Shown here: piece after piece, positions 1 through 64,000 of the stretch
Numbering within the stretch: position 1 is the first letter of the stretch
How the letters are laid out: every line of letters begins with the position of its first letter
DNA from: Lepidodermella squamata
Lineage: Eukaryota > Animalia > Gastrotricha
DNA length: 64,000 bases
Assembly (NCBI GenBank): GCA_047495785.1
Contig: JBLDXI010000002.1
Span: 1,674,001-1,738,000, forward strand
Direction: 5' to 3'
The notes under the pieces: generated by a model
The model's input: the letters and a program-made list of their open reading frames with translations, nothing else
Database searches by the model: none
Told to the model about the DNA's origin: nothing
Position numbers and translations under genes: made by a program

Positions 1-751
1 CGCTGCCATGTTACAGCTTCAACAACTTCAACAATCACGTCAGCAAGTTCCTCCGCCCCCGTCAGCCCCTGTTAATCCTTTAATTGCGCTACAACAAAAG
101 CTGGATACAAGTTCCAGCGCTGGAACCGAGACCACGTCACCCGTGCCGCCTCAACAACCCGCGAAACCAGCCTCGGAGAATCAACCGAAAACCGCGCAGA
201 AACGGCCTGGAATTTGGTCGATCGCCGCTGAAGTTTCGTCATCGACTTCATCGCCGGCCGAGGGTGGCGAAAACGCGAAACAAGCCCGGCTATCAGCCTC
301 TCCGGAACATGTAGCGGCGCCAAAGGTTGAAAATCAGCAGCAGCAAGCGGTTATTGAGGCGATTTTAGCCTCGCAGCGCCTCGGTCAATTTCGCAATCCG
401 AATGTTGTGCAACAGCATTTCGAGCAACAAAATCGAATGTTGGCCCTAGCAGCTCAGCAACAGCAGCAGGCTATTCCCCCTCAAAATAACGCCCAGTTGG
501 AACAAATCGCGATTTTAAGGCGGCTCATGGAGCAACAACAACAGCAACAGCAGGCGAATCACGGCCAGGCTCAATTAGCAGCGGCCATGATGCTGGCGGC
601 CGGCAATCCAAGTGCGTTTTTGGGCAACCTCGGCGGCCTTCAACCTCACCAGTTGGCCGGTTTAGCGCCACCCGGGCTGCTACCTGGCCACCATCACCTG
701 TTCGCAGCCGCAGCCGCTGCCGCCTCGCAAAATAATCAAGCCCCTAATTGA
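1..751 (+). CDS. Irx: Iroquois-class homeobox gene, C-terminal part (5' end outside window)
   Basis: Frame is open from the window start. Q/P/A-rich low-complexity protein with an IRO-box-like motif KRPGIWSIAAEV (200-235), nearly identical to [14 protein letters not shown] in the downstream Irx. The homeodomain is not in the window. Confidence 0.7.
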   Translation, partial: AAMLQLQQLQQSRQQVPPPPSAPVNPLIALQQKLDTSSSAGTETTSPVPPQQPAKPASENQPKTAQKRPGIWSIAAEVSSSTSSPAEGGENAKQARLSASPEHVAAPKVENQQQQAVIEAILASQRLGQFRNPNVVQQHFEQQNRMLALAAQQQQQAIPPQNNAQLEQIAILRRLMEQQQQQQQANHGQAQLAAAMMLAAGNPSAFLGNLGGLQPHQLAGLAPPGLLPGHHHLFAAAAAAASQNNQAPN

Positions 752-3700
752 TGTCATTTTTTTCGCTCTCTCGTTTATTTTTTTTCGGTGTGACCTTGAA
801 AATTAGTATTTTATTTTATTTCATGACATTATTGCTTAGCTCACTTTTCCGGCAACTTTTGTCTCATCCGCTTCGTTGTGTAAAAAAAAAATGTAGCTTT
901 GTTTTTATTAAGGTGGCTTTTTTCAGTTATTATTGTCGAGCGCGTAATTAATTATAGCGCCCTTTCGATTTTAATCAAAATTGTTGTTATATGATACCCA
1001 CTCTTCAATCAAAGCAGCTATATTACATATTATATGTTATAACGATTATTCGATTTTATTTATAAAAGAAAACAGCAACATTTAACAGAAATAAAATGTC
1101 GACAATTTTTGGTTTAAAAATGCGAGACTTTTGATGTTTATTATGCTATAGCTAAATACCGATGATTAACCGTGTTTAATCTACCTATATAACTATATGG
1201 CTTCGCCGGCAAACAGCTTGTATGTGGTTTTACAAGCTGTCAGTCACGACGCTTTTGCTTGAAAATAGATACATTAGTGGTGGCGGGCGCGTCTAATACG
1301 TACATTGCCGATGATGATGAGAAAGAAGGCTGGGCTGCGCGCCTGAAGAGCGTATCGCGTTGCCGTCTCGTGAAAATCATTGCAACTAAAAGCAGCTCTT
1401 CAAAACACTGATTATGATGATGCGCTATTGATATTATTTATACTAGCGTAATAATACATTATAAGGCGTATTATATCAAGTAAACGAGCAAATATACCTA
1501 CCTACTTGGATAAACTCAACGTAGCGCGCAAAAGTCAAAACACCAATAAAAGCCGAATAAAACAAGGGCGGAAACATAGGCGCGCGAGGTACTTTTACCT
1601 CAATTTAAGCACCAGGTAGGTAGGTAGGTAGATGGGGTACATAATATCGCAGAGATTATGATGAAAGAAAATGTTGTGTATTTATTTGCGTATATAACGA
1701 AAAACGCCGGCGATGACGGTTCCAAGACCAGACACGCGCCTCTCTTTTCCCCCCAGCAAGAAGTGGGCGCCTAACAGTTTGCACTCGAACAAAATCATCA
1801 TTAGCGGCTACAAATAAGACACCCGTCATCGGGCTCTCTACATTGCGCTAAACGTATGTAAACCAAGCGGAACCAAGTCAGGTAATTGGCGCCGTAAAAA
1901 TAGCCCGTTATAATTCTGTTTATCAAAGCACGGCTGCTGATTATCAGATGAAGTATACTTACCTAAATAGTCGCTGGTCTATGCCTCCCCTACCTCCCAT
2001 AAAAAAGAAATTAGATAATCATAGGTTGATATTACCAACCTAATAGCTATTACCTATGTAAAAATGTGTGTTTATAAGCGGTCATGCTCGTTGATTGAGT
2101 TGATACAAAAACATCGCCGTGAATTACTTTGCGATCAGCAGCGTGTTTACATTCTTGGCAGCATTTATTATCCGCATACATCGTCGTCGTTGCAAAAAAA
2201 TGTACCCGCATCATCAGCTGTGCGCCCAGCCGGCGATATTTTTATGCCTATTATCTAACGCCAAACAATTACCTACCGACTGACTACCTTTCAAGTTTTC
2301 TTGTACCCGATTAGCTGCGGTGAGATGGGAAGTAAATTTTTTTGTACAGGATGTCCAAAATGAGATTGGAAATTACAGCTTCCAGAGTGCGGGCAATTAC
2401 TTTTGGCGACGATTATGCTCAAATTGAATTCAATAAAAAAAATAATTTAAGAGACTATACAAATCAGGAAGACAAACTACTACCAAAAGCTTGAGAAAAG
2501 GAAAGGGGAAAATTCCTAATAAAAATTAAAAACAGGGATCACAATTGTTTGCTGTTTCCCATCTTCTAAGGAGCTATTGAAGCTCATAATGGATTCGTTT
2601 GAATTGTTAAGGGTTGGAATTAGGTCCTCAATTATTGGGTTAATTAACCAAAGAAATTTCTGAATTTTTGTATATCAGGAAATTGGTTGATCAATTTATA
2701 AAGCGACCAGGATCGATAAAACAATTGATAATTGATTTAAAACTTATATAAAAAATACAGAAATTTCAGGAACAATTCAATTGATAATTGAGAGCGTGTG
2801 AAATTCTGAACATTGAGGTCACACACTTGGCGTTTTAGATCGGTTCAAACTGCAAAAAATGACAGCGGACCCTCGAAATCGCGTGGAAACCTCGGGGACA
2901 TGAATCAATGATTTTATCAAAAAAATTTAAAAATATATTCTCGAGCTGGGATATAGAAAAAACTGATAAATTTTCAAGCTTACCTTTGAATCTTAGAATC
3001 TCGATTATTTCATAATTACCTCATTTTCTTTTTTTCACGAATTTGATTAAATATTTTTCTCTTCATTTTTTAAAATGTTTTTCATATTTTCATGATCACC
3101 TTTGTATTTTATTATTTAAAGATCGAATATTTTAGGATTCCGATTTCTAATGAAACCCATTGCTGCTACAGACGAATGTGTATCATTGGCACTAAACTTG
3201 TTGTTTTGTGCGATCGGTAGATGGCTGAAAGATGAAGAGCTGTAACGGTCTCGGAATGATGATTGCATCTAAATTTACTATAATATCACACAGCATGTAC
3301 GGCGTATATACCCGGCCGCTACTGGTGTTTTTATTCCCGCTTCATCATACCTAGTTGCCAAATCGATTGTACCAAATAATATCATCAACTAGCAGTAATG
3401 AGCAACACCGGTTGTTGCCGTTACACACGCGGCGCAATTCGATACACTGCGAGTCAATCAAATCAAATCATCGCCGCGCTTCAATAGAGCGCGAGCGCGC
3501 TCACTTTGATACAAAGATACAGTTACTTCGCCTCATAATGAACACCTTAAAACAACAATAATAAGTTGCAAGTGTATTACTATATCGGCGGCATCGCTCA
3601 CTGGCGGCGCGTGTGTGTGTGTGTCTGTTTTCGCGGTTATTATTACACCCGAGCAACAGGTTACTACTGCTCATCATTTGTTTGTACTTGGCGTTGTATC

Positions 3701-6265
3701 GACGAGCCTATCGAATGTTTTGCGGTTCAAGTACCGACTCACAAATTCGAGCGCAAGTGTTCGAAATTAGTGTTGAGACGCGGCGCGCGCTACGTTTTAT
3801 CTTGCGACTGCATCGAATTATCGGAAGAGCGCGATGTGTTCGCCTTCAATAATAATAAAACACCTTTTTGCGCACAAGTCAAGTGCAGAAATTTTTATCA
3901 TTACGCGTTTTGATACTAGTAAATAAGCCGATGCTTATTACGAGGACAAATACACAATAAAATCCAGGCGCCGATACGATATAAATCCTATTTTTCGATT
4001 AACTTATGTGGTGATGGAATAATAAAAGTTTACTTAGTCCTTGGCCGGTGTCGACGAGATGCTCGACAAGAGGGCAATAATAATAAATCGAATTTAGGCG
4101 ATACGATCACGGCGGATTGTGAACAGACGATTTCCGGCGGATCATGAGCTTTCGCCGTTGAGCCGCTATTTCCGCGCGCCTCGACCTCGGCGGCGCCAAT
4201 AAATGTCGTCGCAGTTTTACTGCTAGCATGTGTTTACGAGCGTGTAATAAGAAGCGATTCGATGATCGGCGATTCGATGATGATGAGAATTGCAATATTA
4301 TTTGTCGTATTCTTCGCGCTTACTTGAATAGGAAATGGTTTCGATTAAAAATCTCAAATAATACAGGGCGTCGCTGTTATATGCGCTTTTCCAGTATAAC
4401 AATTTGCTGTCAACCAGTTTGATTATTATTATTAAAGCGATAGGATATCGCAGGCGCGCTTTATTTTACGGCAACAACGCGCCGACGATATCCTTTTGTA
4501 AATCTATCAAAATTTACTTGCCACCAGGGCATATACTCCTTTTGCCAATCAACACGCGGTCAATCAAGAAAATGTCCGCAGGTCTCGAATTTTCGTCCGG
4601 AATAGCACGAGTGAACAGCAAACACATAAATGAAGGTTAAAATTCGAAAAACGATAGAAAAAAAAAGAAAACCAAATCGGACGATTTAGGGACCGAGTGT
4701 GATCTCACTTTCCAACATTGCGATGTCTCTGAATCCAGGTCAAACAAATTGCTGAAAAAATATTTCAATTTTCTTTTCGATTTCACATTATTTCGATTTT
4801 TTCCTGTGTGTGACCCATTTAGGTCGAAGTGGGTCACTTAGAGCACGGCGATGATTGGGGACAGCGACCGCAATAATGAGGATGATTATGATTTCGAAGA
4901 GAGCAGCGTCGTGTGCTGGCATGTCACCTCTCGATGCTGTTCGAGTGGCTGCACATGTTAACAGGGGCGCAACGGCCGGCGGCTGGCAAACTGCGCGTAA
5001 AGTGCGCCCACGCGCTCGCTCATCTCGCTCGTGTCCACTTCCGCCACTGTTTACGCCAATGTAATATCAATAATATTATTGCAATTAAGCCTAAGGAGGA
5101 GGACCAACCCATCATCATCAACATCCCGTAATGACTGTTGCGCGTTAACTGTAATATATATAGCCGCGTCGTTATCGCCCGTCATCGATTCGCGTCAAGC
5201 GCAAGAAGGCAGATGTTCGGCGCCTTCTCTTGTGTAAGAAATGCCACCACACTACTGCCACGTTTTAAAATTCCTTCAACCGCAATTACTCATTACACAC
5301 ATAAACTTAATCGCCGATCGCTGCTCCTGAATGAATAAAACGTTACGTGGCGCCCAGAATTTGTCAACCGATGAGAAAACGCGCTTATTGATGTTTGGTA
5401 AACACACCGTCTTGGCGCTCGCTCGATCCGATGAAAATTTACTTTATTCAATTCAATGTATCATCCCAATGTTTGCCGATGAGATGTGCCCAAGGTGCGC
5501 CTAAGCAAAGCCATCTTTGCGCACCGATCCCAGCAGGTGTAAATAAGGCGGCTGTGTGAAGACGCGCATCAAGGGCCCTTCACGCGTGCGCTCGTCGAGA
5601 CTGCCGCTGATCCGCTTTTCTCACCACCACAGAACCGTGTCCAAGTATTTGTTCAAACACGATGAGTATTAATATCATAATTCAATTATAAAGTCATCAT
5701 CACCAAGATCACAAAATGACACGCGCCTTAATTTGAGCACGAACAAAAAAATTGCGTACATATTCGGATTTTTTTAGCGGCACGAGCCTCGCTATTAATG
5801 AAGTCATGTTGCTGCTGTTGATGATGATGAGAAAAAAATTGTAAAATAAAGTTGAGGATAGCGATCGTGTGCCGTCGTTACTGATTTATTTCCTCGCCAA
5901 CTTAGTCTCTTGATTTTCAATCATTACCCAACTGAAAACAGCAGTTGCAGCTGCATGTGATTTGCATGATTTGTGAACTGGCGACACGTAAGGTGTCTAC
6001 ACACTAGTAATTACACGATTTATTCAAAATTTATTACTCGAGTGTTGAAATGGCCCATTTCCGTGACGTACCTACTATAGTAATCGCTTACCGTTGCTGG
6101 CGATTTCGTTCGTTCTTCCCACAGCGACGTCACAGTCGATTTTTGGCATCTGCCTAGTCCAACACAACACGAACAAGGTGTTCAACACGCGCACGCTATT
6201 AATGCGCGCATATATGAGTATTAATAATAATAAGTGCGCGCGTATTATTATTACCATTAGTGCGT

Positions 6266-6301
6266 CGGCCAATCAGCGCGCGCGCAGCTCGCTATTGGCC
6301 G
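6266..6301. promoter_or_regulatory. Paired inverted CCAAT boxes in the Irx proximal promoter
   Basis: CGGCCAAT...ATTGGCCG flanking a CGCG-rich core, about 130-160 bp upstream of the ATG at 6429. Confidence 0.45.
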
Positions 6302-6428
6302 AGCGGCGGCGGCGCAATCGGCTTACAGACACGCCTCGGCAATTTGATGATGTTTATCGGCGTGTTGAACACAACAACGTCTTACAACTTGTTTTCGACG
6401 TATTATTTCTAGTGTTAAAAACCAACAA

Positions 6429-8066
6429 ATGACCAGTTCATCGCCCGTCGACGCGCCTGTTTCGCTGATATGCGAACAGCGCCGCCGCAAGCTTGATGCA
6501 GTGACACCACCTTCGCCTAGCGAGTCGCCGAAGCCTGTTACCAACGGCCTACCGCCACCTGTACCGCTTTCAGCCTCGTCGCAACCGGCGAAATCGTGCT
6601 GTCAAACCGCCTTAAATGCCGGCCAAACGTTTTGCCCGACTTGTTACGTTACATCGATCCTCGCTTCTTACAAACAACCGAAGCCGGATAGTATTGCCGA
6701 GAAGAAATTGATCAACAGCAGCAACAGCGATAATGGCTCGTCACCGTCGTCTGGCACGCCGGTTCGCAACCCGAGCCCGCCAGCGCCTCAAGTCACCCTG
6801 GATATGATGTCCCTACTGAAACAGCGCATGCCTCTCGAAACTTCGACGCCCTTCGACCGGCAACAAACTTCACCTGCAGGCGCTACCCCGCAAGAAATTT
6901 TGATTCAGTCATTACTCGCCGCTAGTCAGCAGAACAATTTACAACCACCCCAAGGCCCTGGTGGCTTTGAGGCGTTTCTAGCCGCTCGTCAAGCCGGAGC
7001 GCCTATGGGTGTCGGACCCGGCGCGCCTTTTTTTCACCCGGGCGCTGATCCTAACTCAGCGGCTCTCATCAACCCGTACGGTCCTTACGGCAACGCGTTC
7101 GATATCAACGGCATGCGGCGGAAAAACGCGACCCGCGAAACTACGGCTGTTCTCAAGCAATGGCTAGCCGGCCATCGGAAGAACCCGTACCCGACCAAGG
7201 GCGAGAAAATTATGTTGGCAATTATCAGTAAAATGACCCTGACCCAGGTTAGCACGTGGTTCGCGAATGCGAGGCGTCGTCTCAAGAAGGAGAACAAGGG
7301 CAACAGCACGTGGAACAGCGGCGGTGCTGGGTCTGGCGATGACCAGAACGAAGGCGGTGGCTCGAATGACGGCGATTTGGACGATGTTGAGCTGCAAGTT
7401 GAAGACAGTGATAACGACGACAACGACGATAGCGACGAACCGCCCCAGCGCCGGGCTCGATTCGAATCAGGCTCGCCCGATGAATCATCGGCTACTAGTC
7501 GCCAGGCGACAAATCTTAGTCAAATGGTAGCCCAAACACCTCCATCGGCGCTCAACCTCGCAGCTTTACAGCAACAACAACAACAACAACAGCAACAACA
7601 ATCAGCACTTCAGGCTAATCCTGTTTTAGCGGCATCGATCGCAGCCCTTCTCGAACAACAGAACCAGCAATCGGTACCGACCATAACCCCGCCACAGCCT
7701 CAAGTACCAGTCAACCCTTTCGCATCGCTTCTTCAACAAGGTATGTTCCAGAAATTTCATTAAGGTGGATTTTTATTGATTTTTTCTTATTCAGTTTATG
7801 GCGATCGATTGAACGCAGTTCTCCAACTTCAACAGCAGCTTAATGCCGCGAATGTGAGGCCGAACCCTGGCGCCCCGTTGGTACCGCCCGGTCCGATGAT
7901 GAACCCGGCTCATCAATTGCTTCTCCAACAAATTCAACTACAACAACAACAACTGCAACAGCAACAACAGCAATCGAACGATGCGGCGAAAAGCGGCAAA
8001 AAACCAGCCGGTTCTATCTGGTCACTCGCCGCTGAAGTTAACAACTCGCCTAACAGCCAGCATTAA
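6429..8066 (+). CDS. Irx: Iroquois-class TALE homeobox transcription factor (2 exons: 6429-7740, 7795-8066)
   Basis: TALE homeodomain [61 protein letters not shown], acidic stretch after it, N-terminal [10 protein letters not shown] motif, and IRO box IWSLAAEV (7998-8039). A 54-nt GT-AG intron (7741-7794) joins the two ORFs in phase 1. Confidence 0.95.
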
Positions 8067-10799
8067 ATCGCGTGAGACACATTTCGAGTGAGAGAGAGAT
8101 GATAATTCTACGGCAACACACTCCATGTCGCCTCTATATTTTTGTTCGTCCTAATTATTACCTTTAACGCAGTTGTTTATTATAACCAATGAATATTATT
8201 CGAAATTCGTCTGTACAAAAAATTGTATGTTGTTTCGATTTTGAGAGGAGAAAAAAGTTGTACATAACGAATTTTTCTTCCTTTTGTTTTCTTTCTTTTC
8301 TTCGTGTTTTTTTCTGACGATGTTTTTTGACTATTGAAAATTCCGCACCTTTCATTCTTCAGCTACTATTTACGCCTACATAAAGCCACCGCACACATCG
8401 ATTGTTATATATACATATAAATATCGGAAAATGATAGATGGAAATGTTGATGATAACAATGTCAAGTAATAATAAAAGATTTGAAAAAAAACCGAGCTTC
8501 AATCACGCGTTGTTATTGTTGTTGTTGTTTATCGCGCGGAAATGTAATGACCTTGTTTTGTTTTGAAGGCCGTTGCATTACAAGCTGTCATTACCTGCAA
8601 AATATCGTTATTGCATCGCGGTTATATTGTAAACACCAAGTCATCATCAAAAGTAACAAGAACATTGTTGCTAACATAGTTGGCAGTGATACGGTATGGG
8701 GGTAATAAGTTGGTGTATCACTTCCTTCAAACTATACTGCTGAGATTTGACGTGTGAGAGGCGATACATTTGAAGGCAAATAGTACACGAGATGATGATA
8801 TACTGGTAAGAAATGCCAGCGTATCACTCGAGTTGATGTAAATAATCTGCTGTTGTATCGAAACGCGCGGGCGTTGGGTACCGGCGGTAATTGGCGCAAT
8901 GAAGGCCGGTCTAATAGATCTCATGTAATAATATCCGTGCATCAGGTAATAAAACGCTGATGCATGTTTGTATTTGTAAAAGCAAGCTCTTAAATAACAG
9001 CAATAGCGCACAGGACTGCCGAGAATCATCATGATGATGATTATGACGGTAAATAAAGATACATTTCCGAGACGTAATAATGCAAAACCGAGATGCACCT
9101 GGGTGGTTGTGGCCTCGCTTGCTTGGCGTCGTGTCTAACTCCTAACATGTGCAATTATTACCACGATGACCCAGCCCTAATAAATACCCGACTTGGCATA
9201 TTATCATCATCTGATGTAACGTCGGCCGAGCGTAACGATACGATGTGTTCAAACGCTCAATTGAACGCGAACAAGACCGCGACGCGGCATTTTGTTACAC
9301 TCAAATTAGCACGAATAATATTATTATCATAAAACAACAAAAAACTTGATTTTTTTATTTCAATTTTTCTTCCAAATAATGAAGGTATTCGATCATTATT
9401 TCTCTCAGCAGCAGCGGCGTTGAGTGCAAATTTTTTATTGTTTTTGAGCTATCAATTTTATATTGCTACTTAACACGGGTCGCAGTGACGCAGAGTGCGC
9501 AATAACTTCGCAATAATAATGACGATAATATCCATGGCTGATAATCATTATAATATTGTTTTGGCGGGGCTTTATTATTCTTACTGCTGTTTTGCAAAAT
9601 GGGCATTCGACATCAAGTAATATATGTTGGTAATAATATCGTCACATGCGCTTATAAGTATCGGGTGTCCTAATATCGCAGCGGCGGACGGTCAATTTGG
9701 CGGATTTATGTGGTGATTGATTTTGTCTCAACTCGTGTCATGCAATTTCACCATCATCAGTCAACGGCAAGTAGGCAGCAGGCATCTAAATATTTAGATG
9801 GTGTAATATAATAATGAAAGCGATATATTATAATATCGTCGTGTATAAGCGATAAATGCCGACGAGCCGATCGCGACAAGAGCGCAGAAATTTACTGCTG
9901 TTGGCGCAATTGAACGCGCGCGATTATTAGAGGATTTCCATCTTGCGCGCTGCCTAGAAATTGCGCCAGCAGCTTCTTGTGTTACTTATATTTGCTCGAC
10001 ATCGGGCGCGTCGTCGCTCGACATCAAGACGACGACGACGAGCGGCAGCTGATTTTATATCGCCTTATCCGTTCACCCGCTCGTTTACAAACACGAATGC
10101 GCCCGTTTCCGGACTGTAAAATATTATATCGCGCGAGATTTTCGATACAATAATAATAATAAAAATAAACGAATATTATTATCACGTGTTTGCTGCTCTG
10201 CTGGCGAGGGTGATACAAAGCGAGTAATTGTGTTTTGCAAGTTTTGACACAATAAAACGCCGGAAATAGCGCTGCTGTGGACACCTTGCACGCGCGCAAT
10301 AAAATCGCGCTGGCGACAAAGTGGCCCCGTCGCCATCACAGCACAGCGTCTCTTTCTTCGTCTACTGCTGTTTTAGCTTTATTACTCATCAAAAACAAGT
10401 ATAATTTGCGCGTTTCACCACGATGTTTGCTCACAGTCCTGATGGAAGTGTTATATAGGGTCCCCCGAGGCGGCGTTTTACGATTGTTTTCGTTGAAATT
10501 TTTATTTCTTGGCATGTCAACGCGACACGCGACACCTGAGTTACATTATCGTGTTTTTTCGCACTCCTGAAAAATAAGACTTGACAAATATTTGAAAAAA
10601 AAATCATTTCAAATGTATTATATCATTGTCGCGAAAATTTCGAGTAAAATAAATCACAAATAGATATCAATTAATACGATGTGACTGTGCATAATTTAGT
10701 TGTTCCAAATCATTCGATTGCGAGTTTGAGAAAGGAATGTAAAGTATAATACTTAGAAGGGTAAAATAATACGTCAATCCACCTTAATACTTTGTTTTT

Positions 10800-13351
10800 T
10801 CACTTCGAAAACGCCGTCATTAGGGCGCCGGCAATTGTCAAGCTGAACGCGACGCCTAAAATGAGGAAATTTCTGAGGCCGCGAATTTCTCGGAACAAGA
10901 AAATGCCCCACAGCGTTGCGATCATTCCGGGGACTGTCGCGATAATGGGGAATGTGATTGACGGCGAAAGGGTTGAATTCGCCAGGAAAAAACAGCACGT
11001 CGCGATGCCCCACAAAAACCCGCTGAGCAGCGACGGCAGGACGATATCGGCACTGACGAAAGCCGTCCGCCGGTTGATGATCATATAGCCAGCAAAAGCA
11101 ATGGTCGATGAAAAGAAAATACCGCAAAATTGAGAGAAGACATAATCTGAAAAAATCCGCCTTAAATTTTCGAAAATTCACGATTTTTGCGATTTTTCTT
11201 ACCTAACCCGTTTTGACTAGCGCGAATTCCATTTTCGTCGACAGTGTGGTCGATTATGTATGTAGCCGGTAGGAATTGAGCCCCGTAACAACAACCTGAG
11301 GCTAGAGATAGCACGATGCCAATGACTCGGCGAATCGTGGGCGGGAATTGGCCTAGAAATGGCTTTTCTTCCTTTTTCGCAAGGCCAGTTTCGCCGCGGA
11401 CCAGGTATTCGCCACTCGTTGTTAGCGAGTCGGAAACGCCGACAGCTATGACTGACCCGGCGTTGGTGTTGAATCGCGTATCATCGCCGGAACCACTGAT
11501 CGTGCTGTCTTCGTCGCGCTTTTTCCGCCGGGTCAAACAATCAGGCAGTTGGACTTCAGTTTCAGTTTTGACTAGGATGTATACGCCACCACTAAAAATA
11601 ACAAAAAATAATAAAATTGACGACAATTCGCTGGAAAAAAGTTTTGTACGCCACCTTCTTAAACTTCAATAAATTTGATGGCGAACCCTTAAGTCATTGG
11701 AATTTAGGAAAAATCGACCCAGAAAAGGAGAAATATTCGAACTTCTAGTCTCCATTTGGTCCGTAATATAGTTTTCCTGGTAGGAATCTAACTTTGAAAA
11801 TTGGAATCCTAGTAACCTCTAAATTGATAGGAAAATCGAAGCATGGTTTTATTCTCAGCCATGATGGCAATATTCTTAAAAAATCGGTGAAATTACCCAA
11901 CAATTGCAGAGCGAATGAAAATCGGGCTTTTCCGGGTTTTCTCCGGTTAATTTCAAATTTATTCCATGAAATCGGAGATAACGGATGGGAAATGCCCTCG
12001 TTAAACCCAATTTTTGAAAATATGATAACTTGCTTGCAAAAATTGCATAATTCGAAACAACAAGTCCCAATAGCAACGCAACCGAAAAAATACAGTTCAG
12101 AAGGATGTGGAAGTCTTTTCAAAAACGAAGCGATTCGCGATCTTATCGTCTAAGCGTATCCTTACTGCCCCAGAAATGCTTATCACCTATGAAAAATATC
12201 AAATAAAATGAAAAAATTCCGAAGAAATTGAGAAATTGAAATTTGCGAAAAACCCCGAAATTTACCCAACTCTTCCATCGGGTTTTTATGGATTTTATTA
12301 AATGAAAACGGCCAGAAAAGATACAAAAATGGCTATAAACAGCTTCATCTTGGTAAAAATATCTGAATCCTCCGCAAATAACTGGGTAAAACATCAAAAA
12401 TGGTAGAATATCTTGTTGCGGAACCTAATTTGAGGTAAGGAAAAGTCGTTTTCGAATATTTCTACGAAATTAAAGCAATGTAGGAATTCTACAGTGAGCA
12501 ATGCGTCTAATACAGAATTTCAAGCTGACTTCAAAAATGCTCTATTTTGAATTATGCTGATCAATCCTGGGATCCTTGGAAGTTTCGAAAAGTGGTTTCA
12601 GATAAACTGAAAATTCCGAAATTTGGTTCCGCTAAAAGTAAGACCCAAAAAATAGTGCTTTTGATAAAAAAAAATGAGACCTGCTAGAAATGCTGGCTTA
12701 GGTGAGAGTAAATAAAGGATGGAAATAATTTCTTTCCTAGACAGGAAAATTTTAGTTTAGGAGCTAGAAACTACAGAAACTCCCATTTTTACTGTCTCCT
12801 TCAGTTTAAATTATTTCCATAAATATATTCGTAAATTTAGCTTACGCCAAAACGCAGGAAACAACGCCAAGGTAGTTGAGCACTTCATTGCTCGGCACTT
12901 CCTCACACAGGCCGAACAGGCCAAATCGAGCCGTAGCCCAGCCGACCAACACGTTCGAACTGTTCCAAACAAGCATGCCAATAGACAGGCCAATCAAATT
13001 GATAATCGGAATAGTGCAACAATTGCCCAGGGTCCAAATCGCCCCGCCCAGCAGACACATCGGGTAGAAGGTCGGCTGTTCGCGAATCAGCTGGCAAATC
13101 GTGCCGACCATAAAAATAGCCGCACACATGACCCATTGGCAGAAAAACCCGTCTCGTGTATTCACAAATTTAAACGGCACGAAATTGGACCCGAACAGCA
13201 AGCAAGCGATGAGGCACGCCAAGTAACCTGCGATTTGAGAATCTGTCGATAAGGGCTGCGTCTGGCCGTGAACAGGGCCCGTCCAATTCGCGCCACACGC
13301 GACATAATCGGTCATATTAGACCCGTTGGCCATCATTTCAAAAAACATCAT
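10800..13351 (-). CDS. TMEM144: Transmembrane protein 144 (drug/metabolite transporter-like); exons 13351-12846, 11591-11203, 11146-10800
   Basis: Motifs LFGSNFVPFK..DGFFCQWVMCAAIF, GWATARFGLFG, SQNGLDYVFSQFCGIF, ITFPIIATVPGMIATLWGIFLFREIRG. GT-AG sites join all exons in frame. Confidence 0.9.
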
Positions 13352-13989
13352 CCCTATTTGTGTTCAATCAAAAATCATTTTTTAATACCAAAGCCGCAAT
13401 TTCATTTTTTCCATGCACACATGCGCAGTGTTTTTCTTAGCATTCATTTCTTTCATCGTTCTCTCAAATTTCTTCACAAAAAAATCACCAAGAATCGAAA
13501 AACATAATAATTATAAATATTATCATGAATAATTTTGTACACACATAGCTAGTAAGGTTTTTATCGAGATAAGAGCACACTATGCCTTGAAAACTTGAGC
13601 CGATTCAACAAGTAAAATTAGCTTATATTGGCTCAGTGCAAAATAAAGCTCCCTTCGTTATAGTTTCAAGCTATTTATTCACCTGTTTCTCGCTTCATAG
13701 AAAATAATAATTTTTTATTCGGAAGATATCTCCACGCGAAATTGAGAGAGAGGAAGAAAGATTATTTGGTGCGACAAATATTATTTTTTATAAATTTATA
13801 ATTATTACGCATTTCATCAGTTCTCGTGTTTAAATATAATTATATTTACATAAAACACCAAAGCGAGCAGGGAAGACGAGGTTTCAATAACTTTTTTCAT
13901 GTATATATAACGATAGAACTGTATAATGTAACTTTTTCTAGTTTTATAAAGAAATGAAAGATACAGAGGCAAGCACGCGCTGCTTTCAA

Positions 13990-16900
13990 CTACTTAGAGA
14001 TACCGGAGTTGTTCTGCTTGCTTTTCTTAGTGCTCGGCAGCATTTTCTTGAGCAAACTCGACAGAAATCGAGACGACTTATCCTTATTGTTGCCGTGATT
14101 CATCGACGTATTAGCCGCCGAAAATTGCTGTTGCCCGTTGCTTCGAACGAACTGCTCATTCGGCCGGTGGAAAACAGGGTGCCCATTGCCGTTGTGGCCA
14201 GCAGCCATCCGGCTGTGATACGCCTCCGCCATTTTCTCAGCCTGTTCGTCTAAACTCGAGATGTTAACACCGTCGAATGCGTTACTCAACGCGACGTAGT
14301 TTGACATTGAATCTTCTTGATATTCGACCCCGGCTGTGATATATTGTGCATTATTCACGTATCGGTGATTGCTGAAAACAGGCGCCGGTTGCGAGGAAGA
14401 TTGAGGCTGTAGGGATCGCCGCATGTTCACGCCTCGCATGAACTGCTGTTGCATTTCTTCGACGACTATGACAGAGTTGGTTGGCGGGGCAGCGCCGGGT
14501 AGCAGGTTCGAATTGGCGATACTGCGGCGGTTTCGCATTCCTCGTTCAAAACTTCGCGTTCCGGCTATCACTTTTTCGTTTGATGAAACAGCGAGAAAGT
14601 CGGAACTTGCGACGCCAAATGACAGACTGCCACCGCCACTTTGAGAATCGCCTGAAAATTGAAAAAATATGTGAAAAATGTCAAAAATAATCAAATTATA
14701 CAATTAAATGGATATTGACATAAGAAATTGGAAACCCTAAATTTAGGACTTCAGCACTAAATTCCAGCCCCAAATTACCCAAAAATTTGGTTTCCGAGTT
14801 TAGAGCCTCTCAAAGAATCTGAATTTGGTACTGTCACACCACAATTGAAATAAAAAGTCTGTCTTAAAAATTAAAATTTAGAATGGCTAAATTAAAATTT
14901 TTAAGGCAGACTTTTTATTTCAATTTTTTATGCTATTTTCACAGGGGTACACCCCAAAAAGTGGCTCCAAATATGTAGGAATAGGATTACTTTATGGCTT
15001 TCCACGGAAAAATTCAATTTCCCCTCGATCTGGAACCCCGAGTGAGTTTGGCGCAGCCAAACGAATCGAGGTGTTCCAGCAAGTAGCAATTTTACAAATC
15101 CAGTACTTTTCCAAATTTTTCCAAAATCTTGAAAGCCACTAAGCTGATAATACCACCTTGGACACTATTTCAGTGGTGCTAATTTTACACCAAAAAATAA
15201 AGGTTAATTGAAGACAACAAAATGAAATTAAAAAAGTTGAAAATTCCTCCTTAAAATTGAGCATTTTAGAGGAAATTACCTGTTGAAGAGTCGATTTGAC
15301 TGGTTTGCAGGAGTTGACTACCACCGGTACTAATGCTGTTTCTCGGCCCGGTTCCAGCCGGTGAGACGATGATCCCGCCACCGCTGAGACTAGTCACAAT
15401 CGCTCCGCCCGGGTGATGTACCACCTCCCCACCCGACCCGGATGTATACGTGTTCCTCGTCAGAGCAGAGTCGTTCGAAGTCTGGCTATTCCCGGTACCA
15501 GCTGCGACCTCACTGACCCGTTCTAGAATGGTAACAACCTCCATGTGGCTGTTTTTCAGCGCCATTCTCAACGCAGTCCGGCCGTACTGGTCGACATGGC
15601 CCGGGTTCGCGCCGAAATCTAGCAAAATTTGCACGAGATCGGCGTGGCCCTCCTGCGCAGCGATGCATAGCGCTGTCGCACCTTGCGCGCAAACGTGGTC
15701 TACAGCCGCACCGGCTTCGAGCAGCTCGCGGCACGCAATCAAATGGCCCTGCCACGCCGCTGAATGCAGCGCAGACCGGCCTTCGTTATCGACGGCGTTG
15801 ACGTTGGCGTTGAATTCGATGAGAATTTTCAGAACTTCAACATGGCCCTGCCACGCGGCGACATGAAGCGGCGATCGGCCATTCGCGTCGCATAAATTCG
15901 GATGGGCCCCGCATTGCAGTAGGACGGTCGCGAGGGGGGTTGAGTTTGAAAACGCGGCTGTGAAGAGGGGCGGGTGGCCGGCTGGATCGGGCGCGTTGAC
16001 ATCGGCGTACCTGGCCAGGATGCGCACAGCCGGCCACTGTTCCGTGGCGACGGCCATTCGCAGCGCGTCGATGCCGTTTATGTCGAGGAGGAGGGGGTTG
16101 GCGCCGTAGCGAAGCAGGCACGAAATTACCGGGACGTGGCCAGCAGTGGCGGCGATCATCAGCGGGGTTCGACCGGCTGGGCCGAGAGCGTCGATTCGAG
16201 CACCTCGCTCAATCAGCATTTCACATATCTAAAGAAAAAAATGAACATTAATAATTCGATTAAAATCATTGAATTTCATTTCAATTTGGTGGGGTTTTAT
16301 TTTTGGATTTCGCGTTTGGAAGTCGGAACACACAATTTTTTAGGGCTTCTATCTTCCCAGGATATGACCCGATTTAAGAAAAAGTGCTTTTATTGCTGGT
16401 TATGGGAAAATATCAGAAAATTTCAAATTTTAATTTTAACAGAAATTTGCTAACAATTTCAACTTGGACGGAATAAGCGTTTTTTGCATTTGTTGTAAAT
16501 TTTTAGCCATCAGCTCAAATTTGGTGAATCATTCGATTATTCCGAATTAATTGCATAGGTTTCTTTAGAAAAGCCGATAAAATTCTGCGGATTACGCTAA
16601 TAAATTATCAAAATTCGCACCCGTCCGCATTTCATTTTTTTGATCAATCTGGATTTTTCAAATAATATTTGCATAAAAAATAATGCCCAGTGCAGAACCA
16701 CCCAAGAGTGAGCTAGAGAAATAACTAGGTCATGCATTGAAAATTCATCGCTTCGATGCCTAGGCACAAAACCATTAATTCCCTCGGGTTGAAAAAAACA
16801 GTACTCATAAATTGAAAAATGCAAATCTACAAGACTTAACGATTCATTCAATCCAGTCCTCAAAATTTTGCCAAAAAAAAATTTGACAGGACGAAAAAAA

Positions 16901-19900
16901 TCAAACTGCACTAATAAAAATTGATTGGAATAAAACGCATTAAGGAGGACGTACCCGAACGTGATTGCCAGCAGCAGCGAGGTGAAGTGCGGTGGAGCCG
17001 TCGTTATCGCAGTGGTTCTCATCGAGACCGCGATCCAGCAACATTTCAACACAACCAACATCACCAAACCGAGCGGCGACAGACAACGCGCTCCAGCCCT
17101 GTGCGTCAATCGCGTCTACGGACGCGTTCCAATACAACAGCATTCTTAGCGCTTCTTCGTGGCCCTGAGATGCGGCGAGGAAGAGTGCAGTTCTACCGAA
17201 TGAATCAGCTAAATCGACGTCGCAGTCGTTTTCGAGGAGCAGCTCACACGCTTGGACGAGGCCTCGGCTCGCGGCGAGGTGCAGGGGTGACGACCCCTCG
17301 TTATCGACCGCCTCCGCCGGGCATCCGGCCTCGAGTAGCTGGGTCATCAGGCTCAGCAGGCTGTCTTCTTCGTTTTCCGGCTGCGAGAGTAGCGCGAGGT
17401 GCAGACACGTCCGGCCTAGCGAGTCTCTAGCCGCGAAATCAGCGCCCAGGGCGAGCAGCACGCCGGCGATTTCCGCCCGGCACGCCGCGCACGCTGTCAT
17501 AAGCGGCGTCCGTCCGTCGCCGTCGTTATCCGGCGCATTGACCGCCGCGCCGGCCTGCAGCAGCCGGCGAACGGCCTCGACCTGCCCGTTCAAAATGGCA
17601 GCGTCCAGCGGGCTGCAGCCGTTATTCCGCAACTCGCCGTCTGGCAACGGGTCAAGCTGCGCGTTGACGTTTGCCCGGCCGGCGATTAATAAGTCAATGA
17701 CTCCCATGTGGCCTGACCAGGCGGCTGATCTTAACGGAGTCCAGCCGTCGATATCACACGACTCGACCTGAATTAAAAGAAAAAAATGAGATAAACATTG
17801 GATATTTTTTTGGATTGTTAATTAATCTAATTATTATTTTAATAAATGAAGGAGAAATTGAAAAAAATAGTAATAAAAATTCCACCTTAATTTTTTAGAA
17901 ATAAAGAATGATAGGTAAATTACACGTCCAAAACCACTTATGTATTCTTAATCAACTGATTTATGATTTACGATATTGGCTTTTAACTTAGGTAGAGTGA
18001 AAAGCCAAGAAATTCGTCGAATTCCAATGTAACAAAACAAATTAAAAATTATTTTATGCTGTAGAAAATTTTTTCCTACAAATAAAGCGAAGTATTATTG
18101 AGGGGGCTATCACGTGGCATACTTCGTTCTCATTTTAGTGAAACTCATATCCTCCGCTGCAAAATTCTAACTCAATCACGGGGATGAATGTGGTATAGCA
18201 ATATTTTCTAAAATGTCTTGGTAATTCCAAAAAAAGAGCGAGGCAAACGAACAAGGCTCTGATAAATCACTTCGGGTCTTTTTGCCACAAATTCGGTTTT
18301 TTTTAAAAAAAAAAGCGCAAAATTATTGGTTCACTAGAAGCATTTAACCCGGAAATTTGGTTCCAAGCTGGACGAAGATTCAGAATTACTAACCAATATC
18401 CGTAAAATCTATACTGCAAATGAGAATTTTAGTTAATAACGTAAAATAATAATTTCTAAATGAATTTAAGCGAATTAAATTGAATCTAAAAGCTTACGTT
18501 AGCTCCCAAATCTAGCAAAAGTTGCACGACTTTCTCGAAGCCGCACTTCGACGCAAGAATCAGAGGAGTTTGGCCGAATTCGTCACGAATTTCCAACACA
18601 GCCGAAACTGAATCGATTGTCTCAGCAGTGGTAGTAGTAGCAGAAGATAATGACGCTCTGGTATTAGATCTCTGCAGAGAAGGCGGCCGCTTCAACAGGT
18701 CCTGGCACGCGTCGGTATCACCGTTCTCGATGGCGGAAAACAGCTGGCGCCGAAAATCGTCGATCGGCGAAGCGCGACTGGCAGCGGCCAACGGTTGGAT
18801 GGGGCGGGGTCCGAACGAGGCAGCTATTGTAGTAGCCCCGCCTCCCGACGATGAGGCATGCATTTTTGAGGAAGCAATCTAAACAACAACAACAACAAAA
18901 ATCAACTGTGTTATCTCTCGGCCAAACACAGTTCGGATGGCTAGCAATGATGAATGGGTTGGAAAAATCACGCAAAACATCATTAATCAAGCGTAGGATA
19001 ATAAAACCTAGGATGAGTGATGCTAAGGCACGCGGATGAGTGATAGTCAAAGATGTGAGAATACATTTACACAACCTACTACTACTGTTGTGTTAAAAAC
19101 GGAGAGAGACACAGAAGAACATAGAGAGGCCAAGTGTGCAGCTCAGCCAATCTGAAGATAAACACGCGCGATGGGAGATTAAGCGGCGTATTAGCCTTTT
19201 ATACGAAAAAAAAACCACCACCATCACCGTGGTCAGAAAACGGTGAAGCGAAAGCGCGCAGCAATTCCGCCGCACAGCTGGCCGAAACTATTTACTAACA
19301 CGGTGGCGGTCATCATCATGCAATCATCATCATCATCATCATCAGCTGGCAAAAGCAAACGCTTTTCCGACCTTGCGTTACCATGTATGTATGCAGTACC
19401 GAAATAGCGGCTAGTTATTATTATTATTGTTATACAGTCCTACCGAATAGCCGGAAAAAAGAATAAACAAACGGAAAAGCGTGCGCTTTTTAAGGCGGCT
19501 GGCTGGGGACCTAGAGAGCCCATTGTCGCCACATTTTTCTGAGACACAAGAGCTACGTCTAGTGTATAATTGTAATATTATTACATTACGCAAGATCTCG
19601 TTCGTGTTATATTATATTATTTTAAAAGCGTGCACTAGAGTAGAAAAAAGGTTGCGGCTACAAAAAGAGTGAACACAACACACGCGCGAGCAATCATCAA
19701 CTCGACGACCACCAACATCTAACGGCGCCTAATGATGATGCAGCAGCATGATGATGATGGTATATTACATTACACGACAAAACAAACGCAAATGTCGCGC
19801 GCCTTTTACATGTTATAACCAACTTCTACAAAAAAACAAATAGACATGAGAAATCAGACGCTGATGCGGCAAGCAACACAATCGATTTCGCGCTACTAAT

Positions 19901-22900
19901 AAGTGAATTACACGGGTCTAAATTGCGCTGGACGCGCTGATTCTTCTGAGCCCGCGCGCACTGTTTGGAATATTAATGACGATGCGCCAAGCGACGAGAC
20001 ACGAGCCGGCGCTGCTGCTGCAGATAGCCGGCCAAGATATATATGGCGGCACGCTTAACCAAGACGACGTGACAAAGTTTAAGAAATGACCGCGCGCGCG
20101 CGCGTGAAAAGTGTTGCGTTTCATTAAATTAACTCGGCTGCCGGAGCCTCTACCGAAACGACGTCCTCTTTTGTTTGTTTATTTATTTCAACGCCAGCTA
20201 CGGTATGCGCAAAAACTTCCTACTTCTGCAGTCATAGCACAGGAATTCTTATTCATTTCGGGCAGCGAAAAAAACCCAAAACAAAACACTTGACTAATGC
20301 CATAAAATCGCGGCAAAATTGAATAATGAAGAGAGCAAGCAGTGATGAAAAAACGCACTGAGCCATCTAGATAATTATTTATTCGGAAGTCTGATTTCAG
20401 TTCAAACATATCGAGTTGTACGCTTGCGTGGTCCGAAATATAGAAGTTCCTCCTTAAAATATAAAAAATCTTTCAACGGAACCAAATTTCAAATCTAGGC
20501 ACCTAATACAAACTAGAAACCATGTCATTTTTTCAATATTCTTTGAAATAGTTAGAAAATTTTCTCAAAGAGATGATCAAGCCATGCAGTGAAAATCAAC
20601 CGGAATTTTCTGGTAGTTAACGTAGACCTTTCGAAACTTCAGAAAAAGTTGTCTAGACCTGACTATTTTAGGTGGCTCTGTCCCGAAATGTGGTCCAAAT
20701 TTTATGGTAGCCGGATCGATTTTGGGGTTTCGAGCTCGTTTTAGGCACGAAAAGGTGAAATTTATGGAGGATTTGGGGAAAATGCCTTATATTTCCTATG
20801 TATTTCATAATTCCTGTTTAGACATCTTTCCTTGTAAACATGAAATTCCGGGAAATTTTGAAAAAAGCATTATTAGGCGAATTACTCTTTCAAAAGTTGG
20901 TTCCGCTTTTTAAATTCATAAAAAAATTGACGAAAGTGGGCGAAATAATAATTCAAAATTTGATTCCGCTATTAGTGGCACCCCTTAAAATATTTTCCTA
21001 TTTCTGATAAGAGAAAATTAATCAAATCGACACTTCCGATTACAATATTGATACGATAAGTGTAAAAACATGTCTTTTTTGGTACGAGATAGCAAAAATC
21101 TAAAGCGAAAAACATGATAAAGCCAAGCCTAGGAGGAAAGTGTTATTTGAGTGTGATCGAGTGCAATGATATCCTAGTTCTGCCAAGTATACCTACTAGA
21201 GATATTATATAACACATCTTCACACCGGCCGCACTGAAAACGGTAGAGGTATAAGCATAAAACAAAAAATAATAATAATAGCCGATGGTAGTCATATCTC
21301 GTTCTGGACCCACCCATCAAAAATAGATTGATGAAAAGATAAACAATGATTCTATGGCACAACGCGGAAGCACCACCTTAATAATATGCGGTTTCGAGAT
21401 AGTAGTAAGTACTTGAGCGCAAAACCATAAAATTAGCGAATAAAATCGATTTTTATTAATATGCGCAAGGTCAGCGCGTGTGAAATGCGCGCGGAAGAAG
21501 CTATTTAAACACGCAGAAGATACAAAACGGGTCGTGCTGATAATAATATATAAAATCAAGACACGAGACTGTTTCGTTTGTGGTGGTGTTGTTTGGTGGT
21601 GGTAAATAAAACGCCGCGCTTTACTCATGAATCCACCACCACCACCACCAGTTCTATCTATATATATTCAGACAACAGTAATAGCATTAACTGGCCTGAA
21701 GCGAGGAAGAAGAAGAAGAAGCCAAGTCGTCACAATTTATTAGTGGAAGATGGGCCAACAATAACCGCCTAAACAACGCGCTAAATAATAAACACGAGAC
21801 TATTGTTGGTGGGTTGATACTAGTAGTAAAGACGGGGCCGAATAAACATCATCTCGAGCACGTACCTTGGCTGTTGTTTGTTGTAGCACTTTGCGAGGCG
21901 ATTTGCGTTTCGACGCGCCCCTCTGCTGAGTCCCAGGCCTACGCGCCTCGCTCTCAGAACTCGTCGTCGTCGTCGACTCGACAACAAACCGCCGCGTGCT
22001 CAACTTGACGTCGGCAAGCCACACCGCGAAACTCGGGTGGAAAAGGCTGACGAAGAGCAGCGGCGCCGTTCGCGCCACCGGCGACTGAATATCAGCGCCA
22101 CCGGGCAGAGGGCTCGGACTGCCACTGCCCTGACTAGCCGGGCCTATGACTAGGATATGCTCCAGCATAGGCCGTGTTTGCATCAGTGAGGCCAGCCCTG
22201 GGTAGGCCGCGTGTAGAGATTCGTCGAATGGCAGAGCTTTCTCGCGGACGAGGGCGGTGAAGAAGGGGCGAAGTTCGCGCTGGAAATCGACGCCGGCGAA
22301 GGCGCGTTCGGACAGCCACAGGTAGAAACCGTTCAGCGTTGCGGGTAACTGCGGCACTTCGGCTGGCATGAGGCATCGCGAAATTATTAAGTCGAAAGCC
22401 TGCGAAAACATCGAATTTCAGTTCAGCTTCGAAAATTTAAGCTACAAGGTCAATTTATCACTTGGTAATCGCTTTTAGGAGAATTTTGAAGACCATTCTG
22501 GATTCCTTTTTGGAAAGGGTGTACATTTCAGGGGTTTCACCAGCAATTTTGGGACTTTCTTCACCAACAAATCTGAAATTTCCAATTTCATCAAAAATTT
22601 CGGGTTTTCTACCATCAATTTTGGTATTTTTGCAAGAAAAATGGATTTTTTCTTAAAAAATCAGATTAATACCCGCTGATTTAGTCGAAAGCTGTTCTAA
22701 ACATTTGACGGTAAAAAACCTGAAATTGATGGTGAAGTTTGAATTTTCCGGTTTGTTGGTGAAAATCCCGAATTTGACGGTAGAAAGCATTTTCCCCTTT
22801 CGGAAATTTCAACTTATCGCAGTTGAAGTTTCACGTCAACGCGGTACATCTTTCCCTTAAGGTATTTTTTACGATGAAATTTCAACTTTCTTTCCTGCAA

Positions 22901-24646
22901 CCCTGAATTCAGAATTCGCCTCGAGACATTCCCATGACGTATTTGGACAACGAGCATCAAGTTTTTGGTTCATCCATGTCATCTAAGCTCAATAGAACTG
23001 CCCTATTTTTCCAACGGCGAGTTGAAATATTGAGCTCAAGTTTTTTTAAAGAAGTCGCGTACATTTTGACGTGTACTTTCGAGTCATTTTAGGGGATGAA
23101 TAACCCCTAAAACGCTCATTTACGAGCTCTGATGCGTTTATTTTTCTATTTTCATGAGTGAAATTTACACACCTTATAAAAATACACTCATTGAAAATGA
23201 TACGATAAACACTCGCTCCTTTCAAAACGATAGAAAAATCTAAAATTCTAATTTTTTTCAATTTGTTTGCATGGGTGAATCGAGTTATTAGTAAAGAGTC
23301 CCTTTAATAGGCTAAAAACTCTTCTTCACTCAAGTTGTTATAGATTTTTCTATTTTCTGTCAAGGCTTTAAGGTCTGAATCAAAGCGATTTTGGTCCCAA
23401 TCATCTGGAACTACGCATCAACTTCAATTTTTTCTATTAGTGGACCATATAATGTTGAAATTTCATCGAATTACAGCCCAGCAATTTATATCATTGAGGT
23501 AGTATATGAATCCAAAAGCCCCATCCCCAAGAAATAACATCGCGGCTTTGACAGCTGGGTCAACAAGCATCCAACCCGAACCTTCTGCTTCTACATCACC
23601 GCGTTAATTGGAGCATAAAACACTTTCTCCAGCCAATTTCAACACATAAAAACGCAATTTGCATTCACGAACTGAAGTCCGTTACTGATAAGAAAAACGT
23701 AGATGAATGTGATAAAACTCACTTTTTCGAGGTAAAGAATGCAGCCGTTAGATTTAATCAGCAGCTTTTCCACCGTTTCGTTGATGACTTTGTTATCGCC
23801 GAGAAAAAGCGGGCCACCGGCAGCTGATATGCGCATTTGGCAGTAGCCGCGCAAATCATCCGCAACTTCATTGCGCTTCGTGTCGTCTAAAATAAATTTG
23901 CGACACGGCACGCCGGATGAAAAGCCGCGAATAACAGCCTTCGACCGGCGATTACACGACGCGACAATTATCAGCCAACTAGGCAGGGAAGATTGATTTT
24001 GCAGGAAGAGATCGACAATAGGGTAATTGGTCATCACCGGTCCGATCGAGTTTAGATTGTCTTTACTCGACGACATGTCCGACAGCGAGGACGACACGAC
24101 GGAATCGTTCAATTCCGGCGTATGAGCCGCGTTGTAATTTTGAGCAAATGACGCCCGAAAAGGCACATCGATATCATCGATCATGAGCACAACTTTTGAA
24201 GCAGATCGCCATTGAATGTTGAGCAGAGGTGTGAGGACTAGTGAAAGAAATTGCTGGTTCACAATATCGAATGTTTGGTCGTTCAACGGCAGTGATCGGA
24301 AATTTTCGCGGTCTGTCGTAAAAGCGAGACCGCGCAGTTTGAAAAAACTTTGTAATTGAGCGTTTATCGACAGCAGTAACTCGAGCGGCGATAGAAAACG
24401 GTCCGAATAAACAACACAACCGATTTGAGGAAAAATCAACGCGTCACTCCGGTTTTGGGCTATGTTAGCTATCAACGACGTTTTGCCGCAACCAGCCCCG
24501 CCGACGATGAGCACATTTCGTGGGGTTGAATCGGAGATAAAGGACGCATCCGGATGCACGCAATCTGAATTCACGTAACGAACGAGTTTGTTGATGGCCC
24601 AGCGCCGGCCGTAAAATGGCTTGGGCAAGTTTTCGTTGTTGAGCAT
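13990..24646 (-). CDS. ANKRD50: Ankyrin repeat domain-containing protein 50-like (P-loop NTPase plus ankyrin repeats); exons 24646-23723, 22399-21866, 18878-18498, 17767-16955, 16228-15280, 14651-13990
   Basis: FYGRRWAINKL, Walker A GGAGCGKTS, KSNGCILYLEK, LPATLNGFYLWL, LFHPSFAVWLADVK and WTPLRSAAWSGH, followed by many ankyrin repeats. All six exons join in frame at GT-AG sites. Confidence 0.88.
14843..14925. repeat. Near-perfect 83-bp hairpin (inverted repeat) in the last ANKRD50 intron
   Basis: AATTGAAATAAAAAGTCTGTCTTAAAAATT ... AATTTTTAAGGCAGACTTTTTATTTCAATT: a 30-bp stem with one G-U pair. Confidence 0.8.
22535..22790. mobile_element. Degenerate foldback/MITE-like inverted repeat in ANKRD50 intron 1
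   Basis: TTCACCAACAAATCTGAAATTT...TTCTACCATCAATTT is mirrored by TTTGACGGTAAAAAACCTGAAATTGATGGTGAAG...GTTTGTTGGTGAAAATCCC. Boundaries are approximate. Confidence 0.5.
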
Positions 24647-26394
24647 GGCGGGTCACAACATCTAAGGGGTAACTACTAATCGTGAAAAGAGCTGCTTTCA
24701 ACAATCACAGCATGTTCCACGCAGTTTTTGAACAATAACAATATCTAGAATTTAAGTAAAAAATCCACCTTAAAAAATTATGATAATTACGGAGTTGATC
24801 AAAGACTATTTAATTAGCTGTTTTTTGTGTGTTTAGCCTTTTGGGATAACGTTAAGTTGAGGCCAAGATGAATCCATGTGAAAAGATCAGAAAGTCAGAC
24901 AGCGTGACAAATTAATTTCCGTTAATCAGGCAGAGCTGAGTCTAATTTATAGGCGCAATTCATAATCAGGGCCTATCGAACCGTCTAGTTTGCGGCCGCG
25001 GTAAACAAGGTGTGTCTATGTTTTTCAGCCGCGCAGGAGATTAACCGACGGCCCGCGCTCGCGCGCATTAATACGCCTCACTAACCTCCCGAGCCGGATT
25101 ATCATAAAGGATAAATCATTTATACCATGTATTATTAGCGCAATTTATTGTTATTTATGGCAGCGCCAAGTGCCTACGTGATCAATTAATAGCACATCAA
25201 GAGCGATGCCATAATAGCATTGAGAATAATGCCTGCCATCTGCAATCAATTGAGCTTGTCCGCCTTTGCACTTCCGAGTGAATAGGGTTGCGAAAATGTC
25301 ACTGGTTGCCTTTGAAAATCGTCGTATTTACGATATAAATAAATAATAAATCTAAAAATGAATGAAAACAAACAGTTAGTAACACACAAAAGAAGCAATT
25401 TTTATAACAAGAATATCAATCCTGATAAAAACAGGCGCCTATTAACGTAGACAAAAAGCAACAAACACATTGGTCGTATCTCGCGCGAGTCGCGAGCGCG
25501 TGACATCGAATTTTTATTAATTATTTATAGTCGCTTTGCAGCTATTATTGTTATTGATAAAACGAAACGCGAAATTAGTGCTTATTCATGTCATTTGACA
25601 CTGATTAATTACTAGAGACGAAGATGAGCGCGAGATACCGACAAATTAGTTACAATTTAGCTGCAGTAAATCGTACACAAAATACTATTATTCACAAAGA
25701 AGACAGGCGAAGAAACATTCATTATTACTGAAGAATAGAACAGCAAAACAGTAGTCATGATCAAATGATGCCTCAGTTTATTAATTAATTCTTTTATCAG
25801 TGGTCAAGCGTCTTGCTTCGAGCAAGATTATTGTTGCATTGCTTTAGCTGCATTGGAAGGGAATGGATTAGCTGAGACAGTAAGAGAGAAAAGTCCCCGC
25901 GAGGAGTATTGCATTGATCCAGCATAGCATTCGGAAGTAAATATATAAAGCACAACAAATACATGGAAGTTCGCCAAAAGACGACATTTAAACAACTCAA
26001 GTAGGCGGTGATTCGCGATCACCAGCAGTGTCAATTTTGAGGCTTGGCCCGTTTTTCAGACTACATTACTTGGCATTACGATACTGGTAAGTCAAACTGA
26101 GGTAAAGAAATAAGCAGAGAAGATATTTCCTTGATAAAACGCTATGGAAAAATAATAAAACGGTCTATAGGTTGTGCTGAGATATCGGCTGAAAATTATC
26201 AGCGCCCGAGTCAGATCATACTCCGTCTTTCAAGGTGTTCTATGAAATATCAGGGAACAAAAGGCAAGATCTTTAAATAATTAATGAACTGCTATAGGTC
26301 AAATAAAAGGATTTGATTTGTTCTTTCACACCTCCAGTTTAAAGATTCAAATGAAAAAGTAGGTACCAAAATTTAAGGGATAAGAAGAAGTTGA

Positions 26395-27524
26395 TTAACG
26401 AGTGGCATGAAGCATTTTATCAGCCGCGGGATCGTGATGGTGTTTACGTCCGTTGTGCGCATTATGATGCCCATTGAATTCGCACTCCACCTCAGCGTAT
26501 TCATCGCAACCGCGCGTGTAAGGAAGATGACGCAACTCCTTCACGTGCTTGAAATTACCAGCGAGACATATAACAAAGTTCAACTAGATTAATGAAACGG
26601 AATGAAAGCATTCAGGGTATATTCAAAACAAGACTAACCATTGCCAATATAGACAAGAATGCGCCTCCGAGAGCGATGGAGAGAGGAATCAGCAAGTGCA
26701 TTTTCTGGAAGTATTTTTTGTTAAACAGCTCATTTCTCAAAAAGAGACAAGGTTCTTACGTTGGTCTCATAATACTCGAGCTCCTGGCCGCAAAAATGAG
26801 CAGATTCTGAGGGTCCTGACAGCACTTTGTAAGCAACCGTGGCATTCACTGTCCCGGAGCTCATGTCTTGATTACCGATATGATTGACAGCCTCACTAGA
26901 AGCTCTCAAACCTAAACATTCATTTAAAGCATTTTCAACGAAACTGAAAAATGACTGAGTCAATTCATACCGAAATTACGAAAATCGACGCATCCTTTCA
27001 TCGTAGGATCTCTAAACCAGGTTGTTACCAATAATACTGCAACAGGAATGCAATGGACACAGAGGATGATGGTCCATAACAGCTGGAGAATGTATGCCAA
27101 AAATAACGACATAGATATGCAACAACCAGCACCAGCATTTCGAGCTTTTGTAACAAGCAAATGTCGACTAGTCGCGCCGCTCGAGCAGCTGTTGATAAGC
27201 AAAAAATTTGTTGCTAAAAACAGCGTGATTCCAGCGAAGCCAACGGCGCCCCATTCCAGAAAAGGAAACCTAAACAGGGGTAAAGCGTGATTTACGGTTG
27301 TACATTTAGCAAATGTAAGCTCACATTGACGCGTCTTGAAAGAGTTCACGTATAAACTTCAGTCCCACAAATGTGCCGCCGACGTACATGCCATTTCCAA
27401 GCAATAATATGATCCAGGAAACGACGGAAACGCAAGGCACTCTTGAAAGGCATCCCATGCAACCGGGTTGATATGGCCTCTTAAATCCTTCAACAGGTTC
27501 GGTTTGCATTCTAGGATCCATCAA
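26395..27524 (-). CDS. M6: Proteolipid protein M6/DM20 family (tetraspan neuronal membrane glycoprotein), about 5 exons
   Basis: GCMGCLSRVPCVSVVSWIILLLG, SSGATSRH, CVDFRNFG, ALGGAFLSILAM|LNFVICLAGNFKHVK. Four hydrophobic helices in the myelin-PLP family arrangement, with short GT-AG introns. Confidence 0.85.
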
Positions 27525-28567
27525 TCATGAACGGGTGCAATGAAGCTGACAAGATGATGTTAGCGTCAGCGCAACTCAGATCCGAGATGTCGCGAGACTG
27601 CAAAAGTAAAGGGTTCTCCTTGGTTGTTGCTTCTTTCAGCACCGTTAAAGAGCAGCCCGTCAGAACTAAACTTCAAGTTTCAAGATAACGCGGAACCGGC
27701 GGCAAAACCAAAATTGGATCCGGCGGAACGTTGAAGGTTTTCCTACGCTATAATTTTTAGCTGAAATATAAATTGAATAGTAAAAATAAATATTATACTA
27801 CAATTTCAAGTAGAATATGACCAATAAATTGCCGTAGTAAATTTTGATGATTTTTTCACGACTGATTTTTTGATCGATTTCGATCCTTGAATCGTCGCCT
27901 GATCGAGCCGGTCCTTAATTCTACTCTTCCGATGAGATACCCAAATAGCATGATGCTTTCGTCCGTAAGTGACTTTGCCAGGTTGATTTATGGCTTTCAA
28001 ATTGTGACCAGTTGACAAAGATTCGGCAAGTGAAACTGAGCAATTTCGCGAGCCCCGTAGCTGGTCAGCTAACTAGAGAGATGCGCGCGCATTAAAGCTT
28101 TCTCTATAGTTACACATCTATAACTATCTATTTATAGCATCTGCCACGTATCTGGCGTATACAAGGCATACTCGAGCCCGAACTAGTTCCGCAATCTCTC
28201 GCTGATAGATGCGACATTTTCGATTCACTGATACCGATCTCAGTACTGATTCACTGACACTGCTTAACCAATCAATCAGCGTAGGTGTAGATCTCTCAAT
28301 GTATTTGCTTCTGCTATATTTAGACAACCAAATTCACATCCAAAATAGCCAGATAATCTGAATTTAATTTGAATTAAAGAATCTTCTGAAACTACGGTTT
28401 TGAAAAATGCGATTTAACATGTTCTCAACCTTTATTGTAATTGTAAAGCGCACACATGAAACAGATTTGAGATACGGCATAGGAAAGCAGGGACTTTCCT
28501 TTTCGCGAAATCAATTTGCTGAGGCGACATCTAGTGCTAAAAACGTGAGTGTCGGTTATCCATATGG

Positions 28568-29067
28568 TTATATGGTGTGTGAAACGAAGCCAGCAGATTC
28601 GTCCAACGCTGCTAGGTAGAACGCGCGGCATACGCGAATTTTTGCGTAAGATGGTGTTATAGCGAAGGATCCCGGTATTAAGTATTGATATTGGAAGCGT
28701 TTACCACGCGTTGGAATCCGAATAGCATGAGCTACTGAAAACTGTCTCCTCGCATCAAGACTTCCCGTTGACCAATAGAATTCAAATAGCTGCAACAAAC
28801 CATCGAGCGAGAAACGATCCTTGCAGTGGTATCGACATTTGCAGTTTACTAGCGAGCATTTTCTTGCTGGTCTGTAAACCGCAGGAGCAAATTCTTTGCC
28901 GCTCTTCATATAAGCTTTACCCTAGTCTTCATCAAATCATCAGAGCCGTCATTGGAGTGAATGCTATTGTTCCTCGAGTCATTGCCTTCCTCTGAAGAGA
29001 AATCATCCACTGTGCTCGCGAATTTTGTTCTGAATTTTGTTTGAACGGCGTTCAACTTTGATGACAT
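28568..29067 (-). pseudogene. Decayed DNA-transposon transposase N-terminal fragment (superfamily uncertain, possibly Sola-like)
   Basis: An acidic N-terminus is frameshifted near 28910 into KSGKEF..ARKC..CKCRYHC..F..LFEFYW..FQYQYL..RVCRAFYL, a Cys-rich pattern I recognise from animal transposase-derived proteins. Stops follow and no DDE core is recognisable. Confidence 0.45.
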
Positions 29068-29882
29068 TATAAAATCGACTCTAGGACTAATTAAATGATC
29101 AATTAATCCAGTCCAGCGCAAGTAACGCAAGTACTTCGTTAGCCGTTTAGAAAGACGGTTATGGGCAGCGCGCGGATCGTGAGTGAGTGTAAGGATGTGC
29201 TTCCTTCAGTCTACAGTCTACAATCTACAATCATTAGAATTTCCTCCTTGGAAATTTGAGACTGTTCTGAGGTTTTGAAAATAAAATATGCCGAATTCGA
29301 CGCTCTATCCATTAACACATTTTTATTAACAAATTGAAAAATGACTTGAATATGCAGAAATAGACAACACTCAACATTTTTTCTCCACCACGCTGGAGTC
29401 GGAATTTTAATTAAGGACGAACGACGGTATTTTTCATGGTAGATGTTTTACTACCTCCAATATGAAAATTGGCTTATTCCATTGGATGAAACTCGGTATG
29501 GCTTGGCAAACAAGTTCCCGGATGAATCAGCTGGACAAAAAATTCATTCATTAGTCATTAGTCATTGTTGTTGATTAAACTTTAGAAGATAATCTCGTGA
29601 ATAATTGGATTCGATCTTTGCAATTGGATATGATTCACGCATCTTTTGATTCAAGTGCATACAAGTGAAAATGGGCGGATGGTTCCAAAGTCGATCTATT
29701 ATTACGTTGAGAAGCCGGCTGGCTATGAATTAACCAAGAAAAGATATTGCGCAACATCGCATGCGTTTTTCATATTTAAGTGGCAATCAGCGAATTCCGC
29801 TAGATCATCAACATTTTAAACGCATTAACAACATTAACTATTTTCATTATTTTGTTGAGCTTTCAAATCTTTTGTCCCAATT

Positions 29883-32199
29883 ATGGCGCCAAATGAATCG
29901 AAGCGAGTTACTACGCGGCGAACTAATAACGGCTATCACGAAAAGCCCGAGCATCAATCAAGGTTAAATTCAATTATTTAATTATTGCCAAATTATGTCA
30001 GATTTCAATTGAATAGGGCTGAATTTATGCTCGATCAAGACTGGTGGAAAAAGACGATAATCTACCAAATTTTTCCGCGATCATTCTGCGACGGAAATGG
30101 CGATGGCTACGGCGACTTGCGCGGCATTATCTCCAAGCTCGACTACTTTGTCTACTTGCACGTCAATTGCATATGGCTGAGCCCGATCTACGAGTCACCC
30201 ATGCGTGACTGCGGCTACGATATCAGCAATTTCAAGGCTATCGACCCGGTTTTCGGAACCCTCGAAGATTTCGACGAGCTGGTCGATGGGTGCCATAAGC
30301 GCGGCATCAAACTGGTACTCGATTTCGTGCCGAACCACTCGAGCTCAGATCATCCGTGGTTCAAGGAAAGCTGCAAATCTCGCGATAATCCGTACTCCGA
30401 TTACTACGTCTGGTGCGATGGTTATCAAGATGGGCAAGGCGGTCATTGGCCTCCTAACAACTGGGTAAAAATGGGTTTTTTATAGGAATTAAATTTTTTT
30501 TTTAATTTTTTTAATTTTTTTTTAGCTGAGTGTGATGGGTGGTCCAATGTGGGAATGGTGTGAATCGCGCCAGCAGTACTATTTGCATCAATTCATGCCT
30601 GAAATGCCGGATTTGAATTTCCGAAACCCGAAAGTTTGCGCCGAAATCGAAGACGCCTTGGCATTCTGGCTCGATCACGGAGTTGACGGCTTTCGAATCG
30701 ACGCTATCAAACACCTTTTCGAAGGTTTATTAAAATATTGATTATTTGCACTTTTTATTTTTTTGAAATTTAGCCGAGAATTTCTATCAAAACGAAGACC
30801 CAACCTGGCGTCAGGACATTCCGGCCTTCCACTACGAATCGGTCCGCCACCGGCACACTATTGACCTGCCCGAGATTCATACGGTTGTGAGAAGTTGGCG
30901 ACGGCTGCTCGACGAGTACCAGAAGAAAACCGGCCTATACCGTTGCATGATTCAGGAAATCTACGAAGACTGGGGCACCACCCTTGACCAGGTCATGGAA
31001 CACTACCACAACGGCAGCGATGCGCCGTTCAATTTTCGCCTGGTTTCGCGTTTCACTCGCTATTCAGGCGGCTGGAGCTTGAAGCAAATGATTGAAGAAT
31101 GGTAAACAATTATTTGGTAATTTAATGACATTTTTTGTCAATTTATTTCAGGTGGTATCGAATGCCTCCTGGGAAGTGGTCGGTGTGGGTGGTGAGTTGA
31201 ATTATTGAAAAAAAATTCAAACTATTTTTCAAATTATTTTTCAGATCGGAAATCACGATTACCCGCGTATTGCTGACAAATTCGGACCTGAATTCGCGGA
31301 TGCTCTCAACGTCTTGCATTTGTTGTTGCCTGGAACGCCATGCACCTACTACGGCGAGGAGTTGGGCATGCGTGGAAAGCTGTTGTCGTTTGAAGAAACC
31401 AAAGATAACTGGTCGAAACGCTTTGGCCCGGTAAATAATTAACAAAAAACCGGAATATTTATTTTATTTTTGCAATTAGGAACTGTATCATTGCTACACT
31501 CGCGACCCGGCACGTGGTCCCATGTTGTGGGACAGCTCGGAAAATGCTGGATTCTGCCCTCCAGGTGTCAAACCATGGCTACCACTCCACGAAGATTACG
31601 TTGGAACCAATGTCGAGGTGTGCAATTTGAAACATTAAAATTTTTGAAATTTTGAATTTTTCATAAAAATTAAAATTTAAAATTAAAATTTTTGAAATTC
31701 ATAAAATTTAAATGTTGAATTTTTGATTTTTGAATTCAATTTTTTGTATTTTTCTAATTTTTAGACTCAGCAGTATTCGAAGGAGATGACTTCGCTTCAG
31801 TTCTATCGCGAGGTTGCAATTTTGCGGAAGGAACCCGAATTTCAGTCCGGGACTTTCCAATCCGGCTACACCACGCAAAACTTGTACACAATCATTCGCC
31901 GCCTGGCGCCCGAGAAGTACAACGAAGCCGAGAACGATTTCGGCTATCGTTATGACGTCGTTCTCAACGTTGGCCACGACTGCGAGTGCTTCGACACGCC
32001 GGCTGGCAAGTTGTTCTTCTACGACGGGCAGAATTTCCCGGACGTGCATGACGGCGCCGATAAGCCGCGCATCGTCCTTCACACGAACAATTTGCGGCAA
32101 GATCAACGCAGCGCCGTTGCCGCCTTCCCGTTCGTGCCGCTGAACATCTATCCCGGCCAAGCGTTCGTCATCCGATCACGCCCGAAATACAAGTGCTGA
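29883..32199 (+). CDS. GH13 alpha-glucosidase/maltase-like, paralog 1 (8 exons)
   Basis: [37 protein letters not shown], nucleophile [12 protein letters not shown], acid/base [28 protein letters not shown]. Exon 1 is 29883-29962 and the introns are GT-AG. Confidence 0.92.
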
Positions 32200-32992
32200 A
32201 AGTTTTTGAGGTCTACTTGATGACAATTTATTACCTTTGCCCTTTTTGATATATGGCAATCTCAGTCAATTTTAAACCTGATCACAATTTTAAAACTTTT
32301 TTCGCAAAAATGATCCTAATTTGTTTTATACCAACGTGCTTTCAATAAAAGGCTGCTATCACGTGCACAAAATTGATTGTTTTTTTTAATCGTACCGTAA
32401 ACCGTAATTTGGGACACTTGACTTTGAACTTGAATTTCTCTTCAATCCTGGTGAATGTAAAGACCATTCGAATTGCAGAAGGTAGCCCCGAGTCTCGTCT
32501 TTCAAATGAGATACCTGAATTGTGAAAAATGGATACGTATGCGAAGAATGGTCCTATGTCTTCGCAGTCATGTCCCGCAACTGAAAATTACTCAATTTTC
32601 ACCGAGCAGGTAGCAGGTATTTTGTTGCTGGAAAGAAGTGAAAAATGAGAGCAAAGTTCACTATCGAGGGTTCGAATCCATCAACATGCATTTTATTTAT
32701 TTTTTATTTTAATTTAATTTCGGACAAAAACGAGTTTTTTGGGCTTCGTTTTTGTCCGTAATAAGACCAGTTTACGGTATAAATATTTGCACCGCTAAAA
32801 TTTATTTTCCCTCGCTCAATGGCAGAAGAATAAATATTTCCGATTTTTACCGGCAATTCGTTTCTTGAAATAATGTGAATTATATTAAGTGCTAACAGCA
32901 AAACAATTATTGCCAGATCTCACGATCTCTAAAAACTCACCGTGTTCGTTTGAACTGCCTGAAACCGTCGACCATCAACCGAATATATTTTT

Positions 32993-33452
32993 CGGAATGT
33001 CTATTCGTACATAGTATGTACGCGAAAATTGCTATTCGTACATGGGTATGTACGCAGAAATTGCTATTCGTACATAGTTTCAATATGCTTTTTTCTAAGA
33101 TAAACGGCTTGCTCAATTTTCATCCTATCAATCTAAGTTTTTGCGTGCTGATAGCTGACCATCAGGCCTATCTCCCCTCAAAAAATCACCATTGGACCCC
33201 CTAAGGTAGATTCGCAAAATATCATTATTTGAATTGTTTTTCACTTGTACTTTGAATTGTACTTTGGAAGATAATCTGACGAAATTTGACCACTAGATAG
33301 GCATCACTTTGCTGCATCTCCCCGTGAAATTCCATGGTATCATCGTCAAATCTCGAATTTCCACACCAATTTGAATAACTGTGAAAATTCGCGCAAAACT
33401 ATGTACGAATAGCAATTTTCGCGTACATAGTTATGTACGAATAGCTTGACCC
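32993..33452. mobile_element. Non-autonomous Mutator-like element (MITE)
   Basis: Subterminal inverted repeats built from CTATTCGTACAT units at both ends, flanked by a 9-bp direct repeat TATATTTTT (32984-32992 and 33453-33461). Confidence 0.75.
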
Positions 33453-33730
33453 TATATTTTTTTAAATTTTACTTCTGATTTTCTTATATTCTAGACCGCA
33501 TTCTGCTTCGAACTTAGACAGCGCCAACCATGGGTAGGCAAATCAAATGTAATGGCTGAAACGGTTTCTTCAAGTGCGCAATAATTAAAAACACAGGGAT
33601 CATGCCAAATAATTTATTAATGAGAATAAATTCTCGAAAAAATGGACTATTTCAGTTTTAAATAATAAAGAAGACTGTCATTTATAATCATCTTAAATAT
33701 CTGCTCTCTGCGAATTTCAAAGACTTGTCT

Positions 33731-36700
33731 TCAGCCGCCCTTGTTCCGAAAAGTTTCGCACGCGACTGCGTTCGCAAAGGGGTCCCCAGTATAACATTCT
33801 ACATTGTCAAGGTAGTAGCCCTGTGGGTAGGTTTTGAAAGCCGGGAAGAACCTGTAAACCGCACATTCATAACCTTGCGGCTCATCGCCGCTATCAGTGC
33901 CACCCCACTGTCTCGCACCAGAAATAGGTTGGAAACTGGTCCCGTCTAGCCACTTCAAAGTACCAAGCTGCTTTTGCAATCCAACCAGGCTGGTAATCGT
34001 ATTGTTCAAAGGCTGTAGTACAGCTCTCAATGCATTTTGTTCCGCTGCGGATTTGACCATTGCTAGCAGGCCAAAGTTTTGCAAGCAGATTCGCTGGGCC
34101 TCTTCAATCAAGTATACATTATTCTTCGGCTCAAGGACGAAGTATCTCTTATCCGCCTTAACGCAACTCAATCTATCCGGGAAGAACGTATCCACCGGGA
34201 CTTGACCTTCATTCGGCAAACAAGCTGAAATAGAAGGGAATTGGCAGATTTACCTACAACATATTCCAATTTTACCTAATGCTCTACAGGAAACTCTCGC
34301 CTCCGCTCCGATGCAGCGAACGTATCCAGTCTGTGGAACAATTGACTTCATAGTATTAACATTAATTGAGCACGAAATACCTGAGGATAAAGATAGTTCT
34401 CACATATGACGCCGGAGATTCCCTCGCTGCAATTTTGAAGTTCCAGGAAAAGGTCAGTCATGTAGTAGTAAAGAAAGCTTCTTCGTAGTCTCGCGCACCA
34501 TGACCCTTCACTACCTTCACTTTCATAATCGATTCCCATCGTGGCTGCATATTATCATAAAACTTGATCAAAAATAAACATAACAAAGCTCCGAAACCTG
34601 TCAAACCACCAGAACCCACAGAGTAGTCTATGTCCGTCAACTGTGAACCATCGACCCATGTAGGATTGGGTCGATCCGAGGATCTAGGCTCAATGCCCAA
34701 CCAAAGCTTTGTATCACCAAAAGTGGCGCCTTCGCGGCGTAGCCTGATCAAATCAGAGTTACTTTGAAGAGTTGCCAACTGCCCCCCGCCAGCTGCGCAG
34801 AAGGACTTCGCATCGGTGAAATTTAGTGGCATGCCAGTATCCAACAGAGTGTACACCCGTTGGGCGCTCTTGCAGTGATCCAATGTTAAGTAGGCCTGCG
34901 CTCTGGGCAACTGAATTTCAGTCGGAGAGCATTCTTCAAATGATAAAAGAATTTTGAAGTGGGACATTTTTTGTTACAGCAGCTTACCATCTGGGGGTAA
35001 AACACATCTAGCTGATCCCGTTGAATTGACGCATCGAATAACTCCGGTTGTTCGAGCTAAAGTCGCCGAGGGGGACGACGACGATGACGACGATGATGAT
35101 GAAGCAGGTTTCAATGTCTCGCAAATAGCGGCCCTCATTACATTCCCGTAATCACAAGGAATATCGTTCAATAAGTAATTTTGATTTTCGCTGTAAAACT
35201 TGATGGAGCCACAATTATCAGGACCTAAATAGTTGTTGTTATTGAAATGCTTAAATAGATATAGCTTTCTACCATTCGGCTCAGGATCAGCCCAAAGTTG
35301 GAAATTGGAAGGAAAAGGGGCTCCGTCTACCCATTCGTACTTGTCCTGATTACGGACGAGACCCACCCAGCTGCCTGACTCGGCCCAATTGTTATTATTG
35401 GCGACCGAAAAATTTTGCACCGCCGCCAAATCTTGCGGGGTAAGGATCGTAACTGGTTGGCCGCCGTCGACATTACACAATTGGAAAGCGGTTTCGAACG
35501 AGTTGATCGTTGACGGTTGATAAGCTACGTATAGCTCTTTCACAGGCGATTCACATTCTGCCTGGGTAGCGAATGCGACGCCAAGTGGCATTTGCCTCTC
35601 GTTCGCTCCGGTGCAGCCTATAAAGCGAAGTTATAGACCATGAGTTAATGCGGTGAGCTGACTACCTTCTGCTGCAGGAACGCATCTCTTCCAAGAGGCG
35701 CCATCTGAATTGACACATCGAACGAAGCCGGTTGCCTGGAATAAAACTGCTGAATGATTGTCAATTTTTATAGCAAGAACCTACCGGGGCGTCGTAAGTT
35801 TCGCATAAAGCTGCAGTGAAAATGCCCGCCTGGTTACAGGAATCATCGTTGATATAAACGTCCATTGGAGCCAAGTCGACCGCATTGAAGATGACAAACT
35901 CTGTGCACAGTGACTCCGAATTCCCTGCATTCATATATGTATGTATGAACCAAATGCAAGCCATCAATGTCCTCATACCATTCGGCTCCCCAGGCCCCCA
36001 AAGACCGGGTACAAGTTGGTATGCTGAACCATCGTGGTATTTGAGTTCGCCATTCTCTATAACAAGCCCAAACCATGCCACATAAGTGGCTTCGCCGATA
36101 AGCCCGTTCGCGTAAATGACCCCTTTCAGTTGTTCCAACTCAGCTTCACTCTTCACGGTCGCCAGTTGCCCTCCAGCTTTATTGCACCGCTGTTTCGCTA
36201 CCGGAAACAACACGTTATAGTAAAAACAAATTCAATATATAAATGAGTCACCTCTGTCAAAGCTATCAATGTAGTTTTCATCATCGTTAACAGCAAAGAA
36301 TCGTTTTACGGCTCCCTCGCAGTCGGATTTCGTAGGAAACGACTTCCTTGTTGGCATCTGATAAGAGTTTTCAGGGCACCTATCTGAAATCCAGGAACAC
36401 ATCAACATGTCATCGAGGTTATTCACAGCCTACCGTCACCAGATTTCGGCAGACAGCTAACTGCGCCGTTCGTGTAGTTAATACAGCGAATATGTTCCAC
36501 ATTCGTTTGCTGCACCTCCGCCAACTCTACACCAAATGTTTCGCAGATTGCTCCTCTGCCTTGCACGGCTTTGTCTTCGACGTTGACCATGCCAGATTGC
36601 GTGTAAATTGCCCGGGCATATTGAATAGGCGGTTGAACAGGAGCGCCACTTTGCCAGTTTGCGTATGTCAGCTGTTCGTTATCCACCCAAAAATAAGCAT

Positions 36701-39700
36701 AAGAAACGTATTTTAGCCCAACCCAGCCAGCACTCAGGCCTTCTCTAGCCAACAAATTCAGCACCGTTTGATGCTCGCCCGCATTTTTTACAGTCGCTAG
36801 TTGGCCATTTGCAGCCAAACATAAATTGTCGGCTTGAATAAACGTCCCAGCACTGCTTTGCGCGGACGGAGGCTTTATGACGAAGTAAGACTTCTTGGCA
36901 TTGAGACAATCTGATTCTGTAAGAAATAAGCGTTTTCGGGGCATCTGATAGCTCGCGAAATCGGCACAAGCTGAAAAAAGTTCGAAAACATCAGAAAATT
37001 AGGAAACAATTTTATCACGAAACTGTTTAAATTTGCAAGGTAACAAGCGACAGCACCGCCTTGACTCGTGCGTATACAGCGACGCCATCCAACCTTTCAA
37101 AATTTAAAATAAAGCATTAGCCATCAGGGCAATTTTCATTTAGAAATTACTTACGAAATTGGCACAACTAGCATGATTTGGTTCGAAATATCTCGATCGA
37201 TTAAAGACTGCCATCTGAAATGAAAGAAATTAGTTTTCCTTCCTCAGGTCAGCAAATCGCCGACACACCTCAGTCTCAGTTTGAGCATCACAAAAATCGT
37301 CAGAGCATCGGAAAGTTCCATCATTTTTGGCACAATACCTAGCTACCTATTTTTCGTGAGGAAATAATGTCAAAACAAATACGAAATTATTGAATGGCTT
37401 ACTCCAAGGGTGCAACTTTCGATGCTACTGAAAACCTTGCTGCTCAGCGCCGTCTATTTGCAACAGTCTTTACCAATAAGTAGAATAAACCGTGGACAGG
37501 GCTTACATAACCCGGTGAACATCCAGGTGTTTTCAGTACGCAGCTAGGATTTCTTTGATCAGCGTCAACACAGCGTATTACCTCAACCTAATATTAAGCA
37601 TGAGAAATATGGTAAATTCGGAAAGGATCCCAACCTACATTTGCCTTGCAAACTTGGAGAGCCGGGTCGTAGTTTAGCTGCACATTTTGATAGCTGTCAA
37701 AAATTTCGATCTAGCAAAGACTCAGAATATACTCGAGCGCATTGAAATTCATCTTCTCATTTTACCGAGATGCCGTTGTAGCAATTGCCATACGTAGTAA
37801 CTGTGTATTCATTCGTGGCATTGTTGAGACAGCACATGGCAGTCTGATAATGAATTCTGGCAATAGGATTAATTTCAAAATATCATCGTTGCCTCACCCC
37901 TGTTTCACACAGATCCGCGGTCTGAAAATATTGAATTGGGGCCGTTGGATCTAATGGGGCGAGCTTTATGAGAGAAATAGAGATATTCTATACGAAAAGA
38001 TGTGACAGCGGAACGGCTCTTACGTCAATAGCGCCGATACTGCTACAGCCGGGTGAGACCCGTAGACAACCTCTGAACTGACGAGTCGTAGGGTCGATAC
38101 AACGGCCGAAAGGTGCTGCAAAATCAATTGGGTTCCTTTAATTTAAAATGACTCTGCTTCGATTCGAACTAACCGCAGTCGGGGAGTGAGCATTGGCCCG
38201 TTTTGTCGGTGCTAGTGTAGCAATAAGCGGCCTGCTGGCCTTCAGGGTTACGGCAAGTAGCGGCAGATGGAAGCACTGCACCTCCCGGAAACATCAAAGG
38301 GTTCAGCGTAGTCTTCGTCGTCCATGAAATGCATGGATCCATACTGGCAGTTCTAGCCATGGAACCTTCGTAGTCGTAACCAGTGTTCGTGAACGTGCAT
38401 TCCTTAGTGAGACGTGATGCTGCTTGGTTCGCACAAGTCGCGTAGGCGACCATAGTAAACGATATGGAAGATATCGTGGCATCTGGGTAGAGTTGCTGAT
38501 TGTGTTGAAGCGTCATAACAGCCCATTTATAATTCGTCTGGAACAATCGACCGGCCTTGACAGAGCTTGAGCAGATCCTGAAAAAATCGATAAACAGGCA
38601 CGTCTCAAACTCAACTGAATTATAGGCTGACTCACTTATTTCCAGGCACAGCAAAATTTGGTCGAGCTCTAATTTCAACGTAGCTCCAGCAACCATTTTC
38701 TATTTAGCAAAGATTAAGATAAAATCCCACTGAAAAGTTTAAAAGCGAACCATCACCACCGAGTTGGGGTGGGCTCTCGAGCGCGAAAACCAAGCCGGTG
38801 CCAGTAGTCGATACGTTCCAGAAGCATTCGCCGCTATCGTAGATACCGGGGGTGAGGGAAATTCGGCTTTTACCACACGGCGGGACACTAACCGATCCGC
38901 CGCAGTTTGAGTTCGGCAATGTTGACGGAGACACATTCTGGCAGTTCGGACCGGAGAATCCGCGGGGACACAGGCACGACGCGCATGTGGTAGGGTTCAG
39001 GTAACCGTTGTTTTCACACACCGCATTAGCATTTCCGCATCTCAATGCTGAAAAATAGGTTGTTGAATAATATGAGATAAAATCATAAATAGCATGTAAA
39101 ACCATTTGAAATAATGGCTGTAGTCTGCGGCCGGTCGTCTCTCTTTCGGAGGCAATAATTCAAGATTACCCAAAATGTTAGTAAATTTCCAGCAAATTTG
39201 GCCTCATCGAAAAATAAATAGCCACAACATTTTTCTCGAAATTTTTTCGCTTTGCTCGTTGATTTAGTTTTAAAGCTTTCAATAATTTGATTAGAGCTCA
39301 GCAATTAGACTTGGATAATATATTATTATATATCCACAGGCATTATACTATTAGATATTATACAATAAATCTAATTATTAATTATTAAAGTCTTGTTTTT
39401 GTTCCATCTCAAATTTCAACTTGAGATATTTGATATCAGACGTGAGTTGTCTCTTAGTTCATAAATTCCTAAAATGGGCGTGCTAAAACATGGCGTCAAG
39501 TTCAATTTGCCTCTTTTGGGTTTCAAGGCGCTCTTTTAACCGGAAATTTTTTTACATTTTAAATTGATCGTATAATTGATATAACTAATTACATTGACGT
39601 ATCATGTATAATACTTCAGAGCAAGTTAAACCTAAAAAATTGAATTTAAAAACCAATCGTCCGCTTAGAAAGGCAATCCAATACTTCAATTCTTGATTTA

Positions 39701-41171
39701 GGAGGCAATTGGCATGACGTTCCTTTTTTATTATTGCAAGCGGCCGGTTCAGGGTTGAAGCTAAAAAGCGCCCCGAAAGGTTCACCGCCGGGGGCAATTT
39801 TTGCCGGGAGCGAAAATGATTTTAGAACCGCACTTGGCTCGGTGATGGGTTAACGAAGTCAGGAAAAACAGTTTAAAATAATTCTTCCAATATAGGTACA
39901 AGTTATGATAATATTAATGAAAAAAATCAGAAAAAATCCGAGAGGAAAAATAGGTATAAGGTTTTCTTTCGAATTTTCTGACGAACTCAAACAGTTAATT
40001 TTAGTTCAATGGTGGTTTCTTCCGCCATCGACTTCGGCGGCAATATTGAAATAATTTTATAGTTGCAGTCATCCGAAAAGACAGGAAAGAAACAATTAAT
40101 GCGGTATTAGCTTTTTGCCCTATTGCAAATTTCTTACCCCTGACACCTAATAATCGTATTAAACAATATTAAAAATAATATCCCGTACCCTTGAAAAATT
40201 ATGGAAAAATAATCGATTTCTTGGACTCGCCTGTGCAGTTATAGTGGAGATTTATTTTTTGAAAGTCAATAAAAGATATGAATTGTGTTTGGCCGAGGTT
40301 GTATTGAATGCGAGGCTCTTTCGTCGTGATAGTCGGCTTGCTTGGCGAGCTTTTCCAGAACCAACTCGGATGAGTACTCGACTCGGTATCGTAGATCGTG
40401 TCGTAGTTGTTGTCGTTAGGGTCAATTGCGAACAACGCAGCGGATTCTCTATTTTTCGCAATTAATTAATTGCGGGAAAATAAATCAATTCGATAGAACT
40501 CACGCTGGAATGTTATCCGTTTGCACAGAAACATAAGAATCTCGATCAGTTCTTACATGCTCATAATTCTGAAATTTTCAGAGATTTGAAATTTAACCGC
40601 TCTCAGGAAGAGAAAAATAGGTATACCAGCCCTAAAGCTCGGCCGATCAAGGCTGCTATCAGCGGGACCTATAGCGTTAAAATCAAATAATTAAAAAATG
40701 CCATGGAGTTTTTAATTTTTAATTTATTTACACTTGTCAAGCATGGCTGTCCCAAAATGACGTAGTTTGGAGGTGCCGTCATTCCAACTTTTGCGAAGCA
40801 CCTGAACACATAATTTGAAGCTTCGAATTTTTCTTTCAATTTCACTCACTCTTGACCCAGTGTGAATATCATTACATTTGGCGTCGTAATATCAAATTCC
40901 AGCGACCAAGCGTCGGGCAGTGGAACAAAATTGATGCACGTTGACTTGGACCAAATTGTCATCGCAGCGGTGATGCTGTTGACGTAACGATTATCTTGAT
41001 CAAAGGAACAGTTAAATAATTTATCTCCTCAACAATTAACTCACCCAAATGCGTAGTATCGATGATGTAGTTGACGGTTGCGTTTGGCCATAAGCCGGCT
41101 GAACGGGGAATCCCTTCTACGCCGCAAAGACACCATAGTCCGATAACGACGAGAATCGAAAATAATTTCAT
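33731..41171 (-). CDS. Secreted multidomain pseudo-astacin/lectin: signal peptide, inactive astacin, EGF, CUB-like, kringle, 4-Cys repeats, 5 x (4-Cys repeat + C-type lectin); about 30 exons
   Basis: Signal peptide MKLFSILVVIGLWCLCGVEG; astacin hallmarks WPNATVNY, W..STCINFVP, EHVRTDRD, GQTQFISFIDFQKINLHYNC; EGF CENNGYLNPTTCASCLCPRGFSGPNC; kringle GYDYEG..C.SW..CRNPEG..CY; five CTLDs (GGQLAT, WVGL, W.DG, EPN, AICET). Small exons at 38120-36970 splice in frame and connect the kringle to CTLD1. Confidence 0.8.
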
Positions 41172-41822
41172 CGTAAAATCTCTCGGAATTAGTGTGAATG
41201 TTATGAATGACCGGTCAACTTGTTTTCTTGTACTTTTGTTATTCACATTGAAAATGGCACGAGTCATTTAAAAATTATGAAAACAGCAGTATTTTAGGAG
41301 CGTGCCTATAGTAGACGACACGTTCTGGCCGATCAGGATAATCGTAATTCATAAATTGATTGATTAAAATCCGGCTGTTTTTGCGGCGACAAGCTTTTCC
41401 ATAAATGGCTCTTTTTCTCACCTTTATTTTTTTAAATAATTTAAAAAAATTTGGTTGTGCGAGCGCGCGAAAATTTGTTAACATTAAATTTTAATTTATG
41501 AATTACTCCCACTTGCGCATTTATTTGCCAATTTTCAGTATCTCTCTCAGTGCTGTACCGTCGTTATGGGGGTTATTATTCAACTTTTTTATCACAATTA
41601 TTCATAGAATTCATAAATTGGTGCCGTAGTTGCAATTTTAGCTATGAAAAGCGCAGAATTTAATTTTTGTTTTGAGACTTGCGTCAAATTCACACTTTTT
41701 ATTTTAATATGTAAATTTTAATATGTAAAGTTTTTATTGATATTGCTGCACTATTGCTCAAATAAGATATTACCATGAGATGCTGCCGAAAAATGGTTAA
41801 AAAAGAATCACAAACGAGATAC

Positions 41823-42553
41823 GGTAACGCTGGTTAATTTTGGACACTACGCCTTATCAACTGAATTGTGCTCGATCAGGAAGGTGAATAAAAATATCGG
41901 TAAAGGTCCTCAGATTCCTTGATAGTTGGGCTTTCCTACGGTTCCAAATTCGAGGTATAATAGAAGTTACCTGTCTTCAACAAAAATTGAAAAGGTAGGA
42001 TGTCTCTAAACGTCGATTTGGGACCTCCCCTAATTCCCAGTCTGAATATATCTCGACTTGCAATTTTTACCAGGAGCAATTGACACCATAAACTCTCGAC
42101 TGGCGGAAAAATTTGTGACCTTTGACGACGGGAATTCGGTACAGGTGACCTCACAGTTCAGGCCTCACGTGGGGCAATTTTGGACATAATAAATGCGTTG
42201 AGCTAAAAATAGCGGGAAAAAAATTTGAATCGAGTTTGGATGACGTCATCAGTTTCTTGGCACCCCGTGAGCATTTTTTTCGGAATTTCAATAAAAGTTT
42301 CAAGTTCTGCACGCATCCCGACAATTATGAATATGCTAATGAGGTGTCCAAATTAACCCCATAAGCGTCCAAATTTAGCCTAACCACGCACCATTTTTAG
42401 AAAATCAAGGTAACATGGGAAAATTACCAAATTTTGCACAGAAATTTGGAGTCTCCCCCCCCCCCCTCCATCACGCCCTGAAATTTTCGCGTGTGTATAA
42501 TTTTTTCTAGAGCTGAAAACCATGTTTTTGTCCAAAATAACTACACTTACGGT
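41823..42553. mobile_element. Degraded Tc1/mariner-pogo-type MITE
   Basis: Left end CGGTAACGCTGGTTAATTTTGGACAC versus right end TTGTCCAAAATAACTACACTTACGG, both flanked by TA. Internal AATTTTGGACA/TGTCCAAATT repeats. Confidence 0.45.
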
Positions 42554-42921
42554 ACATTATTCCGATACAAAGAGCCGCAGGTCTGATTTGTCTCAACTCG
42601 AACGAAGGTCAACTTATTAGGCGTTAGATTGCAGAGCAACAATTGATAGAAACCAAAAAGAGACAGGACATAAAAGCAGATTGAGGAGAAAACGGCAAAA
42701 TGCTACAAACAATCCTGGCTAAGGTAAAGGTAAAACAGCCCTATTACCATTGGTGCCCCTGCTCTGCGCTGCATGCCCTTGACTGCCTGGAATCACGTGA
42801 CGGACCCTCAAGCCTGAGAGCTCTCCTGCTACGCCCTTGCCTTCGCGGGAGTCGACTTCATTGAAGAAGTATTAAAAAATTCGTAAATCGTTTATATTTG
42901 TACTCGCCGTACTCGATTTAC

Positions 42922-43009
42922 CAGAGTTGTCCACGGGCCGGGCCGGATTTTCAGATTCGTTCATACGGACCGGGCTGGGTTCCAAAAATTCGCCACTTGG
43001 ACAACTCTG
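42922..43009. mobile_element. Tiny hAT-like MITE (88 bp)
   Basis: Perfect 12-bp terminal inverted repeat CAGAGTTGTCCA...TGGACAACTCTG. No matching 8-bp target-site duplication found. Confidence 0.45.
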
Positions 43010-44014
43010 CCGCTTGTTTTCGCCGTATACCGTGAAATCCATATTAGAAGGTAGAACCTAAATAGAGGGCAGGCCCGTTTATAAGGCAGAGGGTAAAGGT
43101 CGATTGTTTGAAATAAAGGGCAGACCCGATTTAGAGGGCAGTGCCCTTTGATTGGACACAAATGATCCACATGAAGCATGGAAGCGAGCTCGTAAAGGTT
43201 ACCCGCTGTCTCTTGTCAGCTAATCCACCTTAATCCCTGAGTGTCAGCAAATGATCGCGATTCGTTTAGACAACGCTGAGCGCGATGGGTCGCTTTCTAG
43301 CAGCATGTGGTGGCTATACGCGAAGATGGATAGCAAATTGGCGGCAAGGATTGAACGGATTTTCATGTGCTACCATGCGACTAGGTCATTTGAAAAAATA
43401 TAGGGCAGACCCGAAATACAGGGCAGGTCTCGTTAATAACGTTAGCGACGCGCCAAAACAACCACTTAGATGATTCATCCGAACGTACTTCATGAACGTA
43501 ACGTAATTCAGCTAATACGTTCGGTTTTTTCATGACCTGAACGTAATTCGATTTTACGATCGACATGTAAGCGATTTTACGAGTCGAGGGTAATGAACAA
43601 GTACGATATTTTACCATCTGAATGTAAAACGCGTGTACGATAGGGTCGTGAACAAGGATTACTGTCGAGATGTACTGAGCTACTACGAAGTGAACGTAAA
43701 CACCAAATACGATTGATTCGTACCCAACTTTTACGCCAAGAGCGTACATGAAAATTACGTTCAGATAGTAAGCATGGTTTTACCACTAGACCGTACATTT
43801 CTCTTACAACCAGGACGTAAATGACCATTACTATCGATTAGTAATTCGGCATTACTATTTCACTGTGATAATATAATACTTTCAAAGCATATTCACCATT
43901 TACAATCCTATCGGAGGCGCGAATAACGTTCGAAGCATTATTTATTAGAACAGCCTTTCCACGCTACTCTTAATCGCTGAGGCTGCAAAAATAATCTTTC
44001 TTTTGATATAAGTA

Positions 44015-44165
44015 CCGTATTTTTTGCTACAGCATCCCGGGCTACTAAAATTTCAACCTCGAAATTTTGAAAAATTCGTGAAATTGAGTGTTAGTTGGTC
44101 GTTCAGTTTCATGTTTTCGAACTGACTTGACACCTCATCCCTGGGTTACTGTAACACAAATACGG
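44015..44165. mobile_element. pogo/Tc2-like MITE (151 bp), nested
   Basis: TA-CCGTATTTTTTGCTACAGCATCCCGGG ... CCCTGGGTTACTGTAACACAAATACGG-TA. Confidence 0.75.
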
Positions 44166-45013
44166 TATTCAATTTTTGCGAAAGAAGCGCAAAACGAGAT
44201 ACAATAATGCATGATAGCAAACGTTTTTTATCTTCATCAGAGCTGTCATCATCAAAAAAGGCAACTTTTGTTTGTTTCTACTTTAAAGAGAGTGAACAAA
44301 TTTATCGTTTTTTACCGGTTCGACCTCTTCAGCGTGAACAATTAGTAGCGATTTTAGTTTTTCCACATAAATGCTCGAAATTATCGACATCTCCAGCATA
44401 TCCAAAAGATCTTTTTTCAAGGCTGTTTCACTCCTCGGGGTAGAATAAGCTTTAGGGGGCGGGCCATGTGGTTTCGATGAGGTAATAGCTGCGTAGATCC
44501 ATGGGCAGTGCGCTTCATACCTTTGGAGGAATAGACATGTAGTGATGACTCACTTATTATAGAGATCGTATCGCGCGCACAACGTGGAGCTCGATGCCTG
44601 CCTCACTTGCGCGCGCGAGATGAGGAATCGACAGCACGCTAGTACCATTTTTTCGTCAAATTTTATGATATTGAGCTGTGCATTGGAATGTCTATTGCAG
44701 TGTGCGAAGTAGGATCCGGGAGCTGAGGTGTTTTCTATTTGTTTTCTAGGACCCAGCCGAAGAAATCAAAGGGTCCTCCTGTGGTTTTGGCAGCCTTCCT
44801 CTGGTTGGATTCCCAGAGCTGGGGTGTCGCACCCCTGTACTTCGCACCCTGGTCTATTGCCTTGGAGGAATGGTATGTCTCTATTCCTCCAAGACTGTTA
44901 GCTCATTTCCGGACCCCCCTTAGTTTCGTGCAGGCCCCAACATTAATAGCTCAATCAGAGGGTAAAAGTGGACTTGCGCGCAAACGATAAATCAAAATGT
45001 TTAAATTTCAGGG

Positions 45014-45283
45014 CCGCGCGTGCTACTACTCAGGCAGTCTTTATTTACCAAAATAAAGTTCAGACGATTCCCTATAGAATTGATATAGGGTTCTCGCTTG
45101 AAAAAACTAATGGGAAGATGACACGCCTGGCGCGCAAAATCTAAGGTGTGTGTGTGAAACTTTCCCCCTTATTTTTCACGCGAGAACCCCAAATTCAATC
45201 GATAGAGCATTGTCTGAATTATTTGTTGGTATAGAAACCGAAGTAACCCTTGAAAGTAACCCTTCAACATCTTATAGCGCGCG
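45014..45283. mobile_element. Foldback (palindromic) element, nested
   Basis: TACCAAAATAAAGTTCAGACGATT...GGGTTCTCGCTTGAAAAA is mirrored by TTTTTCACGCGAGAACCCC...ATTGTCTGAATTATTTGTTGGTA, with CCGCGCG/CGCGCGG at the outer ends. Confidence 0.6.
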
Positions 45284-46392
45284 GTATTAAATATGTTAAA
45301 AATGTTGACTTAGCCAACGCTAATATGACTAATTTGCCTTCAAAAAATGCCAAACTAGACCTCGCGACTACCTAAATTGGCAAGAGACAGAAAAAAATCT
45401 GCTATACCTTCGAGCTAGGGCAGGTGGTTTTGACTAAACAAACGAAGACCGGACCGGTTCTTTTTCCGAAATGGGTATGAACCTTGGAGTTATAGCCTGC
45501 ATGAAGATGTCAATAACCCATGAGTGAAATCACGCATAATTTATGAGTTGCGGGAGCCGATCGTACGTTTAATTACTTTCAAATAGTACTACAATTTACG
45601 ATCGAATCGTTACAAGTCTTAACGTCAGGAATGTACTTATTTGTTACCATCGGATAGTACCACATTATACGTTTGGATGGTTATTGGCTTTTACATCAGA
45701 CTCGTAATTTTATTTTACGTGCAGGACGTACTCGATTGTACGTTCAGTATTTTACGTTCTGTTCGTAAACAATAATTACAACTGTATGGTAACAAATCAT
45801 TACGTTCGCCGTTGATCGTAATATGCAATTTACGTTCAGCGACCCGCAGAGCCGATCGTACTTTCCTGAAATGATCTAAAAATAGTAAAGTGGTTGTTTT
45901 GGCGCGTCGCTAACGATAAGGCAGGGGTTCGATTGTTTCAAATATAAGGCAGTGCCTTCTAATTCGGATTTTACGGTAGCTACATTTTCAACCAAACTTG
46001 AAACATCCAACTGAAATTGTTAAAAATAATTGTAGTCAGCAAATAATTGTTTCCGGAGGTCTCTAGGCTACAACTTTATCGGCTCCAAGTTTTATTGGGA
46101 TTTCTGTACTTGCACAAACGATTTTGCACAAAAGCATTTGCACAAATGCAGTTGCACAAAATATTTTGCACAAACTCCATTTTTAAAGCGGAATCAAGTT
46201 TAATAAGAAAATTGAATATACCAAATTGAAGACAAAGCCCATGGGCATCAAAGACTGATTTCGGGCCCTGCTTTCTGAGATATTTTAATGCGTCCGCTTC
46301 GAGTTTAAATTACAAGGGGTGGCGAGTTTCACGTTCGGACCTAGGGCAATGGTGAATTGAATAAATGAATTTTATTGTCTTAACTTTCAAAA

Positions 46393-49290
46393 ATGACCTG
46401 GAAAACGGTTTTCTGGGGTTTTTTGCTGGTTATCTCTGGCTGGTTGCTCTGGGATGTAGACCAGATTGCTCGCCTCATTACGAGCAACACGCTGGTCCTA
46501 AATTTATGTGGGATTGAACATGTTTTCGAACCTTTTTTCCATCTTTTCCGATTTTCATTGAATTCGCTGGTAATGCTCTCAACAATAATCATTGGAACTT
46601 TGCTTATCGCCGTGGGTGAATCCTCAAGAATTGAACTTCTGTCCAACTTCAAACCGAAACGCCTTGAATTCGAAACACCAAGAACCGTGAAGAAACGTCG
46701 TGGCCCTTGCTAGTCGTCGATAACTGCCATTAAACGCCGGTTTGTTATCCTTGTTGTTTGCTTTGCTTTGGGCGAGAAACTGCAATCTAACTATGAATCT
46801 AATTCAATGAAAGCTGTACAATTGCCCCGTCATAGCGGTTTCCAAATGCAAGACATCTTGATAATACGGTATTCATGTCGCAGGAAGCTCATTCGTGGAA
46901 GAGGCCAAGCAGATTGGTTGGTCTATTTGTTGCTCATAACTGCAGGTGACATTGAAATGAACCCTGGCCCGGTATCATCAAACGAAACAATTGATCATGT
47001 ATGGTCAGGCAGCGTCGTTGTTGCTCAGGTTGAAAACGCCCTGAACGAAACAAGGGTTTCATTGGATTTCAACCCAGCTGATAGCCCTCAACCTGCACCC
47101 AGTTCGATTCAGAAACCCAAAAAAGAAAAGACGGTGGTCTGCACTGAAGAAGGTTGCAAAGCTAAATTTCTCGATAACAGAGGCCTTGGATGCCACATTC
47201 GAATGAAACATAAACTGCGGCTGGAACTAATGAGAATCACGTGGAACCTACAGTGGAATGTTCTCACTGTGATCGCAAATTTGCTACGAATAAAGGTTTA
47301 GCTCAACACATCAGGTCAGCGTCGGAAAGAAACGGTCGAAAAGTTTGCAAGATCTACAACTACTACAACTGTTGGAATCGAAAAAGAAGATCGTACCGAG
47401 ATGACCAAATCAAAGAAACAAGTTTCTTTTTTTGCTGAATGGAGCGTCAAATTCAAAACTGTGATAACTAGTAACTGTTCCGATGAAGAATTCGACGAAG
47501 CTGTGTCAGAATTCATGGAGAACCTCCCTAATGTTATTGACGATTTACCGGGCCCTAAGCACCCGGCTCGAAAATATGTCGCTGCCCGAAAGAAAAAGAG
47601 AAAGAACAAAAACTCGCCATCGAAGAAAAACTTTAAGGCATCGTCGAATCCTGCCAGAGCAGCAAAGCGATCGAGAGAAAAATCTAGACATCAATACGAA
47701 TACGAACTGGCTCAATACCTCTTCTACAATCGGCGGCGTCAAGTCGCAAGATTAGTGACCAGCAAGGCCAAGTCCAAAGGTTGCCTAATACCGATAAGTC
47801 AAATTAATTCTTTTTTCGCAACACGATGGGGAAAAGCTAATGACTCGACACGACCTTTCTACGACAATGCGATGACAGTAGACGAACAAACAAAAATTGA
47901 CTCTACTTTCGAATCCGAAACAAGCGCTGACGAAATAAAAGCCGCCGCGGCCGGGATAGCACTTGATACATCTCCTGGACCAGACAGAACACTAATGAGA
48001 GTACTTCATGCGGAAGGCTGCATTGACGTTCTTGTCCTCATATACAACTCCATGCTGAAAAGGAAAATGCTTCCGAGGAGCCTCAAATTAGCAAGAACAG
48101 TGTTGATCGACAAATCTGGAGATTTGGGTGACCCAAACAACTGGCGTCCAATTACGATAACCTCACTTGTTCGAAGGGTTTTCGAACGAATGCTTGATCG
48201 ACGACTACGAGAATACGTAAGTTTTTCGTCTAACCAGCGTGGATTTACATCATGCGCCGGTACACATAAAAACTCGTCGATTGTTTCCGGTTGTCTAAGA
48301 AAAGCGAGGGCAGAAAAGTCTACATGCGTTGTAACCTTTCTGGATCTGGCAAAAGCCTTTGACAACATTGGCTTTGAGCACATTCAGCGCACTCTGGAAA
48401 CATTACCGATACCAAGCAACCTGCGTGAAATGATTCTGGAGCTAATTAATCATAATTCCACTCAGATCGAGGCAAATGGTCACAAAACTTCTAAAATCTC
48501 ATTTCAAAGAGGAGTTATGCAAGGCTCACCAATCTCACCAACCATCTTCAACCTTTGTATCGATTTTGTCCTTCGTGAATTGTCAGAAAAAGAAGTAGCT
48601 GATGCCTATGGTTTTAAGCTTTCATCAGAACTAGCAAACGTTTCAGTGCTCGGCTTTGCAGACGACACAACCCCAGTCGGAAATAGTCGTGATTCCGCTG
48701 CAACACTCGTCGAAATGGCTCGAAACCTCTTCTCTCAAATAGGCTTGGAAGTTAACGTAAAGAAATGCGCAGCGATTATCGTGGAAAATGGTGTTTTATC
48801 CTGCGATCCTTTGATTTTAAGCAACGGAGATTCCATTCCGGCAATCAAAAACGATGAAACGATCAAATATCTTGGCGTCACCTTCCATGATGAAATTGTG
48901 TTTGACGAAGCAGCCGTCATCTCTGAACTGAAGGAACAACTAGAACTGCTAGCAAATTCGAACCTATTACTAGCAGACCAAAAACTGACTATTTTGACTC
49001 AGTTCATCTGGCCAAAGCTTATTTATCCGTTTCAAACGGCGCCAATTAAAGCGATCAGGAAAACATTTTTGGAATCCGTTGACGTCATTATGCGTAGCGT
49101 CGTTAAAGAATGCGTCGGTTTGCCTACAAGCACGCCCACTAGCTTCTTCTATGCTGCTCGTAAACATCGTGGTCTTGGCCTTCCGAAAGCTACTTGGGAA
49201 GCTTATCTTCAAATATATAATATTTGTAGAAAATTGTTAGTTAACGGCGAACCCCTGGTACTGGCCTGCAGAAAAATGCACGATAAATAA
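46393..49290 (+). pseudogene. Retrotransposon polyprotein: hydrophobic leader, 2A-like peptide, ZnF, ZnF, RT (stop at 46711, compensating frameshifts near 47212 and 47320, endonuclease missing)
   Basis: ORFs 46393-46713, 46768-47301 and 47401-49290 share one frame, while the second zinc finger lies in a shifted frame. The RT ORF ends shortly after the thumb with no CCHC/PD-(D/E)xK region. Confidence 0.75.
46948..46971 (+). other. 2A-like ribosomal-skipping (StopGo) motif DIEMNPG/P
   Basis: WLVYLLLITAGDIEMNPGP matches the D(V/I)ExNPGP consensus with the typical LL..AG upstream context. Confidence 0.85.
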
Positions 49291-49993
49291 CCAATACTTA
49301 TTATTAAGAAATATCACCTATACTGAAGTTAATTAATTCATATCTCTGTGTCTTAAAGGCAATGTTACTAAGAATTATGTAACGCAGACCACCAATAAAT
49401 CGGTATCTCTCTCTCTCTCTGAAATCAATCAATCAACGATGCCATGTCCATTTTTTCTGCTACTATCACTCAAGACTGCGCTGCCCTTGCATTAGACAGC
49501 TTTTCTAGGCATTGCATGATGAAATCCGCTATGAAAATGGAGTTTGTGCAAATGCTTTTGTGCAAATGCTTTTTTGCAAAATCGTTTGTGCAAGTACAGG
49601 TAAATCGTTTTATTCTTTTATTTACCGCTGGGCCGTGGCCCCGGATTTCTGAGGCGTTTCTGATGGTGGGGCATTTCCTCCTAGACAGTTGCAAGCTTCC
49701 CCCCCTCTCCCTCTCCCCCATTGCTAGCCGCTGGTTTTTCACCGCAGATCTCCCGTGTGCTGCCATATAGGCTGGGGGAGTGATGATGGATCACTTTACA
49801 CGTGTGATCAATAAGAGTAAAGCCGGTGATTAGGCGCGTGTTAGGCGTGTGATGTATTTAAAAAACAATGATGCATCGCGTGCCTCTTATACTTATGCCA
49901 ATTTAAAAGCTCGTAAACACATTGGAGAACATTTGCATTTCATTTTTACTATACCAACTTTAAGCTGTTTCATCGGCTCCTCTATCGTTCGCA

Positions 49994-52900
49994 ATGTATC
50001 TTCTGGCGCTCTTTGTGGCCTACTTGCTTCTCCAACCGTTATCGGGTATCGAGAGGTCGTATCAAACGGATTTGAAAAATGCTGACCCGTCTATTAGCCC
50101 GATTCAATTAACCGTGTACGCTGACTATAACGATGGCTTCACACCCGGCCAACCGCCCGCTACACCATGGCCACTACCTATTCCCTATACGTTCAACAAT
50201 GGAACTTGGTATTCGAGCTATGTTGGATATAATGATATCAGTGAGTTCATTCGGGAATAAATTTGCTTCAAGTATTTATCCACCACCAATCGCTGAACGC
50301 TGAATGGCACTCATTATACTTCGATTTTACAGATCAAAGTACAGAAGCAAAAAATTTGCGCGCGAAATTAGAAAAGTGATGTTATCAAAATGCTTCAAAT
50401 TCCCCACTCTTCAAATTGTCATTGTGATTTGAATTTCATTTTTCGACATTTTTACGCTGTGCCACCAAGTAAACAAATTCGCATTAAAGTCATCGTCTCG
50501 GAATTGTTTTTCGCGGATGATCTGCGCTCTCGCAAGGGTAAATCTAGCTTGACAACGATTTTTGTTTTCAATTTACTGTCCTTACTCTCATAGTCAAGAA
50601 AAGAACGGCTCAGAAGTGGTTTGAGCTCGAATTGCCTCACGTCTTGCATCTTATCGTCACACTTTTCCGCGCCGATAGATGCATCACGATACCTAACTTG
50701 AACTGGTATTTGGAAATTTATCCCGATTTTCTCGGAAAATTGAAGCCCGGCAGAAGCAAAATCTCAGTCTTGGCTAAAGCTCGGCAAATGCGTGAAATTA
50801 TCGACGACCTGGTCTTCGATCTTAACAGGTTCTGGAGATTTTCGTCAGGTTTTTATGTTTAGACGAATGTAAAAAATTTGGAGAATTTGAACAATTCTAA
50901 CCGTAAAATTGTTAAAAATAGGCAGAAGCCAATGACCTTGGCGGTTACTATTTCGCAAAATTTGAATTCCGCGCGCCATTTTTTGCTTTCGTACTTTGAC
51001 CTGCAAAATCGAAGTATAATGCTATCAAATTATAAACTTAATAATTTATAATCCTGTGTCTCAAAGGCAATGTTATAGTTTGTATATAACACAGTATACC
51101 AATAAAAGGTTTTCTCTTGGAAATGGTTTCTTTATAATCAATTTTGCATACCATTTTTGGTGTACACTTTATTTCTGACTAACCACGCGGTGTGTAAGGA
51201 TATAGGCTCTGTAGTTACTAGATGTATCAGCTACCTCTTCGCTCACATAATATTTTCCATATGAGAGGCACTCCGCCAGAAAACAGCACAGACATACATA
51301 TGTTCATTGTTATTTGAGAACTTTCACCAGGAAGCAACAAAGGTACCCTTTTTTGAAAATGTGTAATTATCTCGTCAAAAAGAGAGTTTTTTTCTGAACA
51401 CTGAACACATTGAAGGTGTCAATGTCAAATTATCCAGCAAAATTAAATTTCAAGAATAATATGCGTAAAATAAAAATAAAATGAATATTTGGGCTGTTTT
51501 CTTATATATGGAACCCCTTTTCTATCTACTAATTCTACTAATCCTTTTTTGTGTGACAGCTGATTACGACAAGGCCATTGCGATGCAAGCTTTAGCTCAA
51601 ATCGAATCGGTAACCTGCTTGCGCTTTGAGCAAAAACCTTATATTGACCTGAATCAATCCAACTCGATCATGTTCTTCCGCATTAGGTAAATTATAAAAT
51701 TATTCTCAAGCCTGTTGTCTGAATTATTCATTTTATCTCTTATAAAGCGATCCATATGGCGTACACAGTGTTGATTATCCTTTACGATTCATTGGCGTCG
51801 AATTCCTACAAATCAGTCGATATATCCCGTTCGAGGTGACTTTCCTGCTGCTCAGCTGTGAAATCCATTCGATTGTGTTTTTGCACTCAGATTCCGGCCA
51901 TGCTTAGAAAGATTGGCCACGTTCTTGGACTGACATACGAGGTTAGGCGGCCAGATCGCGATCAATACCTTACCCCCTATCCCGGGAAGGAGGATAGGTT
52001 TGCTTTCATTCAACATCGCGAATTCTTGCGCCAATTTTGAAACAATTTAAGTTACCCTATCAATGCGGCTCAAACCTACTACAACGCGACACCATTCGAC
52101 TACGAGTCGCTTTTTAATCCATTGATGGACGTTAATGGTGGAATACAGCTGTTCGATTGGTACCCGAAGGACCGGCGATACATGGCAAGCGTTGGCCAGT
52201 CTCATTATCTTTCATTGTTCGATACAATAAAGCTGAACACACTTTACAAATGCTTTGGTCAGTCCTTTCGAATGTTAGCTATCTAACTCGTATGAGTAAT
52301 TTAGCCTTTATTCAATATGGGGTTTACACATATTTTAGACCGAGTAAATTAACATTTTATGAGAAATGTTTTTTCAGATTCGGATCCGTGCAAGAATCCG
52401 ACGATCTCATGCCAAAATGGGGGCTATCCGAATCCCAGAGTAAACTGTACAAAATGCGTCTGTCCAATTGGGCTCAGCGGCGATTTCTGCGAAATCCCAT
52501 ATCCGACGGATACCGCGAATGGCTGTGGCGGTGAAGTTTTCGTTGAACCCTGTAAATCTGTTGATATTTCGACTCCCAAAGTCGGCACAACAAATTCAAC
52601 GCGTTGTTCTTGGCGTATCAAAACGGTGTGATCCATTTCCTGTACCCGAAAATCACATTATTCTAACTTGGCATGTAGGGAAATTCTAGCGGATTGGTGT
52701 TCGGATTTCAAACCATTCCTCAGCTGCAACAATTAGGTAAGCGAACCATTATTCGGAATCCGCCGCTTTCATGGAACGCATTTCTTCCTAGGCTATGCGA
52801 ATTGCAATAATTTTGTTATGATAAGAGTTTTGGGACCTAATGGCAGATTTCCAGGATTCACGTGAGCATTATATATCAATGCGGAAATATTCATATTTCT

Positions 52901-54794
52901 TCACTGGATATTAGTTTTTGCAGCAATTCGCCAATCCTGGGCCGCGTCTTCGTCACCAATTATAATCAAGCGCTGGTCTACTCGGACATGCCCTTACAGA
53001 TTGAGTCCCAAAGCGCCGAACTTACAGTTTACGCGACCTGCCCTGGCGTAAAAGCAACTGAACTGACGCTAGAATGTCGAATTACCCCGAACGCCCTTGA
53101 CTACGAGGGATTTCTGTTGACTAAAACTGCAACTGGCGCAGCTTGCTCGCGATGGGACGCCGCTACGCAGTATAGCTTCACGGTTGCTCCTAGAGGCGAT
53201 CTAACAGCATCTAGAAATGCGTGTCGTTCGCAGTCCTCATTTCAATGTTTGATCGGAGACGATTTAGTCCCGTGCGAGAATGCTGATAGAATAAAAAAAT
53301 GCAGTGAGTCAATTGAAATATTGAATTTGAAAATTTCAAATCAAATACGCTTCAATTATTTTCTGTAATTCGAACTGTTTTATCATTCGGGTTTTTTAAA
53401 AGGCCTTTATGTTTTATTGACAGCCCAATTGGCTGTGCGTTGTATCAACTCGGTAACTGGCCAGTTCGAATCGTGCAGGCGGTATTGCTTGGAAGGTGAA
53501 ACTCCTTTCAAAGAGTGGCCAACTCGTTTCATGGACACCTGCAACAAGGGCGTGAGTTAAGGCTCGGATAAACGGGCAAACATGTTTGCCAAACATTGAC
53601 TTCAAACATTGTTTGTCAAACAACGGCTTCAAACACTGTTTGATCAAACATTGCATTTACACGTTCAAACTTTCTGTTCAAACATTGTTAAGACCAACTA
53701 GGCATTCAAACATTTTTGACCGTCTAAATACTCGTGTTTGAAAGAAAATGTTTGTGAAGTTTGTTGAAAATGACTTCAAACAAAATCACTCGGTCGAGCG
53801 ATTTTGTTTGACAAACATGCAAACATTTGGCGCTGTGGCTGCTGCGGAGGTGCCTGCCGGAACGACATATGCGGAAGTTTTGCATCCGCTTCTTAAAAAA
53901 AATGGATAAAACACGATCACATTGATTCGTAAATTGCTACGGTCACGCGGCAACGGAAAAAATCAAATCAGAGCGGTCGAAAATGTAAAAGCATTCTAGC
54001 CGTTTATGTCATTTTTCTCCTAATTAAACAAAATTTGCATAAATTTGCATAAATTATGCTAATTCCTGAATGATTTGCATACATTTTGCTAGTTTTCTTG
54101 CAAACATTGTTTGAGCGTGTAAATGAAAGTTTGACAAACTGATGTTTGAAGCTTTGAGAAGTGACCTTTCACCTTTTCCGATGTTTGACAAGCAAGTTTG
54201 ATCGTCTAAAAGCATTTCAAACATTTCCGTCAAACATCGATGTTTGATGTAAATGTTTGACAAACTGTTTGCCCGTTTATCCGAGCCTTTAGAATTTGAA
54301 TTCTGCCATTCTTAAACATTTGTGCTCCACAGAATGTCAAGAAATGCGTCAAAGGTTCGACTTTTCGTTGTATTGCTGGCGACCAAGGCTGCCTCTCCGA
54401 TGAGACCAAAATTGTGAGTTCTCAAAAGTATCTGCGGACTTTCAACTACCTGCTACATACTGCTTTAGATGTTCAGCAATTATGCCTACTTTGGCCGCAA
54501 TCTGCTAGCGTGCAGTCATCGAGCTGATCTCAATTGGGTACGTAATGCCAATAAAGCCAATAAAATTGCTTGGGAACCCTTGTGAACAGAAATACGTCCG
54601 CTGTTACCGTAACATTGGTAGCAAGCCGTTTGCCGATTGTCGACGTGCAGATTTCGGATGCAAACCTACTGAGGTAAGCCACTTTCCGGACTGCAAGTTT
54701 CGATTCACTTCAACGACATATCCCTGCTTCATATTAGGTTTCTGGTGCAACGCCGCCGTATACGGACCCTTTCAAGTGCTATGACGGCGTGTAA
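49994..54794 (+). CDS. Secreted pseudo-astacin paralog: signal peptide, inactive astacin, EGF, CUB-like, degenerate kringle, 3 x 4-Cys repeats
   Basis: Signal peptide MYLLALFVAYLLLQPLSG; WPLPIPY, IESVTCLRF, RKIGHVLGLTYEVRRPDRD, FDYES, GQSHYLSLFDTIKLNTLYKC; EGF CQNGGYPNPRVNCTKCVCPIGLSGDFC; kringle-like LDYEG..KTATGAACSRW..CR. Terminal exons splice in frame to TAA at 54792-54794. Confidence 0.8.
50312..51021. mobile_element. CACTA/EnSpm-like non-autonomous element in intron 1
   Basis: About 58-bp TIR starting CATTATACTTCGATTTT and ending AAAATCGAAGTATAATG, with a 2-bp CT on both flanks. Confidence 0.7.
51054..51130 (+). mobile_element. 5'-truncated retrotransposon insertion (3' terminal module only)
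   Basis: CTGTGTCTCAAAGGCAATGTTA...ACCAATAAAAGGTTTTCTCT is homologous to 49346-49420. Flanked by a 9-bp duplication TTTATAATC (51045-51053 and 51131-51139). Confidence 0.75.
53560..54288. mobile_element. PIF/Harbinger (Tourist-like) MITE in an intron
   Basis: TIR AGGCTCGGATAAACGGGCAAACA / TGTTTGCCCGTTTATCCGAGCCT, TTA duplication on both sides, and many subterminal CAAACA/TGTTTG repeats. Confidence 0.88.
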
Positions 54795-56220
54795 CTGTTA
54801 TGTCAAACAGTGTTTAATAGCTTGCAGACAGCTATCATCTTTGAACTTGGAAACAATAGAAACTATTATTTATCTGTCATAATGCTTCGTGGAGTATCTA
54901 TTTACTTTTCAAATATTTTTTTTTGCGTCAATGCCTTTGCCGCCGATGACGTTTATCTCGACCAATTGGTCAAATAAATATGGCTTTTCGTGGTTAACAA
55001 TAATGCTGCTTATTCAAAGCATATTCCAAGATGACAAGAAAATTCAATGGTTAACAGTATTGAATTGACGTAACTTGATCTTCATCTTGATCATCTTGAT
55101 CACCTGGATATACGCCACTTTAATCATATACTAGGAATCGCAAAAAATTTTTTGAACCGACCAATCCACAGACATCAAACAGTTACCGATAGGTTTGTTC
55201 TCGACGCCTCACCTCAGAGGTCGTAAAATAATCTACTAGTTCATCCGGCTTAGATTTAAGATATCGCAGAAACCCACTATGAGAATTACACTATACTTGA
55301 GGGCAGCCGGTTCCAAGCTGCGCGCACACGCGCATTGTAAAGCTGATATTCAAATGTTTCATGCATGAGTTGGTAAACGGTGATTTGAAGATATTTCGAA
55401 GAATGTATACGCTAGCATCTAGCTTATACACAGCCTAGTTACATTTTGTGGCATAGCGCGCAAGGTCGTGTAGGAAGCGTCTAATTTCCAGAGGACACAG
55501 CCGTAGTTTTTACATATTTCATAATACGAGGCACCTTCAATCGATGAATGGTAGTCACCTCTATACAACAGGCATTTTGTAAACCGGGATTGAACAGCCT
55601 CCAGTAGCTTCGCAATGTCTGTTAGGTGTTACGGTGAGTAGACCGAAGGGCAAACATCCAGACGTGAAAGAGTGCAGGTCTTATACGCTTTTAGGCGTAG
55701 AGACTTCGATACGAACGATATGCATATTACGCCATTAATTTCTGGTTCCACTAAGATGCAAAGACCGACGCTCAAATACAGGTTAATGACACAAGATGAG
55801 TGCTGGATGCTGGGATAATATGCGCTGGTTTTTGCCCGAACGAATGCCGGATTGCGTGCCGTGTTGGTTAGGGAGCACAATTTGCTCCTCGGACCATGAT
55901 GTCCGAGGGGGTAGAATTCTTGGAAAGGATGCTGAGTAACGATCGCCTCAGTCAGGCATCCCTAGTAAGCATGCCAATGAGACCGAAATCTTAAGAAACT
56001 GCTATCCGTTGAAAATGTGTTGGAATAGAAAAGCCAAGACTCAATGAGAGTTCAAAAGGTTCGCGTAATCATTCATCGATTGCATAGCAATGAAGTTTTT
56101 CCAAGCTCATTTTATTTTTTAGATTCAGAATTCTCATCAGCACCTCATTCTCTCAATGGAACTGGCCCATAACGACGCCGCTAACCGTCTCTCTGCCTCA
56201 GCTATGTGTTTCAGAGCTTT

Positions 56221-56611
56221 TTACAGCTTTTTGTACATCATATACACATCTTGAGCACCGCTAAGAATCTCGATGACGCACTTCGAGTAGTAAACACATC
56301 TGTTGACCATTAGATGGGGATTCTTTTCCCAATAAAGGAAAGTACTGCATTGATCCCCTAACTGACTGCATCTTTTGGCACACTCCGTGATGGCATAAAC
56401 TGTATTGGATGTTGATATCTTTGATGTATTAGGTAAGCAAAATGCGTGCGGTCGCTGCTGGTAGCCGGCGACGTCAACAGCTGCAACTAAACATGAATAA
56501 AACAATTTTTTTGTTAATATATGCATATAGGTAAATAAAAGTCCGTCAACTTGTGTAAGCGACGCAAAAAGCTGCGGCGACGAACGCGATGAGAGCAACC
56601 TTGCCTGCCAT
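56221..56611 (-). CDS. Small secreted PAN/apple-like cysteine-rich protein (about 108 aa; exons 56611-56551, 56486-56221)
   Basis: Signal peptide MAGKVALIAFVAAAFCVAYT spliced in phase 1 to a domain with C..ECAKRC.....C.TFLY......C, the PAN Cys spacing. Confidence 0.65.
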
Positions 56612-58528
56612 GTTGAATCGACTTTCGGAAAAAATAGTATCTATGTGAGAAACAAGAAAATGTTGAATAATGAAAATTCCAGTGAGCTCATCCGCCTTTT
56701 ATCGGCTTCGCTGCCAGAAATTTGTTTCAGCTGCTGCCTCCAGGGCGGCTTGTTTGCATGTTGATATGCGTTGGCGCCGTTGCTGTTCTGAAGTAATGTA
56801 GAATGTAGTTAAGCCTTGCAATAAGCATATTATACCTGGAAAACGAATTTTCTTATTTCAAACAAAGCACACAGTGCTCCACCCACAGAGCTCTATAAGA
56901 TAGGAGTTCCTACTCCTACTGCGGCTAACGTAGCATTTACACGAGCTATAACTTCGTAATTATCGATGTTATTTACTCCGGATTCTGCGACATCATTTTT
57001 GCGTTAACTCAACCGAGCGTTGTTTGTATTTTTGTGTGCAATTTCATGGGCGCTGTTAACAAGTCACTGCAAGGCGGTTTGAATCTCAAGTTTTGCGGTA
57101 TCTAGTAATCGCATTTCGGCAACTTTGCGATCACATCGTTGACAGGCACGTGATCTTGACAAGCCTTCTGCTGATAAATAAATATGATCGATTTCAAAAT
57201 GTTGTCATAATCCTCCTAAAATGAGTTATGCAACGAATCGCGTCACTGCGCGGCAGTTTCAAACACCCTGGAGTTTATTACGACGGCAGTTTAGTAAGGA
57301 AAAATACCTGGGAAATTAAAAAATCAGAAAATATCGATAGGTTTGAGGCTTTAATCATGAATCAATGAGTTCAAACTTTGGTTTGCTGGTTGAACCTCGA
57401 ACATAAGAAATTTCTACGGCGGAGTCGCCCGCTACCATGGAAACAGCTAGTCAAGGTCGCGTTGCTCTAATTTCATTTTTCCGATAATTATTTGATGAGA
57501 TAAAATTATTTTTAAGAATAAACAGCGACTAAGAATTTACGAAAAATTGCGCATCCCAGGTTCCTAGGTTTGAAATCCCAGGTTTTCGGTAAAACCCGGC
57601 TGCGCTATGCTTTTCAAATATTCTTCCGGGCTTGGGTAAGGACCCTTCACTTACTGCGTGACTCATTAATATTAATGGTAATGTAATTGGGTAACTAACC
57701 GCGTTAGTTTATAGCTTCGATAAAATAGTTTCTGAATTTGTTCAATGAAGTCGATTTTCATTCATAATTATTCAAAATGAAAAAAGCTGATAGAGAAAAT
57801 GAACTCCCAACTATACTGCGTAGCAACAAGTGCGTGTGCCTATCACATGATTGCCATCATTCAATTTAATTTTCAACAATACGATTCGCGGCTTCACTTA
57901 GTTTTAGACCACACTGTAAAATTCGAGAGATTTGGAGCTTTTCGAAAGGGTGAAAACTCCTGTTGAAAATAGGCATTTTTTGCTAATTTTCAGCTCTGTT
58001 AACGATGTTGGACAACAATCAGCGAAGATAGAGCAAAAGACGCCGCTTAAATCGCTCAACGCCCAAGTACATCAAGTCTCCATTCAAGCTTGAGCACTTA
58101 AAAAATGTATTTTTCTCACCAAAAAAGCTCCAGTAAAAATCACACCTGAAAAAGTTATCTGGGTAAATCGAATCGAGCATACTCACGAAGGCCGTGTTAT
58201 AATAGTTAGGTATAATTACGTCTCACGCGCCTTTATCCTTTTCCCGCCAAATTTTTTCGGTGTTTTTACCAGGATTCCGCAAATGAATAACAGATCGAAA
58301 AGTTAGCCGAGGTTTCAGGCTGGAATTCAACCTGTGGACTTATTGACACCTTGAGAATATTAATTCGCCTAATGAATTCAATTATTGCTCAAATCACTTA
58401 GATAGACCTAGTACGGTTCGGGCGGAACGTGAGCCGCCTCAGTGTTGCATAATGGAAATTGAGAGCGGACACATCTCGAGCGTTTTCGGTCATCATTCAT
58501 CATTGAATGTTGCGCAATGAAACCAGGC

Positions 58529-58563
58529 TATAAATAAACCATGTTTCGAGAGCCTTTTCAGTT
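58529..58563 (+). promoter_or_regulatory. TATA box plus initiator of glucosidase paralog 2
   Basis: TATAAATAAA at 58529 and TCAGTT with its A at 58560, placing TATA at -31. The ATG is at 58621. Confidence 0.7.
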
Positions 58564-58620
58564 TTAACCACTGAACCAAGCTATATTCGATTCATAAATA
58601 ATACACTCTTATAGCTATAA

Positions 58621-61042
58621 ATGGCTCCTCAATTTAATAGCTTGGAAGAACAACGGTAAATTTCTGAAATTTCGGTTTTTAACTGAAATAATTTGTTTAA
58701 TATCGTCTAGCGACAGTTTTATGCTGGACCCTGATTGGTGGAAGAAATCGATCATCTACCACGTGTATCCAAGGTCGTTTTGCGACTCGAACGGCGACGG
58801 CCATGGCGATCTACCCGGCCTGATTTCAAAGCTGGATTATTTCAGCTATCTTAACGTCACTTGTATCTACCTCAACCCGATCTACCCATCGCCGATGCGC
58901 GACTGCGGCTACGATATCACCGACTTTACTGGGATCGACCCGGTTTTCGGGACGCTCGAAGATTTCGATCGGCTTGTTGATGGGCTTCATAATCGTGGTA
59001 TCAAGCTGTTGCTCGATCTAATTCCGAACCACACGAGTTGCGATCACGAGTGGTTCAAGGAAAGTTGCAAGTCACGTGACAATCCTTACGCCGATTATTA
59101 CGTCTGGAGCGACGGCGTGACAGACGAAAATGGTCAACGAAAACCTCCGAATAACTGGGTAGGCTTATGAAATCTGAAAAATTAGAAATTGAAAAATTTA
59201 AATTTTCAAAATTATGATTTTTTGAAATTTAAATTTGAACTTTTCAATTTTTAATAAAAAGCAATTAAAAATTATAAATAAATTTTAAGCTAAAAAAATA
59301 AAGGCATTTTTAAATAAATTATTATTAAATTATTAAATTTAATTAATTTATTCCAGCTGAGCGCATTCAGCGGCTCAATGTGGGAATGGTGCGAATCGAG
59401 GCAGCAATACTACCTTCACCAGTTTATGCCCGAGCAGCCTGACCTGAATTTTCGAAACCCGAAAGTCCGGCTCGAAATTCAAAACGTGATGCGCTTTTGG
59501 CTGGATCGCGGCGTTGACGGCTTCCGAATCGACGCTGTTAAACACCTTCTCGAATCCGAAGATTTGAGTCAAAACGAGGAGAAAAGCTGGCAAACCCACC
59601 TGCCGTGGTACCACTACGAATCGTCGAAGCATCGCCACACGATTGATCTCAAAGAAAATCACGAAATTGTCCGCGAATGGCGGCAAGTTCTCGACGAGTA
59701 CTTCAAGCGGACGGGGATGTATCGATGCATGATTGTTGAGCTTTATGAAGATTGGGACACGAGTATTGATCATGTTATGGAGCACTACAACAACGGCAGT
59801 GATGCGCCGTTCAACTTTCGGCTGCTGTCGCAATTCAAGCGAGACTCTGGTGGATGGAAACTTCGAGAAATTGTTGAAGGCTGGCTCAACAAAATGCCCG
59901 AGGGAAAACGAGCGATTTGGGCTGTAAGTGTCGACATTTTTAATGGAACATTATTCAAATTTTTAAAATTGAAAATTAAAATTAAAATTGAAATGTCAAA
60001 AATGGAAAGTGATTCTAGAATTTCGAATTTAAAATTTTTTAGATTTAAATTTTAAAATTTTAAAATTTTAAAATGTATAATTTTTTATTTTTTATTTTTA
60101 TTTTTATTTTTATAATTTAAAATTTAATTTTTTTAATTTTTCGAAAATTGAGAATTTTTTTCATCTAGATGGGAAATCATGACAATCCTCGTGTTGCTGA
60201 CAAGTTTGGCCCTGAATTCGTCGATGCGTTGAATGCCCTGGTCTTACTGCTACCTGGCACGCCTTGTACCTATTACGGCGAGGAGTTGGGCATGCGTGGC
60301 GATAATCTGTCATTCGAGGAAACCCTCGATCATTTTTGCAAGATTTTTGGACCGGTTAGCCGTCGCAATTTTTGAATTTTATATAATTTTTCTTCAATTT
60401 AAAGGAGCTTTATCACATGTACTCTCGAGATTGCTGCCGTGGGCCGATGCTCTGGAACAGCGGTGAAAATGCTGGGTTCTGCCCACCTGGAGTCAAACCG
60501 TGGCTTCCTCTTATGAAAGGCTTCGAAAATTTCAGTGTTGAGGTGAGGAAACACTAAAAATCTAATAACGAATTTTATTTATTATTTATTGGTTTCAGGC
60601 CCAGAGAGATGGTAAGACCGAGTCGACATTGAAGTTTTACCGAGAATTGGCGTTTCTGCGCCAAGAACCTGAGTTTGTCAATGGTACGTACCAGGCCGGT
60701 TACACTACGAAGAACATTTACACGATAATTCGGCGCCGAGCTTTGAAGGACTGCGACGCGGCTTCGAACAATTTCGGCCTTCGCTACGACGTGGCGATCA
60801 ACGTTGGCAGTGAGCCTGAGACTTTTGACACCCCGGCGAGCCAGCTGTTCTTCCACGACGGCCGTTCGTTCCCGGACGTGGTCAACGACCGTGAAACGCC
60901 TCGCATTATCCTGCATTCGACGAATTTAATGCCGGAACAGGCTGAAATGATCAAGGGATTTCCGTTCGTGCCGATGACAGTTCACCCTGGGCAAGTTTTC
61001 ATCATCCGATCGCGGCCTAAATTCAAACCGAACGAAGAGTGA
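58621..61042 (+). CDS. GH13 alpha-glucosidase/maltase-like, paralog 2 (6 exons)
   Basis: Exon 1 MAPQFNSLEEQR spliced to DSFMLDPDWWKK; [40 protein letters not shown]. Closely similar to paralog 1. Confidence 0.92.
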
Positions 61043-62517
61043 GTGAGCGGTGCCTGGAAATCAAAGGATTTGATTATACTAACATTTTTTCGACACTTTT
61101 CGACAATGCCCTAACAACAATGCCTTGTTTTTGAATAACAAAATTGCTAACAATATTCAAAATATTATTAAAAAAATAAAATGATGCGTGGAAATAATCG
61201 ACTTTTTTCATTGTGGAAAGCTTAAAATGCAGAGTAATTTGGGACAGAGTGACCTTGGAATTTTTAAACTTTGCAGGTGATCTCAGGGTCTTAGGGTTGA
61301 ACGGCAAAAGAATGGAAATTTTCGCGTGAAATTTTATGTCTCGTGATTTTCAAAAACATTTACCTACGAGCCACCTGTCAAAATAGGAAAAAATTAAATT
61401 CTTAATTTTCATGAAGTTTTTGACCCAAATGCCATGTTGCTCATTGCGAACCATTTGATGAAGGTGCTTGCCATAATTGGACCCGTGGTAATTTGACGGA
61501 ATCTTATTGTTCAGCACCTTCGAAAACGCTAGAAGTCGATCTCTAGTGGTAAATGGTGCTTTATTTACCAGTTGTGGCACCTTTTTGAAAGAAATTTATT
61601 AGAACATGTCCCGATTCAACCCGCACCCTTCTTCCGATTTCTCTCAAAATTGATTATTCCTTTCGCATCAGCTGATCTGCGCTGGCACGAGAATCAATTT
61701 GGCTCCACTCCTGCCGTACCAGCTCACCTGGTTGACCACGTAAGTTGGTTTGACCTAGTTTCAGACAAACCAATTTTACCCGAGTTCCGTATTTTAAATT
61801 TTAAATTTATTGGTGCCATCGGATAGCAGCGAAATTCTGAGTGTTCCCTGTCATTTTCACGATGAGGTTTTCCCTGTTTGAACCTCACGAGGCTGCTGCG
61901 TTGGCTGCAAATGAGCGTCCAAATTTACCCGTTTATTGCTCACAAATAGGTCACTTAACTCACCTTTGTTACAGATTTTAGAATCTTTTTCCACAGAAGC
62001 TTATTTTTAACCTCGGAAACTTGACTTTTCAAAAAAAAACCCATCGCAACGGTATACCCCTTTGATTCCTGTCCTGATACGAATCCCGCAGCTATGCCAG
62101 AATTAAAGGTATTTACGTCGAATCCCAAGGTGGCCAAAATTAGGACACTTTTTGCCATTATATATTGATTAGTCTGGTTAAAATTCGTCAAAAATAAATG
62201 TTAACTCCTTTCGATAGTATATAAAACCACCCAGGTGCCTTCCTACAGCCGGGTTTAAACCCGCAAATTGAAACCTACTTCAATTCTGTGGCCGAATTTA
62301 GAAGGGGGCAATCTAGTGCAAAGTCAAGTGTGAGTTTTTCAGACAATTTTTTAAATGGAAAACGCTGAAAATCTGAAAACTGACAGATTCAAAGAGACAG
62401 GCGCCATGTTGCAGATTTTCTCACGCGGTCCCGAACAATCGCAAAAACTGGTCATCATTGTCCTACCAAACAATACTGAACTATCAGATTATCACAAAAC
62501 AGCCACGCCGCTCGCCT

Positions 62518-62524
62518 TATAAAA
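62518..62524 (+). promoter_or_regulatory. Putative TATA box of glucosidase paralog 3
   Basis: TATAAAA about 135 bp upstream of the ATG at 62654. Confidence 0.5.
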
Positions 62525-62653
62525 AAGGCCTGCCCTTCGTCAGATTTCTTCATACATACTAGAGTGTAAGATTTGTATCTGAACAGCATTTCTGTTTGCG
62601 TTCTCTTGTTGTCTTCGTTTTCTGGTTTCTTGTATCAATAACACTAAAATAAC

Positions 62654-64000
62654 ATGCCGAATCAACCCGCAGTTACATCGACGATCCGCGGCGCTATTGA
62701 AGCCATTTCCCGCCCGTTTGCGCAATGTTTCAACGGCAAAGTTCCGATTCGACTTCCGTCTAATTCATCCCTACTTATCGACTCTAAATCTTCAAGATCA
62801 CCCTCGCCAGTCGATGGTAAGAAATCTTTCATCTGGGACACTGACTGGTGGCGAAAGACTATCATCTACCAAATCTACCCTCGATCTTTCTGCGACTCGA
62901 ATGGCGACGGCACTGGCGACTTGCGAGGCATTATTTCAAAACTCGACTATTTTACCTATCTGAACATCAACTGCATATGGCTGAGCCCGATCTACCAGTC
63001 GCCTATGCACGATCACGGCTATGACATCAGCGACTACAAGGCGATTGACCCGGTTTTTGGGACATTGCAAGACTTCGACGAGCTGATCGACGGGCTTCAC
63101 CAGCGTGGCATCAAGCTGCTGATGGATTTTGTGCCGAATCACACGAGTCATGAACATCAATGGTTCAAGGAGAGTTCGAAATCACGTGACAACCCTTACT
63201 CGGATTACTACGTTTGGTCCGATGGCATTGTTGATGAAGACGGAACGCGTCGCCCGCCAAACAACTGGGTAAGCCATTTTAATTTCAAATTTTTTGAAAT
63301 TTTTAAAATTTTAAGTAATTAAATTTTAAAATTTAAATTAAATTGCTAAACTTTTGAAATTTTTGAGATTATTGAAATTATTGAAATTATTGAAATTATT
63401 GAAGATTTTGAAAATTTTGAAAATTTAAAATTTAAACTTATGAAATTTAAATTTTTGTAATTTTTATTGACTTCGAATTTTCGATTTTTCGATATTTTTT
63501 TATTTTTTAGCTGAGCCTATTTGGCGGTTCCATGTGGCAATGGTGCGAATCTCGTCAACAGTACTACCTTCACCAATTTTTGCCCGAACAACCCGACCTG
63601 AACTACCGAAACCCGAAAGTTTGCCAAGAAGTTGAGGACGCACTCGCTTTCTGGCTCGAACGTGGCGTCGACGGCTTCCGCGTTGATGCCATCAAACACC
63701 TCGTCGAAGCTGAGAATTTGTTCCAGGACGAAGAGCTAACAAACCAACCCGTTCCGCCCGAACACTACGACTCGGTCCGGCACCGTTTAACGGCTGATCA
63801 GCCCGAAAATCACGCCATAATTCAGGGCTGGCGGCGGTTGCTGGACAAATTTCACGAACGCGATGGCTCGTACCGATTTATGGTGTCGGAAATTTACGAA
63901 GACGCCGATACTACGCTGCAAACGGTGATGGAGCACTACCACAACGGCTGCGATGCGCCGTTCAATTTCCGACTGATCAGCCATTTCAACCCGGAATCTG
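62654..64000 (+). CDS. GH13 alpha-glucosidase/maltase-like, paralog 3 (3' end outside window)
   Basis: DWWRKTIIYQIYPRSF, MDFVPNHTS, intron after PPNNW with acceptor at 63510, GVDGFRVDAIKH, VSEIY, DAPFNF. Confidence 0.92.
63364..63403. repeat. Intronic 9-bp tandem repeat (ATTATTGAA) x about 4
   Basis: Directly visible tandem repeat. Confidence 0.8.

Follow-up and report, generated by a model that had tools for sequence, protein, structure and literature searches.

A predicted secreted protein that joins a pseudo-astacin head to five lectin domains in the genome of the gastrotrich Lepidodermella squamata

Nematode-type astacins with EGF and CUB domains act on cuticle and eggshell. The nematode astacins are covered in the helminth section, 2.7, of PMC9848320, and according to the legend of Fig. 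1 in the same survey the accessory domains of astacins include C-type lectin and kringle domains. Astacins that have lost their zinc site fall outside this survey, because a sequence had to have its zinc motif intact to be kept in it. Among other metzincins, pseudoenzymes form a known class, exemplified by ADAM2/7/11/22/23 and by UNC-71 of C. elegans, and astacin pseudoenzymes are absent from the review of this class (PMC11266112).

Here, we consider a locus where an astacin-like domain without zinc ligands is followed by a kringle, by small cysteine-rich modules and by five lectin domains (CTLDs). Judged from its sequence, the locus is probably a single gene, and its product a secreted protein rich in cysteine, some 1600 residues long, which would bind rather than cut.

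Gene model and the N-terminal half

The window is the whole stretch of 64,000 nucleotides that was analysed, and positions are counted from its first letter. Individual exons, not the joined protein, served as queries in all searches, and the Pfam cut-offs were 22.5 bits for astacin (PF01400), 34.3 bits for the kringle (PF00051) and 22.6 bits for Lectin_C (PF00059). The features that define the gene and its N-terminal half are:

33731..41171 (-): whole gene, from the exon table (phases, splice dinucleotides, intron lengths), colinear with 13 paralogous loci
41112..41171 (-): signal peptide, MKLFSILVVIGLWCLCGVEG; no other segment has a 19-residue Kyte-Doolittle mean above 2; cleavage site by inspection
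40231..41111 (-): astacin-like (pseudo-protease) domain, rest of E1 to E6, no propeptide; Pfam PF01400 in three exon pieces
40627..40668 (-): E4, former active-site helix, VPLIAALIGRALGL, with ALIGR for HExxH
40504..40568 (-): E5, NYEHVRTDRD, with Tyr for the third zinc His; the family-specific Glu and RxDRD are retained
40367..40381 (-): degenerate Met-turn SSTHP (for SIMHY), Met and zinc-ligand Tyr lost
39048..40230 (-): intron 6 (GC-AG), expanded to 1183 nt by dispersed-repeat pieces at 39126-39284 and 39643-39829
38941..39047 (-): putative EGF-like module with six Cys, at the start of E7; paralog profile against factor IX EGF domain, E 0.007
38436..38904 (-): putative CUB domain, end of E7, E8 and start of E9; paralog profile against cubilin CUB domain, E 0.002
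38175..38393 (-): kringle with six Cys, last part of E9; PF00051 39.6 bits (cut-off 34.3)
33613..33618 (-): AATAAA, a candidate polyadenylation signal some 115 nt past the stop; by inspection

The gene has 29 exons with a coding sequence of 4809 nt, that is 1602 amino acids and a stop. It opens with an ATG, the A of which is position 41171 (MKLFSILVV...), and ends with a TGA at 33731-33733, and these are exactly the ends that had been proposed in a sequence-only reading of the window. All introns are GT-AG except one, which is GC-AG, and 27 of the 28 are between 48 and 63 nt long. The exception in length is intron 6, the two repeat pieces of which have about 40 genomic copies with 70-79% identity. 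When intron 6 is compared with that of the closest paralog, L001, it is mostly unalignable across the stretch and gaps dominate. L001, L004 and L011 share the GC donor at this position, and the remaining paralogs have GT. A search of the genome for the Rfam SL1 family, run with no positive control, returned no match.

That the protein is secreted is suggested by the signal peptide. A 19-residue Kyte-Doolittle scan finds no hydrophobic stretch outside exon 1, and this agrees with the earlier proposal that the protein lacks a membrane anchor. Only about six residues separate the likely signal cleavage site from LWP, a motif of the mature N-terminus. So short a distance leaves no space for a propeptide with its zinc-blocking Asp, in accordance with the same reading.

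The PF01400 matches lie at 40849-41028, 40503-40577 and 40202-40465. The last of them reaches 36.1 bits, while the other two are sub-threshold at 16.3 and 17.9 bits. The loss of the zinc site was checked by aligning the domain with active astacins encoded elsewhere in this genome, in which there are at least 154 astacin matches. When HExxHxxGxxH is aligned with ALIGRALGLNY, the first His corresponds to Ala, the catalytic Glu to Leu, the second His to Arg and the third His to Tyr. The tblastn alignment to an active astacin pairs HHEHQRPDRD with NYEHVRTDRD, which is retained in the paralogs. In the Met-turn, Met is replaced by Thr and the fifth ligand, Tyr, by Pro. The motif IAALIGRALGL is identical in all 13 paralogs, and the paralogs agree with the earlier description of the domain as catalytically dead, since all three His, the Glu, the Met and the Tyr ligand are replaced.

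The EGF-like module has six Cys that are invariant or nearly so in the paralog alignment (A1), and weak matches to EGF_2 below its cut-off are found in seven of the 13 members. The CUB family PF00431 matches the homologous exons of two distant loci, with 28 bits in L014 and an E value of 2.4e-6 in L015, but for neither EGF nor CUB is there a Pfam match above cut-off on the gene's own exons. The kringle match falls within 38172-38699 and covers profile positions 2-79. Of the order astacin-EGF-CUB-kringle that had been read from the sequence, the astacin and the kringle are thus identified by Pfam, while the EGF and the CUB emerge from the paralog profiles, and only weakly.

Micro-exons and lectin units

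The second half of the gene begins after a 58-nt intron, which joins the kringle exon E9 to the first micro-exon, E10, by a phase-1 donor and a phase-1 acceptor, as it does in 11 paralogs. Its features are:

37024..38115 (-): E10-E18, nine micro-exons of 51-92 nt; 10-12 of the 13 paralogs conserve them; dN/dS 0.31
36434..36970 (-): lectin unit 1 (E19), Cys loop, CTLD1 without EPN, next hairpin; PF00059 30.9 bits
35666..36383 (-): lectin unit 2 (E20-E23), CTLD2 with EPN (35980-35988) and INDD; Pfam, exon table
34988..35617 (-): lectin unit 3 (E24-E25), CTLD3 with EPN (35274-35282) and LND; Pfam, exon table
34276..34933 (-): lectin unit 4 (E26-E28), CTLD4, no sugar-site motif; PF00059 21.5 bits against a cut-off of 22.6
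33731..34224 (-): lectin unit 5 (E29), CTLD5 with the EPQ...LDN variant, then the stop; PF00059 32.4 bits

Four of the micro-exons, E10, E14, E16 and E18, had been quoted in the sequence-only reading as splicing in frame. They do so, and their peptides are conserved in the paralogs. Between them lie five more (E11, E12, E13, E15 and E17), all with phase 0/0. Since nine exons this short bridge the two halves, gene finders are likely to split the gene. Stand-alone modules with four cysteines are formed by E10+E11, E14+E15 and E16+E17; E12+E13 is a further 4-Cys piece and E18 is the hairpin that belongs to lectin unit 1. The cysteines of the micro-exons are invariant across the conserved paralogs, and the micro-exon table together with the conservation bears out that a 4-Cys module is repeated here, as had been suggested. 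No Pfam family matches the micro-exon modules. To see whether the free modules could be decayed lectin units, consider an HMM built from the N-terminal portion of such units. Its positive control, E20, scores 29-39 bits; E11 and E13 reach top scores of 6.5-7.5 bits, slightly over shuffled sequences at 3.2-3.9 bits, and E15 and E17 do not exceed the shuffled controls.

Lectin_C matches are found in all five lectin exons with scores from 21.5 to 32.4 bits, four of the five being above cut-off. The structural model of CTLD1 has a pLDDT of 66; its top Foldseek match is CRD-4 of the mannose receptor, and CRD-4, CD23 and SP-D are all matched with probability 1.0 and a TM score of 0.70 by target. As modelled, the CTLD1 exon folds as a CTLD. 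The calcium and sugar site of EPN/QPD plus WND type is present in CTLD2 and CTLD3 but not in CTLD1 and CTLD4. In CTLD2, the EPN and LNDD motifs are retained in nine of the 13 paralogs. In CTLD3, EPN is kept in 12 of 13, the exception being L013 with EPS, and the ND (35163-35168) in all 12 aligned; it is followed by a run of ten Ser (35073-35102), which suggests an O-glycosylated linker. The earlier observation of EPN and ND in both domains is in this way confirmed and extended to the paralogs, where the EPQ...LD(D/N) variant of CTLD5 is conserved as well.

Paralogs, relatives and alternative readings

There are 13 paralogous loci, on contigs C2, C32, C10, C48, C9 and C3, in which the domains follow one another as here, from the N-terminus of the astacin through to CTLD5, so that the family has about 14 genes in the genome. 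The paralogs conserve the micro-exons, the positions and phases of the splice sites and the dead zinc site. In comparison with L001 (dS 0.44-0.62), dN/dS is 0.11 for the astacin, 0.25 for EGF-CUB-kringle, 0.31 for the micro-exons and 0.38 for the CTLD block, where it should be noted that the alignments were selected by tblastn, which biases dN downwards. Every block is below 0.5, which means that both copies are under constraint. The N-terminal head is the most conserved part and the astacin its most strongly conserved block.

The same astacin-EGF-CUB-kringle head occurs beyond the family in L014 (contig C81) and L015 (C20) and in the environmental contigs L020-L022, with 30-47% identity to the gene in the EGF-CUB and CUB-kringle exons. 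Where the gene has ALIGR, these relatives keep HExxH (HELGH, HEFAH, HEVGH). The third His is kept by L015 and L020, the latter with the full zinc motif HEVGH...HEH, and the Met-turn is kept as SVMHY in L014, while L015 has ALHY with Met replaced. They have at most one CTLD and no block of 4-Cys micro-exons. In L014, of the same genome, the kringle and Lectin_C are found in one open frame of 285 amino acids behind astacin and CUB exons, and from this it is clear that a fusion of kringle and CTLD exists in this genome. Many astacin-kringle genes of the genome are without a CTLD. The metagenome contigs L020-L022, which end in kringles and are the nearest relatives found outside the genome, match the astacin, EGF-CUB and CUB-kringle exons, as does L016 (Logan, SRR23086389), and neither they nor L016 are matched by the CTLD exons. 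L016 belongs to another species, since its DNA is unmatched in this genome. When the whole library was searched by HMMER with the CUB/kringle exon, the matches were some short ORFs and proteins with several kringles, which by Pfam are built differently, with no full-length relative among them, and scans of JGI metagenomes with alignments A2 and A3 were empty. Word-index searches with E9, E19 and the CTLD1 alignment (A2) were also empty, which is weak evidence because their length window excludes long proteins.

The order of domains in the paralogs, the conservation of splice phases and the purifying selection on each block (dN/dS 0.11-0.38) favour one large gene over two, as the sequence-only reading had it, and we infer that it is expressed as one transcript. 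The protein would then consist of a signal peptide, a pseudo-astacin, an EGF-like module, a CUB domain, a kringle, 4-Cys modules (three and one piece) and a lectin part made up of five units, each with a 4-Cys module and a CTLD. The astacin-fold domain should be able neither to hold zinc nor to catalyse. From their motifs, CTLD2 and CTLD3 are predicted to bind glycans of mannose/GlcNAc/fucose type through calcium, and CTLD5 with its variant motif could possibly do the same, while the head of pseudo-astacin, EGF, CUB and kringle would bind a protein partner. With CTLDs that bind glycans and a head that binds protein, the molecule would bridge or coat glycosylated surfaces, either those of microbes or those of the animal's own matrix. 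Its function is accordingly predicted to be non-catalytic, multivalent binding of glycans and protein.

If the locus instead holds two adjacent genes that duplicate together, a dead-astacin-EGF-CUB-kringle gene and a gene for Cys modules and five CTLDs starting between 38.1 and 37.0 kb, the environmental relatives without CTLD matches and the astacin-kringle genes without CTLD are what one would expect, and when intron 9 is retained a stop does follow at once, two codons past the kringle, giving a short astacin-kringle product. This arrangement is nevertheless unlikely, since the phase-1 junction at the 58-nt intron is conserved in 11 paralogs, the interval is full of conserved in-frame micro-exons under purifying selection, no in-frame Met with a signal-like segment is found downstream of the kringle, and the kringle and CTLD of L014 share one frame. 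True neighbouring genes of the family (L003), moreover, are about 1.4 kb apart with no matching exons between them. A decaying copy that only looks intact is less probable still. The repeat insertion and GC donor of intron 6 would fit decay, and at least one family member, L010, is without the lectin half within the DNA examined; against this, the 4809 nt in 29 exons run without frameshift or stop, the splice sites are all usable, the GC donor is in a strong context (GCGAGT/GCAAGT) and recurs in three paralogs, and dN/dS is low in every block at a dS of about 0.5.

The single-gene reading leaves the role of the protein to be considered, for which immunity, mucus, adhesion and egg coat had been put forward as candidates in the sequence-only reading. 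The idea that the astacin domain is still a protease by way of other residues hardly deserves weight: the family-specific Glu, RxDRD and all four framework Cys are still there, in a domain with a highly conserved helix, but Ala, Arg, Tyr, Leu, Thr and Pro stand where the three His, Glu, Met and Tyr should be, and there is no propeptide to hold an active enzyme latent. A more substantial alternative, though not the one we favour, is that the same protein has a structural part in cuticle, eggshell or mucus, or acts as a decoy by sequestering the substrates or inhibitors of active astacins, and is not a lectin for recognition of microbes. The action of nematode-type EGF-CUB astacins on cuticle and eggshell, the high conservation of the head, the putative O-glycosylated linker and the large number of astacins in the genome all speak for such a role, while the conserved EPN sites fit binding of self-glycans and microbial glycans alike. 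More speculative than this is the picture in which the roughly 14 genes encode pattern-recognition proteins that are soluble, specific to the lineage and diversifying, soluble counterparts of the mannose receptor built on a protease scaffold, with the dead cleft as an effector- or ligand-capturing head and the free 4-Cys modules as an undescribed type of domain.

Comparison with known systems

In the sequence-only reading the combination of domains had not been recognised as a known one. In exon-wise searches of public collections, too, no relative turned up in which a dead astacin is joined to five lectin domains. A claim of novelty is tempered by the lectin and kringle accessories already known for astacins (PMC9848320), by the known pseudo-metzincins (PMC11266112) and by the presence in the same genome of HExxH-bearing astacin-EGF-CUB-kringle-CTLD genes. 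What the locus offers is an unusually clean case among astacins, where six catalytic or metal-binding residues and the propeptide are lost and the domain is yet the most strongly conserved block, and where an enzyme appears to have been turned into a binding protein. When HExxH-bearing relatives with the same head are at hand in the same genome as a ready comparison, the question of what a protease fold does once cutting stops becomes directly testable. The family enlarges the lectin repertoire of invertebrates by a multi-lectin architecture, predicted to be secreted, and by a recurring 4-Cys module without a Pfam match.

With the astacins that have EGF-CUB tails (M12A, NAS-type; PMC9848320) the gene has in common PF01400, the framework Cys, the Glu and RxDRD, a signal peptide and predicted secretion, and probably also the EGF-like module with CUB behind it. 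It differs from them in that the zinc ligands, the catalytic Glu, the Met-turn and the propeptide are missing, and in that a kringle, 4-Cys modules and five CTLDs come after the CUB.

The mannose receptor family (MRC1, DEC-205/LY75) has, like the gene, tandem CTLDs with an EPN-type site in only some of them, and the nearest language-model clusters contain LY75/MRC1 fragments. Members of that family have ricin-type Cys-rich and FNII domains, 8-10 CTLDs, a membrane anchor and a cytoplasmic tail. In the gene, with its five CTLDs, neither a ricin-type nor an FNII domain (Pfam, every exon) nor an anchor was found, a 4-Cys module stands before each CTLD, and a dead protease forms the N-terminal head. 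Membership of the family is thereby ruled out, given that the tail is missing as well, and the likeness may, by analogy, indicate how the protein works.

The pseudo-metzincin ADAMs share with the gene an M12-clan domain, substituted zinc and general-base residues and an extracellular multidomain protein. Dead proteases are well documented as binding modules for the ADAMs, and it is to their retention of the dead domain for binding or scaffolding that the gene is likened. The pseudo-ADAMs belong to M12B, are anchored in the membrane, have a propeptide and usually keep the Met-turn; the present gene belongs to M12A, its product is predicted to be soluble, Met-turn and propeptide are gone, and lectin domains have been added.

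Gene model and the kringle-lectin junction

In the Lepidodermella squamata genome assembly (121 Mb, 151 contigs), the minus strand of the window contains, from 41171 to 33731, stop-free segments that bear astacin, kringle and C-type lectin signatures. When the strand is read in three frames and boundaries are set by coordinates, these segments form a model of 29 exons (E1-E29), with an ATG at 41171 and a TGA at 33731-33733, which are exactly the start and stop proposed in an earlier, sequence-only reading. The summed exons amount to 4809 nt, i.e., 1602 codons and a stop, and all junctions are in frame. All searches and folds were run exon by exon, never on the joined protein. The Pfam matches are as follows.

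Pfam matches within the gene (all on the minus strand; family cut-off in parentheses)
40849-41028, minus, Astacin, 16.3 bits (22.5)
40503-40577, minus, Astacin, 17.9 bits (22.5)
40202-40465, minus, Astacin, 36.1 bits (22.5)
38172-38699, minus, Kringle, 39.6 bits (34.3)
36426-36998, minus, Lectin_C, CTLD1, 30.7 bits (22.6)
35764-36231, minus, Lectin_C, CTLD2, 25.4 bits (22.6)
34977-35630, minus, Lectin_C, CTLD3, 29.1 bits (22.6)
34461-34973, minus, Lectin_C, CTLD4, 21.5 bits (22.6, i.e., below cut-off)
33734-34249, minus, Lectin_C, CTLD5, 32.4 bits (22.6)

Pfam gives only sub-threshold matches for EGF, and finds CUB only in more distant homologs. In E7, an EGF-like pattern of six Cys leads into a CGG start, which is typical of CUB domains, and a profile of the paralogs, compared with solved structures, matches a cubilin CUB domain (E 0.002) and a factor IX EGF domain (E 0.007).

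Introns of 48-63 nt account for 27 of the 28, and the borders are GT-AG everywhere except in intron 6, which is GC-AG and 1183 nt long, enlarged by two pieces of dispersed repeat.

Repeat pieces in intron 6 (about 40 copies genome-wide, 70-79% identity)
39126-39284, first piece
39643-39829, second piece

In copies elsewhere in the genome, some 400 nt separate the two pieces, which resemble the ends of a single small element. Over most of its length, intron 6 cannot be aligned with that of the closest paralog, L001. The GC donor (40230/40231) recurs at the same site in L001, L004 and L011, which with this gene makes four of the 14 family members, the others having GT; in these three paralogs its context is GCGAGT or GCAAGT.

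When the CUB/kringle exon and the exon of the astacin C-terminus are used to search the genome, 14 loci of one subfamily are found, including this gene. The 13 paralogous loci compared (L001-L013) are found on contigs C2, C32, C10, C48, C9 and C3; L001-L004 form a cluster on C2, and the locus studied here is a solitary member. Two pairs on C10 and C48, L007 with L009 and L008 with L010, share 95-97% identity over kilobases and run in opposite directions, which would be explained either by a recent duplication of the segment or by two haplotypes retained as separate contigs.

The sequence-only reading had joined kringle to CTLD1 by four micro-exons. These correspond to E10, E14, E16 and E18 of the spliced model, with five more (E11, E12, E13, E15 and E17) between them. 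That the region instead holds two separate genes, one astacin-kringle and one lectin, is improbable on comparison of the paralogs. Against it speaks the colinear arrangement of these loci, where tblastn with exon peptides (35-90% identity) finds astacin N-terminus, EGF/CUB, kringle, micro-exons and CTLD5 in the same order and orientation; in L010, matches extend only to E13, the lectin half being absent from the 10 kb of DNA compared. Against it speak also nine conserved coding blocks, each present in 8-12 of the 13 loci, which tblastx of 36900-38250 reveals between kringle and CTLD1 and which are E10-E18; their peptides have invariant Cys and identical exon ends. The donor of the kringle exon and the acceptor of E10, both phase 1, are kept in 11 paralogs. 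A separate lectin gene is further disfavoured in that no Met with a signal-like segment was found downstream of the kringle, the sole hydrophobic stretch of the whole protein lying in exon 1, and in that the two members placed head to tail in L003 are set apart by about 1.4 kb free of matching exons between CTLD5 and the next astacin start. Finally, in L014, a more distant locus on C81, a single open frame of 285 aa, located 3' of astacin and CUB exons, combines a kringle (46.3 bits) with a Lectin_C domain (40.2 bits), so that a kringle-lectin fusion does exist in this genome. Paralog order, micro-exon conservation, splice phases and this fusion together favour one gene spanning kringle to CTLD1.

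The astacin domain and its zinc site

Active, intronless astacins from the same genome, HEILHSLGLHHEHQRPDRD and HEVLHILGLFHEHQRPDRD, serve as reference for the zinc site. Aligned to them, E4 and E5 read VPLIAALIGRALGL and NYEHVRTDRD, respectively: the first His is replaced by Ala, the catalytic Glu by Leu, the second His by Arg and the third His by Tyr. The Met-turn is SSTHP in place of SIMHY, so that its Met and the ligand Tyr are lost as well. What is retained are the framework Cys, the RxDRD motif and the Glu specific to the family. The dead protease of the sequence-only reading is thereby borne out, as are its lack of a prodomain, since LWP, the motif of the mature N-terminus, comes only about six residues after the signal peptide, and its lack of a transmembrane tail, the only hydrophobic stretch lying in exon 1.

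The identical dead site is found in all 13 paralogs, from which follows that catalytic loss is older than the expansion, and the near-invariance of IAALIGRALGL implies that constraint persists on the former active-site helix. The more distant L014 and L015 (on C20) retain HExxH. An intronless astacin frame of another subfamily, on C12 at 815400-816600, is without HExxH (VVMQALGLPAEHQRPDRD); given this frame, loss of the zinc site may have occurred repeatedly in the genome.

All three domain families are very large in this genome: astacin has at least 154 matches, kringle at least 150 scored ones (214 candidates) and C-type lectin 774 candidate ones, and a kringle is often followed by a CTLD (e.g., on C24, C7, C32 and C29). 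The window has a further astacin-like gene, from a different subfamily, whose zinc region (LRKIGHVLGLTYEVRRPDRD) keeps only one of the three His. The exons that follow match, at 35-37% identity, the EGF/CUB and CUB/kringle exons of the gene at 33731-41171; neither is matched by Pfam, and nothing matching a CTLD was seen beyond them. Alpha-glucosidase/maltase-like exons, identified by eye, flank the astacin genes on both sides.

Other features of the window
51481-53368, plus, second astacin-like gene
46768-49290, plus, long non-LTR retrotransposon ORFs, including a reverse-transcriptase-like ORF of 629 aa, between the two astacin-like genes
6429-7763 (plus), 15266-17707 (minus), 31708-32199 and 59378-63322 (plus), other genes by eye: Iroquois-type TALE homeobox ORF, ankyrin-repeat ORFs, alpha-glucosidase/maltase-like exons

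Lectin domains and cysteine modules

In C-type lectins, EPN together with WND is the mark of domains that bind mannose, GlcNAc, fucose and glucose in a calcium-dependent manner. In CTLD2 the sequence is EPN...INDDSC, which nine of 13 paralogs keep, and CTLD3 reads EPN-G-PDNC...LND-IPC once an in-frame 48-nt intron is removed; here EPN is present in 12 of 13 paralogs, L013 having EPS, and ND in all 12 aligned. The spliced exons and this conservation thus uphold the EPN and ND motifs earlier assigned to these two domains. CTLD5 has the conserved variant EPQ...LD(D/N), and CTLD1 and CTLD4 lack a motif of this type. When the CTLD1 exon was folded with the paralog alignment, a moderate model resulted (pLDDT 66, pTM 0.67), the top Foldseek matches of which are mannose receptor CRD-4, CD23, SP-D and DC-SIGNR; a language-model look-up gave the same families.

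In front of every lectin domain lie a short hairpin with two Cys (consensus hydrophobic-R-C-x8-11-C) and a loop with two more; for the hairpin that closes E19, the CTLD1 model predicts two short strands, with low confidence. Three four-Cys modules stand alone (E10+E11, E14+E15 and E16+E17), and E12+E13 form an extra four-Cys piece, so that the repeated modules described earlier are recovered in the exons; they have no Pfam match. The micro-exon block and every lectin unit lie between phase-1 introns, and the kringle exon ends at one too; this phasing fits assembly through duplication of phase-1 modules. A run of ten Ser codons (35073-35102, minus) in the linker after CTLD3 may encode an O-glycosylated hinge.

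Selection, relatives and interpretation

Nei-Gojobori counts, summed over exon-wise codon alignments with L001 (dS 0.44-0.62), give dN/dS of 0.11 for the astacin exons, 0.25 for EGF-CUB-kringle, 0.31 for the micro-exons and 0.38 for the lectin block, where selection of alignments by protein similarity biases dN somewhat downwards. From pairwise values below 0.5 follows that neither copy drifts neutrally. Against more distant paralogs synonymous sites are saturated, yet pN is far under pS.

With the CUB/kringle exon as query, HMMER over 1.84 billion representative proteins found no full-length relative; the only matches are short ORFs, few in number, and multi-kringle proteins that differ in architecture. 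The ORFs come from a Logan contig and ENA metagenome contigs; these contigs have matches to the astacin, EGF-CUB and CUB-kringle exons and none to the CTLD exons. The one astacin examined there retains the zinc motif (HEVGHALGLFHEH). Three eukaryotic environmental metagenome contigs, ERZ23486787 (HEVGHALGLFHEHMRPDRD), ERZ27333047 and ERZ23486764, carry tandem astacin-EGF-CUB-kringle genes and are the closest relatives that were found beyond this genome. Nothing was returned by word searches with E9, E19 and the CTLD1 alignment or by two scans of JGI metagenomes, each limited in reach.

The best reading is that the predicted product is a secreted, non-catalytic, multivalent binding protein, the lectin arms of which would bind mannose-type glycans, while the conserved head of pseudo-protease, EGF, CUB and kringle would bind a protein partner. 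It may act in microbe recognition, in matrix or egg-coat assembly, or in sequestering ligands of the many active astacins.

In a review of astacins that took in only sequences whose zinc motif is intact, C-type lectin and kringle are among the accessory domains, and over 100 different downstream domains are noted for helminth astacins (PMC9848320). In a review of pseudo-metallopeptidases, the entries of family M12 are ADAMs and include no astacins (PMC11266112). The present gene joins three known kinds: the pseudo-metzincin, the multi-CTLD lectin and the astacin-EGF-CUB architecture.

Follow-up and report, generated by a model that had tools for sequence, protein, structure and literature searches.

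The 24-bp lattice analysed here occupies both subterminal regions of a transposon of the gastrotrich Lepidodermella squamata, and comparison of related copies suggests that it is probably an array of phased, dyad-symmetric protein-binding sites, read by a protein that a Sola1-type cut-and-paste element itself would encode. The window, a stretch of 64,000 nucleotides (G000:C2:1674001-1738000), belongs to a genome of 121 Mb in 151 contigs. Long ORFs are few in it, and the genes seen were of TALE-homeobox, ankyrin, AAA/NACHT-like and reverse transcriptase type. The lattice was found within a 2,476-bp element bounded by terminal inverted repeats (TIRs) at positions 43440-45915 of the window (Table 1).

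A preliminary description of the sequence had listed 13 TAC triplets between 43555 and 43853, and all of them were found, each with a GTA-type triplet 12 bp downstream and with GTG in place of GTA at two of these (43648 and 43865). Between 43531 and 43870, the TAC to GTA offset of 12 bp and the TAC to TAC offset of 24 bp each occurred 11 times, while adjacent offsets were close to zero. The longest strict alternating TAC/GTA chain with steps of 12 ± 1 bp had 17 members (43660-43855), compared with 5 for the longest alternating chain in 200 mononucleotide shuffles of the window. The two-unit pattern TAC-N9-GTA-N9-TAC-N9-GTA matched 8 times in the window against an expectation of 0.00 from 100 dinucleotide-preserving shuffles, and all 8 matches fell inside the two ends of the one element. 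In the whole genome TTAC-N9-GTAA-N7-TTAC gave 32 matches, with 18 clustered in four copies of subfamily A1, which includes the window element, and 14 singletons; its reversed control gave 57. Fourier analysis of periodicity in the element ends was dominated by harmonics and was uninformative. Tandem Repeats Finder (TRF) reported nothing at the lattice, as had been anticipated for ordinary repeat finders. The lattice is real and particular to its transposon family. It had been placed at the left end only (43531-43867); the left array is indeed there, with a single +10 phase slip at 43602/43612, but it begins near 43485 and has a counterpart at the right end.

Table 1 Features of the window element (positions are those of the window)
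Feature	Position	Strand	Evidence or remark
Left target-site duplication, ATAA	43436..43439	.	Direct 4-bp repeat of 45916-45919
Left 28-bp TIR	43440..43467	+	Inverted-repeat search; begins CGTTAGCG
Left subterminal lattice, about 16 units of 24 bp (17-bp dyad + 7-bp spacer)	43485..43867	.	
Remnant of transposase C-terminal exon	44316..44531	-	A2 exon residues 141-214, 50%; tblastn residues 108-212, 41%
Nested unrelated high-copy short repeat	44523..44851	.	Dozens of 85-97% genome-wide matches, at query positions 1087-1415 only
Second remnant of the same transposase exon, inverted	45338..45487	+	Internal rearrangement
Right subterminal lattice, about 13 units, reverse-complemented	45555..45861	.	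TACGATCGGCTC motif bounds both sides
Right 28-bp TIR	45888..45915	-	Inverted-repeat search and genome-wide matches
Right target-site duplication, ATAA	45916..45919	.	Matches left copy

The 28-bp TIR of the preliminary description was recovered by the inverted-repeat search. The nested repeat and the two opposed remnants of the transposase exon indicate that the window element is rearranged and non-autonomous. The motif bordering the right array, TACGATCGGCTC, lies at 45849-45861 and 45555-45567 on the minus strand and was found in the same places in L037, hence in both subfamilies. Repeated ATA(A/G)GGCAG-like motifs flank the insertion at 43395-43435 and 45920-45965, and the element may therefore sit within the subterminal repeats of another element. 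A neighbouring element is bounded by inverted arrays of 57-69 nt of a TTGCACAAA-type motif (46104-46192 and 49525-49599) and encloses an ORF of 629 aa for a reverse transcriptase (47401-49290, RVT_1 E = 4e-36).

To define the repeated unit, 83 half-sites from four arrays were all turned to read GTA and combined in a sequence logo. The flanks of the half-sites were alike in both orientations, approximately T-C-n-G-A-(A/T)-C-GTA-A. As TC-n-GA is its own reverse complement, a TAC together with the GTA 12 bp downstream forms one 17-bp imperfect palindrome. Each unit thus consists of a dyad of 17 bp, written approximately TTACGATC-N-GATCGTAA although its inner part is degenerate, and of a poorly conserved 7-bp spacer after it. 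In the 13 window units TAC and GTA are fixed, and the preceding T, the following A and an inner A and G/A are semi-conserved. The earlier estimate of about 6 fixed positions out of 24 is too low for the informative positions, since the T that precedes TAC, the A that follows GTA and an inner TC-N-GA are semi-conserved as well. Filler identity among the units was 35%, against 26% in the null, and neighbouring units were no more similar to each other than units far apart; the lack of extra likeness between adjacent units argues against a recent minisatellite. The 24-bp period corresponds to 2.29 turns of B-DNA, and consecutive sites turn by about 100 degrees and do not lie on one face. Such a rotation would suit a helical protein coat or an altered DNA twist better than binding along one face.

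The 28-bp TIR gave 313 genome matches with up to 3 mismatches, compared with none for the reversed control. The majority of the matches were MITEs of about 170-200 bp (at least 15 pairs among the first 100 matches, those listed), which retain the TIR and about 50-95 bp per end and so carry 1-2 sites per end. Copies with arrays are few and fall into two subfamilies, about 74% alike and with the same 28-bp TIR: A1, comprising the window element, L033, L032, L031 and the tandem copy L036, and A2, comprising L037, L035 and L034. The 8.6-kb L031 was considered as the autonomous partner and rejected, the DDE_1 and DDE_3 fragments in it being nested pogo/Tc1 insertions. L036 contains three tandem copies of the family's left end, spaced at 715 bp (contig C15, L036:996-3140), and on contig C34 a 2,640-bp segment with the right end and ORF1 is tandemly duplicated (L034:984-3651). 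TIR or MITE copies also adjoin tandemly duplicated cytochrome P450 genes in L038 and L042 (p450 E = 1e-56 to 1e-79). Within L038 this TIR and an identical flank recur 4.8 kb apart, so that the duplication takes in the element end.

Direct 4-bp target-site duplications (TSDs) were found in all 13 complete elements, mostly ATAT, with ATAA, ATAG, CTGT and ATAC also present. Since duplications such as CTGT, ATAG, ATAA and ATAC are not palindromic, a true 4-bp duplication is proved, and a TA duplication in the style of Tc1/mariner was rejected because these four recur as direct 4-bp repeats. Membership of CACTA (En/Spm) was rejected, as the termini are CGTTAGCG with a 4-bp TSD as against CACTA with a 3-bp TSD; membership of hAT (Hermes-like) was rejected because the TSD is 4 bp and not 8 bp and no hAT or Dimer_Tnp_hAT Pfam match was obtained. 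According to one study (PMC3845634, citing Bao et al. 2009), a 4-bp TSD of AWWT type is a hallmark of Sola1, for which a transposase of about 630 aa, chiefly invertebrate hosts and MITE derivatives are also given. The family described here has terminal inverted repeats and shares with Sola1 the AWWT-type 4-bp TSD, the transposase size of about 630 aa and the MITEs. These features point to a Sola1-type family, an assignment that rests on the TSD and the general fit rather than on reference Sola1 transposases.

The preliminary description had proposed to look for the autonomous partner through the TIR, and this search yielded a three-gene parent of subfamily A2 at L037:624-5330 (G000:C34:1206623-1211329). 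It is 4.7 kb long with the TSD ATAT, and runs from the end corresponding to the right of the window element to that corresponding to the left. Its genes encode a PB1-like helper (ORF1), a protein with one zinc finger, and a transposase. The transposase is about 640 aa, has one TAA stop and is split by a short intron common to family B (see below). The transposase exons of families A and B were searched separately, not joined, and no Pfam match lay above threshold, the best being DUF7869 (E = 0.016); the N-terminus has a conserved Cys-rich block. The small ORF contains a C-x2-C...H motif and is homologous to an ORF of family B, which had weak Pfam matches to zf-C2H2 (E = 9e-4) and zf-BED (E = 0.11).

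ORF1 (L037:1291-2070) encodes 260 aa, of which the first 75 or so are conserved in A2, family B and a third locus, L065. AlphaFold models of low confidence (pLDDT 48-49) gave the order beta-beta-alpha-beta-beta-alpha-beta, and a Foldseek search with the N-terminal domain (model pLDDT 49) returned PB1 domains as all of its top 11 matches, led by the PB1 filament of NBR1 (E = 2e-3 to 1e-2, TM 0.5-0.64). Pfam PB1 gave no match to ORF1. Conserved residues include an invariant lysine of the first strand (K7) and a W-x-D-G...D-E-E-D-L stretch; we take this lysine and the acidic stretch to recall the basic and acidic faces by which PB1 domains polymerise, as a lead only. The C-terminal helices showed a weak, non-significant likeness to SANT/Myb (2yum, E = 0.84). 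A word search of 5.8 billion proteins gave no significant match for ORF1, HMMER against 1.84 billion representatives gave one low-complexity match only, and Pfam and the Atlas gave no usable relatives. Given this lack of relatives in large protein searches, ORF1 might not be a real gene. At L065:1495-2259 (minus strand) there is a paralogue of 255 aa, and upstream of it (L065:2680-2825) about 10 direct TTKWGCAC motifs are spaced 8-30 bp apart, most commonly 11 and 22 bp. This may be another pair of array and helper in a different element.

Two sister families were found. Family B (L057:1638-7033, TSD ATAC) has the same three genes, a transposase about 42% identical and a similar TIR (CGTTCGTGGCGCGG...CACTT). 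After splicing, the reading frames of the family B copies look intact. Its lattice has about 12 units per end, made of CTGTAC-N6-GTACAG dyads (TAC-N6-GTA) with a period of about 27-28 bp. The short intron common to families A and B follows an N-F/C-x-I-F motif of the transposase (L044:1657-1730 and L037), and family B has an additional intron of 51 nt. Family C (L055, TSD ATAT) has one gene without introns, an intact transposase of 631 aa (L055:2093-3988) about 33% identical, and neither a lattice nor a homologue of the PB1-like or zinc-finger protein was found in it. The relatives of this transposase are unnamed proteins of about 30% identity, some carrying DUF7869, and the three with a species name are all from arthropods. 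L060 holds a further transposase relative, without a recognisable TIR. The lattice appears to go with the helper genes, a suggestive pattern of two families versus one. When JGI metagenome contigs were scanned with an IUPAC pattern of the TIR positions that A and B have in common, two matches were obtained, both by chance in GC-rich bacterial DNA and without a lattice.

Alignment of the ends of A1 (window) and A2 (L037) beyond the TIR, two subfamilies of a single genome, revealed 141 identities in 151 TAC/GTA columns (93%) and 317 in the 564 other columns (56%; Fisher p = 3e-20), a contrast somewhat inflated because the aligner can anchor on the conserved triplets. By phase of the unit, identity was 83-100% for TAC and GTA, 67-72% for the inner C, G and A, and 28-50% for most other positions (56-72% for a few), so that the profile has its peaks at the two triplets and shoulders over the inner TC and GA. 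Gaps between the aligned left arrays sum to about one 24-bp unit, the sole large indel between them. In the control, young A1 copies 86-98% alike, divergence was nearly uniform (motif 92.7% versus filler 88.2%). The contrast between subfamilies and young copies is what would be expected if selection acted in the active lineage and copies decayed neutrally once inserted. The earlier proposal of phased palindromic protein-binding sites is borne out as to dyad symmetry, 24-bp phasing and conservation of motif and spacing, and protein binding itself is what we infer from these. That selection acts on spacing rather than sequence was half correct: the spacing is kept, but the TAC and GTA triplets are themselves constrained. 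The arrays have the marks of subterminal repeats: copies of the motif point both ways, are present near both ends and are conserved within the active lineage.

The same comparison bears on whether the lattice could be a functionless, decayed 24-bp minisatellite in which TAC and GTA survive by chance or mutational bias. Uniform divergence, which the preliminary description had named as the mark of such a minisatellite, was nearly reached within A1 but not seen between the subfamilies, although half of the motifs there hold a CpG; likeness along the whole unit was likewise not found. Three identical 25-bp tandem units with one dyad each, at about 240-340 nt from the terminus of the right end of family B, show that such arrays can grow by tandem duplication. 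Against this origin for the lattice as it stands, both subfamilies keep the same lattice at both ends, and adjacent units are no closer than distant ones. A decayed minisatellite is in our judgement very improbable. Just as little weight can be given to a structural role, in which the palindromes would form hairpins or cruciforms where the DNA is single-stranded or supercoiled, instead of serving as binding sites in the duplex. The single strand of the lattice does fold modestly better than its shuffles (z = -2.8, none of 100 shuffles as good), but local hairpins do not line up in the predicted fold, pairing in most dyads is limited to TAC/GTA and 2-3 inner bases, too weak for stable extrusion, and both half-sites are conserved base for base, without compensatory changes.

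If a protein reads the sites, it could come from the host or from the element. A host transcription factor, insulator or silencing factor would make the arrays a promoter or enhancer, or else a target of host control or a shield from it. The right array does separate the TIR from the first gene, the expected place of a promoter, and the inner ATCGAT/GATC-like core presumably recalls the sites of BED-finger host factors. The identical lattice at the 3′ end argues against a host protein, the motif clusters nowhere else in the 121-Mb genome, and the different spacing and flanks in family B fit co-evolution with an element protein better than one host factor, so that we consider a host protein improbable. 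The transposase itself might bind every dyad through its Cys-rich N-terminal region, the array then serving cooperative transposase loading as in Ac/Ds or Hermes. Binding of subterminal repeats by an element's own transposase occurs in several superfamilies (PMC10368747), the Cys-rich block is conserved here, and families A and B, with diverged transposases, also differ in array geometry. Yet the homologous transposase of family C has the same block and no lattice, the lattice accompanies the two helper genes (though in only two families versus one), and the commonest family members are the MITEs with 1-2 sites per end, which speaks against an array for transposase loading. We regard binding by the transposase as possible but doubtful.

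The reading we prefer, and consider likely, remains that of phased dyads bound by a protein of the element. The half-sites, approximately TCnGAwCGTAA, would face each other with centres 12 bp apart and 7 unconstrained bases after each pair, and a dimeric or oligomerising protein of the autonomous element would fill them cooperatively, coating about 300-400 bp per end. The likeliest candidate is one of the helpers, either the PB1-like domain, whose tail may be SANT/Myb-like, or the single zinc finger of BED/C2H2-like type; the alternative is the N-terminus of the transposase. The coat might help to pair the two ends of the 4.7-kb element, and it may regulate the genes of the element as well or instead, since the right array lies upstream of ORF1, the first gene. 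Because MITEs move although each end has just 1-2 sites, the TIR and the sites next to it suffice as the minimal cis requirement, and the long array is an accessory of full-length elements, dispensable for movement. These MITEs, and the presence in the parent of two extra ORFs for putative DNA-binding or oligomerising proteins, common to families A and B, make a helper no less likely than the transposase to be the binder. Rather unlikely, and put forward tentatively, is a more specific form in which a polymerising helper, with a head-to-tail PB1-type domain and a small DNA-binding domain, reads the dyads and builds one filament per end, the filaments pairing the ends for the transposase and the spacing being set by the pitch of the polymer and not by the DNA helix.

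To our knowledge nothing is known experimentally of how the ends of Sola transposons are recognised and paired. The family offers a clean cis-element for this, a defined 17-bp dyad in a fixed 24-bp register, with natural variants at hand in the sister family of other spacing and period and in the MITEs with 1-2 sites per end, and with three candidate binding proteins encoded within the same element. Reading of the lattice by a polymerising helper would give a eukaryotic transposon a new route to its synaptic complex, and the filament would represent a novel transpososome architecture, peculiar to Sola1 elements with several genes; with the transposase as the reader, the lattice would be an unusually regular version of the theme of Ac, Hermes or En/Spm. 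As repeat finders miss such arrays, scans for motif lattices could help to delimit and classify elements. In the literature searched, with the founding Sola paper outside it, we found no paper describing such a lattice and no Sola1 description of phased subterminal dyad arrays or helper genes, which is absence of evidence only.

Among known systems, the array resembles the subterminal repeats of En/Spm with TNPA and those of Hermes with its BED domains, by analogy, as the element belongs to neither superfamily. In En/Spm, TNPA, a second element protein distinct from the transposase, binds the subterminal repeats (PMC2613891); no homology was found between that helper and the helpers here. Both have many copies of a short motif that point either way and lie no more than a few hundred bp from each end, and in both the motifs change from one related family to the next but the TIRs remain similar (PMC2613891). 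En/Spm has CACTA termini, a 3-bp TSD and irregularly spaced 12-mers; the element here has CGTT termini, a 4-bp TSD and 13-16 dyads of 17 bp at each end, kept strictly to a 24-bp register. The BED domains of Hermes bind 17 and 14 subterminal repeats, for which phasing is crucial, and a palindromic pair is bound cooperatively there (PMC10368747), while a BED/C2H2-like finger is encoded here. However, the Hermes sites are of 4 bp, mostly non-palindromic, irregular and asymmetric between the ends, whereas those here are regular and the ends alike; and the BED domain is part of the Hermes transposase, with a TSD of 8 bp, whereas here the finger is a separate small gene. Most likely the subterminal arrays are of a known kind in a new and very regular form, and what sets them apart is the strict register, the 17-bp dyad, the similar ends and the setting in Sola1, a little-studied superfamily.
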